The notes beneath the pieces are model-generated. The model saw only the letters and a list, made by a program, of their open reading frames with translations. It was not told the DNA's origin and did no database searches. 52,948 nucleotides of DNA from Acidimicrobiales bacterium (GTDB taxonomy: Bacteria; Patescibacteriota; Minisyncoccia; Phycocordibacterales; UBA918): contig JBLIMJ010000004.1 of assembly GCA_047638595.1 (NCBI GenBank), positions 1-52,948 of the forward strand, given 5' to 3'. Both the position numbers and the translations under genes were made by a program. Below, piece by piece: positions 1 to 52,948 of this stretch. The first letter of the stretch is position 1; every line of letters starts with the position of its first letter.

Positions 1-225
1 TGCCCTCAAAATGCACCTCTTGTTCATCTTTCATATTCACAAGTATAACAGACTGTTTTAAACTCGCTTTTTGTAATGAGTAATGGTATTATTTGGCACG
101 CGAAACGGGTTGGCTGGGGGGGGGTTATTGGAACCTTGGCAACTATCACAACTTCGTGTGACCGCCTGTCTCGGCTAAAGCCTTGTGTCAGCGGTCAAAC
201 GAAAATTTGAAACACTTCAAATTTT

Positions 226-296
226 CGGGGTATAGCATAATGGTAGTGTACGCGCTTTGGGAGTGTGTGGCCCCAGTTCGATTCTGGGTATCCCGA
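226..296 (+). tRNA. tRNA-Pro (anticodon UGG), no encoded CCA
   Basis: Hand-folded cloverleaf. Acceptor CGGGGTA/TATCCCG, anticodon stem CGCGC/GTGTG with loop TTTGGGA, T arm CCCAG-TTCGATT-CTGGG, discriminator A. Confidence 0.85.
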
Positions 297-342
297 CAAA
301 TACAAAAACAACACCTTCGGGTGTTGTTTTTGTATTTGTCGG
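293..342 (+). terminator. 23-bp perfect hairpin (loop TTCG) starting inside the tRNA-Pro acceptor 3' strand
   Basis: ccgacaaatacaaaaacaacacc / ggtgttgtttttgtatttgtcgg are exact reverse complements. The 5' arm overlaps the last 4 nt of the tRNA. Confidence 0.6.
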
Positions 343-475
343 TATAGAAAACGAGCCTTGAGGCACGTTTGTCCAGAATCGAAAGGCACAGCGATGTCGG
401 AGACAAGCGAGACGGGGTCGAAAGTACTTAATAGATTATGAGCAGAGCGAAATAATATATTTAGTAACTTGTGAC

Positions 476-493
476 CGATCTGGGTATCCCGAC
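476..493 (+). repeat. Second copy of the tRNA-Pro 3' end (cgatctgggtatcccgac), followed by a hairpin at 495-537
   Basis: Direct repeat of 279-297 with one T missing. No upstream tRNA body. Confidence 0.8.
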
Positions 494-618
494 TATAAAT
501 AAAACTCTTCAGCATTATGCTGAAGAGTTTTATTTATTTAGGCCTAAGAATCGAAAAGCTTTTGAGGTAGATTCGACTGAAAGGAGAATATATCCAAAAG
601 GTGTACTGAAACTGTAAG

Positions 619-640
619 TTTCGATTCTGGGTATCCCGAC
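619..640 (+). repeat. Third copy of the tRNA-Pro 3' end (tttcgattctgggtatcccgac), followed by a hairpin at 650-680
   Basis: Matches the T-loop and acceptor 3' strand of the tRNA at 277-297. No upstream tRNA body. Confidence 0.8.
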
Positions 641-682
641 CAAAATATAGAAAAGCCTCTGGTTTAACCAGAGGCTTTTCTT

Positions 683-1181
683 TTATCCTAAATTGAGCAC
701 TCCCCCATTAAGTAAGTCAAAGGCCTTAGCTAGAGTGATTATCTCTGGATCATCACCTCTTTTATTCTCTGTTATCACCTCATCAAGGTCAGAGGTAGCA
801 AACCATCCAAATTCAGAGTGATCCTCGGGATGTAAAGTTATATCCTCTAATAGTGACACGAACTTAGCGAAGTAGACCACCTCTACAGAATGAGAGCCTT
901 TTACTTCATTAATATAGGTAAATGAGGCAAAAGGGTCACCGACTGCAATATCCATCCCAGGTTCTTCTTTTATCTCACGCTTCAGCCCAGCGATAATATC
1001 CTCACCGAAGTGCACATACTCTCCAGGTATTTCATACACACAAGGTAAAAATTTTTGTACCTGCTCTCTTAGGAAGGAAAATCTTTTCAGTACCATCAAA
1101 CTTTTGATGGATTAAAGCACATGCAGTAATCACCTGCTGCCCTTGCGCGGGCACTTCACTATCATGTACCAATTTATTCAT
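683..1181 (-). pseudogene. NUDIX hydrolase with an apparent frameshift
   Basis: Nudix box GEDIIAGLKREIKEEPG lies in ORF 683-1099. A plausible N-terminus (MNKLVHDSEVPAQGQQVITACALIHQKFDGTEKIFLPKRAGT) is in another frame starting at 1181. The span is 499 nt, not a multiple of 3, and the frames switch near the a5t5 run at 1047-1057. Confidence 0.55.
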
Positions 1182-1261
1182 ATTCATATAGTACCATCAG
1201 TTCCATAAAGGACATCTTGTCCTTTATAAATAACCAGACGAGTTCTCGGATTCATCTACCC

Positions 1262-1669
1262 CTATTTTATAACGTTTTCGATAAAATTAACTGTTGCGTA
1301 CATCTCATCGGGGACCATACGCACCGCGATTACATCAATCACGAACTCCCCTTTATAATTCTGTTCTGACAGCCATGTTTCTATTGCTTTATTGATTTGA
1401 TGAAGCTTTCGATCTGTAACTTGTTCCTCTGGTCTCCAAGCACCTGAGGTAATTGCAGCCTTCAACTTCCCTTTTGTTTCATATGAAACAGTCTTTACCT
1501 CAATAAAGTGCACACATTCATTGGAATCCTTTGCAATAATGTCTATTTCACCCCATTTACGCCAATAATTAGCTTCAATGAGGCTATAACCCTGATCAAT
1601 TATATATTGTAGGGCTATTTTTTCACCTAAATCCCCTATTTCTTTTGTAGTTTTAGCCATTTTAGCCAT
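1262..1669 (-). CDS. YraN/UPF0102-family endonuclease-like protein
   Basis: 135 aa. The pattern GEKIALQYIIDQGYSLIEANYWRKWGEIDIIAKD...HFIEVKT is typical of the family. Confidence 0.7.
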   Translation of the reverse strand: MAKMAKTTKEIGDLGEKIALQYIIDQGYSLIEANYWRKWGEIDIIAKDSNECVHFIEVKTVSYETKGKLKAAITSGAWRPEEQVTDRKLHQINKAIETWLSEQNYKGEFVIDVIAVRMVPDEMYATVNFIENVIK

Positions 1670-2062
1670 ATTTATCTATGTGTTTCATATGAAACAGCTT
1701 ATTTGTGTTTCACGTGAAACGTTTTTAGGTCATAATTATGCTGTTTTTGCTCTAAAAGCCTTATTTATAGCCTTATTGTATGAGACTATAAACTGCTAAA
1801 GTACTGTCCTTTATCCACCTATCCACTTACTTATCCACTTTTACGCTCATGATATGCTAATAACACTATACCAAAGTTTACTTATGTAGCATATGTATGG
1901 AATATGTACTCAATTCTATTATATCTGCTGAAACAAGGGATACTACGCTCCATATGTTCTACGTGGAACGTCCTATACCCTTATTTATGGTTACACATGG
2001 AACATCGTACAATTAATTGAGTGTTTCATGTGTAACTATTATTATTTGTTTCATATGAAACA
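1475..2062. promoter_or_regulatory. Array of seven parS-like 16-bp palindromes
   Basis: TGTTTCATATGAAACA at 1475, 1681 and 2047. TGTTTCACGTGAAACG at 1706. Variants TGTTCTACGTGGAACG at 1955, GGTTACACATGGAACA at 1989 and TGTTTCATGTGTAACT at 2022. Compare the canonical parS tGTTNCACGTGAAACa. Confidence 0.6.
1811..1839 (+). promoter_or_regulatory. Three same-strand DnaA-box-like 9-mers
   Basis: TTATCCACC (1811), CTATCCACT (1819) and TTATCCACT (1831). Each has 1-2 mismatches to TTATCCACA. Confidence 0.35.
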
Positions 2063-2066
2063 TAAC

Positions 2067-2092
2067 AAAACGGCACCATTTGGTGCCGTTTG
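2067..2092 (-). terminator. Hairpin terminator downstream of pta
   Basis: aaacggcacca / tggtgccgttt stem with a T-run on the minus strand. Confidence 0.6.
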
Positions 2093-2109
2093 CGGTAATG
2101 TATCGTTAA

Positions 2110-3021
2110 TTATACGATTTCAGCTTGTTTTACAGCCATTTTTACCGCATTTACAATGTCTTCTACTGAACAGCCTCGTGAGAGATCGTGTGCTGGTTTT
2201 GCAAAACCTAGGAATAGGGGACCAGTCGCTTTGAATCCACCCATACGTTCAGCAATTTTATATGCGATGTTTCCACTTTCGAGGTCTGGGAAGATGTATA
2301 TAGTTACTTTTCCTGCAACTGGGCTATTGGGAGCTTTTTTTATAGCCACATTCGGTACAAAAGCTGCATCAAACTGTAGAGGACCGTCACAGTTTAATTG
2401 ATAGGTTTCACGTGCAACAGAAACAGCTTGTGCAATCCATTCAATTGACTCATGTCCGGCGTTTCCAATCGTTTGAAAGGATAGAAAGCCTACTTTTGGG
2501 TCAATTGCTAGGGTTTTTGCAAATTCTGAACTCAGGTACGCTGTTTCAGCTAGTTGCTCTACATTTGAGGTAGGATTTAGACCACAATCTGCGAAGATAT
2601 AACGCTGACCATTCTTCTCCATAAGAAAACAGCTGGTTACACGGGAAACACCTTGTCGTGTGCCAATAGTCTTTGCATATACACGAAATACATCCGGAGT
2701 GGTAGCAACTGCGCCACCAACAATACCCTGCGCGAAGTCATCCCGTACCAGTGCAGCGCCTTGTGCGAGTGCAATATCAGTAACAGGGAAGGTTTTTCCT
2801 TTTGCTTCAGCTGCTGCTTGAAGTGCTTCCAACTCGGCTGCATCTGGCTCCAAAACTGTATATTCACCAGTATCGCCAAGGAATTCACAAATAGTCTCCT
2901 TATTACCAATAAGAATAGGGTGACAAATACGTTCTATTATAAGGGTTTTTGCAGCAAGCAATACCCGTTCGTCAGATCCTTCAGGGAGGACTATTTTTAG
3001 CTTATCCATATTGAACTCCAT
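2110..3021 (-). CDS. pta: Phosphate acetyltransferase (PTA_PTB family, short form)
   Basis: 303 aa. N-terminus KIVLPEGSDERVLLAAKTL...HPILIGN and C-terminus HDLSRGCSVEDIVNAV are typical Pta motifs. Confidence 0.7.
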   Translation of the reverse strand: MEFNMDKLKIVLPEGSDERVLLAAKTLIIERICHPILIGNKETICEFLGDTGEYTVLEPDAAELEALQAAAEAKGKTFPVTDIALAQGAALVRDDFAQGIVGGAVATTPDVFRVYAKTIGTRQGVSRVTSCFLMEKNGQRYIFADCGLNPTSNVEQLAETAYLSSEFAKTLAIDPKVGFLSFQTIGNAGHESIEWIAQAVSVARETYQLNCDGPLQFDAAFVPNVAIKKAPNSPVAGKVTIYIFPDLESGNIAYKIAERMGGFKATGPLFLGFAKPAHDLSRGCSVEDIVNAVKMAVKQAEIV

Positions 3022-3439
3022 GTGTTAATTAACTTGTCTGCTTAATAGTACCAGACTAACATGGTGAGAGTTACAAGTATAGCATCTATGCTATGTAGGT
3101 GGAGTAATTGAAGGGAAGTGAGGTGGTATCATGAGGGGATGAAAAAAAGAATTATTGGAGTTATGGAATCGCTTGAAACAAACCTCGTGCATACTGCCGA
3201 TTCTGTTGTTGAGGCAGTGAAAAAGGTAGGTATGTTGTTATAGAGAATATCTCCTTACTAAAGTAAGTGAGCAATTAAATATAAAGTTTACTTTTATTTA
3301 AGTTGTGAGTGAAGGTTTAGAAAACTTGTTTACAGGGGCAGTACACCTTTTGGCGATATTGATTCCTTACAGGAACTGTCCACTCATTGAACTGAGGTCA
3401 CAATGAGTCTTGCAAAGTGATTCATATCACTTCTCACGC

Positions 3440-3727
3440 TTCGCTTTCAATATCACTCAAAAGCTCTTCGATTCTCGCGTAAACAGTCCCCCGGACTGTT
3501 TACTTTTGGCCGCACACATATAAAAACCGCCCGGAGAGGGGAGTTTTTATATGTGTGCGGCCAGAGAGAATCGAACATTACATGTTCAGTACCCGTTTGT
3601 GGATATTTCTTGTCGCTTCGCTCTAGAAATATCTCACAAAGGCTTCGATTCGCGTTACGCTTTGTATGCACAAAGCTACGCCTCTGGCCGCACCACGCAA
3701 AAACCGCCCGGAGGCGGTTTTTTTTCG
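3440..3727. repeat. Two diverged ~135-bp modules, each ending in the tRNA-Gly 3' end and a long hairpin
   Basis: 21-nt tgcggccagagagaatcgaac at 3556-3576 is identical to 3731-3751 inside the tRNA. A 20-bp perfect hairpin spans 3508-3562 and a second hairpin spans 3686-3737. The modules also share atatc(a/t)c..caaa.gc.ttcgattc and aaaaaccgcccggag. Confidence 0.75.
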
Positions 3728-3801
3728 TGGTGCGGCCAGAGAGAATCGAACTCTCATCTTATCGTTGGCAACGATATGTTCTACCACTTAACTATGGCCG
3801 C
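3728..3801 (-). tRNA. tRNA-Gly (anticodon GCC), CCA encoded
   Basis: Minus-strand sense is GCGGCCATAGTTAAGTGGTAGAACATATCGTTGCCAACGATAAGATGAGAGTTCGATTCTCTCTGGCCGCACCA. Anticodon loop is TTGCCAA. Confidence 0.85.
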
Positions 3802-3802
3802 A

Positions 3803-4474
3803 TTATTTACTTTTTAGCTCTTCTGAAGCAAGTTCAATCCATCGATTAAGCTTACACTTCAGAACAGTGCTCCCGATTATAATATTTCCTGTGCCATGAT
3901 GCAATGTTTTCTTTAATGTATTTTGTTGGATAAATTGAGTCTTTCCAAAATAGTTAATTGAGAGTGCAATCTGTCGTGACCACCATTTCATTTCGATTTC
4001 TTCTTTCATGTCTTTGTAGAGAAGAATCCAAAAAGAAAGCTGTTTATTTTCAACACCAATATACTCTTTGAGGAAGCGTAGGAAGATAGCGTGAGCGTCC
4101 TTATTTTGCGTTGTTAGACGAATTCGTGACGAATCTGTTATATCACCATGACTAAGATAGAGCATTAACCCAGCGACAAAAAGTGGGTTGCTTTTGTAGT
4201 GCTTATACTCAGTCTCCGCGGAGTGTACTGCTTCACTATAACGAGCTTTACGCTCTGCTGCTCTGGCCTTATTGACTAAACTAATACGCTTTACATTATC
4301 GCGCGCAGCCCGATCTGCATTATCCTGTGCGACCCGTTTAGAAAAAGCTTTCTTTGACAGCCAATTACTTGCTGTACTTTTAGAAATCCCTACTATTTTA
4401 GCTATCTCTGAATAGGTGAAGCCCCGCTTACGGAATTCCACTGCCTGTTTATATTTTTCCTCATCTCGTATCAT
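3803..4474 (-). CDS. HTH-domain protein of unknown function, abutting tRNA-Gly
   Basis: N-terminal HTH (RKRGFTYSEIAKIVGISKSTASNWL). The C-terminal region VAGLMLYLSHGD...FLRFLKEY...WWSRQI resembles from memory a family common in CPR genomes, possibly endonuclease-like. Confidence 0.4.
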   Translation of the reverse strand: MIRDEEKYKQAVEFRKRGFTYSEIAKIVGISKSTASNWLSKKAFSKRVAQDNADRAARDNVKRISLVNKARAAERKARYSEAVHSAETEYKHYKSNPLFVAGLMLYLSHGDITDSSRIRLTTQNKDAHAIFLRFLKEYIGVENKQLSFWILLYKDMKEEIEMKWWSRQIALSINYFGKTQFIQQNTLKKTLHHGTGNIIIGSTVLKCKLNRWIELASEELKSK

Positions 4475-4534
4475 AGAGTGTGTATATTATATATGATTAC
4501 AAGTGTTCATAATGAAGATATACACAAAGCCTGG

Positions 4535-4909
4535 CTATGTAGCCAGGCTTTTTGGATTTAAGCGAACGAAATAGCTCGGTCTTGGGGCAATTGGTGTAAA
4601 ACCATGTCGATCCCAGAAAGATCTGTTCCTTTCGGATGTGTGTGCGGCCAGGGTTTTTTTGTATCCACACTGATCTGCATACTCAAGTAAGTGCTCTAAA
4701 GCGACTGATCCACATCCTCCACTTCGACACTCCTTGGGTTCTGTATGCATGTTGGTAATCACCAATGTTTCATGACCCTTGTTATCTGAAAAAAGCGCAT
4801 ATATGGTACTCATTGCCGTTTCTTCTTGGTAGGCAAGTATATATCCATTATCCTCTTCTGGATCAGGTTTAACCGTAAAAAATTGTTCTAAATTTGTAAT
4901 TTCGTTCAC
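4535..4909 (-). CDS. GNAT-family N-acetyltransferase-like protein
   Basis: 124 aa. GGCGSVALEHLLEYADQCGYKK...SFWDRHGF resembles the acetyl-CoA binding core. Confidence 0.5.
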   Translation of the reverse strand: MNEITNLEQFFTVKPDPEEDNGYILAYQEETAMSTIYALFSDNKGHETLVITNMHTEPKECRSGGCGSVALEHLLEYADQCGYKKTLAAHTSERNRSFWDRHGFTPIAPRPSYFVRLNPKSLAT

Positions 4910-5001
4910 TAGGTTCTCCTTTTATTTACTACTCTGAGAGAAAGATACCATCTACAAGAACAAAAATATACCCACCGTTTATAACAAGAAAACTAGGATT
5001 A

Positions 5002-5628
5002 CTATCGTGTGCCATGCACCCACACAAACATCGTGCTACCAATAAATATACAAGGAACTGCATACCAAAACATATCCAACTCGCTGAGATGCAATGCGAG
5101 CACTAACGAGCTGATACCAATCCCAAGCTCGCTTACACTTCGCGCAGTGGGGGTACACCAATAGTTCTGTAGCCATGGGTGGTGATCGGAAGGTACTTGA
5201 TCGTAAAAACCAAACCAAGAAAATGCTCTTGCTGAAAACGGCCATAGCCACGCAATACCTGTGGCTTTAGAGACCCAGCCTGTATCGTGCAGATAGTGAT
5301 AAATCAGACAAATAACGGCAATAACACACCATGTTGTAGTACCAAATACGTATAGTAGCCCTCCAACAACAACTAATACTAATGCAGGTCGATGCCAAAG
5401 CGTCTGATGGTGGTCAAATGTTACCTCCTTACCCATAAGGATATGTGGTAACACATCAAAATCAGGTAATAACGCGAAAATACCGCCAAGTAGCAACGTT
5501 ATAGGGGTAATTGTACTATCAAAAGCCAGACTTATGACCACTGCAATCAACGCACCCACACCAAAATCCATCACGGCCGCCAGACCGTTGGCTAAGAATA
5601 GAATTTTGTTGTTAGATATTATGTGCAT
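5002..5628 (-). CDS. Membrane-bound metal-dependent hydrolase-like protein (YdjM/DUF457-like)
   Basis: Polytopic protein with conserved-looking LLPDFD and H-rich motifs (DHHQTLWHRP, YHYLHD). Start moved to the internal ATG (MHIISNN). Confidence 0.45.
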   Translation of the reverse strand: MHIISNNKILFLANGLAAVMDFGVGALIAVVISLAFDSTITPITLLLGGIFALLPDFDVLPHILMGKEVTFDHHQTLWHRPALVLVVVGGLLYVFGTTTWCVIAVICLIYHYLHDTGWVSKATGIAWLWPFSARAFSWFGFYDQVPSDHHPWLQNYWCTPTARSVSELGIGISSLVLALHLSELDMFWYAVPCIFIGSTMFVWVHGTR

Positions 5629-6108
5629 ACATACTTTTGTTCTACGAGTACAGGAAGATGTAAGAAAGGTTGCTTTATTCAAGTTTTCTGATGAGGTTAC
5701 CAAATACTAATGGCGAACTTAAGAAAAAGAAACTGCAGGAGGTGAAGGGGAGATACGATACGCACGACACAGAGTTACTTAAGAGTAAGCTTGGTGCATT
5801 CAAGCCGGGAGGGAGGGGCAGTGGTTACTTAGGGACACTCCAGAATGGGCAAGCGTGCGAGAACTTTGTTTCTATCACTTCTCTATAACTGACCCAAACG
5901 AAGCTCTGAAGCAAAACGTTATAAAGAGGCATATTACTGGAGATAGAGACAAAAACAACGCCGAAGCATTTTACGAATCCAGTGACCTTGTAAATACTAA
6001 AGAGATACAGGAAAATAGTGTAAAAGCAAACGAAGCGTTGTTGTTTTATGAAGATATAAACAAATCTCGCAGATAGTTGTACGAGATATGTTTAAATTAC
6101 GCTCCTTA

Positions 6109-6309
6109 TTAATTTTTGTTCAACTTAAGTACGCCAATCAATACAGCTGCGACAGCAGCAACGATTGCAACAAGACTGAGCACTTTTACTACAGTTTCTT
6201 TAGTTTCCTCAACTGAAACTAAATCAAGCACTAACATAACTCCAAGTAAACCAGCAATAAGTACTAGAAATACCAAAGTAATCACCAATAAATGTTTAAA
6301 TTGTTCCAT
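6109..6309 (-). CDS. Small two-helix membrane protein
   Basis: 66 aa with two hydrophobic helices. No family recognised. Confidence 0.4.
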   Translation of the reverse strand: MEQFKHLLVITLVFLVLIAGLLGVMLVLDLVSVEETKETVVKVLSLVAIVAAVAAVLIGVLKLNKN

Positions 6310-6413
6310 ATACTTCTAGTATAACCCACAACTCAGTATTTACGAGCACGTAAAAGAGCATTGGATAATTATAGAAAAACAGGCACGTCCCTCGGGACGT
6401 TCCTGTTTTCTCA

Positions 6414-6782
6414 TTAAGAATCTTCATCTATCATCTCACCGACAATATAGATGGCTCCTTCCGGGCCTGCTGTTACTGTATGTGGTGTATTTGGTGGTAC
6501 ATCAAAACGCTTATTTTGATGTACTTCTTTTCTTTTTTTCTTACAGAAACTGTTCTGGTTGTCGCCTTCTTCTGAAGAAGACGGCTGGCAACCCCTTGCG
6601 TCAGTTCCCCGGACTGACTCACAAGAGAAATCAAAGGTGAGTGACCCATCGGTAATATAGACACTCACCTTATCAACATGGGAGTGTTCTTTATGAATAG
6701 CGCCAGGTCTATCCTGAGCTTCATAGACGTAGGTAAAACCTTCTGATTCCAGGGTGCGGATATAGCGTTCTGAGAGTTCCAT
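6414..6782 (-). CDS. Cupin-domain protein
   Basis: HKEHSHVDKVSVYITDGSL...FDVPPNTPHTV is a cupin-like metal motif. A hairpin terminator lies at 6375-6410. Confidence 0.5.
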   Translation of the reverse strand: MELSERYIRTLESEGFTYVYEAQDRPGAIHKEHSHVDKVSVYITDGSLTFDFSCESVRGTDARGCQPSSSEEGDNQNSFCKKKRKEVHQNKRFDVPPNTPHTVTAGPEGAIYIVGEMIDEDS

Positions 6783-6936
6783 AGTTTTGTTATTAACTGC
6801 TACTAATAATACTACACATAATTAAAAAATGACTATCCTCAATAGGTGCATTTTACGTAATCTATAGTATAGTTCAAACAGAAAAAAGCTTAAGGGAAGT
6901 TCGATACTGACATGCAAAAAAGAAGGGAGACAAGAC

Positions 6937-7398
6937 ATGAAAGCACTATTTATTATAGCCACTGTTCTTTTCACTACACAGACAGCATCAGCCCAGGAGG
7001 AGGTAACAGAACCCATACGCAAACCTGCCTATGTTGAGTGTTATGGTATTTTTTCCATCTTTGATTTAGTGTGTCAAAAATATTGGGAGGATATATATGA
7101 ATGGGAAGAGTCCTTGATAGCCCAACAACCATTCAGACGTGCAACAGCGAAATTAAGCGGGGCGCTACCCAGCGGTTGCGTAGGCCGCGATAAAACACTT
7201 GAATCAGCAAACAATTACCAAACTCGGTTGTCAATAAATTCATGCTTAAATGGAGGCGGGAATGACTCACCTGCACCTGCACCTGCTCCTGCACCTGCAC
7301 CTGCACCTGCTCCTGCACCTGCTCCTGCACCTGCTCCTGCACCTGCTCCTGCTCCTGGACCTGCTCCTGGACCTGGACCTGGACCTGATCCTGGATGA
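6937..7398 (+). CDS. Secreted protein with a C-terminal (Ala-Pro)n/(Gly-Pro)n tail
   Basis: Signal peptide MKALFIIATVLFTTQTASA. The C-terminus is about 20 AP dipeptides followed by GP dipeptides. A hairpin terminator lies at 7423-7450. Confidence 0.6.
   Translation: MKALFIIATVLFTTQTASAQEEVTEPIRKPAYVECYGIFSIFDLVCQKYWEDIYEWEESLIAQQPFRRATAKLSGALPSGCVGRDKTLESANNYQTRLSINSCLNGGGNDSPAPAPAPAPAPAPAPAPAPAPAPAPAPAPGPAPGPGPGPDPG
7270..7395 (+). repeat. Hexanucleotide tandem repeat (cctgca/cctgct/cctgga)
   Basis: About 21 consecutive 6-nt units encode the AP/GP tail. Confidence 0.9.
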
Positions 7399-7970
7399 GA
7401 ATTTAAAGCATTATCCCCCGCGAGTTTGCGGGGGATTTATATAGTGTATTGTAACGAATACACAATAATTTATATATACAAAAGCGCCAAATTAGTCTCC
7501 AGAGCAACGTGACGATATGTTTATACTTATCATCAGTTCATTTGTCTTTGTACTAAAAAGTGATATATTCACCGACACTATTTTCCGGCTATACCTAGTG
7601 CAACTAATGTTGGATTGCATTCGACGACGTCATACTCAATCCAGTACGTAGTATTTGCTCGATCTTTCTATAAAGCCAGGAGAGGATTTGATTCGAATTT
7701 TTGCATGTAGCGTTCTGAGAGTTTTATGGTTAGATTCATATTTTCTCTAATAATTCTATTTTTTCTCCTCCTCGAATAGTGTTTCTATCAAGCTACTCAT
7801 TGCTTCTTTAGCAATCCTAGCCTCAGATTCATCTGGATATGCTATCAATTCAATAACACCAGAGCAGGTAGTAGAGATGAAGATGCTCGAAGAGAAATTC
7901 TCACCTGAGAAGTTAATTCATCGGGAGACGAAGTGGCATTATTCCCGAGACTGGGGAAAGTACTCATAAG

Positions 7971-8007
7971 CACCCATCAGGAATCTCGGTCATTACATGA
8001 CCAGTCC
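7971..8007. repeat. Outermost degenerate copy of the tRNA-Arg 3' end plus flank
   Basis: cacccatcaggaatctcggtcattacatgaccagt matches cacccaccaggaatctcggtcattacatgaccagt at 8185-8220. Confidence 0.75.
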
Positions 8008-8095
8008 GTCTTACAGACGCTGTTAAGGTTATCAGTATTTCTCATCCTTCAAAATACTAGTTAACCTTCTACAACAGTCTCCCAGACTATTGTAG

Positions 8096-8316
8096 CCTTT
8101 TGGACATATTTTCCCTTTGGTCAAATCTGTCTCAAAAGCTTTTCGAGTCCTGGGCGCAAGTGACGTTTAGTCACTTGCTTGGGTGCACCCACCAGGAATC
8201 TCGGTCATTACATGACCAGTATACCTTTTGGACATATTTTCCCTTTGGTCAAATCTGTCTCAAAAGCTTTTCGAGTCCTGGGCGCAAGTGACGTTTAGTC
8301 ACTTGCTTGGGTGCAC
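8096..8316. repeat. 128-bp tandem direct repeat (about 1.7 units) containing tRNA-Arg 3'-end fragments
   Basis: ccttttggacatattttccc...cacttgcttgggtgcac occurs at 8096-8188 and 8224-8316, an offset of 128. Each unit holds a 9-bp hairpin gcaagtgac/gtcacttgc. Confidence 0.85.
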
Positions 8317-8366
8317 AGATACAACAAAGACCGCCAGAGGCGGTCTTTGTTGTATCTGTGCACCCA
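8308..8366 (-). terminator. 28-bp perfect hairpin overlapping the tRNA-Arg acceptor 3' strand
   Basis: tgggtgcacagatacaacaaagaccgcc-aga-ggcggtctttgttgtatctgtgcaccca. The right arm includes tRNA nt 8359-8366. Confidence 0.6.
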
Positions 8367-8430
8367 CCAGGACTCGAACCTGGAACGACTGATCCGAAGT
8401 CAGTTATGATATCCATTTCACTATGGGTGC
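8359..8430 (-). tRNA. tRNA-Arg (anticodon UCG), no encoded CCA
   Basis: Sense is GCACCCATAGTGAAATGGATATCATAACTGACTTCGGATCAGTCGTTCCAGGTTCGAGTCCTGGTGGGTGCA. Anticodon loop is CTTCGGA. Confidence 0.85.
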
Positions 8431-8578
8431 GTTAAAAGCATAGTATGCTTTTACGCCGCGCTGCGAGCAGTTCTACTACAAAGTACATAGAATTACTTAC
8501 CGCGTGACCAGTACTATACGTGCAATAGTTGTAAAAATCAATAGCTGTAAATAAGGTCTTGGGCACTCTTTATAACTC

Positions 8579-8607
8579 TTGACAGAGAAGTCTTTACATG
8601 TTTTAAT
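8579..8607 (+). promoter_or_regulatory. Candidate sigma70-type promoter (TTGACA-17-TTTAAT)
   Basis: Consensus -35 at 8579-8584 and an AT-rich hexamer at 8602-8607, about 40 nt upstream of the 8645 ATG. Confidence 0.35.
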
Positions 8608-8644
8608 ACGACAAGAAATGTAAACCAATGGAGGACTTGCCATC

Positions 8645-9703
8645 ATGAAAAATGGATATGACTACGACATAGCTTCACGCACTGCTGAAGATATGGGAAT
8701 TACAAGTAGCGAAAACTACAGGAAACGCTACCAGGAAAATTCTGCATTACCATCAGAGCCATCTCGAATGTTTCGAGATCAATGGGAGGGGTGGGAAATG
8801 TTCCTTGGTTCAGCCTACGCTGTGACCAGGAAATTTATCCCTGCAAACCGTGGGTTGAGTAAGTTTAATTACGAGCAAGCTTTAGGCATTGCTCGTGCAC
8901 TTGGCATAAAAGACAGTGCTGAGTACCGAACTCGTCATAAGGAACACAGTGATCTGCCTACCACGCCAGAAAAAACTTTTTTTGCTGACTGGACAGGATG
9001 GGCTGATTTTCTTGACCAAAGACCGATTGTAAAATACCCTGATTATATTTCAGCGAAGGAGGCTGCATTATCTCTTGGTATAGTTAGTGGTGAAGACTAC
9101 CAGCGCAAATACAAGCAAGACAAGCGTTTGCCAGCAAACCCTGAATCCTACTACGATGAATGGGTGGACTGGGTTACATTCCTTGGTCATAGACTATATC
9201 AGTCTTACGATGTCGCTCAGACTGTCGCCCAAAGACTTGGGATAAGGACCTATGACGAATACCGGGAGCGGTATAAAGAAGACCCAAGACTTCCGTGTGA
9301 ACCTGAAATACAATACCCCGAAAACTGGAAACATTGGAAGGTGTTCCTGGGTACTGACAGAAAAGTGAATTACATACTTTTCTACACTTACGAGGATGCA
9401 GTAGATGCTGCGCGCAAGCTTGGTATCAAAACATTCTCAGAGTATGCACAACTATCTAAAGATGATTCTCGTCTTCCTCAAGCACCCCAAAAATACTACG
9501 GACACAAATGGGAAGGATGGAAATTCTTTTTGGGAACTGTGTATGGCAACTTAGAGGCTGCAGCTGATGCTGCGAAGGCCCTTGGCATAACAAAAGTGAC
9601 TGAATATCAAAAGCACTACACCAAGGACTCAAAGCTACCAAGCAACCCTAGCGCCATCTACAAAAAGAGCTGGTTGGGCTGGAAACAATTTCTTGCTCGT
9701 TAG
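8645..9703 (+). CDS. Protein built from six ~50-aa tandem repeats (integrase-repeat-like)
   Basis: Six units of A..A..LGI...EY...Y(K/H)....LP..P...Y...W.GW..FLG. From memory this resembles units annotated 'integrase repeat-containing protein'. No catalytic domain is present. A terminator lies at 9713-9746. Confidence 0.5.
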   Translation: MKNGYDYDIASRTAEDMGITSSENYRKRYQENSALPSEPSRMFRDQWEGWEMFLGSAYAVTRKFIPANRGLSKFNYEQALGIARALGIKDSAEYRTRHKEHSDLPTTPEKTFFADWTGWADFLDQRPIVKYPDYISAKEAALSLGIVSGEDYQRKYKQDKRLPANPESYYDEWVDWVTFLGHRLYQSYDVAQTVAQRLGIRTYDEYRERYKEDPRLPCEPEIQYPENWKHWKVFLGTDRKVNYILFYTYEDAVDAARKLGIKTFSEYAQLSKDDSRLPQAPQKYYGHKWEGWKFFLGTVYGNLEAAADAAKALGITKVTEYQKHYTKDSKLPSNPSAIYKKSWLGWKQFLAR

Positions 9704-9769
9704 TAAACCCTTGTCCACTCGGCCATAGCGCCGAGTGGACATTTTTATATAAAACAGGCATCGCACGAC

Positions 9770-11269
9770 ATGTCTGGTACAATACACTCAATGATCACCA
9801 AGGAAGATATCCCTAAAGAAGTACGGTCTGTAGCGGAAACTCTTGAAAACGGTGGTTTTCAAGCGTACTTGGTTGGGGGGTGTGTGAGAGACTTACTTAT
9901 AGGTAAAACTCCAAAAGACTGGGACCTTACCACTGACGCACATCCTGAACAAATTCAAGGACTCTTTGGTGAAGACGAAACATTTTGCAACAATGACTTT
10001 GGGACTGTTGGGGTGAAGAATGAAGAAACAGAAGATGAGACACTCAAGATAATTGAAGTGACACCATACCGAACAGAAGGGACATACTCAGACGCACGAC
10101 GGCCTGACAAAGTAGAATTTGGGGTTTCGCTTGAAGAAGACCTCAAACGACGTGACTTTACCGTCAATGCCATCGCATATCGTGTCCACGATGAAAGTAC
10201 TGTTGATTTATTTGATGGAGTAGGAGACATAGAGAAAAAACGACTTAAAACCGTCGGGAACCCGAACGATCGCTTTACCGAAGACGCACTTCGTATGATG
10301 AGGGCGGTGCGTCTAGCTGCTCAACTGAATTTTGCCATTGAAGCAGGGACCATGACCTCTATCACTCAGAATCACAAGCAATTAAGTCGTATCTCAATAG
10401 AACGAATTGCTGATGAGTTCCTGAAAATAATTAATACGGACACACCAATGCAAGGAATTGTATTTCTAGAACGATTAGAGATGATTGAATACATTCTCCC
10501 TGAAATAAAGGACTCAATTGGCTGCGAACAGGGAGGTATTCATGCGTTTGATGTATATGAACACCTTCTTCGCACCCTCCAAGGCGCTGCAGATAAAGGT
10601 TTCTCTACAGAACTACGCCTTGCAGCACTCTTGCATGACATCGGAAAGCCAGCGACACGCACCATTGGTGGGAAGAACAAAGAGTATTCCTTCTTTGGGC
10701 ATGAGGTTGTAGGTGCACGAATGACGAGGAAGATCATGAAACGGCTTAAAATGCCGCGTGAACTGAGTCAAAATGTTGAGAATCTGGTGCGATGGCACAT
10801 GTTTTTCTCAGATCCTGACGAAATTACCCTTGCGGCGGTACGACGTACCATTGTGCGTATTGGAGAGGACCATATTGATAACCTTCTTAATCTCCGTATA
10901 TGTGACCGTATTGGTACCGGCCGACCTAAAGAACAGCCGTTTCGGTTCCGAAAGTACAAGGCTATGGTAGACGAAGCTCTAAGGGACCCTATCTCTGTAA
11001 AGCTTTTAAAGATCAATGGGGATACCATTATGGATATCACTGGGGAAAAGCCGGGGAAAACCATGGGATATGTACTGAATAGCCTCATGGAGGAGGTACT
11101 TGAGGACCCAGCTAAAAATGATAAAAAGTACCTAGAAACAAGGGTTTTAGAGCTCTACAAGCTCCCAGAAGCGACACTTGAGGCCTTATCTAAGGCAGGG
11201 AAGGAGAAACAAGCTGAAGAAGAAGCTAACGCACTCAAACAAATAGCTAAAGAACATAAGGTTGGATAG
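9770..11269 (+). CDS. cca: CCA-adding enzyme / tRNA nucleotidyltransferase with HD domain
   Basis: GGCVRDLLIGKTPKDWDLTT, RDFTVNA and HD motif LLHDIGKP. 499 aa. Confidence 0.8.
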   Translation: MSGTIHSMITKEDIPKEVRSVAETLENGGFQAYLVGGCVRDLLIGKTPKDWDLTTDAHPEQIQGLFGEDETFCNNDFGTVGVKNEETEDETLKIIEVTPYRTEGTYSDARRPDKVEFGVSLEEDLKRRDFTVNAIAYRVHDESTVDLFDGVGDIEKKRLKTVGNPNDRFTEDALRMMRAVRLAAQLNFAIEAGTMTSITQNHKQLSRISIERIADEFLKIINTDTPMQGIVFLERLEMIEYILPEIKDSIGCEQGGIHAFDVYEHLLRTLQGAADKGFSTELRLAALLHDIGKPATRTIGGKNKEYSFFGHEVVGARMTRKIMKRLKMPRELSQNVENLVRWHMFFSDPDEITLAAVRRTIVRIGEDHIDNLLNLRICDRIGTGRPKEQPFRFRKYKAMVDEALRDPISVKLLKINGDTIMDITGEKPGKTMGYVLNSLMEEVLEDPAKNDKKYLETRVLELYKLPEATLEALSKAGKEKQAEEEANALKQIAKEHKVG

Positions 11270-12192
11270 TGTCTAAACGTCACTATCCAAGAGCTTTTGA
11301 GGTAGATTTTACAACGTAAAATATAACCAAAAGGTGTACTGTCCTTGTAAAGGAGGGTAGAAATGGCGCTTAAAGTCACTAAAGTACACGAGAGCCGCCT
11401 GAAATGGGGGTTTTTGTCTTTATATGGGGATAACTATTAAGTGGTTCTATTACGATTATTTCTTATTCTTTAACTTGTGTGTCGTGTGTATTACTTACAC
11501 TCACAGAAGTGGGCTATCTAGATATCACCAATTATTTTTTGTTTAAATTTGAGTGTAATACAAAATAAACATCTTTAGAATTCAGGAGTCGTACTGACCG
11601 GTACGGTGACTGAAATATAAAGATGTTTATGCAGTAGTGTGCCAGAATTGAGACAAAAAAAGGCCTTAGGGAATCGTAAGCAAATGTGTGGATCATTCGC
11701 TGCCGATTTCCTAAGGCCTTATCTTCTCGTCTCTTCTCGTCTCTTCTGTGCTGTTCTGTTCTGTTCTGTTCGAGCCTATTGAAGCTTAGCTTCAGGTGGT
11801 TGTCCTTTTGGTTTGGTTTCTTTTGAGGACTTCCTATTTTTTGGCTCTTTGATCTGTAAGCTCGTACGTTATTAGATTAACTTGTACTCTTGTTGTATGA
11901 GCTGCTATGAGGATCTGAATCCGTTCGCTTCTTTTGCTATTTGATTCTGTTCCTCATCGCAACTCACTCATCAAGTGCTTACTTAAGGGTGGGATGTTAT
12001 GAACTTTAGAGTTGGAGGTATTAACTCGTTTTATTGTGGAATGTGCTCTTGAAGGGACATGGCCGAAGTTTTGAATTGAACCGGTGTTTTCTTCAAAACT
12101 TCGACTACATCTGCTCGCCCTCTCTGGGCCTACATGTATAGTATGTCCTTTATAGATAAGTGTAAAGGACAAGCTTGTGTATAACTTACCTA

Positions 12193-12236
12193 ATTGCAAA
12201 ACACATGTCCTTTATAAAGGACATGTGTTTTGCAAT
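12193..12236. repeat. 44-bp perfect palindrome
   Basis: attgcaaaacacatgtcctttataaaggacatgtgttttgcaat. It shares the GTCCTTTAT/ATAAAGGAC core with hairpins at 12145-12170 and 1205-1227. Confidence 0.9.
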
Positions 12237-12553
12237 AGTATTTTCATCCTTTGTATTAGCCATAGTATAGGAGTGACATATGTGTCGCTTGACTAATTTA
12301 TGTTTCGTTGTGTTGTAGTTAGTGCTATTGACGAGCTAATCTCATTATAAATGAAATGAAATACGAAGTGATAGCAGACATGAACTTTTTGTAATTGGAT
12401 GAATAACGAGGCAACAATGATAAATAATTTGAATCGTACTTGGTGGTACGATGTGAAAAAGCGTGGGACGCTTTTGCAAGAGGTTGCCAGCTCGCTATAG
12501 CGACAACCTGAACAGCTTCTGTAGGAAGAATTAGTTATCTGCAGCTAACGAAG

Positions 12554-13366
12554 TTAGTCGCCAATTCCAGAAAGTTCCACAGAGACTGGGCAGTGATCAG
12601 AACCCATTACTTCCGGATGAATCCTCGCATTCTTCACCAACTCCTTAAGTGACTCACTTACCATCACGTAATCGATCCGCCATCCTACATTCCTCTCTCG
12701 CGCTCCTCCCCAATGACTCCACCATGTGTAATGTCCATCATCTTTGTGAAACATACGAAGTGTGTCGACAAAGCCACTTTTAATCATTGCATCAATTCCT
12801 GAACGTTCTTCATCAGTAAATCCTTTCTTCCCTATATTAGGCTTCGGACGCGCTAAATCAAGTTCTGTGTGTGCCACATTGAAGTCTCCGCAATAAATCA
12901 CCGGTTTTTCAGCTTCTAGACGTTTCATATACTCCAAACAAGCTGGATCCCACTGTTGTCGCATAGGAATACGGGATAAATCTTCCTTAGAATTGGGTGT
13001 ATATACAGTAGAAATGAAATATTCTTCGAATTCTAGCGTTAAAACACGGCCTTCTTTGGAAGTATCGCCATAGGTGTCAGCTAGTTCATACTTATCTTTT
13101 AGGTCTTCTGGTAGGCCATAAAGGGCCTCAATTGGCTCTATTTTGGTGAAAATAGCGGTACTTGAGTACCCTTTTCGCTCCGCAGAGTGCCAATATTGCT
13201 CATATTCAGGCAATAATTCAGCAAATATGTCCTCAACTTGGTCTTGCTGAGCCTTTGTTTCCTGTATACAAAGCACATCGGGCGCATGTTTCGCGATAAA
13301 TGGCTCCAGTAAACCTTTTTTCTGCACCGCCCTAATGCCATTAACGTTCCACGAATAGATTTTCAT
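12554..13366 (-). CDS. xth: Exodeoxyribonuclease III
   Basis: MKIYSWNVNGIRA...CIQETK...GDFNVAH...SDHCPV are canonical EEP/ExoIII motifs. Confidence 0.85.
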   Translation of the reverse strand: MKIYSWNVNGIRAVQKKGLLEPFIAKHAPDVLCIQETKAQQDQVEDIFAELLPEYEQYWHSAERKGYSSTAIFTKIEPIEALYGLPEDLKDKYELADTYGDTSKEGRVLTLEFEEYFISTVYTPNSKEDLSRIPMRQQWDPACLEYMKRLEAEKPVIYCGDFNVAHTELDLARPKPNIGKKGFTDEERSGIDAMIKSGFVDTLRMFHKDDGHYTWWSHWGGARERNVGWRIDYVMVSESLKELVKNARIHPEVMGSDHCPVSVELSGIGD

Positions 13367-13493
13367 GTACACAGTGTACCAAAATCAAATTATTTATGTG
13401 TGTTTTCAAACATCTTTACAAAGATACTATTATTTGATTATATACGCTTGTACATATGTACATATTGTTCATTCTATAAAGGAGACTGTCATA

Positions 13494-14060
13494 ATGGAAA
13501 CGGCATTACAAGCTGTTGGTGACGGCAAACTAACGGATGATGAACTCGGGCAACTACAACGACGCCTCAATGAAATCGTTCGACGCATTGAAGAAGGTAC
13601 CATCACCAAGAAAGGTGCGCTGAAGCTTCTTCAAGAGGTAGTTAAAGGTAAGGGGGAGAAACTTCTCGAACCCTGCAAGAGACCACACCGTTCAAACTTG
13701 CAGCCTTTCGTGCGACCACCAAAGCATGAATGCACTCAATCTCTGGCGCCTGTGAGAATACGAACTCAGCACTATCTGTGTCGATTAGGGGTCAACAGAA
13801 AGCTTTCGGAAACTCGAGGTCATGAACACTTCAAAAAAATCCTACATCCTGAAGATGTCATGGCACTTATGTGGGAGGCGGAAAATATTCCCATACCCAT
13901 GATTAATAGCGGAAGGGTACCGATCCAGACAATACTAGATGGAGTGGCTTTCTCAGAAGAAAACAGGGCTATTGTGGCTAGTGCGCATCAATGGCTTATG
14001 ACAAACATCGGAAGAGAATATCTATTTCGTGTCATCGCAGCAACAAACCTACCTGTATGA
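13494..14060 (+). CDS. Hypothetical protein
   Basis: ORF with aaggag RBS upstream of ATG 13494. No family recognised. Confidence 0.4.
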   Translation: METALQAVGDGKLTDDELGQLQRRLNEIVRRIEEGTITKKGALKLLQEVVKGKGEKLLEPCKRPHRSNLQPFVRPPKHECTQSLAPVRIRTQHYLCRLGVNRKLSETRGHEHFKKILHPEDVMALMWEAENIPIPMINSGRVPIQTILDGVAFSEENRAIVASAHQWLMTNIGREYLFRVIAATNLPV

Positions 14061-14273
14061 ATATACAAAGACTAGCGCATCCCTCTGGGGGGTGCGTTTT
14101 AATATATACAAACCCATTCAATACTAAATAACTCTTTGACAATAGCGTACTATTGCGATGTAACTTGCATTTTCCTCTAAGTATGCTATAGTGTGGGGAA
14201 CCTTCGCAGGTTAACAGAGCGTTATCTGTATATATCTAATACAGGTGCGCCATTTTTAAAAACTTGCATCATT

Positions 14274-14540
14274 ATGTTAAGCAAAGTAAAAAAAGCAAAT
14301 GCAATTAAGGACACAAAGCGTCACGATACTGACACTGGTTCGCCAGAAGCTCAAGTGGCACTGCTTACTCGTCAAATTGACGAACTAGCAACACACCTTA
14401 AGAAGCACAAGAAAGATTTTCACTCACGTCGTGGACTCCTTCAGATGGTTGCGGATCGCCGCAAGCACCTCAAGTACCTACAACGTAAAGATGAAAAAGC
14501 GTACCAGAGCCTACTGAAAAAATTAGGACTTAAGCGTTAA
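14274..14540 (+). CDS. rpsO: 30S ribosomal protein S15
   Basis: 88 aa with [35 protein letters not shown]...RRKHLKYL. Confidence 0.9.
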
Positions 14541-14554
14541 TCTGCTATCAGCTG

Positions 14555-14590
14555 ACACCCTGCGACCATTTGGTCGCAGGGTGTTACTTT
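14555..14590 (+). terminator. rpsO terminator hairpin
   Basis: acaccctgcgacc / ggtcgcagggtgt. Confidence 0.6.
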
Positions 14591-14696
14591 ATTAAAGTGT
14601 TATACTGCGAGGTAGACAATGCATATACATATATGTACGTCCAATTTTTATACGAAGCTCTGAACTTGTTTCAGAAAATTTTAATACAAATACACT

Positions 14697-15362
14697 ATGG
14701 GAGTAATAAAACACCCTGACCAAAGAGTCGCAATTATTATTGATACACAGAACTTGTATCACAGTGCAAAAAATCTCTACAAGGCAAAAGTAAACTTCGC
14801 GAATGTTGTGAAGGAAGCATTGGGGGGAAGGAAGCTTATCCGTGCGATTTCGTATGTAGTCAATACAGAGAGCGGGGAAGAACAACCTTTTTTCGAAGCA
14901 ATGGAAAAAGTCGGAATCGAGATTAAAACCAAAGATCTCCAAATCTTCTACGGAGGAGCGAAGAAGGCAGACTGGGATGTTGGGATGGTGGTTGATGCTA
15001 TAAAATTATCACACAAGGTTGATGCAATTGTTTTCGCAACAGGTGATGGTGATTTTATCCCTGGCGTTGAATACATCAAAAGTAGAGGGTGCCAGGTAGA
15101 AGGTATAACCTTCGGACGTTCTGCATCATCAGCATTCAAGGTAGCTGTTGATGATTTCATCGATATGGATGAAGACCCTGCAACTTTTCTTCTGGGGTAC
15201 CGAGCACCTCGAGGACACAATAAGAAGAAGAGTGAACCTAAGAAGTCTGTAGCAACACCAACTAAAAAAGTGAACACTACTAAAAAACAAGGGAATTCAA
15301 AACTAAAGAAACAAATTCAGCGAATTACAACCACTGGATCGGATACTGACGACATGAACTGA
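14697..15362 (+). CDS. NYN/LabA-like (DUF88) domain protein with a K-rich tail
   Basis: VAIIIDTQNLYHSA...DWDVGMVVDA...ATGDGDF motifs. The C-terminus is basic and low-complexity. Confidence 0.65.
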   Translation: MGVIKHPDQRVAIIIDTQNLYHSAKNLYKAKVNFANVVKEALGGRKLIRAISYVVNTESGEEQPFFEAMEKVGIEIKTKDLQIFYGGAKKADWDVGMVVDAIKLSHKVDAIVFATGDGDFIPGVEYIKSRGCQVEGITFGRSASSAFKVAVDDFIDMDEDPATFLLGYRAPRGHNKKKSEPKKSVATPTKKVNTTKKQGNSKLKKQIQRITTTGSDTDDMN

Positions 15363-15371
15363 CGACAAAAT

Positions 15372-15410
15372 AAAAAGAATCCTTGCTTTAAAGCAAGGAT
15401 TCTTTTTTTT
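15372..15410 (+). terminator. Palindromic terminator
   Basis: aaaaagaatccttgcttt / aaagcaaggattcttttt followed by a T-run. Confidence 0.65.
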
Positions 15411-16001
15411 CATATTTTCTATACATATATGTGTCTAAGACAGAATAAAGTAACCAAATACAACAACGAAACAAGGGGAGAGCAATGAGCTGAAATAAAC
15501 ATGTTGAACTTCAGGAAAATGAGATTACAACACTCTTGGCAGACCTTTCTGAATCAGAAGTATTCGTTAGTATACCTGGACTAACCCCTGAGGAAGGTCG
15601 TCTCAGACAGACTTACTCAAACATATGGCAAATAGACTTACATAACTTGGAATCAAGGACTCTAAGTCGATGGTAACGCATTACCAAACGCCTGAAAATC
15701 TTATTAAGCACTACACACAACGATTCAGATAAGCAACTGCTTGTTATGAATTTGGACATAAAACATTAGTGATGTACATCGAGACCCCTGGTGCCGAAGT
15801 TTAACAAAATTCTGTAAGGAAGTGTGGGTTTATGATAAATAGCATCGCCAAAGGCCGGATACATTTATGTTTCCGGCCTTTTATATTTGCTTTTGTACAT
15901 CTCCCTGCTAAGCTAAGTACGTTAGCAACGAGGTGTGCAGACAAGTAGATTTCTATAGATTGAAGTCTGGAGTTTGCACAGCTCATAAATACAATTACAT
16001 A

Positions 16002-18134
16002 ATGCAAAAGAAAACCTTTGAAGTGGAGATTGGAGGAAAAATCTTAACCGCTGAATTTACTGACCTTACCAACCAAGCAAATGGTTCAGTCATCCTCCGA
16101 CTTGGAGAAACAGCGATTCTCGTGACCGCAGTGATGTCATCGCGCACAAGTAACATGCCGTACTTTCCATTGTCAGTAGAATTTGAAGAAAAATTCTATG
16201 CAGCAGGAAAAATACTCGGGAGTCGGTTCATGCGTCGTGAAGGACGCCCAAGTGATGAGGCAGTACTTTCGGCACGTATCATCGACAGAACCATCCGGCC
16301 ATTGTTTGACCAATCAATGCGTAACGACATCCAAGTGGTGGTAACTGTGCTGGCGCTAGGTGAGGATGACCCTGATGTACTTGGTGTCATTGGTGCATCG
16401 TTAGCCCTTAGCGTTTCTGACATCCCTTGGGCTGGACCAGTTGGTGCGGTGCGTATAGTGCAACACGCAAAGACCGGAGAAGTAATTATTAACCCGACCT
16501 ACAAACAACGTGAGGGGAGAGAGATTACTCAAGAGGTTCTTACCTGTGGAAAAGATGGCAACATCAACATGGTTGAGACAGCAGCATTTGAAACATCTGA
16601 GGAAGACATCCTCGCACTATTTGAGGCAAGTGTTGCAGTACACCAGAAACTTGAAGTATTCCAAAAAGAAATAGTAAGTGAAATAGGTGTAGAGAAAAAA
16701 GTATACACTCCTCCACAACTATCAGATGCAGTACACACCCTGTTCACAAATGAATTCAAATCCCAATTGACTTCAGTACTATTCTCAGACCGTGCTGGAA
16801 AAGACCATATCCATGAATTAAAAGATTCGTTTATTGATAAAGTGAAAGAATTGGAAGAAGAGGTGAACACTGCTCATGCGGAAGCATTCTTCGAAGACGA
16901 GGTTGATACGGAACTGCACCGAGGTGCACTTGAAGATGGGAAGCGAGCAGATGGAAGAAGCATGGATGCAGTGCGAGAGTTATACGCACAAGCAGGAGCC
17001 GTATCACCAGTACTGCATGGTTCAGGTATTTTCTACAGAGGAGGGACTCATATCTTCACTGCGTTAACACTTGCTGGACCAGAGTCTGCACAACTGGTTG
17101 ATACAATCGAATTCCAGGATACAAAAAAGCGATACATTCATCATTATAACTTCGCGCCGTTTTCAGTAGGTGAGTCAGGGCGTGTGGGTGGATTTAATCG
17201 TCGAATGATTGGACATGGGTCACTAGCTGAAAAAGCACTCATTCCTGTTATTCCGACTCAAAGTGAATTTCCATACACGATCCGATTGGTGTCAGAGACA
17301 ATGGCATCAAATGGTTCTAGTTCAATGGGTTCAGCGTGTGCATCAACACTCGCGCTGATGGATGGGGGAGTACCAATCAAGCGACCTGTTGCAGGTATCG
17401 CATCGGGACTCATGATGCAAGATGCAGAACATTATGCACTATTAACCGATATCCAGGGTCCTGAAGATGAGCACGGTGACATGGACTTTAAGGTTGCAGG
17501 AACACGAGAAGGTGTGACAGCAATTCAGATGGATGTGAAAGTAGAAGGGATTCCAGTAAAAATATTAGGTGAAGCGCTCGAGAAAGCGAAGTTAGCTCGA
17601 TTACAAATTCTTGATGTGATGGAAGCAGAAATTGCACAAGCACGAGAAAATATCTCACCACGGGCGCCAGAAATTGTGACACTTACGATTCTTCCCGATC
17701 AAATTGGTTTAGTTATTGGCGGAGGTGGAAAGACTATCAATGCGATTAAGGAATCCACAGGTGTTGAAGAAATTTCTATTGAGGATGACGGTTCCGTTTT
17801 TATTACAGGAAAGAACGGTACCGCGCACATCGCAGCTGAAAAAATTGCTCTACTTACTAAAGTATATGAAGTAGGAGAAAAGATGAAAGCCACTATTACA
17901 CGAGTAGTAGACTTTGGTGCATTTGCAAAAATTGATGACCAAAATGAAGGATTGATTCACATTTCAGAAATTGCTCCATTCAGGATTGAAAAAATGGATG
18001 GAATACTTACCGAGGGTGAAGTGGTTGATGTGGTAATTTCAAAAGTTGATGACGGAAAAATAGGTCTCTCTATCAAGCAAATAGACCCTGAATTTGCGCA
18101 AAAGAAGGGTATTACAGCACCTGAGCGACCATAA
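16002..18134 (+). CDS. pnp: Polynucleotide phosphorylase
   Basis: Two RNase PH-like halves, then KH (GLVIGGGGKTI) and S1 (GLIHISE) motifs. Start set at MQKKTFEVEIGG. Confidence 0.9.
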   Translation: MQKKTFEVEIGGKILTAEFTDLTNQANGSVILRLGETAILVTAVMSSRTSNMPYFPLSVEFEEKFYAAGKILGSRFMRREGRPSDEAVLSARIIDRTIRPLFDQSMRNDIQVVVTVLALGEDDPDVLGVIGASLALSVSDIPWAGPVGAVRIVQHAKTGEVIINPTYKQREGREITQEVLTCGKDGNINMVETAAFETSEEDILALFEASVAVHQKLEVFQKEIVSEIGVEKKVYTPPQLSDAVHTLFTNEFKSQLTSVLFSDRAGKDHIHELKDSFIDKVKELEEEVNTAHAEAFFEDEVDTELHRGALEDGKRADGRSMDAVRELYAQAGAVSPVLHGSGIFYRGGTHIFTALTLAGPESAQLVDTIEFQDTKKRYIHHYNFAPFSVGESGRVGGFNRRMIGHGSLAEKALIPVIPTQSEFPYTIRLVSETMASNGSSSMGSACASTLALMDGGVPIKRPVAGIASGLMMQDAEHYALLTDIQGPEDEHGDMDFKVAGTREGVTAIQMDVKVEGIPVKILGEALEKAKLARLQILDVMEAEIAQARENISPRAPEIVTLTILPDQIGLVIGGGGKTINAIKESTGVEEISIEDDGSVFITGKNGTAHIAAEKIALLTKVYEVGEKMKATITRVVDFGAFAKIDDQNEGLIHISEIAPFRIEKMDGILTEGEVVDVVISKVDDGKIGLSIKQIDPEFAQKKGITAPERP

Positions 18135-18163
18135 AGCAGAGGATTTAGACTTCACACAAACCT

Positions 18164-18204
18164 ATACAGCAGTAGCGGGCACGAAGTGACCGCTACTGCT
18201 GTAT
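18164..18204 (+). terminator. 15-bp hairpin downstream of pnp (no clear U-tract)
   Basis: atacagcagtagcgg / ccgctactgctgtat. Confidence 0.45.
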
Positions 18205-18250
18205 ACAACACATCTTAGAAAGATAAATAAACCATGCGATACTATACAGT

Positions 18251-21200
18251 ATGCAAAAAGCGGGGGATCATTCCATTTCACGTATTCGTACTTTTGACGA
18301 CGATGTTGCCCGTGCCCGAGGAACGAAGACAACATCTACACCAAAACTAAAAAAAGAGCCAGCATCTGTACAACAGGTTACTGATTCACTTTTGGGAACA
18401 TCAACGAAAATTCCATCTTTAAAAAAAGAGAAGCTTGGTGAGGTACCTCAAATCAAAAGTACAAAAAATTTAAAACCCATTCCAAAAAAGGAGATACCTC
18501 CACCTCCGAAAATTGTTTCTATTCCAAAAAAGGATGATGCTAAAAAAACACACACCAAAAACTTTCCAGTTGAGGGAAAATCTTCTGATGATTTTTTAAC
18601 GCAATCAGCAAAACCTTCTGTTACACCTATTCCAGAAAAAGAATTAGGGGGTTCTAAATCTCCCGTCACTAAGATACCTCCACCTCCACAACTGTCTGTA
18701 GTACCAAAGAAGGAGAGGGGTGCTGATCACGTACGAACTAAAGACAAGCGAGTTACCGCCTCTGAAAAAGGGAGTATTGTTACTGTTCACAATACCGACC
18801 CAGATGCGAATGAAGGGGTGGTAAAAAAGAACACACATAGTGCGGAGGTAGATAAATTTAAAGAACATTCAAAAGTAATGCAGCAAACTGCTGATGACTT
18901 TCTGAAGAATAAATCCAAAAATGTAATCCCTGCACCCCCAACGCAGAAAAAAATCCCAAGGGGTATCGAGGAACATATTGAAAGTGCCAAGTTGGTAGCA
19001 TCTAAAAAGTCGCACTTAACCGATAGTGATACTGTACACGAAGTGACTAGTAGTGACTTTGGTGACGCTACTATCATCAGTGACCGAATAGAGCGACATA
19101 AACTATTTCCTGATTTAGTTGCTGCTACCCATTCATGGTTAGAAGGTGGTCACACAAATGCTTTAGATAAATATGAAACATCACAAACTGCAGCACAATC
19201 ACAGGTTTTACAGGTAGTAAAAAATGCACAGAAACAAAATACTTCGTCAAAAGAGGTGGTCGCGGTTGAAATGAAAAAGGAACTGCCACCTATTCCTGTC
19301 CCAAAAAAGGAGATACCTCCACCTCCGAAAATTGTTTCTATTCCAAAAAAGGATGATGCTAAAAAAACACACACCAAAAACTTTCCAGTTGAGGGAAAAT
19401 CTTCTGATGATTTTTTAACGCAATCAGCAAAACCTTCTGTTACACCTATTCCAGAAAAAGAATTAGGGGGTTCTAAATCTCCCGTCACTAAGATACCTCC
19501 ACCTCCACAACTGTCTGTAGTACCAAAGAAGCAAGTAGCAAAAACAGACATTACCCAGGTACCACCACAAGTTGAAACTTCACGGGAATCTACTAAGGCT
19601 GATATTCAAATCACTGAAAGTGACACATCTGCAGATACAGTAGTAACCACTACAAATAATCAGGTATCTGAAATTTCAGCCCCATCATTTATTGCATCAG
19701 ATGAAATAAATTTACCTCAGACGCAACAACAGCTGCCAGCAGAAAAAGTTGTAATTGAAGTTCCTCAAGTAGTTGAAATGAAAATTCCACCAGTACCTGA
19801 GGTGCACTGGGAACCGGAACCAATTGCTCCTCTAGAGGTTATTGAACACCTTGTTCCTACTCCACAAGAAGTTGACTATGGTCCTGAAGTTCCACAACCA
19901 ATGGTAGAAGCTCTGCAAGATACATCTACGATACCTCATGAGGTTGAAACTGTACGAACGCAAACTATCCCAGGAGTTGAAATACTCGCCCAAGATTTGG
20001 TATCTGCAACCCAACCTACTGAAGTACCAGAAGAACAATGGGAATCTACAGAGGAAACTTCTGTGGAGGTTGTCGAGCAGTTAGTGCCACACAATGTGGT
20101 AGTAACCAGAAAACAAACGATCTCAGATAAATCAAAGTGGCCTTCTGTTACTGCTGATGAACTTGAGGAAAGTTATGCAACCCTTAAGACAGTAAACGAA
20201 GATGTCTATCCTGAGGAAAGGGAGATAGCAGAGAACGCAGATATCTTTATTCCTCTTATCCAACAGGCATCACGACCAACATCAGATACTCAAGCTACCG
20301 ATTCTTTTGTTCCAAATTATACTGCTGAAATTCCACCAACGGTTCCACACCAGGAAGAACCACAGGTAAATGAACTCCTACAAACAGATCAGGTAGTACT
20401 GCCTACAGAAGTTATCGAGCAAATACCCGCATATGAGACACCTCAGTTTGTTCCCATAACCCTTCCTGATACCCAACCAATACAAACACAAACTGCGGAA
20501 GAAATGCCGGTGTACACAGAGGAAGTCGTTACGTCACTGACACCAGATGAACCATCAACATCTCTAGAGAGAATGCTTCCCGTTACTGACCTCGACAGCT
20601 TTATCCCCAGAATGGCAGCTGTTAGTGAATCAGTTCCACAAGAAAAACGAACCTTTAAACCAGCAGTTACCTCCGTATCTAGAGTACCGATATATGTTTA
20701 CCTACTAGTGATCATAGGTGCCTCCTTATTAGGTATTGGTACAAGCGTGTACTGGTTCACGAGTTCCACAGCTACTGAAGAGGCAGTGGTGATACGTATT
20801 CCATCCCTCTTTGCAGTAAACATCCAGATTCCTATACCACTTGAGGAAACAAAAGTAGGTACCCTCACCACAATTCTCAACGAGTCACTCGCAGCAAATG
20901 AGACCATACAGATATACCCAACTGTCACTGACGAAACTGGCCAGAGTCACCCTACTGATGTGCAAGAGCTTCTCTTTGCACTACAACTACGTGCACCGGG
21001 ATCGTTCACGAGGTCAATAAACGACATTGCTTTTGGAAGCTATAACGGTGCAAAACCTTTTGTGCTTATGAGTGTGACCAGTTTTGACACCGCATTTGCT
21101 GGCATGCTTGCATGGGAACCTGTTTTGAGTGAAGACTTATCTCCTTTGTTTGGAGATCCAGTGACTGAGTCATACGATCCATATGCACGGACTGAGACAC

Positions 21201-21370
21201 AGATACGTCCTGCATTCTTCCGAGACACCGTTATTGCAAATAAGAGTGCTCGTGTCCTTGTGGATACTGCAAACATTGAAAGGATTCTCTATTCCTTTGT
21301 GCAACCAAATCTCATTCTGATTACCAGCGATAGTGATACACTCAACGCAATCATCCCCCTTATCAAATAA
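18251..21370 (+). CDS. Large (1039 aa) K/P/E/T-rich protein with one predicted TM helix and a C-terminal globular region
   Basis: Long ORF with low-complexity N-terminal two-thirds. The TM segment is VPIYVYLLVIIGASLLGIGTSVYWF. No family recognised. Confidence 0.6.
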   Translation: MQKAGDHSISRIRTFDDDVARARGTKTTSTPKLKKEPASVQQVTDSLLGTSTKIPSLKKEKLGEVPQIKSTKNLKPIPKKEIPPPPKIVSIPKKDDAKKTHTKNFPVEGKSSDDFLTQSAKPSVTPIPEKELGGSKSPVTKIPPPPQLSVVPKKERGADHVRTKDKRVTASEKGSIVTVHNTDPDANEGVVKKNTHSAEVDKFKEHSKVMQQTADDFLKNKSKNVIPAPPTQKKIPRGIEEHIESAKLVASKKSHLTDSDTVHEVTSSDFGDATIISDRIERHKLFPDLVAATHSWLEGGHTNALDKYETSQTAAQSQVLQVVKNAQKQNTSSKEVVAVEMKKELPPIPVPKKEIPPPPKIVSIPKKDDAKKTHTKNFPVEGKSSDDFLTQSAKPSVTPIPEKELGGSKSPVTKIPPPPQLSVVPKKQVAKTDITQVPPQVETSRESTKADIQITESDTSADTVVTTTNNQVSEISAPSFIASDEINLPQTQQQLPAEKVVIEVPQVVEMKIPPVPEVHWEPEPIAPLEVIEHLVPTPQEVDYGPEVPQPMVEALQDTSTIPHEVETVRTQTIPGVEILAQDLVSATQPTEVPEEQWESTEETSVEVVEQLVPHNVVVTRKQTISDKSKWPSVTADELEESYATLKTVNEDVYPEEREIAENADIFIPLIQQASRPTSDTQATDSFVPNYTAEIPPTVPHQEEPQVNELLQTDQVVLPTEVIEQIPAYETPQFVPITLPDTQPIQTQTAEEMPVYTEEVVTSLTPDEPSTSLERMLPVTDLDSFIPRMAAVSESVPQEKRTFKPAVTSVSRVPIYVYLLVIIGASLLGIGTSVYWFTSSTATEEAVVIRIPSLFAVNIQIPIPLEETKVGTLTTILNESLAANETIQIYPTVTDETGQSHPTDVQELLFALQLRAPGSFTRSINDIAFGSYNGAKPFVLMSVTSFDTAFAGMLAWEPVLSEDLSPLFGDPVTESYDPYARTETQIRPAFFRDTVIANKSARVLVDTANIERILYSFVQPNLILITSDSDTLNAIIPLIK
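18482..18712 (+). repeat. 231-bp intragenic repeat, copy 1
   Basis: Read base by base, it is identical to 19301-19531. Confidence 0.9.
19301..19531 (+). repeat. 231-bp intragenic repeat, copy 2
   Basis: Identical to 18482-18712. The offset is 819 nt, which is in frame. Confidence 0.9.
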
Positions 21371-21396
21371 GCAGAGTTCTTGAATACGGTATACTA

Positions 21397-21780
21397 TTGT
21401 CTATGACTGACCACATACAATATGAAGAAGCTCTCGAAAAGGAATTGTTACAGATTACTCATGATTTAAAAGAACTCGGTATTCATAACCCAGAAGTTCC
21501 CGAAGACTGGATTGCCACTCCAGGTGAGGTGGTTGATTCTGAACCTGACGAGAACATCGCAGCTGATCGTAGTGAAGATTGGCAAGAGCGCCGAGCTACA
21601 CTCTCTGCACTTGAAACGAGATTCAACAACATCAACCGAGCATTACTAAAAATAGAAGGTGGAAAATACGGTATCTGTGAAATTTGTGGAGATGCAATTG
21701 AAGAAGACAGACTGCGTGCAAACCCTGCAGCTCGAACGAATAAAGAACACATTAATGACGAAACAAATCTTCCTGCATAA
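21397..21780 (+). CDS. DksA/TraR-family C4 zinc-finger protein
   Basis: C-terminal GKYGICEICGDAIEEDRLRANPAAR. Confidence 0.7.
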   Translation: MSMTDHIQYEEALEKELLQITHDLKELGIHNPEVPEDWIATPGEVVDSEPDENIAADRSEDWQERRATLSALETRFNNINRALLKIEGGKYGICEICGDAIEEDRLRANPAARTNKEHINDETNLPA

Positions 21781-21786
21781 AAATGT

Positions 21787-23304
21787 ATGGCAGTTGCAAT
21801 TACACACACAGCACAAGGAAGCGTAACTGGAGGAACACCAGTTACTATTGAAGCAGACCTCTCACGAGGTCTGCATTCTTTTTCTATCGTTGGACTTCCT
21901 GGTAAAGCAATCGAAGAAGCAAAAGACCGAGTCGGTGCAGCTATAAAAAATTCTGGTTTTAAATCACCTAAGAGTAAGAACCACAAGATTATAATTTCTC
22001 TGGCTCCTGCAGACATCAAAAAAGAAGGTCCACTTTTTGATTTACCTATCGCACTTGCATACCTTATTGCAGCAGAGGAAGTTGTTGCGGACAAAACTAA
22101 ACGTATGTATGTTGGTGAGCTCTCACTCAATGGAGAGTTACGTCCAGTGCGTGGGGTACTACCCATTGTGCAAACTGCTAAAGCATATGGATGCAGTGAA
22201 ATCATTGTGCCAACTGAAAATGCTCTAGAGGCTGCGCTTGTTGAAGGTATCAATATTTATGGTGCACATACGTTACAAGAGGTCATTAAGCACATCACTA
22301 CAAACGAAGAATTAAAATCATCACTCCCACTACAAGACATCACAGAAATTCCTGAAGAGTGGACTGACGGTCTCACACGCATGGAAGACATCAAAGGACA
22401 GGAAAGTGCTAAGCGTGGATTACTCATTGCGGCAGCTGGTCGACACAACGTAATCATGGTTGGACCACCCGGAACAGGGAAGACGATGCTCGCTCGAGCT
22501 TTCCAAGGAATTTTGCCACCACTGTCTCGAGAAGAAGCGCTTGAAGTCACTGCAATTCATTCAGTCGCGGGAGAACTCAAAAGTGAGGTCTCATCGCAGC
22601 CGCCATTTCGCGCACCGCATCACACTGCTTCGCACACATCACTTGTGGGAGGTGGTACCCATCCAAAACCTGGGGAGGTGACACTCGCTCATAAAGGAGT
22701 GCTGTTTGTCGATGAATTCCCTGAGTTTGAACGACGTTCTATTGATGCATTACGACAACCGCTTGAAGACCGAATTGTTTCCATCTCTCGTGTGCAAGGT
22801 ACCGCTCTATTTCCTGCAGATTTTATTTTAATTGCTGCAATGAATCCTTACCGAGGAAGTGAAGATGGTACTACCGACTTTGCAGGCGCAATGCTCGACA
22901 CATACAAAGGAAAAATCTCCGGCCCGATTCTCGACCGTATTGACCTCTGGCTTGAGGTACCTCATGTCGACTACGACACACTTACCAGTACCGACGTGAA
23001 TGAGGGAGAGACTGACAACGCCCGACAACAGATAAAAGCAGCACGTGGACAAATGCTCGCACGCCTACAAAACCGCGGCGTCCGCACCAACGCAGAAATG
23101 TCCGCTCGCGACCTCGACGAAACAGTCGCAATCTCCGACGAAGTAAAACAAGTCCTCCGTACTTCTTCAGAGAAATTAAACCTCTCTCCGCGCAGTTATC
23201 ACCGCGTCATAAAGGTAGCTCGCACTATTGCTGATTTAGATAATGCCGAACATATCGAACTAGCTCATGTGTATGAAGCGTTGCAGTACAGAGTTAAGGT
23301 GTAA
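21787..23304 (+). CDS. comM: YifB/ComM-family Mg-chelatase-like AAA+ ATPase
   Basis: Lon-like N-domain, Walker A GPPGTGKT, Walker B LFVDEFPEF and C-terminus HVYEALQYR. Confidence 0.85.
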   Translation: MAVAITHTAQGSVTGGTPVTIEADLSRGLHSFSIVGLPGKAIEEAKDRVGAAIKNSGFKSPKSKNHKIIISLAPADIKKEGPLFDLPIALAYLIAAEEVVADKTKRMYVGELSLNGELRPVRGVLPIVQTAKAYGCSEIIVPTENALEAALVEGINIYGAHTLQEVIKHITTNEELKSSLPLQDITEIPEEWTDGLTRMEDIKGQESAKRGLLIAAAGRHNVIMVGPPGTGKTMLARAFQGILPPLSREEALEVTAIHSVAGELKSEVSSQPPFRAPHHTASHTSLVGGGTHPKPGEVTLAHKGVLFVDEFPEFERRSIDALRQPLEDRIVSISRVQGTALFPADFILIAAMNPYRGSEDGTTDFAGAMLDTYKGKISGPILDRIDLWLEVPHVDYDTLTSTDVNEGETDNARQQIKAARGQMLARLQNRGVRTNAEMSARDLDETVAISDEVKQVLRTSSEKLNLSPRSYHRVIKVARTIADLDNAEHIELAHVYEALQYRVKV

Positions 23305-23307
23305 ATA

Positions 23308-23336
23308 TTGACACGTGTAGTTTATACGTACAATAT
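23308..23336 (+). promoter_or_regulatory. Candidate promoter of the TA cassette (TTGACA-17-CAATAT)
   Basis: Consensus -35 lies 4 nt after the comM stop. The ATG is at 23345. Confidence 0.4.
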
Positions 23337-23344
23337 GGACGTAT

Positions 23345-23584
23345 ATGAAAACATCTACATTTACAAGCACTATTTCACCGCAACTACTTACTTGGATGAC
23401 AAAACATGCTAGTGCAACAAAACAGACACGTCGAGCAATCCTTGAGGAAGCACTCACCAAATACCGCGCAGAAGAAATACGGAAACAGATGCAATCAGAT
23501 TTTAAGCGTACGACTAAAGACAAACAAACATTAGATTTATCAGAATGGGGAATGGATGACTATCATGAAATAGTAACTTCATGA
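23345..23584 (+). CDS. Ribbon-helix-helix antitoxin
   Basis: 79 aa. The N-terminal beta-strand/helix pattern is TFTSTISPQLLTWMTKHA...TRRAILEEAL. Its stop overlaps the toxin start (ATGA). Confidence 0.6.
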   Translation: MKTSTFTSTISPQLLTWMTKHASATKQTRRAILEEALTKYRAEEIRKQMQSDFKRTTKDKQTLDLSEWGMDDYHEIVTS

Positions 23585-23862
23585 TAAAAATTTTGCAAAA
23601 GGACATTTATTGGGCAGATCTAAACTCAACAAAAGGATCTGCGCAATCAGGCAAACGCCCTGTTGTTATCATCTCCGGAAATACAATGAACGAACATCTT
23701 CCTGTATGTATTGTGTGTCCACTTTCAAGTAAGGTAAAAAACTTTTCGACCTGCACTATTCTAGAGAAAACAAACACAAACAAGCTGAAAATTGATTCAG
23801 AAGTTATCACCTTTCAAATACGAACACTATCTCAAAAACGTCTGAGCGAAAAATTGGTATAA
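23581..23862 (+). CDS. MazF/PemK-family toxin, C-terminus apparently frameshifted
   Basis: IYWADLNSTKGSAQSGKRPVVIIS...CPLSS...FQIRTLSQKRL. The expected tail (ERKIGIISDKELQDIITKVGHLFIY*) continues in another frame to 23921. Confidence 0.65.
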   Translation: MIKILQKDIYWADLNSTKGSAQSGKRPVVIISGNTMNEHLPVCIVCPLSSKVKNFSTCTILEKTNTNKLKIDSEVITFQIRTLSQKRLSEKLV

Positions 23863-23926
23863 TATCAGATAAAGAACTACAGGATATAATTACAAAAGTA
23901 GGGCACTTGTTTATATACTGATGTAA

Positions 23927-23992
23927 GCCAAAGAACTCTCCACTGGACATGTGCACGCCTACGAAGCATTGCAATATAGGGTAAAAGTCTAG
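23927..23992 (+). pseudogene. Displaced 3'-end remnant of a comM/yifB gene
   Basis: It translates to AKELSTGHVHAYEALQYRVKV*. The intact gene ends AEHIELAHVYEALQYRVKV*. Confidence 0.7.
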
Positions 23993-24027
23993 TTGCGTTT
24001 TATTCAAAAAAAATTATACTTTTGGCT

Positions 24028-24390
24028 ATGGAAAAATTTGGGTTGCAGGGGGAACTAATGAACAACACTGAGTGTGATGCTTTTATCCATATGCTTTCAG
24101 AACATACCAACCAAGAGTTTGTACCAGAACTATTTGAGGATACCTATCAAATCGAGACTGATGCAGTCACTTTAGATTTTGTTATCACCGATGGAATATT
24201 CGAGATACGCAATATTGAAGCACATGAACCAAGGTTTGGGGGACGTGTTCTTGAAGCTATCCATGAATTCGCAGAAGAAACTGACCGCATGGTCACTGCA
24301 AGCAACGTGAAGGAAACTGCAGAAAGTTTTTGGCGAGAAAAGGGATACACAGAAAGTGAGCAAGGAGGAGAATTCTTTCTCGCAGCTTAA
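24028..24390 (+). CDS. Hypothetical small acidic protein
   Basis: ORF followed by a hairpin terminator at 24412-24447. No family recognised. Confidence 0.4.
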   Translation: MEKFGLQGELMNNTECDAFIHMLSEHTNQEFVPELFEDTYQIETDAVTLDFVITDGIFEIRNIEAHEPRFGGRVLEAIHEFAEETDRMVTASNVKETAESFWREKGYTESEQGGEFFLAA

Positions 24391-24579
24391 GTAACTACCA
24401 GAGATAGAACAAAATGCGGTCCGTTAATTCGGACCGCTTATATTTTATCCATACAACACTCTCTAGAATCACCTTTATTACGGAGTAATCTGATGTCCAT
24501 ATACCAGATCTAAGATAGAGATAATACCTAGATAAGAAGTGTCTATCTGAGCTAAGAAGCTGTTTTAGTACTTGTTTTA

Positions 24580-24858
24580 TTACACTGTAGCCTCAAAGTA
24601 CCTTTCCTCTGACTCTTCAGAAAACTTGCCGTTTACGTAAAGATAATAATTATTTTCATTATGCGTTGTAATGTATAAATCAAGATCTCCATCAATATCA
24701 ATCCACTTTGCATTACTTGATTGAAATGTTGTATCTCCTAACCCGGAGGCATCCGTCACATTTTTAAATGTTCCATCACTATTATTTTTTAATACAACAT
24801 CAGATGAGAAAAAGCGCGGCAAATAGATGTCGTCCCATCCATAATCTGTTCACACAAC
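24580..24858 (-). pseudogene. Fragment of an FG-GAP/VCBS-repeat protein
   Basis: TDYGWDDIYLPRFF...NNSDGTFKNVTDASGL...DIDGDLDLYITT amounts to about 1.5 repeats only. It has an in-frame stop upstream and no credible start. Confidence 0.55.
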
Positions 24859-25170
24859 TCCGGACTAAATTTTAGCCTTTTCATAAACCCATTATAACAA
24901 AATCACCTTGTTTCACGTGATTTTGTTTTAAGTTAATTAGATAGCATCTCGTGCTAGCTCGATGATGCGGCATGTTGAGGATTCGAACCATTCTTTATAC
25001 AAACTGACCAGTACGTGAAGCGTACCGGTCAGTTTGTATTCGTATGAAAATTTTTAAACGAGATGAAGGTCGAGGCGGGCAAGTGAAATAATTTGAGGCG
25101 TACTTGGTGGTACGTTGAAAATTATTTCACGCAGACTAGCGAAGAGATTCGCTCGTTTAGAGGTTTTATA

Positions 25171-26238
25171 TTAAAAGGGGTTGCGGCCGCCACGCACCTC
25201 AAAGTGCAGGTGATTCCCCGTACTCTTTCCTGTCGACCCCATCCCTCCAATAACCTGTCCTTGGGACACATAAGCACCAACGCCAACTGAATTACTACTC
25301 AAGTGCGAGTAGAGTGTCTGTGTTCCGTTATTGTGTCGAATAACAATATACTGACCGTAACCTCCATTCCAACCGCTTGGCTTAGAAATAATAACTTCAC
25401 CTGCTGCAGCAGCACGAATAGAAGTACCGTAGCTACCTGCGAGGTCTACACCGTTGTAACCATGAATACCCTGTGTTCGTACTGAACCAGGGACGGGGTG
25501 TGAAAATCCACCACCACCAGTTGCCCCAGTAGACTTAGTCGGTGCAGCATGTGCAACTCTCCGTGGAATATTGATCTCACCTCCAGGAATCATAAGTTCA
25601 TCACCAACTGAAAGCTGGTCTGCTGAAGCAAGATTGTTGTATTCAAGTACCTCTTCTAAGTCTGCATCATACTTTTTCAAAATTGAGCCAAGTGTCTCAC
25701 CTTTAGCGACTTCATGTCGTACCCCCACAATAGGAAGGATAACCAATGTCTGACCAGGTTGAATACCTGATGCTTTGGTAATATCGTTTGCCCAGAGGAT
25801 TGTATTGGTTGTTACACCATACATTTCTGCAATCTGTGAGAGTGCGTCACCTTCTCGTACAACATATACGCTAATCTCACCACCACCACTATTTGAGGCA
25901 GCAATCTCATCGGCACCAACGGGACCTGTTGAGACAAGTGCACCGTTTTCCACCGTCACATCACCACCACCAACTGCTTTTTGTGGGTCTGGATTCAGTG
26001 TCGCACTTAACAGGGGAGTATATCGTGCAGAATAATCAAACGTTTCAACAGTTCGTTCTTCAACAACCTCATCAGTCCACAATCCTACTAGAGATGAAAA
26101 AACTCCAGCGTGTACTGAAGCGGGAATAAGTAAAATTGCCAATAGCGGTAGGAATTCCGTTACAAGAATGGTAGCCCGTGTAGTCACGTGCGAATCTTTA
26201 TATGTATTCTGATCTGTACACTCATCAGAGTGTGTCAT
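25171..26238 (-). CDS. LysM-LysM-M23 peptidoglycan metalloendopeptidase
   Basis: N-terminal TM anchor, two LysM units (YVVREGDALSQIAEMYGV...; HEVAKGETLGSILKKY...) and M23 motifs HGYNGVDL and GNHLHFEV. Confidence 0.85.
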   Translation of the reverse strand: MTHSDECTDQNTYKDSHVTTRATILVTEFLPLLAILLIPASVHAGVFSSLVGLWTDEVVEERTVETFDYSARYTPLLSATLNPDPQKAVGGGDVTVENGALVSTGPVGADEIAASNSGGGEISVYVVREGDALSQIAEMYGVTTNTILWANDITKASGIQPGQTLVILPIVGVRHEVAKGETLGSILKKYDADLEEVLEYNNLASADQLSVGDELMIPGGEINIPRRVAHAAPTKSTGATGGGGFSHPVPGSVRTQGIHGYNGVDLAGSYGTSIRAAAAGEVIISKPSGWNGGYGQYIVIRHNNGTQTLYSHLSSNSVGVGAYVSQGQVIGGMGSTGKSTGNHLHFEVRGGRNPF

Positions 26239-26489
26239 ATTTGAGGGATCAGAGTCTTGTGTAGTCTGTTTAATACTTTTTTGGTTATGGTCTCACCGCC
26301 TTGTTGCATCCGTTACAGAAATGTTCTTTCAAATAAAAAGAGCGTCATACGCTCTCCTTACACGTATACCAATTTCGGTATGTACATAATCATACTAAAA
26401 CAACCCACAGGGTCAATTGACGTATTGCACTTTTCCCTTATGGTGGAAAAGTTCCCCTAAAACGGCTATTTTAAGGCATTTTAGAGGTA

Positions 26490-26519
26490 TTGACGATATA
26501 TTTTTTTATTGTGTAAAAT
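26490..26519 (+). promoter_or_regulatory. Candidate promoter (TTGACG-18-TAAAAT) upstream of uvrD
   Basis: Hexamers read by eye about 70 nt upstream of ATG 26586. Confidence 0.3.
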
Positions 26520-26585
26520 TTATGTGGCATAATAACATTATACTTTTCGTACTTAGTTTTTGGCATGGTATAGTAACGGACAATT

Positions 26586-28544
26586 ATGTCCAACGATGCA
26601 CACCTTGAAGGGTTGAACGACCCACAAAAAGAAGCAGTAACAATTATACAAGGACCTCTCTTAGTGCTCGCTGGAGCAGGTTCGGGAAAAACCCGAGTCA
26701 TCACTCACCGCATCGTACACCTTATTTTAGGAGGCGTTGCGCCACACAACATTCTTGCAGTGACGTTTACCAACAAGTCAGCTAAAGAAATGCGTGAACG
26801 TGTACATGCACTCATAAAGAAACATGCACCATCAGAACGTGCGGGGTTTGACTCATTACCTACCGTAACGACATTCCACTCATTGGGTGTGCGTATCTTG
26901 CGAGAACATCACCAGACACTCAATCTCCGTAGGCACTTCATTATTTACGACCGTGCCGATAGTAATCGTGCGATTAAGAAAGCTATTGAATCAGCGGGAC
27001 ATACAACAAAAGAATTTGAACCGCGGAAAATGCTCTCAATGATTTCGCGCGCAAAGGGAGATGCAATTACCCGAGTACAATACCTTGAGGACGCATCGAG
27101 CTACCCAGAAAAAGTATGTGCAGAAGTATGGAAGTACTACGACAAAACAATGCAAGAAGAACACGCCCTAGACTTTGATGACCTTCTATTTAAGACGTTG
27201 CATCTGCTTGAGTCATATCCGGTTGTGCTTGAAGTGCTTCAAAAGCGATATCAATACATTCATGTGGATGAGTACCAGGATACCAACAAGGTACAATTCG
27301 CAATCATAAAACTCCTTACGGGAAAAGCATCAAACATCTGTGTGGTAGGGGATGTGGATCAGAACATCTATTCATGGAGAGGAGCTGACATCAAAAACGT
27401 TTTGCAGTTTGAAAATAATTTCCCGGGAGCAAAGACTATTTTCTTAGAGGAAAATTACCGTTCAACAGGGACTATTATCGCAGCGTCGAACAGTATTATT
27501 GAAAAGAACAATAACCGTATCCCCAAGACAGTCTTCACCTCAAACCAACACGGTGAAAAAATTACACTCCACGCAGCACATACTGGACCTGACGAAGCTG
27601 AGTATATTGTGATGAAAATCAAGGAACTTATGGGTGACGGTGCGTCGCCATCTTCGTTCGCAATACTCTACAGAACAAACTTCCAGTCTCGAGTACTTGA
27701 AGAAGCATTCCTAAACTTCGGCGTACCGTACCAACTGTTAGGGACAAAATTCTTTGAACGAAAAGAAGTGAAGGACGTACTTTCGTACTTACGCCTTGCA
27801 CTCAATCCTGGCTCAACTGCAGACATCGCTCGCATTGTAAATGTTCCTACTCGCGGCATCGGAAAAGTAACCATGCTGAAGATGGTTGAGGGGAAGCGTG
27901 ATGAACTCAAAGGAGCGACACTTTTGAAGGTTGAACGTTTTGAAGAAATGATGCGAGACATCGGCGATCAAGCACGTACAGAGAAAATTTCCGAAACATT
28001 AAAATTTATTATCAAACGAACGGGGATTGAAGCAGACTTACGGAAACACGGAACTGAGGACGACATGACACGTCTGGAAAACTTGCAGGAACTTGTAACA
28101 CTTGCAATACGTTATGATGAACTCGGACCAGAAGAGGGAGTTGAGGCACTTATAGAAAACGCAGCATTGCAAAGCGACCAAGACGAACTGCAAGAGAAAG
28201 AAGAAAGTGACGCAGTACGTCTTATGACCATTCATTCAGCCAAGGGACTCGAATTCCCTTATGTATTTATTACAGGGCTTGAAGAAGGTCTCTTTCCACA
28301 CGAACGTCTTGGCGATACTGGAGTAGACCATGAGGAGGAACGTCGACTCTTTTACGTAGCACTCACACGAGCTGAGAAGAAACTATTCCTTACCTACGCA
28401 CATGTCCGAATGATTTTTGGTCAACAACGCGTCAATGTACCGTCTTCATTCCTCAACGACATCAGTAATGAGCACGTTGAAGCAGACGGATCACAAGGTG
28501 GTGGTGAAAATTCAGGATATGAGGCAACTGTTTTCTTGGACTGA
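26586..28544 (+). CDS. UvrD/PcrA-type SF1 DNA helicase
   Basis: LVLAGAGSGKTRVIT, VDEYQDTN, YRS, and TIHSAKGLEF...LFYVALTRA. Confidence 0.85.
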   Translation: MSNDAHLEGLNDPQKEAVTIIQGPLLVLAGAGSGKTRVITHRIVHLILGGVAPHNILAVTFTNKSAKEMRERVHALIKKHAPSERAGFDSLPTVTTFHSLGVRILREHHQTLNLRRHFIIYDRADSNRAIKKAIESAGHTTKEFEPRKMLSMISRAKGDAITRVQYLEDASSYPEKVCAEVWKYYDKTMQEEHALDFDDLLFKTLHLLESYPVVLEVLQKRYQYIHVDEYQDTNKVQFAIIKLLTGKASNICVVGDVDQNIYSWRGADIKNVLQFENNFPGAKTIFLEENYRSTGTIIAASNSIIEKNNNRIPKTVFTSNQHGEKITLHAAHTGPDEAEYIVMKIKELMGDGASPSSFAILYRTNFQSRVLEEAFLNFGVPYQLLGTKFFERKEVKDVLSYLRLALNPGSTADIARIVNVPTRGIGKVTMLKMVEGKRDELKGATLLKVERFEEMMRDIGDQARTEKISETLKFIIKRTGIEADLRKHGTEDDMTRLENLQELVTLAIRYDELGPEEGVEALIENAALQSDQDELQEKEESDAVRLMTIHSAKGLEFPYVFITGLEEGLFPHERLGDTGVDHEEERRLFYVALTRAEKKLFLTYAHVRMIFGQQRVNVPSSFLNDISNEHVEADGSQGGGENSGYEATVFLD

Positions 28545-28555
28545 TATATAGCTAC

Positions 28556-28590
28556 AAAAAAGGCAGGAAACTTCGTTTCCTGCCTTTTTT
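28556..28590 (+). terminator. Rho-independent terminator
   Basis: aaaaaggcaggaaac-ttc-gtttcctgcctttttt. Confidence 0.75.
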
Positions 28591-28630
28591 GTTGCATATA
28601 AACCATATCTAACATATTCTTGGCATACAT

Positions 28631-29455
28631 ATGGCTGACATACAGAAAATTAACGCAAAAAAATCTCTCGGGCAGCACTTTTTAACTAGTGCAGTGGTGC
28701 CTTCTTGGATGTGTGATGCAGCCGATATAACAAGCAATGACACCGTTTTAGAGATAGGGCCCGGTACAGGAGTACTCACCAATGAGCTTCTGAAGCGTGG
28801 GGCTACGGTCGTTGCTCTTGAAGCCGATACACGTGCTATTGAGGCACTTCAAACAACTTTTAAGGATGAAATTACCTCTGGCACCCTCATCCTTCATCAC
28901 ACAGACGTTCGTACACTAGACCTCGCAAAACTGCCACACATCTCCAACCATTCATTTAAAGTCGTTGCCAATATCCCTTATTATTTATCCGGGTTACTGT
29001 TCCGCATGTTCTTAGAATCTGCCATCCAACCGACCGATTTGGTGTACTTGGTACAAAAAGAAGTCGCCAAACGAGCAACGAGCAATATCTCGAAGGGAGA
29101 GAAGGAGTCACTCCTGTCTCTTTCCGTGCAAGCATACGGAACACCAAAATACGTGAAGACAGTTACCAGAGGTCATTTTACCCCACCACCTAAGGTAGAT
29201 TCAGGTATTATCGCTATACGGAACATTAGCAAGAACAACTTTAAAGATATCGATGAATCCTTATTTTTCAACATATTACACCTAGGATTCGGGCAAAAAC
29301 GTAAGCAATTACTAGGGAACCTCACAAAACAATACGATAGGGAACTACTTACCCACACTTTTTCCACAGTCGACATACCTGTTTCCATTCGTGCTGAGGA
29401 CGTGCCACTGGAAAAATGGCTCATCTTGGTTGAAAGTCTCGTTGCCCACAGTTAA
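28631..29455 (+). CDS. rsmA: 16S rRNA (adenine1518/1519-N6)-dimethyltransferase
   Basis: KKSLGQHFL...VLEIGPGTGVLT...NIPYY. Confidence 0.85.
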   Translation: MADIQKINAKKSLGQHFLTSAVVPSWMCDAADITSNDTVLEIGPGTGVLTNELLKRGATVVALEADTRAIEALQTTFKDEITSGTLILHHTDVRTLDLAKLPHISNHSFKVVANIPYYLSGLLFRMFLESAIQPTDLVYLVQKEVAKRATSNISKGEKESLLSLSVQAYGTPKYVKTVTRGHFTPPPKVDSGIIAIRNISKNNFKDIDESLFFNILHLGFGQKRKQLLGNLTKQYDRELLTHTFSTVDIPVSIRAEDVPLEKWLILVESLVAHS

Positions 29456-29572
29456 TACACAGGCTGTGCACAGGTACTACTAAAAGTGCGCAGTGGTTAA
29501 CCACAGCTTTATACATAATGTACGCATATACAAACAACCATGCTGGTATACTAACTATGTATACATATATAT

Positions 29573-30457
29573 ATGTCAAATCCACAAACCAGAATTGCAG
29601 GAGCGTTATTCATTGGAGCGTTACTTATCTCAAGTGCACTCTTTATACGTTCATGGTCAGTCGAATCTGTCCCCGTTGTACACAACGTTGCTGTAGTGAC
29701 CGCAGCTCCTGAACGAACTGCAATTGCAGTTACTGATAAAAATAATGATGGAGTACCTGACTGGCAGGAAGCTTTGTTAGTAACAGAGGCAATGAATATC
29801 TCTGGGACCACAACTGCCTACACCGCCCCTGAAACTCTGACAGACCAATTTGCGTTAGAATTTTTCGAAGAGATGGTTCGTAACGAAAACTACGGGGAAT
29901 TCGGTGATACACCAGAAGAACTCGTACTACAGACAAGTGAGGCACTCGCGCGTGAAGCAAGAGATGTCCTTCTTGAGGGGAAAGACATTACTATCTCAAG
30001 CAACAACTCTATAGAAGCGCTGAGCCGATATGGAGAAGATGTTGCAATTATTATCGATACGTACTCCACACATGCGACTGAAAACGAGGCGAAGATTCTC
30101 GAGAGAGCACTTCGAGAACAAAGTGCAGAAGGGCTCGTGAAGCTTAATGATAATATAGCCGTATATACAAGCCTTTTAGAAGAAACACAAAAGCTTGCCG
30201 TTCCAGAGGTAATGAAAACTGAACATTTGAACTTACTCAACACCTACCAAGCACTCATCGCAGACATAACTGCCATGCAAACTGCTTTTGAAGATCCAAT
30301 GTATGCATTGTTGCGTCTCAAGCGCTACCAGGATGATGCTGCGGGACTCTATGCTTCTATTGTAAATATGTACACAGCGCTACTGAAGCATGACGCACAA
30401 TGGGACGAAGGGTCAGCTGTCTATTCACTTATTGGTATTAACACAGATAATCAATAG
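29573..30457 (+). CDS. Membrane-anchored hypothetical protein (first ORF of the T4SS-like cluster)
   Basis: N-terminal TM IAGALFIGALLISSALFI, with a helical acidic remainder. No family recognised. Confidence 0.5.
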   Translation: MSNPQTRIAGALFIGALLISSALFIRSWSVESVPVVHNVAVVTAAPERTAIAVTDKNNDGVPDWQEALLVTEAMNISGTTTAYTAPETLTDQFALEFFEEMVRNENYGEFGDTPEELVLQTSEALAREARDVLLEGKDITISSNNSIEALSRYGEDVAIIIDTYSTHATENEAKILERALREQSAEGLVKLNDNIAVYTSLLEETQKLAVPEVMKTEHLNLLNTYQALIADITAMQTAFEDPMYALLRLKRYQDDAAGLYASIVNMYTALLKHDAQWDEGSAVYSLIGINTDNQ

Positions 30458-30460
30458 CGT

Positions 30461-31933
30461 ATGTGGAGTAAATTTTTTAAAGTAATACAAACAAACGTAA
30501 GTGCACTTCTTATGATTGTACTTATGGCAAGCACTATCGCACTCACACCAATGACCCCTCAGGGGGAAGTCCAGAAGGCGGAAGCACTCTTTGGAATTGG
30601 CGATGCAGTTTTTGTTGTTGGAGGGAGCGGTACCATTCAAGAAACACTCAGCGCAGCATCAAACGCAATTACTGCAGGAATCCAAGAAGCATTTTTCATA
30701 AAAGAATTTACACTTGACCCTATCTTTCACGGACTAGCGAAGATGGTTCTCAAAAGCATGACTCAGAGTATCCTTACCTGGATTAACTCAGGATTCCAGG
30801 GGAGCCCAGCGTTTGTAACCGACCTTGGTCAATTCTTGCAAGACGCCGCAGACCAAGTAGTGGGGGACTTCATATACAACGATCCAGCACTCAACTTCCT
30901 ATGTAGTCCATTCCAGCTGGATGTAAAAATTGCTCTTGCTGAAACATACCAGGCGCAAAGCAGCGGGGAAGACTTCGCAAGTGAAGCACAATGTACCTTA
31001 AGCGATGTCACAGATAACGTGGAGGGATTCTTAAATGGGAGTTTCAGTCAAGGAGGTTGGGACAGCTGGTTTGAGGTGACGCAAAACCCTTCTAACACAC
31101 CAACAGGTGCTTACCTTGCAGCTGAGGCAGAGATGCATGCACGAATTGTTAATGAACAAGGGCAGGCTATTAAAGAACTTGACTGGGGTGATGGATTCCT
31201 CTCATTTAAGGTGTGTGACGACACCAATGGTTCAGGGAAAAACTGTAACATCAGCACACCTGGTACTGTTATTGCTAACCAAATCAACAAAACACTTGGT
31301 GCAGGACAAGATGAACTTATTGCAGCTGACGAGGTAAACGAAATCATCAGTGCGCTCTTTGCACAACTTGCGAAACAAGCAATTACAGGAATCAATGGGC
31401 TGCTTGGTCTTGGAGGATCTCAGTACTCAGACAGCTCATTTGGTGACGGTTCACAATCCTACCTTGATGCACTTGGTAACGAGCGAGGAGGGACCAGTGG
31501 GTTAGATCCAATGCTAAAAGCAATAGAAAATGAAGAGGAACATTATGACTTACAACGTGACGTACTTATCATCGTAGCTGGAGCTGAAGCTGACCTTCAG
31601 AAAAACCAAGCTTCAAGCTCCTGTGCCCAGCTACAAAATGTGCGCATGCCACGCGGTTTAGTTACTGCAGGAGAAATCTCTATATTACAACAATTTGTAT
31701 CGTCATCAACTATTGCAGAATTAACCGCCTTGAGTGCGCAATACCAAGATGCTGAGACTCCATCTGAACAATTAGAAATTATTGAAAAGTACAACAAACT
31801 AAAGACTGATGGCGCCTTAAAGACTCAAATTGATAATGTGCGACTAGATCTGTACATCAAAAATGAAATCGCGCAGATGGTAGACAAATTAGAGAATGAT
31901 ATAGACTCTGCAGTGCAGTCCTGCAATAGGTAG
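30461..31933 (+). CDS. Secreted/anchored hypothetical protein
   Basis: N-terminal hydrophobic segment. 490 aa. It starts 4 nt after the previous stop. Confidence 0.5.
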   Translation: MWSKFFKVIQTNVSALLMIVLMASTIALTPMTPQGEVQKAEALFGIGDAVFVVGGSGTIQETLSAASNAITAGIQEAFFIKEFTLDPIFHGLAKMVLKSMTQSILTWINSGFQGSPAFVTDLGQFLQDAADQVVGDFIYNDPALNFLCSPFQLDVKIALAETYQAQSSGEDFASEAQCTLSDVTDNVEGFLNGSFSQGGWDSWFEVTQNPSNTPTGAYLAAEAEMHARIVNEQGQAIKELDWGDGFLSFKVCDDTNGSGKNCNISTPGTVIANQINKTLGAGQDELIAADEVNEIISALFAQLAKQAITGINGLLGLGGSQYSDSSFGDGSQSYLDALGNERGGTSGLDPMLKAIENEEEHYDLQRDVLIIVAGAEADLQKNQASSSCAQLQNVRMPRGLVTAGEISILQQFVSSSTIAELTALSAQYQDAETPSEQLEIIEKYNKLKTDGALKTQIDNVRLDLYIKNEIAQMVDKLENDIDSAVQSCNR

Positions 31934-31943
31934 CAATGCCCGA

Positions 31944-32072
31944 ATGAACAGTGAATTAAAATCAGTAACTGACAATGTACGCCTGGAGTTATATATTAAA
32001 AATGAACTCGCAGCATCAGTAGACAAGTTAGGAAAAGATATGGGGAGTGCTATTACAGCATGTAATATATAA
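31944..32072 (+). pseudogene. Diverged duplicate of the last ~40 codons of ORF 30461-31933
   Basis: MNSELKSVTDNVRLELYIKNELAASVDKLGKDMGSAITACNI* versus the gene end KTQIDNVRLDLYIKNEIAQMVDKLENDIDSAVQSCNR*. Confidence 0.65.
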
Positions 32073-32082
32073 TCGTAAAACT

Positions 32083-32128
32083 GGAAATACAGAAAATGGC
32101 AGCCTTCAGCTGCCATTTTCTGTATTCC
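32083..32128 (+). terminator. Hairpin terminator
   Basis: cagaaaatggcagc-cttca-gctgccattttctg. Confidence 0.6.
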
Positions 32129-32204
32129 TACACACCTCCTTCTCCTGTCAACATGGTGACAAAACAAATTCTTTACTCACTACTCGCGGTACAATAAGAA
32201 AGAT

Positions 32205-34469
32205 ATGGGTATTAAAGTGCACTTGCATAAGTATCTCTTTTTGAGGTTATTCGTGTTTTTTACATGTATTTTATTTCTATCCAATATATTCGCTCCATTC
32301 GCTCAAGCTGATCATGTTGCTGGACATGAACGTGCCCCACTTATAGGTACTCCGGGGGGTGGAACACCAGTTGTTGCTCCTGTTGTCACTCCGGTAGTCC
32401 CCTACGAAGATGCAATAATGCGAGCTGCTAAAAATCCACCTCCTGCTGTTGTTGAGACTATAGGCACCCAACCCTCAGGCTCGGCAAGATTTATTTATGG
32501 AATCTCCCTTGGTATAGGTGGAAAAATTGTTGCCATTGGTGGCCAGCTATTTGACGGTGCAGTCAACCACTTTGTTCGCGGTCTTGGACAATTCTACCTG
32601 GGGCCATTAGGGGGAGCGGTCAACGCCTTATGGGAAATAATACGTGATGTATTCAACATCCTCTTTATTTTTAGCTTAGTGTATATTGGGCTGCGTACCA
32701 TTCTTGACTCCGAAGACTCCGGGACCAAGAAGTTGCTTGGGATGCTCATAGCTGCAGCACTATTGATTAATTTTAGTTTGTATTTTACAAAGGTAATTGT
32801 TGACATATCGAATTTCACTGCAGTTGCTATACACAATACCGCTATTGGTGGTCTGGAAGGAGCTTATTCCGTTACAGGAACATTGATTAAGGTTGAAGAC
32901 AGAAGTATTGCTGGCGCATTTTTGGAAATTGTTGCACTCGGAAGCTGGTTTAACCAAGACTTAGGATCAAAAGAAGAGACACATACCGTCGTATTTTCAA
33001 TCTTCATGCTTTTCTTCCTTGGTCTTACTGGTTTTGTACTTGCGTATGGGGCTCTGATGCTTTTTGCTCGATTCATCGCTATAACTATATACATGATTTT
33101 TTCACCACTAATGTTCTTAGGATGGATTGTTCCTCAGTGGAAAAAGTTTGGCACCAAATGGTGGCAAGGTTTTCTCTCATACTGCTTCTATGCTCCTGCA
33201 TTTATTTTCATGCTATATGTCACCCTCTATGCCCTCGTTCAAATAAAGGAGGGTCTAAAGGACGGTGGTGCAGAAGTTACTTCAGGTAGTGGATTTGCTG
33301 ATTACTTTCTCAACGGAACAGGGTTTAACTCTTTCATACTCTACGCTGTAGGGATTGGGTTTATGTTCGCAGCATTTAGAGTATCAAAAATAATGAGTGA
33401 TGCTGGTGCAGGAAGTTCCATGATGTTTGCAGACAAGATGTCACGTAAACTGACAACAGGAGCTGCTAGGTACGCTGGGGGGAAAGTAGGAGGTGGAGCA
33501 GGAAGAGGTGCGGGTCGGGCATGGTCTGCGTACCGTGGTGGTCAACACCAAGAAACAATAGACAATATAAATGCCAGGGAAAAGAGAACAGGTACATCAA
33601 CTTCGCTAGATCAATGGCGGCGCACACGTGCAGAAGCTGGTATGAAAAAAAATCATATGGGAGCCAGCTCATTCCAAGAAAGAAAAGACACGGGTAAGAC
33701 TGCGGGTGCGCGGGCCGAGACAGCACATAATGCATACAAATCACAACAAGCAATCATTAGTGCTAGCACACCAATTGAGCGCGAAACTGCTGTTGCAAAA
33801 GCAGTGGGTTCTGATCTAGTTGAAATGACGAAGACAAAAGAAGGACGTAAAGCGTTAATTGCAAATGCTGGATCCATTAGTGATGATAAAATGAAGGAGA
33901 TAATGAAGTCCGATGCTTCTCCTGAGATTAAAGATAAGTTGTCTAAAGCAAGGAAGACCCAAGTTTCAGATAATCTTGTCGTGGAACACGGCTCTGGACC
34001 TGGCAGTACTTTGGAAGATGTTATTCACAAGGCAGATTCTTCAGAATTAAAAACCATTGGGTTTGATGTTGCTCATGACAATGCTGCGAGGCTCACTTCA
34101 AAACAAATTGAAGACTGGAAAGACTTAACGCCGACACAAAAAAGATATCTGAAGAAGAAGCGCGCTGATGATTTGGTTGCTGTGTTTAATGGCCATAGTG
34201 GAGGGAGTCCGTCAGCAATATTTAATCAATTTAAAAATGACACTGAAAGATCTAAATTGCCAAAAGATATACTTACGAATTCAAACTCTGTTCAGTATTT
34301 AAATAAAAACATTCTTACAAAGATAGTGGATGATGATGGTATCGAGGATACTGACAGACGACTTATTCGTCAAAATATTGAGGGGGCTTTCCCTGCAGGA
34401 ACCACGCAAGGGGACGAATGGAGAAAGTGGTTTAGCAAGAATAATGCAGGACAACGGTATCCAACATGA
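32205..34469 (+). CDS. TrbL/VirB6-like polytopic T4SS membrane protein with a long basic C-terminal extension
   Basis: Signal-like N-terminus and at least 6 hydrophobic helices (e.g. LWEIIRDVFNILFIFSLVYIGL, LLGMLIAAALLINFSLYF). The pattern and context match TrbL/VirB6. Confidence 0.6.
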   Translation: MGIKVHLHKYLFLRLFVFFTCILFLSNIFAPFAQADHVAGHERAPLIGTPGGGTPVVAPVVTPVVPYEDAIMRAAKNPPPAVVETIGTQPSGSARFIYGISLGIGGKIVAIGGQLFDGAVNHFVRGLGQFYLGPLGGAVNALWEIIRDVFNILFIFSLVYIGLRTILDSEDSGTKKLLGMLIAAALLINFSLYFTKVIVDISNFTAVAIHNTAIGGLEGAYSVTGTLIKVEDRSIAGAFLEIVALGSWFNQDLGSKEETHTVVFSIFMLFFLGLTGFVLAYGALMLFARFIAITIYMIFSPLMFLGWIVPQWKKFGTKWWQGFLSYCFYAPAFIFMLYVTLYALVQIKEGLKDGGAEVTSGSGFADYFLNGTGFNSFILYAVGIGFMFAAFRVSKIMSDAGAGSSMMFADKMSRKLTTGAARYAGGKVGGGAGRGAGRAWSAYRGGQHQETIDNINAREKRTGTSTSLDQWRRTRAEAGMKKNHMGASSFQERKDTGKTAGARAETAHNAYKSQQAIISASTPIERETAVAKAVGSDLVEMTKTKEGRKALIANAGSISDDKMKEIMKSDASPEIKDKLSKARKTQVSDNLVVEHGSGPGSTLEDVIHKADSSELKTIGFDVAHDNAARLTSKQIEDWKDLTPTQKRYLKKKRADDLVAVFNGHSGGSPSAIFNQFKNDTERSKLPKDILTNSNSVQYLNKNILTKIVDDDGIEDTDRRLIRQNIEGAFPAGTTQGDEWRKWFSKNNAGQRYPT

Positions 34470-35449
34470 TAAAAATAACGGAAGAAAACAGAATAGCTAA
34501 ATACCGTGAGGCAGATGAGGTGACTAGGACACTGTACATTAGTGATGTAGTATCTGCGACATTGGAGAAAAAATTTCCCGATTATGACAAGAAGGAAACA
34601 TATCAAATTATTGGCGACACTATTCTCGGATTCTACAAAACAAAAGATTTGCCTATACTACTGCAAACTCAGTTAGATATAACACCTCAACAATCACTAC
34701 AAATCACAAGTGAACTTATAGAATTTCTTAGCCCAGTAGTTGCACGGGAGCAAGCTGAGGTCGAAACTCCTCAGAATGCTGCGCCTCAACAGCAACCCTT
34801 CCAAGCAGCTATGCCCGCAGAAGCGCGGGCGGAGGTTTTTCGAGCTATGGCCGGAGATCCACAGCCAACTGCAATACCTGAGCCTCAAGTAGCTCCTGTT
34901 GCACAGCCTCAGGTTCCTCAGCAACCAACAGTTCCCACAGCTCCTTTACAACCCGTACCCCAACAGGTACAACCTATAGCACAGCCAGTGCCTGTACAAC
35001 CTGTGACACCACAAGCACAGTCCGTACCTCAATCAATACCGACACAGCCCGCAGCACCTCAACAACCTGTTGCACCGCAGACAATTCAGCAACAACCCGT
35101 CACTCCTCCACAGCCTCAGATAGCAATGCAAAGACAACCCGAGCAAGTTGCACAACCTGTTGCATCACAAACACCACCAAACCTTCCTACGCAACAACCA
35201 CAAAGTTTTATCCCGACCCATATCCCCACACAACCAGAACCAGCCCAACAGCCAGCTGCACCTGAGGTATCTGCAGAACCTATTGACCGTATCCATGGAT
35301 ACGGTGCATACCGAGGACAGTATCCTGATTCAGCAGGCGCGCAAGCACACACTGAAGCAATTATCCGCGGTGCATCACAAGACGACCTACTAAAGAGACA
35401 GCCAAAACTTGCTGACATGCCCACATATGTGGAAGATCAGCAGCAATAA
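34466..35449 (+). CDS. P/Q-rich protein (about 200 aa of QP/PQ low complexity)
   Basis: ATGA overlap with the upstream ORF. The globular N-terminal ~100 aa are followed by QPVPQQVQPIAQPVPVQP... tracts. Confidence 0.5.
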   Translation: MIKITEENRIAKYREADEVTRTLYISDVVSATLEKKFPDYDKKETYQIIGDTILGFYKTKDLPILLQTQLDITPQQSLQITSELIEFLSPVVAREQAEVETPQNAAPQQQPFQAAMPAEARAEVFRAMAGDPQPTAIPEPQVAPVAQPQVPQQPTVPTAPLQPVPQQVQPIAQPVPVQPVTPQAQSVPQSIPTQPAAPQQPVAPQTIQQQPVTPPQPQIAMQRQPEQVAQPVASQTPPNLPTQQPQSFIPTHIPTQPEPAQQPAAPEVSAEPIDRIHGYGAYRGQYPDSAGAQAHTEAIIRGASQDDLLKRQPKLADMPTYVEDQQQ

Positions 35450-35451
35450 AA

Positions 35452-35504
35452 GTAGGTTGTATAAAAGACTGTGAGCGTAGCTCACAGTCTTTTATACAAC
35501 CTAC
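35452..35504 (+). terminator. 25-bp perfect hairpin
   Basis: gtaggttgtataaaagactgtgagc-gta-gctcacagtcttttatacaacctac. Confidence 0.6.
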
Positions 35505-35541
35505 ATAGCAAACTCCATCAAAGTCGCGCTATAATACTTAC

Positions 35542-35952
35542 ATGCGATTTGAGGTTCCTCAATTTATCGAAATAGAAGACAAGATCTTCGGTCCTTTTAC
35601 CTGGAGACAATTCATTTACCTTTGTGGGGGAGTGAGTGTTGCGGCTATTACCTTTATAACTATGCATGTGGTTATCTTTTTGATTATAGGAATACCTGTG
35701 GGTGGACTTTCATTTCTTCTTGCATTTTACCCCGTGAACAATAGACCTTTTTCTAAATTCTTAGAGTCTATATTTAACTTTTATCGTTCAGAAAGAATCT
35801 ACAAATGGCGACGGGCAAAACAAAATGTGTACAGAGCTGAAAATCATACCTCTGAAGACCTAATGCCCGTATTAGCACCGAAAAAAAGTCCTGGTGGCAT
35901 CAACTCGCTTGCTCGAGAGTTAGAATTGCGTGCAATGCAAAAAAGTGAATAG
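35542..35952 (+). CDS. PrgI-family (VirB3-like) small T4SS membrane protein
   Basis: N-terminal signature MRFEVPQFIEIEDKIFGPFTWRQFIYL followed by two TM helices. Confidence 0.65.
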   Translation: MRFEVPQFIEIEDKIFGPFTWRQFIYLCGGVSVAAITFITMHVVIFLIIGIPVGGLSFLLAFYPVNNRPFSKFLESIFNFYRSERIYKWRRAKQNVYRAENHTSEDLMPVLAPKKSPGGINSLARELELRAMQKSE

Positions 35953-35962
35953 TTACAACAAT

Positions 35963-36595
35963 ATGGCAACCAAAAAAGAAAAAACAACACAAGATTTCGT
36001 ACCTATTAGAAACATTAAACAAAATGTGGTCATCTTTAAAGATGGGCGCATGTGTAGTGTCCTACTTGCATCATCAGTCAACTTCGCGCTTAAGTCGCTG
36101 GATGAACAACGAGCAATCCTTGGGCAGTTCCAATCTTTTTTAAACACGCTTGATTTTGCGCTACAAATTTACATTCAATCACGTCGCCTTGATATAGAAC
36201 CATACCTTGCACAACTTCGTGAACGTGAACCTATACAAGATAACGATCTGATGCGTATCCAGTTACGTGAGTACATGGGATTTATTAAAACGTTTACCAC
36301 TGAAGTAGATGTGATGAGTAAAAATTTCTTTATTATCATTCCATACTCACCACAAATGGTAGACATAGGGTCAAACATAGGTGCAATGTTCGGAAAAACC
36401 AAGACGGCAACCATCGAAGACTCGAAGTTTGAAGAGTACCGGGTTCAACTTGAACAACGTACGTCTTTGGTAGAACAAGGATTGAACCGGGTAGGGGTGC
36501 GGACTATCGCCCTTGAGGATGAAGCTCTGGTAGAATTGTACTACCACATCTTTAACCCCAGCGACGTCCACAGTTCAGCACCGCACCCTGATTAA
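35963..36595 (+). CDS. T4SS-associated hypothetical protein (reminiscent of a VirB4/TrsE N-terminal domain, no ATPase motifs)
   Basis: QDFVPIRNIKQNVVIFKDGRMCSVLLASSVNFALKSLDEQRAILGQFQSFLNTL pattern, plus its position directly upstream of virB4. Confidence 0.4.
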   Translation: MATKKEKTTQDFVPIRNIKQNVVIFKDGRMCSVLLASSVNFALKSLDEQRAILGQFQSFLNTLDFALQIYIQSRRLDIEPYLAQLREREPIQDNDLMRIQLREYMGFIKTFTTEVDVMSKNFFIIIPYSPQMVDIGSNIGAMFGKTKTATIEDSKFEEYRVQLEQRTSLVEQGLNRVGVRTIALEDEALVELYYHIFNPSDVHSSAPHPD

Positions 36596-36669
36596 GCGGT
36601 ACAATACAAAAGTACTGTATACCTCTTCTTGCATACCGTTGACTAACTTGCGAAAATAAAGAAATACAT

Positions 36670-38481
36670 ATGGGAATTCTTGACTTACTAAAACCAAAAA
36701 ATACAACAACTGCTGAGATAGATGACTTATCTCGAGATATTTCTGATGCTTTGATGACACTTGACGACATCCTCGCGCCTTCAGGTATTGAAGTCAGTCC
36801 ACGCAACATAAACATAAGTGGTACCTATGCGCGGACTTTTTTCACTATCTCGTACCCTCGGTACTTGAACGATGGCTGGTTAGAACCTATTTTAAATATT
36901 GAAAAAGAAATCGATGTTTCTATTTTTATACACCCTATTGACACCGCAGAAACATTGAAGAAATTCCAAAAGAAGGTTGCCGAAGTGCAAAGTCAGATCA
37001 ATGTACGGGCAGAAAAGGGAATGGTACGTGACCCCCAGCTAGAAGCTGCCTTCCGAAACCTTGAAGATCTCCGCGACAAACTACAGCAAGCTGAAGAAAA
37101 ACTGTTTAACGTTGGCATGTATCTTACGGTCTACAGTGCAGACCTCGATTCTTTAAATAAAACTGAACGCGAGATAAAGAGTATCCTCGACTCACGATTG
37201 ATTTATATAAAGCCTGCGCAGTTTGAACAAAAAGAAGGTATTAAAAGTGTTTTGCCTTTCATGGACGATCAACTCCTGGTACACAGCAAATTCAACTCGT
37301 CACCTCTTTCAAGTTTCTTTCCGTTCACTTCTTTTGACCTTACTTCTGACACAGGGATTCTCTACGGTATCAATAGACACAATTCTTCGTTGGTACTTTT
37401 TGATCGTTATCAACTCACCAACTACAATTCAGTTACCTTCGCAACCTCTGGAGCGGGGAAGTCGTACACGACAAAGCTTGAGATACTCCGATCACTCATG
37501 TTTGGTACTGAAGTGATTGTGATTGACCCTGAGAAAGAGTACGAATATCTCGCAGAAGCAACAGGAGGACGATTCTTTAACATCTCTCTTTCTTCTTCTC
37601 ACCACATCAATCCTTTTGACTTACCAAATCCACAAGAAGACGAAAACCCTGAGGATGTATTGCGCTCACACATCATTGAGCTTATCGGACTGTTTCGACT
37701 GATGCTCGGCGGTATCTCACCTGAAGAAGAAACACTCATCGACCAAGCAATTGTGGAAACATATTCACTCAAAGACATCACCGGAACAGCAGACTTTAGC
37801 AACCTCGAATCTCCTCTACTTTCAGACTTTGAGATGGTACTTGCTGGTATGGAAGGAAGTGGTTCACTTGTTTCTCGACTACAAAAGTACACTACCGGTA
37901 CCTGGTCTGGCTTTATGAACAAACCAACCAACGTAGACATACACCAGAAATTTGTAGTCTTTTCTCTACGTGATATGGAGGATGAGCTCAAGACGGTTGC
38001 GATGTACATCATCACACACCATATCTGGGGAGCTATTCGTCGTCGTATCGTAAAACGACTTCTGGTAATTGACGAGGCATGGTGGATGATGAAAAGTGAT
38101 GACACTGCGTCATTCCTCTTCATGCTCGCTAAACGCGGACGAAAGTACTATCTTGGTCTTTCAACCATCACCCAGGACGTTGATGACTTCTTACGGTCCC
38201 CTTACGGTGTGCCGATGATTACAAACTCTTCGTTACAACTTCTGATGAAGCAGTCTCCGACAGCTATTGATAATATTCAAAGTACTTTTAACTTAACCGA
38301 CGAAGAGAAGTTCCTTCTTCTAGAGTCAAACGTGGGGGAAGGAATTTTCTTTGCAGGACTCAAGCATGTCGCTATTCGTGTTATCGCTTCATACACTGAA
38401 GATCAAATCATCACCTCTGACCCTTCACAAATTTTACAAATCCAAAAGGCGCGCGAAGAACTTCGTGATGCACAAACCTAA
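36670..38481 (+). CDS. virB4: VirB4/TrsE-type T4SS ATPase
   Basis: N-domain YARTFFTISYPRYLNDGWL, Walker A FATSGAGKSYT and Walker B RLLVIDEAWWMM. 603 aa. Confidence 0.8.
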   Translation: MGILDLLKPKNTTTAEIDDLSRDISDALMTLDDILAPSGIEVSPRNINISGTYARTFFTISYPRYLNDGWLEPILNIEKEIDVSIFIHPIDTAETLKKFQKKVAEVQSQINVRAEKGMVRDPQLEAAFRNLEDLRDKLQQAEEKLFNVGMYLTVYSADLDSLNKTEREIKSILDSRLIYIKPAQFEQKEGIKSVLPFMDDQLLVHSKFNSSPLSSFFPFTSFDLTSDTGILYGINRHNSSLVLFDRYQLTNYNSVTFATSGAGKSYTTKLEILRSLMFGTEVIVIDPEKEYEYLAEATGGRFFNISLSSSHHINPFDLPNPQEDENPEDVLRSHIIELIGLFRLMLGGISPEEETLIDQAIVETYSLKDITGTADFSNLESPLLSDFEMVLAGMEGSGSLVSRLQKYTTGTWSGFMNKPTNVDIHQKFVVFSLRDMEDELKTVAMYIITHHIWGAIRRRIVKRLLVIDEAWWMMKSDDTASFLFMLAKRGRKYYLGLSTITQDVDDFLRSPYGVPMITNSSLQLLMKQSPTAIDNIQSTFNLTDEEKFLLLESNVGEGIFFAGLKHVAIRVIASYTEDQIITSDPSQILQIQKAREELRDAQT

Positions 38482-38484
38482 TAT

Positions 38485-39156
38485 ATGGCTCAGCCTCAGA
38501 TAGTTGGGAAGCCACAGGTAACAACACAATCAAGAGGTGGGGCAGTTGCTCCTGGCAAATCATCTGTCCGTACCCACCAAGGTGCCCAAAACAAGCCTGC
38601 TAACACTTCAAACATAAGTCATATTGCAGCCAATCGAGGTCATAAAGTAGCACTCAGAAGGAACCGAGATGCTGATGCGGACGATATAAGTCAGTCAGAA
38701 CAAGCACATGAAAAAAGACCTCGGTCACTTCCGCAATCAAAAAAGAGAATGGGGATACGTGCTAAAGGTAATTTTGTAAAAAAGAATGCAAAAAGAATAC
38801 GTGCAGGAAGTGTGGGACTAGGGATTGCTGCGATTCTTTCATGGATCTATATAATACAAATTGCCTTTTTCGTATTATTTATAACAACTTTTTACTATGC
38901 TGACAGTGTAGGATTTATGGGCCAATATATACCTTCAGAACTATTACTGATACTGACCTGGATAATTATTATGCTTATTGGTTTAGGTTCTATGGCCTAT
39001 GCTGCAATGGCTTTTTCTACAGCAGGTGTTGCGTGGCTTGGGATGAATAAGGATTTAATGTTTGGTTTGTTTTGCATACTGTATATATGCCCATTTGTGT
39101 TTGTTGTACCCTGGGTTTTTATTTGGATTTTTGTGGTTACTTACTATCAAAAATAG
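38485..39156 (+). CDS. Membrane protein with a basic disordered N-terminus and about 4 TM helices
   Basis: Hydrophobicity pattern only. It starts 4 nt after virB4. Confidence 0.45.
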   Translation: MAQPQIVGKPQVTTQSRGGAVAPGKSSVRTHQGAQNKPANTSNISHIAANRGHKVALRRNRDADADDISQSEQAHEKRPRSLPQSKKRMGIRAKGNFVKKNAKRIRAGSVGLGIAAILSWIYIIQIAFFVLFITTFYYADSVGFMGQYIPSELLLILTWIIIMLIGLGSMAYAAMAFSTAGVAWLGMNKDLMFGLFCILYICPFVFVVPWVFIWIFVVTYYQK

Positions 39157-39185
39157 AAGGACCTGTATGCTATGCTTTACAATAT

Positions 39186-40166
39186 ATGCGGAACACTTTT
39201 TTACTATTTTTCTTCATTTTAAACATATCTTTCTTTGCATTCCCTGGGGAAGGTACTGCTCAATTCGGTAATCCTATCGATCCCTCTAGTGCATCAACAC
39301 TGGTTTTTTCACCCCGATATCCTGAACCAAATGAACAAATCACTATTGAACTCAATGACTACAGTATCAATACCAGTGGAGCAGCCATCCAATGGTTTAT
39401 AGACGGAACTGAGGAAGTGCTGGTACAGAATGAACGATCGATTTCTATTACCGCTGGGGAACTTGGGAGTAAAACTATTGTCACCGCTATTACAACTCTC
39501 GCCAACGGTTCACGTATTGAAGCTCAAAAAAACATCACTCCAATTCGTATCGATATGCTCATCGAGGCTGACACCCTTGCACCTTCTTTTTATAAAGGAC
39601 GAACCATACCGTCAACTGGAAGCTCCATTCAGGTAACTGCACTGCCATTTACTGGAGTAGACCGCAATCCAGAAACTTTTTCTTATGTATGGCGTGTGGA
39701 TGATAAAGTACAAGGAGGAGGGTCTCGATATGGAAGAAACTCTATTACGTTCACTTCAGGCTTTGAAAAAAATATCTTAGTTTCTGTTGATGTCATCGAT
39801 GATGCAGGGAACATTCTCAGCAGTGAGTCAACCTACATTCCACTAGCAAATCCGGAATTACATTTTTACGAAATAAACCCTCTGCGTGGCATGTCTGAAA
39901 TCGCTATGAACAATGGATTTATCTTTTTAGGAGACGAGATTAAGATACATGCAGTTCCTTATTTTGTAGACAAAAGTCTAGTAACGAACAACCCCCACAT
40001 AGAATGGAAGTTAAATAACCAAACTATTCAAAATCCGAGTACTAACCCCCAAGAAATTACCCTGCGCAAAGAAGGGGACAGTGGTTCGTTTGCTATTGAA
40101 TTCCACATCCGTAACCTACGACAATTATTGCAAGGTGTGAAGGATTCTGTAACTATTAACTTCTAG
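39186..40166 (+). CDS. Secreted hypothetical protein
   Basis: Start moved to MRNTFLLFFFILNISFFAFPGEG (signal peptide). No family recognised. Confidence 0.45.
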   Translation: MRNTFLLFFFILNISFFAFPGEGTAQFGNPIDPSSASTLVFSPRYPEPNEQITIELNDYSINTSGAAIQWFIDGTEEVLVQNERSISITAGELGSKTIVTAITTLANGSRIEAQKNITPIRIDMLIEADTLAPSFYKGRTIPSTGSSIQVTALPFTGVDRNPETFSYVWRVDDKVQGGGSRYGRNSITFTSGFEKNILVSVDVIDDAGNILSSESTYIPLANPELHFYEINPLRGMSEIAMNNGFIFLGDEIKIHAVPYFVDKSLVTNNPHIEWKLNNQTIQNPSTNPQEITLRKEGDSGSFAIEFHIRNLRQLLQGVKDSVTINF

Positions 40167-40170
40167 ATTT

Positions 40171-41256
40171 ATGTATTTTGTTACACTATTTATACTTATT
40201 GGGCTGAGTGTCACACAAATTGTTCTCGCTGCACCAAATGAATTTGTTCCCTTAGTAGGGATTCCGTATTTAGTTGTTCCTCAAGGGGAGGAGTTAGGGC
40301 TTGGTAATTACATAAATGCACTCTACAAGATATCCATCAGTGTTGCAGCATTCTTGGCAGTGGTAAAGATTATTTTTGCAGGAGTGAAGTACATGATCTC
40401 TGACATTGTTCCAACTAAAGAACAAGCGAAGAAAGACATACGCGGGGCACTACTTGGTTTGCTCATTGTCATTGGTGCTGTACTTATTTTGACAACCATC
40501 AACCCTCAGTTAACTGGCTTAGATGCGTTGCAAAAAATACCGGGGTTCAGTGTAAAAACAGGGGCACACGAAGGACGTTCTGCAGATCAAATACGTATAG
40601 AGGAGATGTGTAAATCGAAATTTAAATGTAAAAGAGATGTGTGCGGTTTTATAGATGACTCTATAAATGATACATGTAAAGAAGATTGTGAAAATGACAA
40701 AAATGGTGTTTTTACCCCGTCACTTCTACCAGGAGGTGTTTGTACCTATGCTGGTGAAGACACTGGAACAGCAGCAGAGGGAGACAAGGTACCGTTAAGG
40801 AAGCTTGATGAACTTGCCCAGAGTAGATGTCCAGATAGTATTGAAAAAAGTACATTTGTTATATCAACATCGAATGATGAAAATGCTTCATGTATGTCTG
40901 TAGATGAGGTATTGAAAAAAACAGAAATCAGTTCTGGTAGTCCTGTTGCATTTTCAGTACTCCCATTCACTGATGACGTTATGAGACAGAGTAGGAATTT
41001 TCCACTTAGTAATTTAAAAATTGGTGACGTAATTGGATATCTGAGTTTAGACATAACTTCTGATAAGGGGGCAGAAATATTAAGTGCCTATGATGATGAA
41101 GGGGGCTATGTAGATGCAATTTTAACACCCGCCTGTGGCAAAGGTAACAAAATTATTAGAAAGGAAACTACCACTGGTGAAAGAATTGAAAATTCTTGGT
41201 GGGGTCCTTTTGGGACTACTCAAGAAACTGCACATTACTTTTGTGTGAAAAAATAA
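40171..41256 (+). CDS. VirB2/TrbC-like pilin module fused to a 10-Cys C-terminal domain (paralog 1)
   Basis: Signal peptide ...QIVLA|APNE, then two hydrophobic helices (ISISVAAFLAVVKIIFAG; ALLGLLIVIGAVLILTT), then about 210 aa with 10 Cys. Confidence 0.55.
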   Translation: MYFVTLFILIGLSVTQIVLAAPNEFVPLVGIPYLVVPQGEELGLGNYINALYKISISVAAFLAVVKIIFAGVKYMISDIVPTKEQAKKDIRGALLGLLIVIGAVLILTTINPQLTGLDALQKIPGFSVKTGAHEGRSADQIRIEEMCKSKFKCKRDVCGFIDDSINDTCKEDCENDKNGVFTPSLLPGGVCTYAGEDTGTAAEGDKVPLRKLDELAQSRCPDSIEKSTFVISTSNDENASCMSVDEVLKKTEISSGSPVAFSVLPFTDDVMRQSRNFPLSNLKIGDVIGYLSLDITSDKGAEILSAYDDEGGYVDAILTPACGKGNKIIRKETTTGERIENSWWGPFGTTQETAHYFCVKK

Positions 41257-41316
41257 TATGAATCGATCTATAATTGCAAGGTGTGAAGGATTCTGTAACT
41301 ATTAACTTCTAGATTT

Positions 41317-42393
41317 ATGTATTTTGTTACACTATTTATACTTATTGGGCTGAGTGTCACACAAATTGTTCTCGCTGCACCGAATGAATTTGTTCCCTTA
41401 GTAGGGATTCCGTATTTAGTTGTTCCTCAAGGGGAGGAGTTAGGGCTTGGTAATTATATAAATGCACTCTATAAGATATCCATCAGTGTTGCTGCATTCT
41501 TGGCAGTAGTAAAGATTATTTTTGCTGGAGTGAAGTACATGATCTCTGACATTGTTCCAACTAAAGAACAAGCAAAGAAAGACATACGTGGTGCACTACT
41601 TGGCTTACTCATTGTCATTGGTGCTGTACTTATTTTGACAACCATCAACCCTCAGTTAACTGGCTTAGATGCGTTGCAAAAAATACCGGGGTTCAGTGTA
41701 AAAACAGGGGCACACGAAGGACGTTCTGCAGATCAAATACGTATAGAGGAGATGTGTAAATCCACGTTTGGTTGCTCTAAAGATGTGTGCGGTTTTGTAG
41801 ATGACTCTATATATGATACATGTAAAGAAGATTGTGAAAATGACAAAAATGGTGTTTTTACCCCGTCACTTCTACCAGGAGGCGTTTGTACCTATGTTGG
41901 TAACGAAAGAGAAAATTCAGGGGACGATCTGGAATTACGCTTTCTTGGTACAATTTCTGAGGATAAATGTGTAGGTACTGATGAAGGGAAGATATACACC
42001 CTGGCAACAGCTGGTGAAGTCACTTCTTCATGTATGTCCACAGACGAAATAGCAAGACAAATAGAATTGGATTCTGGTGCTCCTATTGTATTTTCAATAT
42101 TGCCAATTACCCGCGCGGTGGATACGCATACCCGGGAAAGGTCGATTTTTAGTACAGGACTAGACGATCTTGAAGTTGACAACATGGTTGGATTATTACG
42201 ATTAGATTCAAGTTCAGAACAAGGTAAAAAAATGTTAGAAGATAAAGGTGGAAGAAGTCAATTTATAGAAGATGTCTTACAGCCAGCTTGCGGTGAGGTT
42301 AGTGAAGGTTATAAAATAATCGATTACAATACTAACGAACGTGTAGGATATGACAACCATAGGATAATACATTTTTACTGTATAAAAGAGTAA
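41317..42393 (+). CDS. VirB2/TrbC-like pilin module fused to a 10-Cys C-terminal domain (paralog 2)
   Basis: The first 148 aa are identical to paralog 1. The C-terminal domain is strongly diverged, but all 10 Cys are retained. Confidence 0.55.
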   Translation: MYFVTLFILIGLSVTQIVLAAPNEFVPLVGIPYLVVPQGEELGLGNYINALYKISISVAAFLAVVKIIFAGVKYMISDIVPTKEQAKKDIRGALLGLLIVIGAVLILTTINPQLTGLDALQKIPGFSVKTGAHEGRSADQIRIEEMCKSTFGCSKDVCGFVDDSIYDTCKEDCENDKNGVFTPSLLPGGVCTYVGNERENSGDDLELRFLGTISEDKCVGTDEGKIYTLATAGEVTSSCMSTDEIARQIELDSGAPIVFSILPITRAVDTHTRERSIFSTGLDDLEVDNMVGLLRLDSSSEQGKKMLEDKGGRSQFIEDVLQPACGEVSEGYKIIDYNTNERVGYDNHRIIHFYCIKE

Positions 42394-42456
42394 AATTTTT
42401 ACTGTTTATAGCACTTCCTTTATAATGCATCTTAATAAGTTATACTTAAAATACTT

Positions 42457-43644
42457 ATGAATCGATCTATAATAATAACCACTGGAATCATAATTCTCCT
42501 ACTTGTATTAGGGGTATGGATATACTTGATGTTTTTTGGAGCACCAGAAAATAAAGAGGAGGTCTTTACCAATTTTGGTTTCAGGATACAACCTCAAGAG
42601 GTAACTATCATCCCTGACACCAATACAGGCAATGTCAGTCCTCTGGTGGACACTCAAACAGATGCCTTAAGACAACTCACCACTCGCCCTGTTGCAGGGT
42701 TTGCGTTTGCCTCAACATCTGAAGGAGAAGCGGTTCGCTATGTTGAAAGAGGGACGGGGCATATATATGAAATCAATCTCGCTACTGGTGTAGAAAGTGC
42801 TCTTTCACGAACAACCATCCCTCAAGTAAACGAAGCAGTTTTCTCCCATGACGCGGAGGTGGTGGCACTCATTTCTCATGAAAGATACCAGTCAGAAGTT
42901 TTCGTAGGTACTCTAGGCAACAATATAAACCTTACTGGTATCAGCCTCCAGCCAAACGCTTCAAATATCTCATTTACCTTAGAGAATGAGGTGCAGTACA
43001 CAATTGCTGCAAATGGCACCACCAAAGGATACCGACACAACATCGATACTTTAGTGCAAACAGAATTGTTTTCCATGAACTACACAAACCTCGACGTCGG
43101 GTGGGGCAATGGTTTAGAAAAAATCTTTTTAGCAACCAAGCCAGCGCAAGGATTTGAAGGTTTTATGTATACTATTGAGAATAACATCCTGACACCTGTG
43201 GCTTTTTCTGCACAAGGACTATCCGCTCTCTTTACAAACACATACATTCTTACCTCTTTCATCCAAGGAGATACTTACAGCTCTGCGGTGGTTACTACTG
43301 CTACACAAGAAAGACTAGAACTTCCAATTTTAGCGCTTAAGGAAAAATGTGTACCAGATACAACTGATGAATTCTTAATATGGTGTGCTGCGTCACTAAA
43401 TAACCAACCTGCTACATTTGGGGAAGATTGGTATAAAGGAACTGTAATTTCAGAAGACTCCATTTGGCTCATAGATCCCTTAGCACAAACGGCAGATGTC
43501 TATGCAAACCTTGGGAGCTTATCTGGCAGAACCATAGATGTAAAAGAAATAGACATGAACACAAAAGGAACCTTGCTCTCATTTGTTAATAAGGCCGATC
43601 AAACCCTTTGGCTCTATGACATCTTTGCCGATATCAAGTTCTAA
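42457..43644 (+). CDS. Membrane-anchored hypothetical protein (possibly beta-propeller-like)
   Basis: N-terminal TM IIITTGIIILLLVLGVWIYLMFF. The segment RYVERGTGHIYEINLATG is PD40/TolB-like. Assignment is weak. Confidence 0.4.
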   Translation: MNRSIIITTGIIILLLVLGVWIYLMFFGAPENKEEVFTNFGFRIQPQEVTIIPDTNTGNVSPLVDTQTDALRQLTTRPVAGFAFASTSEGEAVRYVERGTGHIYEINLATGVESALSRTTIPQVNEAVFSHDAEVVALISHERYQSEVFVGTLGNNINLTGISLQPNASNISFTLENEVQYTIAANGTTKGYRHNIDTLVQTELFSMNYTNLDVGWGNGLEKIFLATKPAQGFEGFMYTIENNILTPVAFSAQGLSALFTNTYILTSFIQGDTYSSAVVTTATQERLELPILALKEKCVPDTTDEFLIWCAASLNNQPATFGEDWYKGTVISEDSIWLIDPLAQTADVYANLGSLSGRTIDVKEIDMNTKGTLLSFVNKADQTLWLYDIFADIKF

Positions 43645-43692
43645 CAAAAAACTAAATCCACAAGGCAAAGTACTATGTTTGTATTTTACTTT

Positions 43693-43730
43693 TAAAACTC
43701 TCTATATCATTAATGATATAGAGAGTTTTA
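43693..43730 (+). terminator. 38-bp perfect palindrome closing the T4SS-like cluster
   Basis: taaaactctctatatcatt / aatgatatagagagtttta. Confidence 0.6.
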
Positions 43731-43815
43731 CATTTTCAATATGAAAATAATATATCCACAAATGGTCGTCTGGGGTAGGGTTTGCACCTAGGGGGGGGTG
43801 ATATTGAATGTATAA

Positions 43816-43849
43816 AAATCCCCTGAAGCGCATGCGGTTCAGGGGATTT
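43816..43849 (-). terminator. Hairpin downstream of yidC
   Basis: aaatcccctgaa / ttcaggggattt. Confidence 0.55.
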
Positions 43850-43874
43850 AGTTTTACACATTACTTCTTATGTC

Positions 43875-44603
43875 TTAGTCCTTATGTCTTCTGACGACAA
43901 ACTCTTGGGCGATTGCCATGAGGTTACTGACGGTGAAGTATAGTGCGATTGCTGCTGAAAGGGTGTAGGCGATCACTACAATGATAATTGGCATTACGTA
44001 GAGCATCTGCATTTGCATACTACGAGCAAAATCTTCTTTTAGGCTTGGCTCAGCTCCTTCTTTCTTTGGTTCTGGTACAGGCATTGAAAGTCGTACATGG
44101 AGGAACTGCGTGGCACCAGCAAGAAGTGCTAGAGGCATACTCTTAAGTGTAATGTCAAAAAATCCCAACATAAGCATTGATGGCGCATCGGGTCGGGTAA
44201 CGAAGCTATAAAGCAAGTCAACATTTATGTCAGGGAAGGGGAATCCTGCTCCGTTTGATACAGCGAGATACAGAGAAATAATAATGGGAAACTGTATGAA
44301 CATCAGTCCAACACTGGAGAGAGGATTTACATTTGACTTTTTGTAGAGCTCCATGGTTGCCTTCGCTTGCTCCTGTTTGTCGGAGATTTTTTTCTTAATC
44401 TCTTTTATTTTTGGATCAAGCTCACGCATGATTGCCTGCATCTTCGTCACCTTAATTGAAAGCGGAAGCATGACAATTTTAATAAACACAACAGTACACA
44501 CAATCGCTAAACCAACGTCACCACCAGGGAGTATGTCAACAAAAAAGACCAAACTGTTATAGACCGGGTCAAAGAAAAAAGTATGCCAAATGTAACTCCA
44601 CAT
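43875..44603 (-). CDS. yidC: YidC/Oxa1-family membrane insertase (short, monoderm type)
   Basis: 242 aa. GLAIVCTVVFIKIVMLPLSIK..., PLSSVGLMFIQFPIIISLY, and position next to rnpA. Confidence 0.8.
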   Translation of the reverse strand: MWSYIWHTFFFDPVYNSLVFFVDILPGGDVGLAIVCTVVFIKIVMLPLSIKVTKMQAIMRELDPKIKEIKKKISDKQEQAKATMELYKKSNVNPLSSVGLMFIQFPIIISLYLAVSNGAGFPFPDINVDLLYSFVTRPDAPSMLMLGFFDITLKSMPLALLAGATQFLHVRLSMPVPEPKKEGAEPSLKEDFARSMQMQMLYVMPIIIVVIAYTLSAAIALYFTVSNLMAIAQEFVVRRHKD

Positions 44604-44699
44604 AACGGTAATAAATTAGATAAGAATAAGAATTATGGTGCTGGTTATTGTATCGTGAATGACGGAGCGTGTCTAAGCTGGCTACGAGAAATCATTAGG

Positions 44700-45023
44700 C
44701 TATATCGCCTGCTCCAACAACGACTCAACCTCTTTGGTAAACAGAGCTTTTTCTACCTCCTTCAGTGAAGGTTTTGCAATTAAGATAAATGTTCCTTTCA
44801 GAGAGTATTCTTTATGGTACCTATAGAGCACACCATACATCCTACGTCTGAGCCGGTTTCTATCGACCGCCCGTTTAAATACTTTTTTTCCAACCACACA
44901 TGCTCCATGAAATGAATCATCTGCGTGATGAATGAGTTGCAGGGAAGTACTGTGGTGTCTTTTCCCCACAGAAAAAGAACGATCAAACTCTTTTTTGGTG
45001 AGACGTTGTTTCTTAGTTAGCAT
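44700..45023 (-). CDS. rnpA: RNase P protein component
   Basis: 107 aa, basic (KRAVDRNRLRRRM). Canonical rpmH-rnpA-yidC order. Confidence 0.8.
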   Translation of the reverse strand: MLTKKQRLTKKEFDRSFSVGKRHHSTSLQLIHHADDSFHGACVVGKKVFKRAVDRNRLRRRMYGVLYRYHKEYSLKGTFILIAKPSLKEVEKALFTKEVESLLEQAI

Positions 45024-45096
45024 GTTACTTAGTATAAACTAAAAAACAAGCTGAAAGCCTGTTTTTAGTTTGACTAGAATTACTTAGTCACTGGGT

Positions 45097-45246
45097 TTAT
45101 TTACTCTTTTGTACCGTCAACTGTGAGCGTCCTTTACGACGACGTGCTCGAAGAATACGTGCCCCGGTCTTTGTTGCAGCGCGCACCAAAAAACCATGAG
45201 TGGTCATTCTTTTCTGTTGACTTGGTTGATATGTTCTCTTTGGCAT
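45097..45246 (-). CDS. rpmH: 50S ribosomal protein L34
   Basis: Not in the ORF track because it is under 60 aa. Hand translation gives [49 protein letters not shown]. Confidence 0.9.
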
Positions 45247-45356
45247 ATTTAGAAAATTACGAAGGCAACTATACACTTATTCTTGTTTTTTTTCAATAGC
45301 TGGAGCAGAGGGGAGTAAAGGTTTTTAAGAAAATGTAATTTAAAAGTTATACATTG

Positions 45357-45365
45357 TTATCCACA
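45357..45365 (+). promoter_or_regulatory. Perfect consensus DnaA box TTATCCACA in the rpmH-dnaA intergenic region
   Basis: Exact 9-mer about 125 nt upstream of the likely dnaA start. Confidence 0.7.
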
Positions 45366-45489
45366 GGATATACACAAGGGGTGGGGGTTGCCAAAAAAAA
45401 CACTAATGACTACTGAAGCTAATACGAAAAGAGTTTACAGTTTCTCAGACACAGGTATAATGGCTTTCACTAAGTTCCGAATTACGTAT

Positions 45490-46872
45490 ATGAATCCATT
45501 ATCTCATCCTTCCACAAACAGTATTGTCCACACTGAACAAATTGATGTTAAAAAGCTCTGGGATGATGCGTTGGTTACTATTGAACTCTCCATCACTCCT
45601 GCAAACTTTAAGACATGGTTCCGGGACACTTATATTGTTTCACTAGAAGATGGGACTATCACTCTCGGTGTACCAAGTGTGTTTGTACGCGACTGGCTAT
45701 CAGACAAGTTTCAGTCAATGACTCTAAAAACACTCCGTGAACTCACACCACATGTACGAAGTATTGAATACGCAGTAGTACAACGAAACGACAAGAAAAA
45801 AGAGGCGAGCAAACCACAAACAGTAAACGCGGCACTACCGCTTGAGGAGTACTACATAAATAAGAGTGACAATCTTAATCCGAAATATACTTTTGATACA
45901 TTTGTTGTTGGTCCTTTTAACGCACTTGCACACACTGCTGCAAAGACTGTTAGTGAGAAGCCAGGTATCGCATACAACCCACTATTTATTTATGGAAAAA
46001 CCGGTCATGGTAAAACACACCTTATCCAAGCAGTAGGGAACTACCTAAAACGACAAGGGAAAAAAGTTTTTTATGTAACCAGCGAACGGTTTACTGTTGA
46101 CTACTTCAACAGCCTTCAGAGTGGGACTGCAAATAGTTTTAAAGATAAGTATCGTCAGTACGATGTACTTATCATGGACGATGTACAATTTCTTGCTAAC
46201 AAAGAAAAGACACAAGAGGAACTATTTCATCTTTTCAACGCGCTGCATGACTACAACAAGCAAATTGTATTCTCAAGTGATATACACCCAGCCCTTCTTT
46301 CAGGACTTGAAGAACGACTACAGTCTCGTTTTGCTCAAGGAATGATCGTAGATATTCCCGCACCTGATATGGAATCTCGTGCAGCAATCTTGCGAGCAAA
46401 GACAGCTCAAAACGGTCTTCATTTAAGTGAAGATGTGGTTGAACATCTTTCAAAGACTATTGAAGGTAATATCCGTGAACTCGAAGGAGCACTCAACACC
46501 ATAATGTGCCAGTCACAGCTTATGGGACGAACACTTTCACTTGATGAAGTAAAACAAATTATCAAAAACAGCACCCGTCCTCGAAAGACACTCGCAGTAA
46601 GTGACGTGGTTGATAAAGTTGCACGATACTTTGATATAGACCCTTCTTCAATTTACGAAAAAACACGACGGAAAGAAATTGTAAAACCACGACAGTTGAT
46701 TATGTATATCCTGCGACAAGACTTTCAAGTATCTTATCCTGCAATTGGACAAAAACTTGGGGGAAGAGACCACACAACTGTCATCCACTCTTGTGAGAAG
46801 ATTAAGAATCAACTCAAAGATGATAATGATCTTGAGGAAGAGATAACTCAGATTAGACTTCTTCTTAAATAA
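45490..46872 (+). CDS. dnaA: Chromosomal replication initiator DnaA
   Basis: Walker A GKTGHGKTHL, Walker B VLIMDDVQFL and C-terminal DNA-binding signature GGRDHTTVIHSCEKI. The start is uncertain; an alternative upstream start lies at 45388. Confidence 0.9.
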   Translation: MNPLSHPSTNSIVHTEQIDVKKLWDDALVTIELSITPANFKTWFRDTYIVSLEDGTITLGVPSVFVRDWLSDKFQSMTLKTLRELTPHVRSIEYAVVQRNDKKKEASKPQTVNAALPLEEYYINKSDNLNPKYTFDTFVVGPFNALAHTAAKTVSEKPGIAYNPLFIYGKTGHGKTHLIQAVGNYLKRQGKKVFYVTSERFTVDYFNSLQSGTANSFKDKYRQYDVLIMDDVQFLANKEKTQEELFHLFNALHDYNKQIVFSSDIHPALLSGLEERLQSRFAQGMIVDIPAPDMESRAAILRAKTAQNGLHLSEDVVEHLSKTIEGNIRELEGALNTIMCQSQLMGRTLSLDEVKQIIKNSTRPRKTLAVSDVVDKVARYFDIDPSSIYEKTRRKEIVKPRQLIMYILRQDFQVSYPAIGQKLGGRDHTTVIHSCEKIKNQLKDDNDLEEEITQIRLLLK

Positions 46873-46874
46873 AG

Positions 46875-46901
46875 AAAAAACTGTCCCAAGGACAGTTTTT
46901 T
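46875..46901 (+). terminator. dnaA terminator
   Basis: aaaaaactgtcc-caa-ggacagtttttt. Confidence 0.7.
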
Positions 46902-46903
46902 CT

Positions 46904-47218
46904 TTATACACATAACCTGTGTATAAGTTGTGTGTATGTACCTGGTTAACCGCAGTAGTAATGTTGAGTAACAGTGTATAAAATAGAGAAGTTCTGTTAA
47001 GAAGTTATTGAACAACAGTGCATAAAGTAAAAGTAATCCCCAGAAAAAATAAGCGTGCCACTTGTCCACTTCTTTATACACAAAAGATATACTAGTTACC
47101 CACACGATATTAAAAATATTTCACTTAAATAAGATATATAATAGGCCACAGATTTGAGATTTCCACTAATGCACACCCTTAATAATAAGAGTAGAATAGA
47201 TAAAATAAAAAAATAATT
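46904..47218. promoter_or_regulatory. Probable oriC (DnaA-box cluster plus AT-rich unwinding region) between dnaA and dnaN
   Basis: TTATACACA at 46904. Inverted TGTGTATAA at 46918. TTGTCCACT at 47062. TTATACACA at 47074. TTACCCACA at 47096. A strongly AT-rich stretch spans 47105-47218. Confidence 0.65.
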
Positions 47219-48313
47219 ATGCACGTAACAATACAAAGAGAAGAACTACTTGACCGACTTGAACTTGTAGGAAAAGTAAGTACCAAACATGTATCACTTC
47301 CTGTATTGCAGTGTGTATTTTTAGAAGCAAAAAATAATACCCTTACTATTAGAGCAACGAATCTAGAAATTGGTATTGAATCTACTGTAGAGGTGTCTGT
47401 TCTTGAAGAAGGATGTGTAGCTGTTCCTGCAACAACACTTACACAAACAATTCAGTACATGTCTCAAAAGGAAGTAACACTTCGTGTTGAAGAAAGTGTG
47501 TTGGTTGTAGAAGGAAGTGGTTCTGAAACAAATATTAAAGTTATTCCACATGAAGAGTTTCCTATTATTCCTAAAATTGAAGGAAGTGGACAGATTATAA
47601 ATAAATCACTTTTTGCTCTTGGTATTAAAACAGTGTCGTTTGCAGCAAGTTTGTCTTCAATAAAACCAGAACTAGGAAGTGTGTATATTTTACAAAAAAA
47701 GGAACACTCACTCACTTTTGTTTCCACAGACTCCTTTCGTTTAATGGAAAAAACAGTTCCACAAAAAGGAATTATCTTAGAAGAAGCTATTCTTATCCCA
47801 CAAAAAAACGCGATGGAGCTTGCGCGAGTATGTGATGTACGTGAAGGAGAACCTGAATTTAAAGTAAATGAAAATCAGTGTGCATTATCATTCCCTGATG
47901 GTGTATATATAACCTCACGGTTAACTTCAGGTTCTTTCCCTGATTATGAGCAAATTATTCCTAAGGAATATAGTACACACTCGACATTATTAAAGAATGA
48001 TCTCGCACATTCGTTTAAGAAGACAAATATATTTTTAAATAAATTTATGCAGGTGACACTTCATGTGACTGAAAAGTCTGTTACTGTCTCAGCAAATAGT
48101 GGAGATGTAGGTACTACAACCGAATCAGTACAGGCTCAAACTGAAGGGGAGGATCTTACTTTAAGTTTTAATCAAAAATATATCTCAGAACCTCTTAGTC
48201 ATATCACTGACGATAGTATCATTATGCATTTTGCAGGTATTGGGCGTCCTTTGGTTATAAAAGGGGTTAATGATACTTCGCTCCGTTATCTCGTTATGCC
48301 AATGAATAAGTAG
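47219..48313 (+). CDS. dnaN: DNA polymerase III beta sliding clamp
   Basis: 364 aa, positioned after dnaA. The N-terminus (LELVGKVSTKHVSLPVLQCVFLEAKNNTLTIRATNLEIGIE) is typical. Confidence 0.85.
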   Translation: MHVTIQREELLDRLELVGKVSTKHVSLPVLQCVFLEAKNNTLTIRATNLEIGIESTVEVSVLEEGCVAVPATTLTQTIQYMSQKEVTLRVEESVLVVEGSGSETNIKVIPHEEFPIIPKIEGSGQIINKSLFALGIKTVSFAASLSSIKPELGSVYILQKKEHSLTFVSTDSFRLMEKTVPQKGIILEEAILIPQKNAMELARVCDVREGEPEFKVNENQCALSFPDGVYITSRLTSGSFPDYEQIIPKEYSTHSTLLKNDLAHSFKKTNIFLNKFMQVTLHVTEKSVTVSANSGDVGTTTESVQAQTEGEDLTLSFNQKYISEPLSHITDDSIIMHFAGIGRPLVIKGVNDTSLRYLVMPMNK

Positions 48314-48380
48314 AAATTTCTACTTATCACCCAAACGGGTATTAAGTAACTATGTTTTCGTAGATACAAATTACATTTAT

Positions 48381-48674
48381 ATGAAAATCCAAAGAGGAGG
48401 CGAAGTTAAAAAAATCGGGGATTTGTTTGAGAAATACAAACGGACACTTCGCGCACCCCAAGGGATTATTGTAGATGCATTTATTGAGGTTGTAGGGGAC
48501 CTTGTAGGGATTGAAATACCAAAAGAGCGTATCTCATACTCAGTCCACAACAAAACCCTTACAACGCAAATTTCTGGACCGTTAAAAACGGAAATTCTCT
48601 TAAAAAAAGAAGAAATACTCATGCATATGAAAGGAAGAATTGGTGAACAGAGTGTACCAAAGGAAATACGTTGA
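48381..48674 (+). CDS. DUF721/DciA-like small protein
   Basis: 97 aa, placed directly after dnaN. The pattern FIEVVGDLVG...SYSVHNKTLTTQISGPLKTEILLKKEEIL fits the family from memory. Confidence 0.4.
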   Translation: MKIQRGGEVKKIGDLFEKYKRTLRAPQGIIVDAFIEVVGDLVGIEIPKERISYSVHNKTLTTQISGPLKTEILLKKEEILMHMKGRIGEQSVPKEIR

Positions 48675-48687
48675 TAAGTAAGAAGGG

Positions 48688-48735
48688 AATGAATAAAAAA
48701 ACGCGGGTTATATAACCCGCGTTTTTTTATTCATT
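48688..48735. terminator. 48-bp perfect palindrome (bidirectional terminator) overlapping the PBP stop codon
   Basis: aatgaataaaaaaacgcgggttat / ataacccgcgtttttttattcatt, symmetric about 48711/48712. Confidence 0.7.
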
Positions 48736-50949
48736 TTCTGTTCCTAAAGATTCTTCATCAACATCTTCTTCAGTTACTTGAGGAATTATTCCTGCGTACT
48801 GTACTTTTTTCCATTGTTCTACTCCGTATTCCCAGTATTTGTATTGTCCATCGTTAGCGGGGTTTGAGGGGTATGGACCATCGGGATTATCTTTTGATAC
48901 AAAATGAAGGACAGAGTGCATGTTTGACGCGATACCAGCAAGATCAAGTGTGGTACTTCCTGTTTGAATACTTTCAATAAGCGCAGCGGTATCTAATGTT
49001 TCACCCCGTAAGATAGGTTTTAAATTTTGATCAACTGCAGGGGCTTCTGCAAAACTTTGTACTTCAACTTTCTCCAGCGCTATATCCATAAACGCACGCC
49101 ATAAAGGGGTAGCGATAAGGCCTGATAATCCACCACCCATTACATCATTATCGTTGTTTCCTACCCAGACTCCAACAGCAAGGTTTGGTGCAAATCCCAT
49201 AATCCATGCATCACGAAGGTTGTTGGTACTTCCTGATTTTGCAGCAACATCTCGATTAGGGAAGTTAACCAAAGAGTTGTATCCCCATAGTGGTGCTCGT
49301 GCTTCATTATCAGAAAGAATATCAGCAATCATAAGTGACACATCACGATCAAGCACACGTTGTGATTGGACTGACGGTTCCTCAATAATATTCCCGCTAC
49401 TATCTTCTACCTTAAGTATACTGCGACGCTGCGCTCTCACTCCTTCATTTGCAAACACACCGTATGCCCCAGTGTGTTCAAGTAGTTTTACTTCACCACC
49501 ACCGAGGACTAGTGTAAGACCAAGGCGGTCAGGGTCGTTAAGGGTTGTAATGCCCATATCCCCAGCGAGTTTGATGGCGTTCTTTAAACCAGTTAAGTAC
49601 AACACTTTCACTGCGGGTATGTTGAGCGATTGTGGAAGTGCGTTACGTAAGGTGACAGGACCTTTAAATTTCCCGTTGTAGTTATTTGGTGAATAACAGG
49701 GAGTTATCGATGATGTATCAGAAACATCACAAGAGGTGCTAAATTGAGTTTTTACATCGTACAAGATGGTGTCTGGTGTGTACCCGTTACTAAACGCTGA
49801 TGCATAAACAACAGGTTTAATTGAGGAACCAGGCTGTCTAGGTGAGAGAGTAACATTGAAGTTTCCTTCAATTTCATCATCGAAATAATCACGTGACCCA
49901 ACCATAACCAAAATGTCACCTGTCTGCGGTTGTACCGCTACAAGACCAGCGTTGTTTGCGTTGTATTTCTCTCTGTTTATTGCAACTTTTTCTGCAACAA
50001 CCCTCTCAGCTTCTTGTTGGAGTTCCCAGTCAAGGGAGGTGGTAACACGAAATCCTTTGTCAGAGAGAGCTTCCTCACCATATTTTTCTACTAGCTGCTC
50101 TTTCACATACATAACGAAGTGTGGTGCGCGGATACCTGTTACCGCCTGTGGTTGGAAAGTTACTTCAACATCTATTGCTTGGTCATATTCCTCTTGGTTA
50201 ATAAAACCGTTCAGGAGCATACGTTTTATAACAAGGTCTTGTCGATTGTCGAGGAGGTCTCTATTGTTTCCATAAGGAGAAAGACGAGTTGGTGCTTGTG
50301 GCAATGCGGAGAGATACGCTGCTTCAGGAAGGGTTAGGTCTTTTGCACTTTTCCCAAAAAATGAGTGGGATGCTTCCTCTACTCCGTAAATAGTTCCTCC
50401 GTATGGAGATTCGTTGAGATAATGACCCAAGATTTCATCTTTAGATAATAACCGTTCGAGTTTTATAGAGAGGATTGCCTCTTTTATTTTACGGGTGAGA
50501 CGTTTTTCATTTTCAAGTATTGAATTTTTTATTACTTGTTGGGTGATGGTTGAGCCGCCCTGTCCACCAAGTAAGTCCCCTGCGGTAAGGTTTGATAGTG
50601 CTGCTCGAATAATTGCTTTAATATCAACACCAAAGTGACTGTAGAAATGGTCGTCTTCAATAGCAACTGTTGCGTTTTTTATGTGATAAGAAATATCTTC
50701 AAAGGGAACTATTGTACGGCGCACATCCTGGTGAAGGTCATAAAGAAGGATTTCACCTGTACGGTCATATATTTTTGTTGACTGGAGTACACGACGTTGT
50801 TCAAAAGAAGATAAATCCGGTATTTCAAGTGTAGAAACCCATATAAATACCCCTCCGACTGTAATAAGACCAAGTACGAAAAACACAATAAAACCATCAA
50901 TAATGATGTCTTTTGCATGTCGAATAATCCACGGTTTTTTATTTGCCAT
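48727..50949 (-). CDS. Class A penicillin-binding protein (glycosyltransferase + transpeptidase)
   Basis: N-terminal TM, GT51 motifs (AIEDDHFYSHFGVD, GGSTITQQ), and transpeptidase motifs SSIK and KSGST. Confidence 0.85.
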   Translation of the reverse strand: MANKKPWIIRHAKDIIIDGFIVFFVLGLITVGGVFIWVSTLEIPDLSSFEQRRVLQSTKIYDRTGEILLYDLHQDVRRTIVPFEDISYHIKNATVAIEDDHFYSHFGVDIKAIIRAALSNLTAGDLLGGQGGSTITQQVIKNSILENEKRLTRKIKEAILSIKLERLLSKDEILGHYLNESPYGGTIYGVEEASHSFFGKSAKDLTLPEAAYLSALPQAPTRLSPYGNNRDLLDNRQDLVIKRMLLNGFINQEEYDQAIDVEVTFQPQAVTGIRAPHFVMYVKEQLVEKYGEEALSDKGFRVTTSLDWELQQEAERVVAEKVAINREKYNANNAGLVAVQPQTGDILVMVGSRDYFDDEIEGNFNVTLSPRQPGSSIKPVVYASAFSNGYTPDTILYDVKTQFSTSCDVSDTSSITPCYSPNNYNGKFKGPVTLRNALPQSLNIPAVKVLYLTGLKNAIKLAGDMGITTLNDPDRLGLTLVLGGGEVKLLEHTGAYGVFANEGVRAQRRSILKVEDSSGNIIEEPSVQSQRVLDRDVSLMIADILSDNEARAPLWGYNSLVNFPNRDVAAKSGSTNNLRDAWIMGFAPNLAVGVWVGNNDNDVMGGGLSGLIATPLWRAFMDIALEKVEVQSFAEAPAVDQNLKPILRGETLDTAALIESIQTGSTTLDLAGIASNMHSVLHFVSKDNPDGPYPSNPANDGQYKYWEYGVEQWKKVQYAGIIPQVTEEDVDEESLGTENE

Positions 50950-51185
50950 ACGCCACTGTATATATAGCCAATTCTAACACTATTTGTCTATGTTTTATTA
51001 TTCTATCTGTGTGGTAGAGTTGTTTCAAAGAGAACGTATACAGTTGGCACATTTCTTCGCTACTTCGGGAAAAACATCAATCACCATGGAGACATATTAG
51101 ACGTATGGCTCAATCTGATTTTCCTCCATGCCTCGAACTGTACTCAACTCTATAAGTTCTACAATATAATTTAGAGTAATACAGT

Positions 51186-52430
51186 ATGAAATTATCAGAA
51201 GAATTAGTAGAGCGCGGTTTTGTCTACCAGTTTTCAACAGAAGATCTGAGTGAAATACTCGATGGAGGAAAGCGCACTGTATACCTTGGTATTGATCCAA
51301 CCGCTGATGCGATTCATGTCGGGAACCTTGTTCCGTATATGCTTCTGAACCATCTCATGAAAGATGGCCACAAAGTCATACTGCTTATGGGTGGCGGGAC
51401 AGCACTTATTGGAGATCCTTCTGGGAAGGATTCTGAGCGCGACTTTGTGAGTGTAGATATTGTTCAGGATCGGTGTGCAAAAATGGAAGTAAATGTGAGG
51501 AAAATTGCATCACCTGAAATCATGTTTGCAAACAACTACGATTGGCTTTCAAAGTTATCGATGGTTGAATTCTTACGCGATGTTGGGAAACATTTCACCG
51601 TCAATGCCATGATGAAAAAGGATTCGGTTTCAGCACGTCTTGCAAGCGAGCAAGGTATTTCTTTTACTGAATTTTCGTACGCGCTCTTGCAGAGCTATGA
51701 CTACTACCATCTCCATAAAGAGTATGGTTGTGATTTACAAATTGGTGGGTCAGACCAGTGGGGGAACATAATCTCAGGAGTTGATTATGTACGACGCACT
51801 ACCGGTGACACAGTGCATGCACTGACCATGCCTCTTGTGGTTGATAAAGCTACAGGAAAAAAGTTTGGCAAAAGTGAAGGTAATGCAATTTGGCTTGATT
51901 CAGAAAAAACCTCTCCATATGTTTTTTATCAATTCTGGTTAAATACAACCGATGAGTCAGTAGTTGATTATTTGAAACTATTCACATCGTTGTCATTGGA
52001 GGAGATTACAGATATAGGAAAAACATTTGCTGACAACCCAGGAGCACGAAGCGCACAAAAGAAACTTGCATATGAAGTAACGACATTTATACACGGCACG
52101 TCTGTGGCGGACCTAGCAAAGGAGGTTTCAGATATACTTTTTGGAGAAGGGAACATTTCCGATATGAGCGAATCAGGAAAACAAACATTGCTCGAAAATG
52201 CTCCAGCAATAAAAATTTCCATTGGGACATCTGTTGTGGATATTTTAGTTAAAAGTGAACTTGCGACAAGTAATAGAGAAGCACGTACCTTTATTGAAGG
52301 GGGTGCGGTCACTATTGACGGTAGGAAAATTTCTGATGTAGAAGAGGTAATTACTCCTGAGTCTGTTGCTAATGGACTGGCTTTACTTAAACGTGGGAAG
52401 AAGCAGTTGTGTGTACTTGAGGTTGAGTAA
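51186..52430 (+). CDS. tyrS: Tyrosine--tRNA ligase
   Basis: HIGH-type HVGN, KMSKS-type KFGKS, and a C-terminal S4-like domain. 414 aa. Confidence 0.9.
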   Translation: MKLSEELVERGFVYQFSTEDLSEILDGGKRTVYLGIDPTADAIHVGNLVPYMLLNHLMKDGHKVILLMGGGTALIGDPSGKDSERDFVSVDIVQDRCAKMEVNVRKIASPEIMFANNYDWLSKLSMVEFLRDVGKHFTVNAMMKKDSVSARLASEQGISFTEFSYALLQSYDYYHLHKEYGCDLQIGGSDQWGNIISGVDYVRRTTGDTVHALTMPLVVDKATGKKFGKSEGNAIWLDSEKTSPYVFYQFWLNTTDESVVDYLKLFTSLSLEEITDIGKTFADNPGARSAQKKLAYEVTTFIHGTSVADLAKEVSDILFGEGNISDMSESGKQTLLENAPAIKISIGTSVVDILVKSELATSNREARTFIEGGAVTIDGRKISDVEEVITPESVANGLALLKRGKKQLCVLEVE

Positions 52431-52448
52431 AATAACCTCAATATCTCT

Positions 52449-52592
52449 AAGGTGTTTGATACTACCAAGCGATACGGGTGAAATGGAAGCAAAGTCGAAT
52501 CAGTAGATGCATTGATTACAGAAGAAGAATTCGGTTTACTTATTCTTCTAAAGAGAGGTAAGAAAGATATTTCATTGATAGAGATTGGATAA
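52449..52592 (+). pseudogene. Diverged duplicate of the tyrS 3' end (S4-domain tail) with an internal stop
   Basis: KVFDTTKRYG*NGSKVESVDALITEEEFGLLILLKRGKKDISLIEIG* versus the TyrS end DGRKISDVEEVITPESVANGLALLKRGKKQLCVLEVE*. Hairpins follow at 52603-52640 and 52652-52686. Confidence 0.65.
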
Positions 52593-52865
52593 AGGAAGAC
52601 ATTTTAAAACCACTACCTATAGTTCGGTAGTGGTTTTAAGTTTCCTAAATAAAAAAGAACTATCATTTTGTGTGATAGTTCTTTTCTTCCTTCTCCCGAT
52701 ACCAGTTTGGTATATCTTCGCTAGGGCCTCAGATATTCCTAAACTGTCCTGTGAACCTTCGTAATATGCCCTTTGGGCATTTACTCAGGTTGTCCAACAA
52801 TTTTCCCAAGGAGAGAAAAAATCGGGATCAAAATTCAATATATGGTCTTCGACCATTATTTCATT

Positions 52866-52948
52866 TTACATTTCATCTACATCATCAAAGCTGTCGTATT
52901 CAGTATCATCTGCATCTTCTTCACCTTCTGGTTCTTCATCTTCATCTT
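52866..52948 (-). CDS. C-terminal end of an unidentified protein with an acidic tail (partial, runs off the window)
   Basis: The minus strand reads ...DEDEEPEGEEDADDTEYDSFDDVDEM*. Confidence 0.35.
   Translation of the reverse strand, partial: DEDEEPEGEEDADDTEYDSFDDVDEM

Follow-up and report, generated by a model that had tools for sequence, protein, structure and literature searches.

An origin-proximal, MPF-FATA-like T4SS locus in an ultrasmall Paceibacteria genome

Does a T4SS-like gene cluster found beside the replication origin of a Patescibacteria (Paceibacteria) genome belong to a conjugative element, or is it a resident chromosomal machine with another task? We addressed this question in a 52,948-base stretch of DNA (hereinafter the window), in which twelve plus-strand ORFs occupy positions 29573-43644 (named here by their starts: 29573, 30461, 32205, 34466, 35542, 35963, 36670, 38485, 39186, 40171, 41317 and 42457). 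The cluster is bounded by ksgA/rsmA on one side and by yidC-rnpA-rpmH and dnaA-dnaN on the other. All of its ORFs are intact and closely packed: the first stops at 30457, just ahead of the next start at 30461, ORF 34466 shares the four nucleotides ATGA (34466-34469) with its predecessor, and the junctions at 38481/38485 and 40166/40171 are equally tight. The ORFs, coordinates, junctions and VirB4 and PrgI motifs reported by a first-pass annotation are all present, and the identification of the flanking genes (ksgA, PF00398; yidC, PF02096; also rnpA, rpmH, dnaA and dnaN) confirms the core-gene neighbourhood that it had described. The cluster is a real, intact T4SS locus near the origin of an ultrasmall genome.

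The ORF at 36670..38481 (plus strand) encodes a 603-aa VirB4 ATPase of the MPF-FATA type, which matches the CD1110-family profile NF045971 (NCBIfam) over model positions 165-732 with E = 9e-108 and 361.5 bits against a cutoff of 325, and the Pfam P-loop_TraG profile at 1e-26. In this protein, SGAGKSYT (nt 37447-37470; aa 260) forms the Walker A motif and LLVIDEAW (nt 38059-38082; aa 464) the Walker B motif; it is 67-90% identical to Paceibacteria MAG proteins. The 210-aa product of ORF 35963 (35963..36595, plus strand), one of seven ORFs that the first-pass annotation could place in no family, is a TrsD-like protein corresponding to the VirB4 N-terminal domain as a polypeptide of its own. It matches NF045975 (VirB4_plasma) at 1.7e-11 over model positions 98-265, which represent the VirB4 N-terminal region, aligns with NF045971 at model positions 2-118, and matches NF041427 (TrsD/TraD) at 3.7e-6, under the curated cutoff; the orthologue in one related locus (L081) matches the TraC-like family PF26593. 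Judged by sequence comparison, the two-piece VirB4, a TrsD-like N-domain plus a 603-aa ATPase, is the ancestral state and not the product of a frameshift, because TrsD stands as its own ORF of 193-225 aa in 78 related loci and full-length VirB4 relatives of ~600 aa number in the thousands.

The remaining platform components are a PrgI/VirB3-like protein and an extended VirB6. The former (35542..35952, plus strand; 136 aa, two TM segments) matches PF12666 with E = 2.6e-11 and 44.3 bits (GA 27), bears the N-terminal motif VPQFIEIEDKIFGPFTWRQF beginning at aa 5, and is present in 77 of 80 related loci. The latter (32205..34469, plus strand; 754 aa) is a TrbL-like polytopic membrane protein with ~7 hydrophobic segments followed by a long hydrophilic C-terminal region. 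Its own NCBIfam matches are sub-threshold (CD3337/EF1877, 4e-4; pLS20_p028, 3.7e-3), while 8 of 29 positional orthologues match Pfam TrbL (PF04610; best 2e-8), so the VirB6 assignment rests on orthology. Profile searches therefore uphold the earlier VirB4 and PrgI calls directly, with scores above cutoff, and the TrbL/VirB6-like and VirB2-like pilin calls through positional orthologues.

The genomic setting of these genes bears directly on the question of conjugation. We compared the window with the best 80 related genome loci, all of them metagenome bins, whose VirB4 proteins are 67-88% identical to that of the window. Every title in this set that names a lineage names Patescibacteria (Kaiser-, Nomura-, Taylor-, Campbell-, Adlerbacteria or Paceibacteria), with ~10 reading only 'bacterium' or 'uncultured bacterium'; this sequence-level proxy, which stands in for a reference-class tree, strongly suggests that the window VirB4 lies inside the Patescibacteria clade. 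The order M23(-)-pcrA-ksgA, cluster, yidC(-)-rnpA(-)-dnaA-dnaN recurs in nearly all related Paceibacteria loci with enough flank, and the arrangement from M23/pcrA through the cluster to dnaN is kept in dozens of species-level Paceibacteria genomes. The GC content of the cluster (0.417) is close to that of its flanks (0.423 and 0.390), giving no compositional island. Pfam and NCBIfam scans of the larger ORFs of the window detected no relaxase, T4CP (VirD4/TraG-type ATPase), VirB11 or recombinase domain, as the first-pass annotation had noted for the 53 kb, and no tRNA, att-like or direct-repeat boundary was found adjoining the cluster. Elsewhere in the window, ORF 8645-9703 encodes six 'integrase repeat units' (PF14882) without a recombinase catalytic domain.

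These data weigh on the possibility that the cluster is an intact or decayed ICE, with the relaxase, coupling protein and integrase either lost or located beyond the window. Such an origin would fit the family of the VirB4 (NF045971 CD1110), whose typical members are ATPases of conjugative transposons, and a component set like that of Gram-positive conjugation systems, and relaxases are reported in 103 of 3,035 Patescibacteria genomes (PMC12102498). It is largely refuted by synteny, since the same order between ksgA and yidC-rnpA-dnaA is found in dozens of distinct species, and the flank-like GC, the intact and tightly packed genes and the lack of an integrase, tRNA or direct-repeat boundary also count against it. 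Of the features of a conjugative element, relaxase and T4CP are absent from the 52,948 bases and integrase and att boundaries from the cluster and its surroundings, and in place of a variable presence the cluster occupies the same core-gene junction in related species; we regard an ICE as highly improbable. Conserved synteny with core genes, flank-like GC and the lack of mobility genes in 53 kb instead indicate an inherited core locus, in agreement with the earlier reading of a chromosomal T4SS-derived machine. The lack of a relaxase and a coupling protein holds for the 53-kb window only, and either may lie elsewhere in the genome. PMC12102498 reports that 2,918 of 3,035 Patescibacteria genomes have VirD4-like genes, which in most cases are distant from virB4.

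The surroundings of the cluster comprise further conserved or candidate elements. The origin region (45276..47219), 1.7-3.4 kb from the cluster, combines low GC (0.35-0.36) with one perfect DnaA box at 45357 in the rpmH-dnaA spacer (rpmH, 45097-45276, minus strand) and four one-mismatch boxes at 46904-47104 in the dnaA-dnaN spacer. A predicted hairpin with a 20-bp stem palindrome (35455..35501) separates ORF 34466 from prgI, and a second with a 17-bp stem (43693..43730), past the last cluster gene and facing the convergent yidC, is probably a bidirectional terminator. A LysM-M23 peptidoglycan peptidase (25171..26238, minus strand; PF01551 7.6e-30, LysM 1.5e-21) lies upstream of pcrA, a position kept in relatives, so that its synteny with the cluster is conserved. 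It may act as a VirB1 surrogate, and VirB1-like proteins with M23 and LysM domains are noted in PMC12102498.

The earlier reading is thus upheld, but the system itself had been described before, in 2023-2025, as a relaxase-less Patescibacteria T4SS. Quinonero-Coronel et al. 2025 (PMC12102498) place a Patescibacteria VirB4 clade within MPF-FATA, report TrsD, PrgI, VirB6 and VirB2 near virB4 with the relaxase missing from most clusters, and locate the Paceibacteria locus near dnaA, dnaN, rnpA, ksgA and rpmH. The window shares with that clade, and with S. epibionticum SEML1_0006-0019 (PMC10633639), VirB4, a separate TrsD, PrgI/VirB3, VirB6 and VirB2-like pilins, and is likewise chromosomal, without relaxase or T4CP beside virB4 and with the neighbours that PMC12102498 gives as typical of Paceibacteria. 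The conjugative MPF-FATA systems (pGO1/pSK41 Trs, pCF10 Prg, CTn2 CD1110-type and the Mycoplasma ICE) have in common with it a VirB4 above the CD1110-family cutoff and PrgI; the TrsD-plus-VirB4 split is the same in pGO1, the VirB6-like protein weakly resembles CD3337/EF1877 and pLS20_p028, and the window pilin weakly matches the Mbov_0395 pilin-like protein of the Mycoplasma ICE. By contrast, the window cluster is without relaxase, T4CP, a PrgK/TraG-type VirB1 hydrolase or a recognisable PrgL/VirB8, is not on a mobile element, and has VirB2-like pilins, which Gram-positive systems normally lack.

Beyond this core, the other six of the seven unassigned ORFs remain without a family, four of them conserved (29573, 30461, 39186 and 42457) and two fast-evolving (34466 and 38485). 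In the product of ORF 29573 (29573..30457, plus strand; 294 aa), a TM helix at the N-terminus is accompanied by an extracellular helical bundle and, at aa 55-64, by a DxDxDG (TSP3-like) motif. At least 33 of the 80 related loci have it at the same position, the length of the available flanks restricting the count, and 3 of 29 orthologues match Pfam TSP3_bac. Its AF2 model (pLDDT 85.6) retrieves only generic 4-helix bundles from the PDB with Foldseek (best E 0.085), and its profile matches no PDB sequence. The product of ORF 30461 (30461..31933, plus strand; 490 aa) has a TM helix at its N-terminus and a coiled coil at its C-terminus; its all-alpha core bears conserved Cys as well as a W-INSGFQGSPAFV motif. 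It occurs in 55 of 80 loci and belongs to a family of 5,732 representatives at 50% identity (E<=1e-3), some orthologues carrying Ig-like or F5/8-type-C inserts; it has no Pfam match, and its AF2 model (pLDDT 73.6) finds nothing in the PDB at E<=0.001. Neither model matches a VirB8, PrgL, TraM, TcpC or VirB5 fold in the PDB at that threshold, the top 50 Foldseek matches listed for each being generic helical proteins with no T4SS component among them, and no VirB8-like or VirB1-like component was identified inside the cluster.

ORF 39186 (39186..40166, plus strand; 326 aa), found in 75 of 80 loci, encodes a secreted protein that carries a signal peptide. Its beta-rich, Ig-like region matches T4 Hoc Ig domains among PDB sequence profiles (3.4e-4) and, weakly, Pfam Ig_3; by eye, the region reads as roughly three ~100-aa repeats. 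ORF 42457 (42457..43644, plus strand; 395 aa), found in 67 of 80, is anchored by a TM segment at the N-terminus and probably has a beta-propeller as its ectodomain, its TolB/WD-like matches to PDB sequence profiles (E 0.004-0.1) not being significant. The P/Q-rich ORF 34466 (34466..35449, plus strand; 327 aa, 32% P+Q, no TM segment) is conserved in its N-terminal ~100 aa alone, is detected by tblastn in 11 of 80 loci at 28% coverage, and matches no Pfam or NCBIfam family. The product of ORF 38485 (38485..39156, plus strand; 223 aa) is a membrane protein with a strongly basic hydrophilic N-terminal part (pI 11.9), followed by 3-4 TM segments; no more than 2 of the 80 loci show detectable similarity to its sequence, yet a protein of like architecture fills the slot after virB4 in most close relatives, with an N-terminal pI above 9 in 25 of 29. 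Five conserved accessory proteins are without assignable fold or family.

The two VirB2-like pilins are tandem paralogues. In pilin 1 (40171..41256, plus strand; 361 aa), the signal peptide is followed by a pilin module of two helices (aa ~20-122) and an extension of ~240 aa that contains 10 Cys; the protein weakly matches PF18895 (2.8e-4) and NF045849 (1e-5); pilin 2 (41317..42393, plus strand) has 358 aa. The window pilins, with a topology of signal peptide plus two hydrophobic helices, score 21.3 bits against PF18895, below the GA of 26.6, and their positional orthologues match PF18895 in 29 of 31 cases (best 9.5e-11) and TrbC in 4. The pair is 65% identical overall, the first 149 aa being identical and the C-terminal module diverged. 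At the DNA level, identity is 96-100% from 40124 to ~40750 and ~50% beyond, and codons 1-149 differ by 12 synonymous and 0 nonsynonymous changes. The pilin 1 extension has no Pfam or PDB match and no relative among the 80 loci. In relative L075, however, the pilin extension is a VanY peptidoglycan hydrolase domain (1.2e-9), and that of L064 weakly matches CHAP, suggesting that lytic domains are delivered along with the pilus.

Such hydrolase-bearing extensions would also suit a machine that, in the manner of effector-translocating T4SSs, exports proteins (effectors or hydrolases) to the surface or the interior of the host cell. Wang et al. 2023 (PMC10633639) raise protein export as an option on the grounds that neither relaxase nor T4CP was recognised. 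The window, however, holds no effector candidates and no T4CP-type substrate receptor, and the exporters known to work without a T4CP (Ptl, Brucella VirB) are those of diderm bacteria, making protein export unlikely in our assessment.

We are instead highly confident that the best overall explanation is an inherited Patescibacteria-clade, MPF-FATA-like minimal monoderm T4SS, one that would serve an epibiotic lifestyle and not conjugation. Its core consists of the two-piece VirB4, PrgI/VirB3, extended VirB6 and VirB2-like pilins, with no relaxase or T4CP in cis. In a mechanism consistent with this composition, TrsD and VirB4 would dock on a PrgI-VirB6 membrane platform, Sec would insert the pilin precursors, with cleavage near VLA|AP, and the ATPase would pull pilins from the membrane and polymerise them into a tube across the thin wall. 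Extracellular and wall-spanning parts may be formed by the accessory proteins that are anchored or secreted (the 29573 helical bundle, 30461, the Ig-like 39186 and the 42457 propeller), and the Cys-rich pilin extensions may lie on the outer pilus surface, contacting the host envelope. The machine would mediate contact-dependent macromolecule exchange with the host cell, and the direction that we favour is inward, with nucleic acid or other macromolecules of the host as the imported material.

Import could also be the work of a T4SS dedicated to DNA uptake (competence), comparable to H. pylori ComB or archaeal Ced, with DNA as the nucleotide source. Both of those systems likewise have no relaxase, Patescibacteria are incapable of de novo nucleotide synthesis, import of DNA or other macromolecules is proposed in PMC12102498, and the window VirB4 weakly matches CedB (1.7e-9). 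The match amounts to 36.9 bits against a cutoff of 700 (CedD, 15.1 against 600), well short of a Ced-type ATPase, and nothing CedA-like or specific to ComB was recognised. A need for the T4SS in host-dependent growth has been shown only for S. epibionticum (Saccharibacteria), in which Tn-seq found T4SS and pilin genes essential for epibiotic growth, while transformation proceeds via T4P and ComEC and comEC is dispensable (PMC10633639). In addition, bioRxiv 10.64898/2026.06.21.733656 describes tubes that may be T4SS pili where parasite and host meet, in a cultivated strain, and points to host RNA and not DNA as the molecule acquired. The essentiality data and the tubular structures also speak for the epibiotic machine. 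Dedicated DNA uptake thus seems quite unlikely.

For the epibiotic machine, the pilins point to one further feature. Bartonella and Anaplasma VirB2 arrays likewise consist of tandem duplicated, diverged pilin genes, a pattern that suggests variation of a host-facing surface. There, however, the pilin itself varies, whereas in the window the pilin module is constant and the appended globular domain varies. VirB2 arrays of the Patescibacteria clade reach at most 54% identity (PMC12102498), compared with the 65% and identical N-terminus of the window pair, and we did not find the long hypervariable, Cys-rich pilin extensions discussed in the main text of PMC12102498 or PMC10633639, nor the five unnamed accessory proteins in the main-text accounts of the clade. 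Tentatively, the pilins could be modular fusions of a conserved pilin module and a hypervariable, disulfide-rich extracellular 'payload', a peptidoglycan hydrolase in some relatives, with the pilus acting as a display scaffold for host-recognising or wall-breaching domains that diversify cassette-like. A C-terminal domain of ~240 aa may keep such a pilin from polymerising, and the proteins may alternatively be membrane-anchored surface proteins with a pilin-like anchor. If the display reading is true, such pilins, together with five conserved accessory proteins lacking detectable homologues in characterised T4SSs, would give a monoderm T4SS an extracellular architecture that has yet to be characterised.

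The gene map of the window places twelve plus-strand ORFs in tight succession between 29573 and 43644, with junctions at 30457/30461, 38481/38485 and 40166/40171 and a 4-nt ATGA overlap at 34466-34469, all present at the positions reported in the first-pass annotation. ORF 36670 (ORFs are named by start coordinate) is the VirB4 ATPase, as had been proposed: it scores 361.5 bits against NCBIfam NF045971 (CD1110 family; E = 9e-108, model positions 165-732), above the cutoff of 325 bits, matches Pfam P-loop_TraG at 1e-26 and carries both expected motifs, Walker A SGAGKSYT at aa 260 and Walker B LLVIDEAW at aa 464. The PrgI/VirB3 assignment of ORF 35542 is likewise confirmed by PF12666 (44.3 bits against a gathering score of 27). 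ORF 35963, one of seven cluster ORFs initially left without a family, encodes the N-terminal, TrsD-like part of VirB4, with matches to NF041427 (3.7e-6), VirB4_plasma (model positions 98-265, 1.7e-11) and CD1110 (positions 2-118). We considered whether the TrsD/VirB4 split reflects a frameshift or pseudogene and rejected this, as a separate TrsD-like ORF of 193-225 aa is kept in 78 related loci and the VirB4 relatives, which number in the thousands, are all about 600 aa long.

The polytopic and pilin components are recognized through their relatives rather than on their own. ORF 32205, previously called TrbL/VirB6-like, has about seven hydrophobic segments and alone yields only sub-threshold matches to Gram-positive VirB6-type families and no match in a profile search against PDB sequences, but 8 of 29 positional orthologues match Pfam TrbL (best 2e-8). 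Similarly, the two proposed VirB2/TrbC-like pilins (40171 and 41317) fall just below the PF18895 gathering score at 21.3 bits, but this family is matched in 29/31 positional orthologues (best 9.5e-11), and TrbC in four. Profile evidence from Pfam and NCBIfam is therefore direct for VirB4 and PrgI and comes by way of positional orthologues for VirB6 and the pilins. Within the otherwise tight cluster, a 92-nt spacer between the P/Q-rich ORF 34466 and prgI contains a palindrome with a 20-bp stem (35455-35501), which could serve for internal termination, attenuation or processing. A promoter scan returned the same count as in shuffled sequence and is hence uninformative.

The cluster is bounded by core genes, as originally described. 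These are pcrA (26586) and ksgA/rsmA (28631) on the left, and yidC (43875, minus strand), rnpA (44700, minus strand), rpmH (45097-45276, minus strand), dnaA (45388) and dnaN (47219) on the right. VirB4 relatives with 67-88% identity occur in at least 80 species-level genomes, all metagenome bins; where titles name a lineage it is always Patescibacteria, mostly of Paceibacteria/Parcubacteria type and including Kaiser-, Nomura-, Taylor-, Campbell- and Adlerbacteria, and about ten are titled just 'bacterium'. When each cluster and flank protein was compared with those 80 loci by tblastn, the cluster was found at the same core-gene junction wherever the flank was long enough to be read. The conserved order runs M23(-) - pcrA - ksgA - 29573 - 30461 - VirB6 - (P/Q protein) - PrgI - TrsD - VirB4 - (membrane protein) - 39186 - pilin(s) - 42457 - yidC(-) - rnpA(-) - dnaA - dnaN, and the sole variation in arrangement is that the pilin and 42457 trade places in some loci. 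In L081, the closest related locus found (VirB4 89% identical), the map is the same gene for gene, with one pilin versus two in the window. The peptidase that opens this order, a LysM-M23 peptidoglycan peptidase (25171-26238, minus strand), occupies the same place ahead of pcrA-ksgA and the cluster in relatives and may be the missing VirB1-type wall hydrolase, or a housekeeping enzyme.

We considered an integrative and conjugative element or genomic island and rejected both on synteny, composition and missing boundaries. GC content is 0.417 in the cluster and 0.423 and 0.390 in the flanks, and Rfam and tRNA scans detect no RNA gene inside or adjoining the cluster, with neither a tRNA nor an Rfam element next to it. 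Pfam and NCBIfam scans of the large ORFs found no relaxase, coupling protein, VirB11 or recombinase, so the absence claimed by the first-pass annotation holds across the 53-kb window. Together with the conserved synteny and flank-like GC, this supports its reading of a chromosomal, T4SS-derived, non-conjugative system: the cluster belongs to the inherited core of the chromosome and did not arrive as an integrated element.

The other large ORFs of the window encode housekeeping functions, one MazF toxin and the LysM-M23 peptidase only. ORF 8645 (within 8358-9703) encodes a 352-aa protein of six PF14882 'integrase repeat units' (1.7e-39), has no recombinase catalytic domain and is adjoined by a tRNA-Arg (8358-8430, minus strand). 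At 23345-23862, just downstream of comM, the stop of a small ORF is overlapped by the start of the PemK/MazF-family toxin (PF02452, 2e-22), probably forming a type II toxin-antitoxin pair. A 1,039-aa proline- and lysine-rich protein (18251-21370) has a TM segment near aa 830, and a stretch of about 76 aa (KKEIPPPPKIVSIPKKDD...QLSVVPKK) occurs in it twice without change; the protein matches no family, and its sole relative is a weak one adjoining comM in one related locus (L028). The 153-aa ORF at 6937-7398 is secreted-looking, and its C-terminus is a long low-complexity stretch of (PA)n/(PG)n.

The AT-rich dnaA-dnaN spacer holds four one-mismatch DnaA boxes (46904-47104), and a perfect box is located at 45357, placing oriC 1.7-3.4 kb from the cluster end. 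Transcription of the 14-kb cluster points toward the DnaA-box region (45276-47219), an orientation shared by related loci; if oriC sits in this region, the cluster is head-on to the leftward replication fork.

The cluster matches the published T4SS of Patescibacteria, so that the initial interpretation is supported but already known. According to Quinonero-Coronel et al. 2025 (PMC12102498), VirB4 is present in 2,417 of 3,035 surveyed Patescibacteria genomes and mostly forms one monophyletic clade nested in MPF-FATA; TrsD, PrgI/VirB3, VirB6 and VirB2-like pilins are encoded near virB4, most clusters are without a relaxase, VirD4-like genes are mostly distant, and in Paceibacteria and Microgenomatia the locus is close to dnaA, dnaN, rnpA, ksgA and rpmH. 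The window adds no new system; it shows the Paceibacteria layout cleanly and completely.

With ORF 35963 assigned, the other six of the seven initially unplaced ORFs (29573, 30461, 34466, 38485, 39186 and 42457) do remain without a nameable family by sequence. Pfam and NCBIfam scans of the window proteins and 29 orthologues each gave only incidental TSP3, Ig-like and F5/8-C surface domains. Four are conserved positional orthologues across related loci: 29573 (TM anchor, TSP3-like DxDxDG motif and helical bundle; 33 loci, where the length of flank fetched restricts the count), 30461 (TM anchor, Cys-containing all-alpha core with a W-INSGFQGSPAFV motif, and coiled coil; 55 loci), 39186 (signal peptide and Ig-like region with about three repeats by eye; 75 loci) and 42457 (TM anchor and possible beta-propeller; 67 loci). 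In profile searches against PDB sequences, 39186 matched Hoc weakly (3.4e-4), the TolB matches of 42457 were non-significant, and 29573 and 30461 had no match. For the AF2 models of the latter two (pLDDT 85.6 and 73.6, respectively), Foldseek found nothing in the PDB at E<=0.001. Assignment by fold was therefore not possible for either protein: the matches were generic helical ones, with no VirB8- or VirB5-like structure among the best 50 listed for each. The 30461 family (window member 30461-31933) comprises 5,732 representatives at 50% identity, 2,765 of them at E<=1e-30, and has no Pfam or NCBIfam model, the members looked through for a name being the best 150 of the 5,732; W-INSGFQGSPAFV, FLCSPF and ADEINEI are near-invariant motifs of the family.

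The remaining two ORFs occupy fast-evolving slots. In 34466 the conserved part spans only about 100 N-terminal residues, and for 38485 (38485-39156), the gene that immediately follows virB4, hardly any relatives can be detected by sequence. In close relatives (L001-L030), the slot after virB4 keeps the same design, a hydrophilic N-terminal part followed by 2-5 TM segments, and the pI of the N-terminal part is above 9 in 25/29 relatives and 11.9 in the window. A cytoplasmic tail for binding nucleic acid or the ATPase is one possible role of this strongly basic part.

The two pilins (40171-42393) share one layout: in each, the signal peptide is followed by a two-helix pilin module (aa ~20-122) and an extension of about 240 aa with 10 cysteines. 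At the DNA level their genes share 96-100% identity over a stretch that begins 47 nt ahead of the start codon and runs to about nt 40750, where identity falls abruptly to about 50%. The 149-aa N-termini are identical, with 12 synonymous and 0 nonsynonymous differences over codons 1-149, indicating that the duplication is not brand-new and that the module is strongly constrained or homogenised; the differences between the C-terminal modules resemble those of exchanged cassettes. Extensions of at least 100 aa are present in 43/64 positional pilin orthologues (median 6 Cys), and similarity is detectable in only 7 of 990 extension pairs from loci whose VirB4 proteins are 67-90% identical. Divergence is seen even in L081, with 68% identity in the pilin module and an unrelated extension. 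The window extension has no match in PDB sequences or in the 80 related loci. Elsewhere, the L075 pilin (13044-14111) has as its extension a peptidoglycan hydrolase domain, the D-Ala-D-Ala carboxypeptidase VanY (1.2e-9, exceeding the gathering score), and the extension of the L064 pilin (15389-16363) has a weak CHAP match. Quinonero-Coronel et al. report within-array VirB2 identities of at most 54%, and their main text does not mention pilin extensions under the terms 'extension' or 'C-terminal' (PMC12102498). The hypervariable extensions are the one lead not found in the papers compared.

The set of components, chromosomal inheritance, closeness to the origin and absence of mobility genes are established by the data; a working mechanism is proposed by analogy with characterised T4SSs and the cited papers. 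TrsD and VirB4 would dock on a PrgI-VirB6 platform and pull Sec-inserted pilins out of the membrane for polymerization into a tube. Wall-spanning and extracellular parts would be formed by the accessory proteins, both anchored and secreted, and the variable pilin extensions would point outward and contact the host envelope. The tube itself would mediate contact-dependent exchange with the host. In Southlakia epibionticum, Tn-seq found T4SS and pilin genes essential for epibiotic growth and comEC dispensable (Wang et al. 2023, PMC10633639), and a 2026 preprint reports that a cultivated strain acquiring host RNA has tubes where it meets the host, possibly T4SS pili (bioRxiv 10.64898/2026.06.21.733656). 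We favour import of host macromolecules (nucleic acid) over effector export, and consider conjugation very unlikely.

The Patescibacteria T4SS, essential in the one species tested and lacking conjugation proteins, is seen as a key, still unexplained part of the life of these ultrasmall bacteria on other cells. The residual interest of the window lies in its unnamed conserved components and hypervariable pilin extensions. Five conserved accessory proteins without an assignable family are worth following, one from a family of more than 5,000 cluster representatives with no Pfam name, and the rapidly diversifying pilin C-terminal domains are good candidates for determinants of host specificity.

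Follow-up and report, generated by a model that had tools for sequence, protein, structure and literature searches.

VirB2 arrays are common in the T4SSs of Patescibacteria (Microb Genom 2025, PMC12102498), and in Southlakia epibionticum a series of T4SS pilins is essential (Cell 2023, PMC10633639). According to the passages on these arrays in the former paper, their members are highly variable throughout, with a mean of 25% and a maximum of 54% amino acid identity. Tandem virB2 paralogues beside a virB4 gene are also found in Anaplasma phagocytophilum, A. marginale and Bartonella, where copy number depends on the strain; the sections dealing with these clusters place the diversity in hypervariable termini that flank a conserved core of two helices, and propose a variable surface organelle (PMC3556328). 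These VirB2s are ~100–120 amino acids long with short hypervariable segments, and the bacteria are diderm intracellular pathogens that face adaptive immunity.

In Neisseria, the pilE/pilS system gives antigenic variation by gene conversion. Its pilin belongs to the type IV pilus and carries a class III signal peptide, a conserved N-terminal part for polymerisation and a variable, disulfide-bearing C-terminal part. The system relies on silent partial cassettes that lack promoters and on an initiation site that needs a G4; its variants arise by recombination, not by point mutation, and natural transformation is one source of the donor DNA. In Helicobacter pylori, the paralogous surface-protein genes of the babA/babB type share 5' parts that gene conversion keeps near-identical, and differ in the parts that bind the ligand. 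Finally, homology-facilitated illegitimate recombination, as in Acinetobacter and Streptococcus pneumoniae, inserts donor DNA through homology at one end and a microhomology of a few nt at the other.

The locus described here lies in a stretch of 52,948 nucleotides (the window) from an ultra-small bacterium of the Patescibacteria (CPR). Two complete pilin-like genes, A and B, stand head to tail between two conserved genes, Y and Z, downstream of T4SS genes. The features, with their coordinates in the window, are as follows.

35542–35952, plus strand: PrgI/VirB3-like T4SS gene (Pfam PF12666 PrgI, E = 2.6e-11)
36670–38481, plus strand: VirB4-like T4SS ATPase, 603 aa (Pfam P-loop_TraG, E = 1e-26)
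39186–40166, plus strand: gene Y, conserved cluster protein without assigned function; the duplicated unit starts, on its left, within the 3' end of Y
40127–40755, plus strand: high-identity tract, copy 1 (Y tail, signal peptide, pilin module, first Cys cluster), 629 nt, 95.9% identical to 41273–41901 (blastn)
40171–41256, plus strand: pilin A, 361 aa; predicted signal peptide 1–21, VirB2-like two-helix hairpin ~44–110, Cys-rich outer domain 126–361
40756–41256, plus strand: divergent C-half of A, codons 196–361; 32% amino acid identity to B, dS about 1.2, dN 0.62
41257–41274, plus strand: Z relic, a T followed by the 17 nt that open Z (ATGAATCGATCTATAAT); 100% copy of 42456–42473 (repeat search; blastn)
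41273–41316, plus strand: Y relic, 44 nt (Y 3' end of ~41 nt, stop, ATTT spacer); 100% copy of 40127–40170
41317–42393, plus strand: pilin B, 358 aa; signal peptide and module as in A, diverged outer domain
41902–42393, plus strand: divergent C-half of B (alignment, dS, breakpoint)
42394–42456, plus strand: spacer between pilin B and Z, 63 nt; motif TTATACTTA at 42440–42449, kept upstream of Z in relatives L006, L062 and L008
42457–43644, plus strand: gene Z, conserved cluster protein whose N-terminus has a TM segment; on its right the duplicated unit reaches 17 nt into Z

Judged from their sequences, A and B are VirB2-like T4SS pilins of the PF18895 type of Patescibacteria, an assignment based on the match to this family, a helical hairpin, and a context of PrgI, TraC-like and VirB4 genes beside yidC, rnpA and dnaA. 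Each copy matches PF18895 (T4SS_pilin) over residues 46–109 with 21.3 bits, which is below the gathering score of 26.6 (E about 3e-4; 64 of the 71 model positions), and 41 of 48 aligned homologues match the model at E <= 1e-3, the best at 2e-7. AF2 places helices at residues 2–19, 44–76 and 83–110 (pLDDT 77–87), and the hydropathy profile peaks at residues 1–23, 47–80 and 88–117, with SDIVPTKEQAKKDIRG as the loop between the helices; the predicted layout is VirB2-like, a cleavable signal peptide followed by two hydrophobic helices with a short basic loop. The preliminary description had spoken of pilins, a label that holds for a VirB2-like T4SS pilin; the pilins of type IV pili are another class, to which these proteins do not belong. 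The two-helix membrane hairpin would be the polymerising module of a putative pilus subunit, and by VirB2 topology the outer domain (~230 residues with 10 Cys in each protein) should face outward. Searches by sequence and by fold gave no solved relative of these proteins and no PDB match to the outer domain, whose AF2 model is of low confidence.

The PrgI gene is the first member of the conserved cluster that holds the pilins, and its position is kept in relatives L001 and L002. Together with the TraC-like gene and the VirB4 gene it lies on the same strand as the pilins, 1.7–4.6 kb upstream of them, with identical synteny in relatives, and the window VirB4 is 78–90% identical to syntenic 603-residue proteins of Patescibacteria MAGs. 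The cluster adjoins yidC, rnpA and dnaA, an origin-proximal, chromosomal position. Orthologues of Y (40–60% identical, syntenic) stand directly 5' of the pilin in L001, L003, L006, L008 and L028, and the C-terminal peptide of Y, LLQGVKDSVTINF, is also kept in L060. Those of Z are syntenic and 30–58% identical; a search of Pfam and PDB with Z returned no match.

Much of this agrees with the Patescibacteria arrays as far as the published passages describe them: PF18895-type pilins adjoin virB4 and prgI near dnaA, at least two pilin genes are in tandem or split by one non-pilin gene, no recognisable relaxase or coupling protein is nearby, and the role proposed is host interaction. Unlike the array members of those passages, the pair in the window is 65% identical overall, with an identical module of 148 residues, a sharp breakpoint and an intact junction, and the same passages (PMC12102498) describe neither homogenisation of a module by gene conversion nor a large Cys-rich C-terminal domain. 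Pilin arrays in this phylum are thus already published; what is new here is the homogenised module together with the fresh junction. The Anaplasma and Bartonella clusters share with the window a diversity that is terminal to a two-helix core, but their VirB2s are small and lack the appended 230-residue domain, and the relevant passages of PMC3556328 report no module homogenised at the nucleotide level and no fresh junction. As for the systems outside the T4SS, the window resembles Neisseria in joining a conserved N-terminal part to a C-terminal part varied by recombination, and H. pylori babA/babB in that recombination reshuffles tails behind heads. The bab genes, however, encode outer-membrane adhesins and not secretion-system pilins, and lie at dispersed loci and not in tandem. 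A pilE/pilS-type cassette system was rejected: searches of the 52.9-kb window with tblastn and blastn found no further partial copies and no silent cassettes, and each copy is a full ORF whose 5' region is the same as that of the other.

The duplicated unit is 1,146 nt long and repeated head to tail. At the junction, 17 nt from the start of Z, the gene downstream, run into the 44 nt that precede the pilin ATG on the Y side, and the two relics overlap in a 2-nt AT microhomology at 41273–41274. This novel Z+17/Y-44 junction, the AT overlap and the length of the unit have the form of an illegitimate (microhomology) tandem duplication. TATGAATCGATCTATAAT is found at 41257–41274 and again at 42456–42473, where ORF Z starts. 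A tandem duplication with an exact junction, whose sequence recurs at the real start of Z, had been claimed in the preliminary description and is confirmed, both ends being copied at 100%. The 3' spacers before the Z start differ: the stop codon of A sits 1 nt 5' of the Z-start relic, while B is followed by 63 nt. The 63-nt spacer appears to be the ancestral type of flank, since TTATACTTA is conserved upstream of Z in relatives. Both arrangements occur naturally there, with the stop 1 nt before the Z ATG in L065, and a ~60-nt spacer with TATACTTA before Z in L006, L062 and L008. There are zero changes in the 18-nt Z relic and in the 44+4 nt of the Y relic. For an unconstrained 18-mer to stay unchanged at the silent divergence of the C-halves has p < 1e-4 (arithmetic from dS), and even at the dS of the N-half ~4 changes would be expected across 66 relic nt, where none is observed (p about 0.01, arithmetic). 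As judged from these relics, the duplication is very recent and its junction untouched.

The two halves of the pilin genes tell different stories. In codons 1–148 the proteins are identical and the genes differ at exactly 11 nucleotides, all of them silent third positions (p about 1e-7 given S/(S+N) = 106/444, arithmetic), which bears out the earlier count by eye of about a dozen silent differences. All 11 fall within codons 22–97 (permutation p = 0.002), in a 226-nt patch of silent differences only; the 44+4 nt upstream, codons 1–21 and codons 98–148 show none. Codons 149–155 hold a dense 11-nt patch of change, and residues 149–195 are close, as had been described, with 40 of 47 identical. 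Synonymous divergence of the N-half is about 0.11. From residue 196 onward only 49 of 155 residues are identical (32%), with five indel blocks, in line with the one-third identity noted before. Maximum chi-square puts the breakpoint at nt 585, codon 195 (0 of 1000 permutations), with 4.4% nucleotide difference before it and 46% after it, so that the breakpoint had been rightly expected near this codon and divergence is not uniform after alignment. dS of the C-half is about 1.2, near saturation and 6–10 times that of the N-half; the codon alignment gives dN/dS of about 0.5 over the C-half, reaching about 1.1 in codons 196–250. Among codons at identically aligned amino acids, 22 of 48 differ in the C-half as compared with 11 of 145 in the N-half (Fisher p = 2e-8). 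Divergence at silent sites is not something that positive selection can raise, and hence the two halves differ in age; with silent sites near saturation the C-halves must be far older than the untouched junction.

Purifying selection on the N-half had been proposed, and the 11 silent changes out of 11 support it for the pilin module. It can hardly be the sole cause: the module is just 45–79% identical in amino acids between species, so its near-identity within one genome reflects recency or gene conversion as well. Of the two explanations offered for the C-half, diversifying selection or a swapped cassette, the silent divergence (dS about 1.2 against 0.11) fits the cassette, and an overall dN/dS of about 0.5 speaks against the selection. 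Old alleles or cassettes united by recombination are favoured by these comparisons.

Relatives give a similar picture. The closest one, L006 (VirB4 89%, YidC 86%), has the order Y, single pilin, Z, yidC, so the tandem in the window is a derived state; other relatives carry pilin–Z–pilin or tandem arrangements. Among 10 related genomes with two such pilins, 8 have paralogue modules that are 93–100% identical in nucleotides over 300–400 nt, and in the same 8 the signal peptide and tail cannot be aligned between paralogues. Module identity is thus 93–100% (nucleotides) within genomes against 45–79% (amino acids) between them, while position-specific signal peptides cross species, those of position 2 being orthologous in L001, L002 and L015. 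Paralogues more alike than orthologues, with sharp tract borders, in 8 of 10 genomes point to concerted evolution across the family, in which gene conversion would keep the module of paralogous pilins identical while signal peptide and tail diverge. In L044 the tandem is older: its junction has decayed (86%), yet its module is 100% identical. No contig of the same species was found in the collections searched.

Taken with these findings, the pair in the window is probably the product of a recent tandem duplication whose copies are a recombinational mosaic, a shared core with two old tails, in a pilin pair of a VirB2-like T4SS. A young duplication with anciently diverged tails implies that recombination introduced the difference and that the tails did not diverge in situ. 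The family-wide concerted evolution suggests another history, in which an old tandem diverged in its tails on the spot while recurrent gene conversion kept the 5' 629 nt near-identical. The ancient position-1/position-2 paralogues of relatives and L044 show that modules can stay identical in this way, and the way in which identical patches alternate with patches of silent change in the N-half resembles overlapping conversion tracts. It is nevertheless unlikely here, as the 18-nt Z relic lies outside any homology able to guide conversion and is still 100% identical, when at the silent divergence of the C-halves it should be unrecognisable; moreover, signal peptide and upstream flank are identical in the window, unlike in all old pairs, and the closest relative is single-copy.

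An assembly artefact, in which a hypervariable pilin locus present in single copy was assembled as the haplotypes of two strains in series, is a natural concern, since the window is by all appearances a metagenomic contig, A and B resemble alleles of one gene, and contigs of relatives often end at the pilin gene (L004, L005, L060, L063), meaning that the locus is hard to assemble. Yet such joining would not explain a Z+17/Y-44 junction that is novel sequence, present in neither haplotype; the shared overlaps (~18 nt vs ~110 nt to the first SNP) are unequal and fit no k-1 of a de Bruijn bubble, and tandem or arrayed pilins are genuine in relatives (L044) and in the literature, so an artefact is quite improbable. 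Least credible of all is a recent duplicate with runaway positive selection in place on the distal domain. The outer domains of this family do evolve extremely fast (a search of 1.84 billion representative proteins with the A C-domain yielded just 4 relatives), and dN/dS reaches about 1.1 just after the breakpoint. Against this stand the near-saturated silent sites and low overall dN/dS of the C-half, a divergence that changes stepwise at codon 195 and not gradually, and 3' spacers unrelated in length. A diversity-generating retroelement target was also rejected, with no RT domain in the 30 larger window ORFs scanned and no template or extra repeat of the variable half in the window; the differences span indels and all base classes.

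For the recombinational mosaic, the steps can be outlined as follows. As read from the sequence, illegitimate recombination at the 2-nt microhomology produced the 1,146-bp head-to-tail duplication (Z+17 to Y-44), and the tails from codon 195 on are separately evolved, old versions of one domain. The most likely route is that two divergent alleles of related strains were placed side by side. This may have happened in one step, with incoming DNA integrating by one homologous and one illegitimate end, or in two, with one tail exchanged by homologous recombination after the duplication; both seem to fit equally well. The geometry of homology-facilitated illegitimate recombination would place a foreign allele next to the resident gene, and unequal exchange between sister chromosomes with ordinary allelic replacement suits the window just as well. 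Natural transformation and competence are documented in Saccharibacteria, another class of the phylum, and for that class only (PMC10633639).

In terms of function, both genes are probably functional; the common module would let both proteins use one VirB4-driven machine and co-assemble, and the alternative outer domains may give different surface or host-binding specificities. It is possible, if tentative, that in this branch of Patescibacteria the T4SS pilin is a two-part exchange system, in which the homogenised module serves both as assembly unit and as recombination handle. In that case transformation would bring in hypervariable outer-domain cassettes from other strains, and such cassettes would also move from one paralogue to another; cells could change or widen the host surfaces recognised by the T4SS filament, and the window would show the birth of a new array member. 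It is worth noting that both tails look native: GC3 is alike in the two (23–26%), and all 10 Cys of B align with those of A.

The two VirB2-like pilin genes, A and B, were delimited by ORF listing and repeat finding and belong to a larger cluster, with these features:

39186-40166, + strand: gene Y, upstream of A; its 3' end supplies the left end of the duplicated unit
40171-41256, + strand: pilin copy A, complete ORF, 361 aa
41317-42393, + strand: pilin copy B, complete ORF, 358 aa, head to tail with A
Upstream of the pilins, same strand: PrgI/VirB3-like, TraC-like and VirB4-like genes
Downstream of the pilins: yidC, rnpA, dnaA and dnaN

Kaiserbacteria, Nomurabacteria and Paceibacteria-type MAGs share this gene order throughout, and the cluster is the chromosomal, origin-proximal type IV secretion system (T4SS) of Patescibacteria as passages of PMC12102498 describe it. 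Southlakia cannot grow as an epibiont without its T4SS pilin series (PMC10633639). Both copies match Pfam T4SS_pilin (PF18895) at E = 3e-4, which is below the gathering score, and the same family is matched by 41 of 48 homologues. From hydropathy and AF2, each pilin opens with a signal peptide, continues with a pair of long hydrophobic helices linked by a basic loop, and ends in a Cys-rich alpha/beta domain. Gene Y and gene Z (the gene downstream of B) have no matches in Pfam or PDB.

The 44 nt preceding each pilin ATG are identical (40127-40170 and 41273-41316), and are made up of the final 41 nt of Y with its stop, then an ATTT spacer. The sequence TATGAATCGATCTATAAT is also present twice, once at the junction between A and B (41257-41274) and once at the true start of Z (42456-42473). 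The tandem duplication with an exact junction proposed in the preliminary description is borne out by these copies of the Y end and the Z start, and the repeat unit is 1,146 nt long. Where the two relics join they have only the dinucleotide AT in common (41273-41274), so the junction is of the illegitimate, microhomology type. The junction also creates a 15-codon ORF (41258-41305, MNRSIIARCEGFCNY and a stop) that begins 1 nt past the stop codon of pilin A and runs to 11 nt short of the pilin B ATG, as well as a perfect TATAAT (41269-41274) 43 nt upstream of pilin B. These could couple copy B to copy A or give it a new promoter. Promoter-like sites in a promoter/terminator scan were no commoner than in shuffles (28 vs 25.6), and the TATAAT is therefore noted only, with no promoter claimed. 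The final codons of pilin B (ATTTTTACTGTATAAAA, 42371-42387) have an 82% identical repeat 24 nt further on, in the spacer (42395-42411), apparently through a small local duplication at the end of the gene.

Divergence between the copies is not uniform along the gene, but is a step at codon 195. The pattern described from the sequence holds in all its parts: codons 1-148 encode identical proteins with exactly 11 nucleotide differences (about a dozen by eye), all 11 third-position and silent; residues 149-195 are identical at 40 of 47 positions; and the remainder is identical at 49 of 155 (32%), with five indel blocks. A recombination breakpoint had been suspected near codon 195, and a maximum chi-square scan places it exactly there, after nt 585 (0/1000 permutations reached the observed value); the copies differ at 4.4% of nucleotides before this point and at 46% after it. 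By the Nei-Gojobori method, codons 1-148 have dS = 0.11 and dN = 0, and this shared pilin module is under purifying selection, as had been thought. For the tail (codons 196 to the end), dS is ~1.2, dN = 0.62 and omega ~0.5, with omega ~1.1 only in the codon window 196-250. Since an alignment at 32% identity might inflate dS/dN, the comparison was repeated at positions with identical aligned amino acids only. In the N-half, 11/145 of these codons differ, and in the C-half 22/48 do (Fisher p = 2e-8; ~31/48 would be expected there at full saturation). Positive selection cannot lift silent-site divergence six- to ten-fold, and the heads are therefore far younger than the tails. The preliminary description had left open whether the second half was under diversifying selection or had been swapped in as a cassette; the silent-site contrast and the step at codon 195 speak for the cassette, and runaway diversification in place, which the same silent sites contradict, is hardly credible. 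Within the N-half, too, the pattern is a mosaic. Its 11 silent changes are all confined to codons 22-97, the upstream 48 nt, codons 1-21 and codons 98-148 have none (permutation p = 0.002), and codons 149-155 carry a dense 11-nt patch of change.

The age of the duplication itself can be judged from the junction. The 18-nt Z relic has remained a perfect copy even though it stands between unrelated sequences, where gene conversion cannot maintain it. By our own arithmetic from dS, an unconstrained 18-mer would have a chance of < 1e-4 of surviving unchanged if it diverged as far as the silent sites of the tails, and even with the N-half dS the relic and spacer sequence (66 nt) should carry ~4 changes (p ~0.01 for none). 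The duplication thus appears to be young. The closest relative found, Patescibacteria bacterium UBA7435 (L006; VirB4 89% and YidC 86% identical), has the order Y, single pilin, Z, yidC, so the tandem is the derived state. Together, the perfect relic and this single-copy genome mean that the tails diverged before the duplication and were then united by recombination. An old duplication in which conversion has kept the heads alike is unlikely, being contradicted mainly by the same two observations. It is less likely still that the tandem is an assembly artefact, as this would leave a novel junction with unequal overlaps unexplained.

Tails that predate the duplication are most simply read as a pair of alleles that come from related strains and now stand side by side. 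The second allele would have been supplied by transformation, and either of two routes could have yielded the pair: a single integration in which one end was homologous and the other illegitimate, or a duplication between sister strands, after which one tail was exchanged by ordinary replacement. Both tails look native (GC3 equal at 23-26%, 10/10 cysteines aligned); a foreign origin of one of them was considered and dropped, as GC and GC3 are alike and give no signal. The 3' context of copy A, with its stop 1 nt before the Z ATG, is also found in the relative L065, and that of copy B, a ~60-nt spacer with the motif TATACTTA, in L006, L062 and L008. In L006, L062 and L008, and at window 42440-42449, the Z start codon is preceded at a distance of 10-16 nt by the motif (G)[TA]TATACTTA, which is kept across species although the rest of the spacers is unalignable; it is absent at the copy A junction, and could serve Z as a -10 element or as a signal for translation. 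The nearest outgroup module for polarising the 11 silent differences, that of L006, has only 68% amino acid identity, so that silent sites are saturated. A protein search for strains of the same species found no other contigs with these pilins, and a module-specific codon-degenerate DNA pattern had no match in JGI metagenomes, where the best VirB4 relative is 90% identical. Other sources of variation were also considered. The window holds no pilS-like silent cassettes elsewhere, and window searches gave neither a reverse transcriptase nor a template repeat for DGR-type hypermutation.

The same design is found in relatives. A module HMM run over 138 fetched loci gave 10 distinct genomes, the window counted, with two module-bearing pilins in the cluster, most often as pilin-Z-pilin. 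In 8 of the 10 the module is 93-100% identical at the nucleotide level over 300-400 nt, and in the relatives' pairs the signal peptide and tail are unalignable.

Identity of the module between the two pilins of one genome
L001: 99.7% over 350 nt
L002: 95% over 302 nt
L003: 95.8% over 400 nt
L005/L062: 93-94.5% over ~310-366 nt
L008: 99.7% over 391 nt
L028: 100% over 313 nt
L044: 100% over 326 nt
Window pair A/B: 95.7% over 632 nt

Between genomes the module is only 45-79% identical at the protein level, and the signal peptides of the position-2 pilins in L001, L002 and L015 are recognisably orthologous. Both the position-1 and the position-2 copies must therefore be old, with modules that have been homogenised again and again (concerted evolution), which the L015 and L022 pairs have escaped (2/10). 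In L044, a Nomurabacteria MAG, the pair is adjacent in tandem with differing signal peptides, and the 22 nt before pilin 1 (Z end and ATG, 9838-9859) recur at 86% before pilin 2 (10700-10721) as a decayed duplication junction, next to the fully identical 326-nt module. L044 shows an intermediate stage of the situation in the window. Pilins are found before Z only in L006, L064, L065 and L069, after Z only in L018, L067, L068 and L070-L072, and on both sides in L001-L003, L008, L028 and L062; because lineages fill either slot or both, gain and loss must be frequent. The loci give a dated view of the origin of pilin arrays, with the intact window junction as the young stage, L044 as an older one and the pilin-Z-pilin pairs as ancient. 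Contigs of close relatives end at or inside the module (L004 and L005 at their start, L060 and L063 at their end), and those of L059, L061 and L066 end in Y. This is consistent with assembly being broken by the exact intragenomic repeat, or by strain heterogeneity, and on the practical side identical 300-600-nt modules may be the reason why metagenomic contigs from these organisms often break at the pilin gene.

Pilin arrays in Patescibacteria (PMC12102498) and clusters of T4SS pilin paralogues in Anaplasma and Bartonella (PMC3556328) have already been published. In the array passages, variability is found throughout, with a maximum identity of 54% (PMC12102498), whereas codons 1-148 of the window pair are identical in protein. 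Relative to the keyword-found passages of these papers, the nucleotide-homogenised module with large, exchangeable Cys-rich tails, the evidence that the tails differ by recombination, and the intact birth junction are new.

Two parts of the outer domain are conserved across species, a proximal Cys cluster and, at the C-terminus, a ...GY...EG.ELL...C...YYCVK strand set; the middle between them is hypervariable. With phmmer, the domain had only 4 matches among 1.84 billion representatives, one of them copy B, too few for a domain family. Foldseek gave no PDB match below E = 0.7 from AF2 models of the full length (pLDDT 70) or the C-domain only (pLDDT 57), and a profile search of PDB sequences had no matches; by sequence and fold searches, no relatives were detected beyond this clade and no fold was recognised. 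Both termini of VirB2 face outward, and with this topology the outer domain would be displayed outside a VirB4-assembled filament. The identical module would make both paralogues usable by one machine, and alternative tails could shift host-binding specificity. Patescibacteria account for a sizeable part of bacterial diversity, and they live attached to the cells of a host. The locus suggests an architecture of a constant polymerising core with exchangeable, disulfide-rich outer domains, in which diversity would come from recombination, not point mutation. In the one species genetically tested, the T4SS and pilin series are essential for the host-attached lifestyle (PMC10633639).

Several other features of the window are worth noting. 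Large ORFs of up to 1039 aa without a Pfam match are found at 18251-21370, 29573-30457, 30461-31933, 32205-34469 and 34466-35449. The last two, which directly precede the T4SS genes, are weakly similar (28-38%) to syntenic ORFs of relatives and may be divergent T4SS components, e.g. a VirB6-like protein. Two long perfect hairpins flank the T4SS/pilin block, one before the PrgI gene (35455-35501, 20-bp stem) and one in the 230 nt that separate Z from yidC (43693-43730, 17-bp stem); the two resemble terminators. At 8645-9703, a 352-aa ORF consists of five Pfam INT_rpt repeats (PF14882, 'integrase repeat unit', E = 2e-39).
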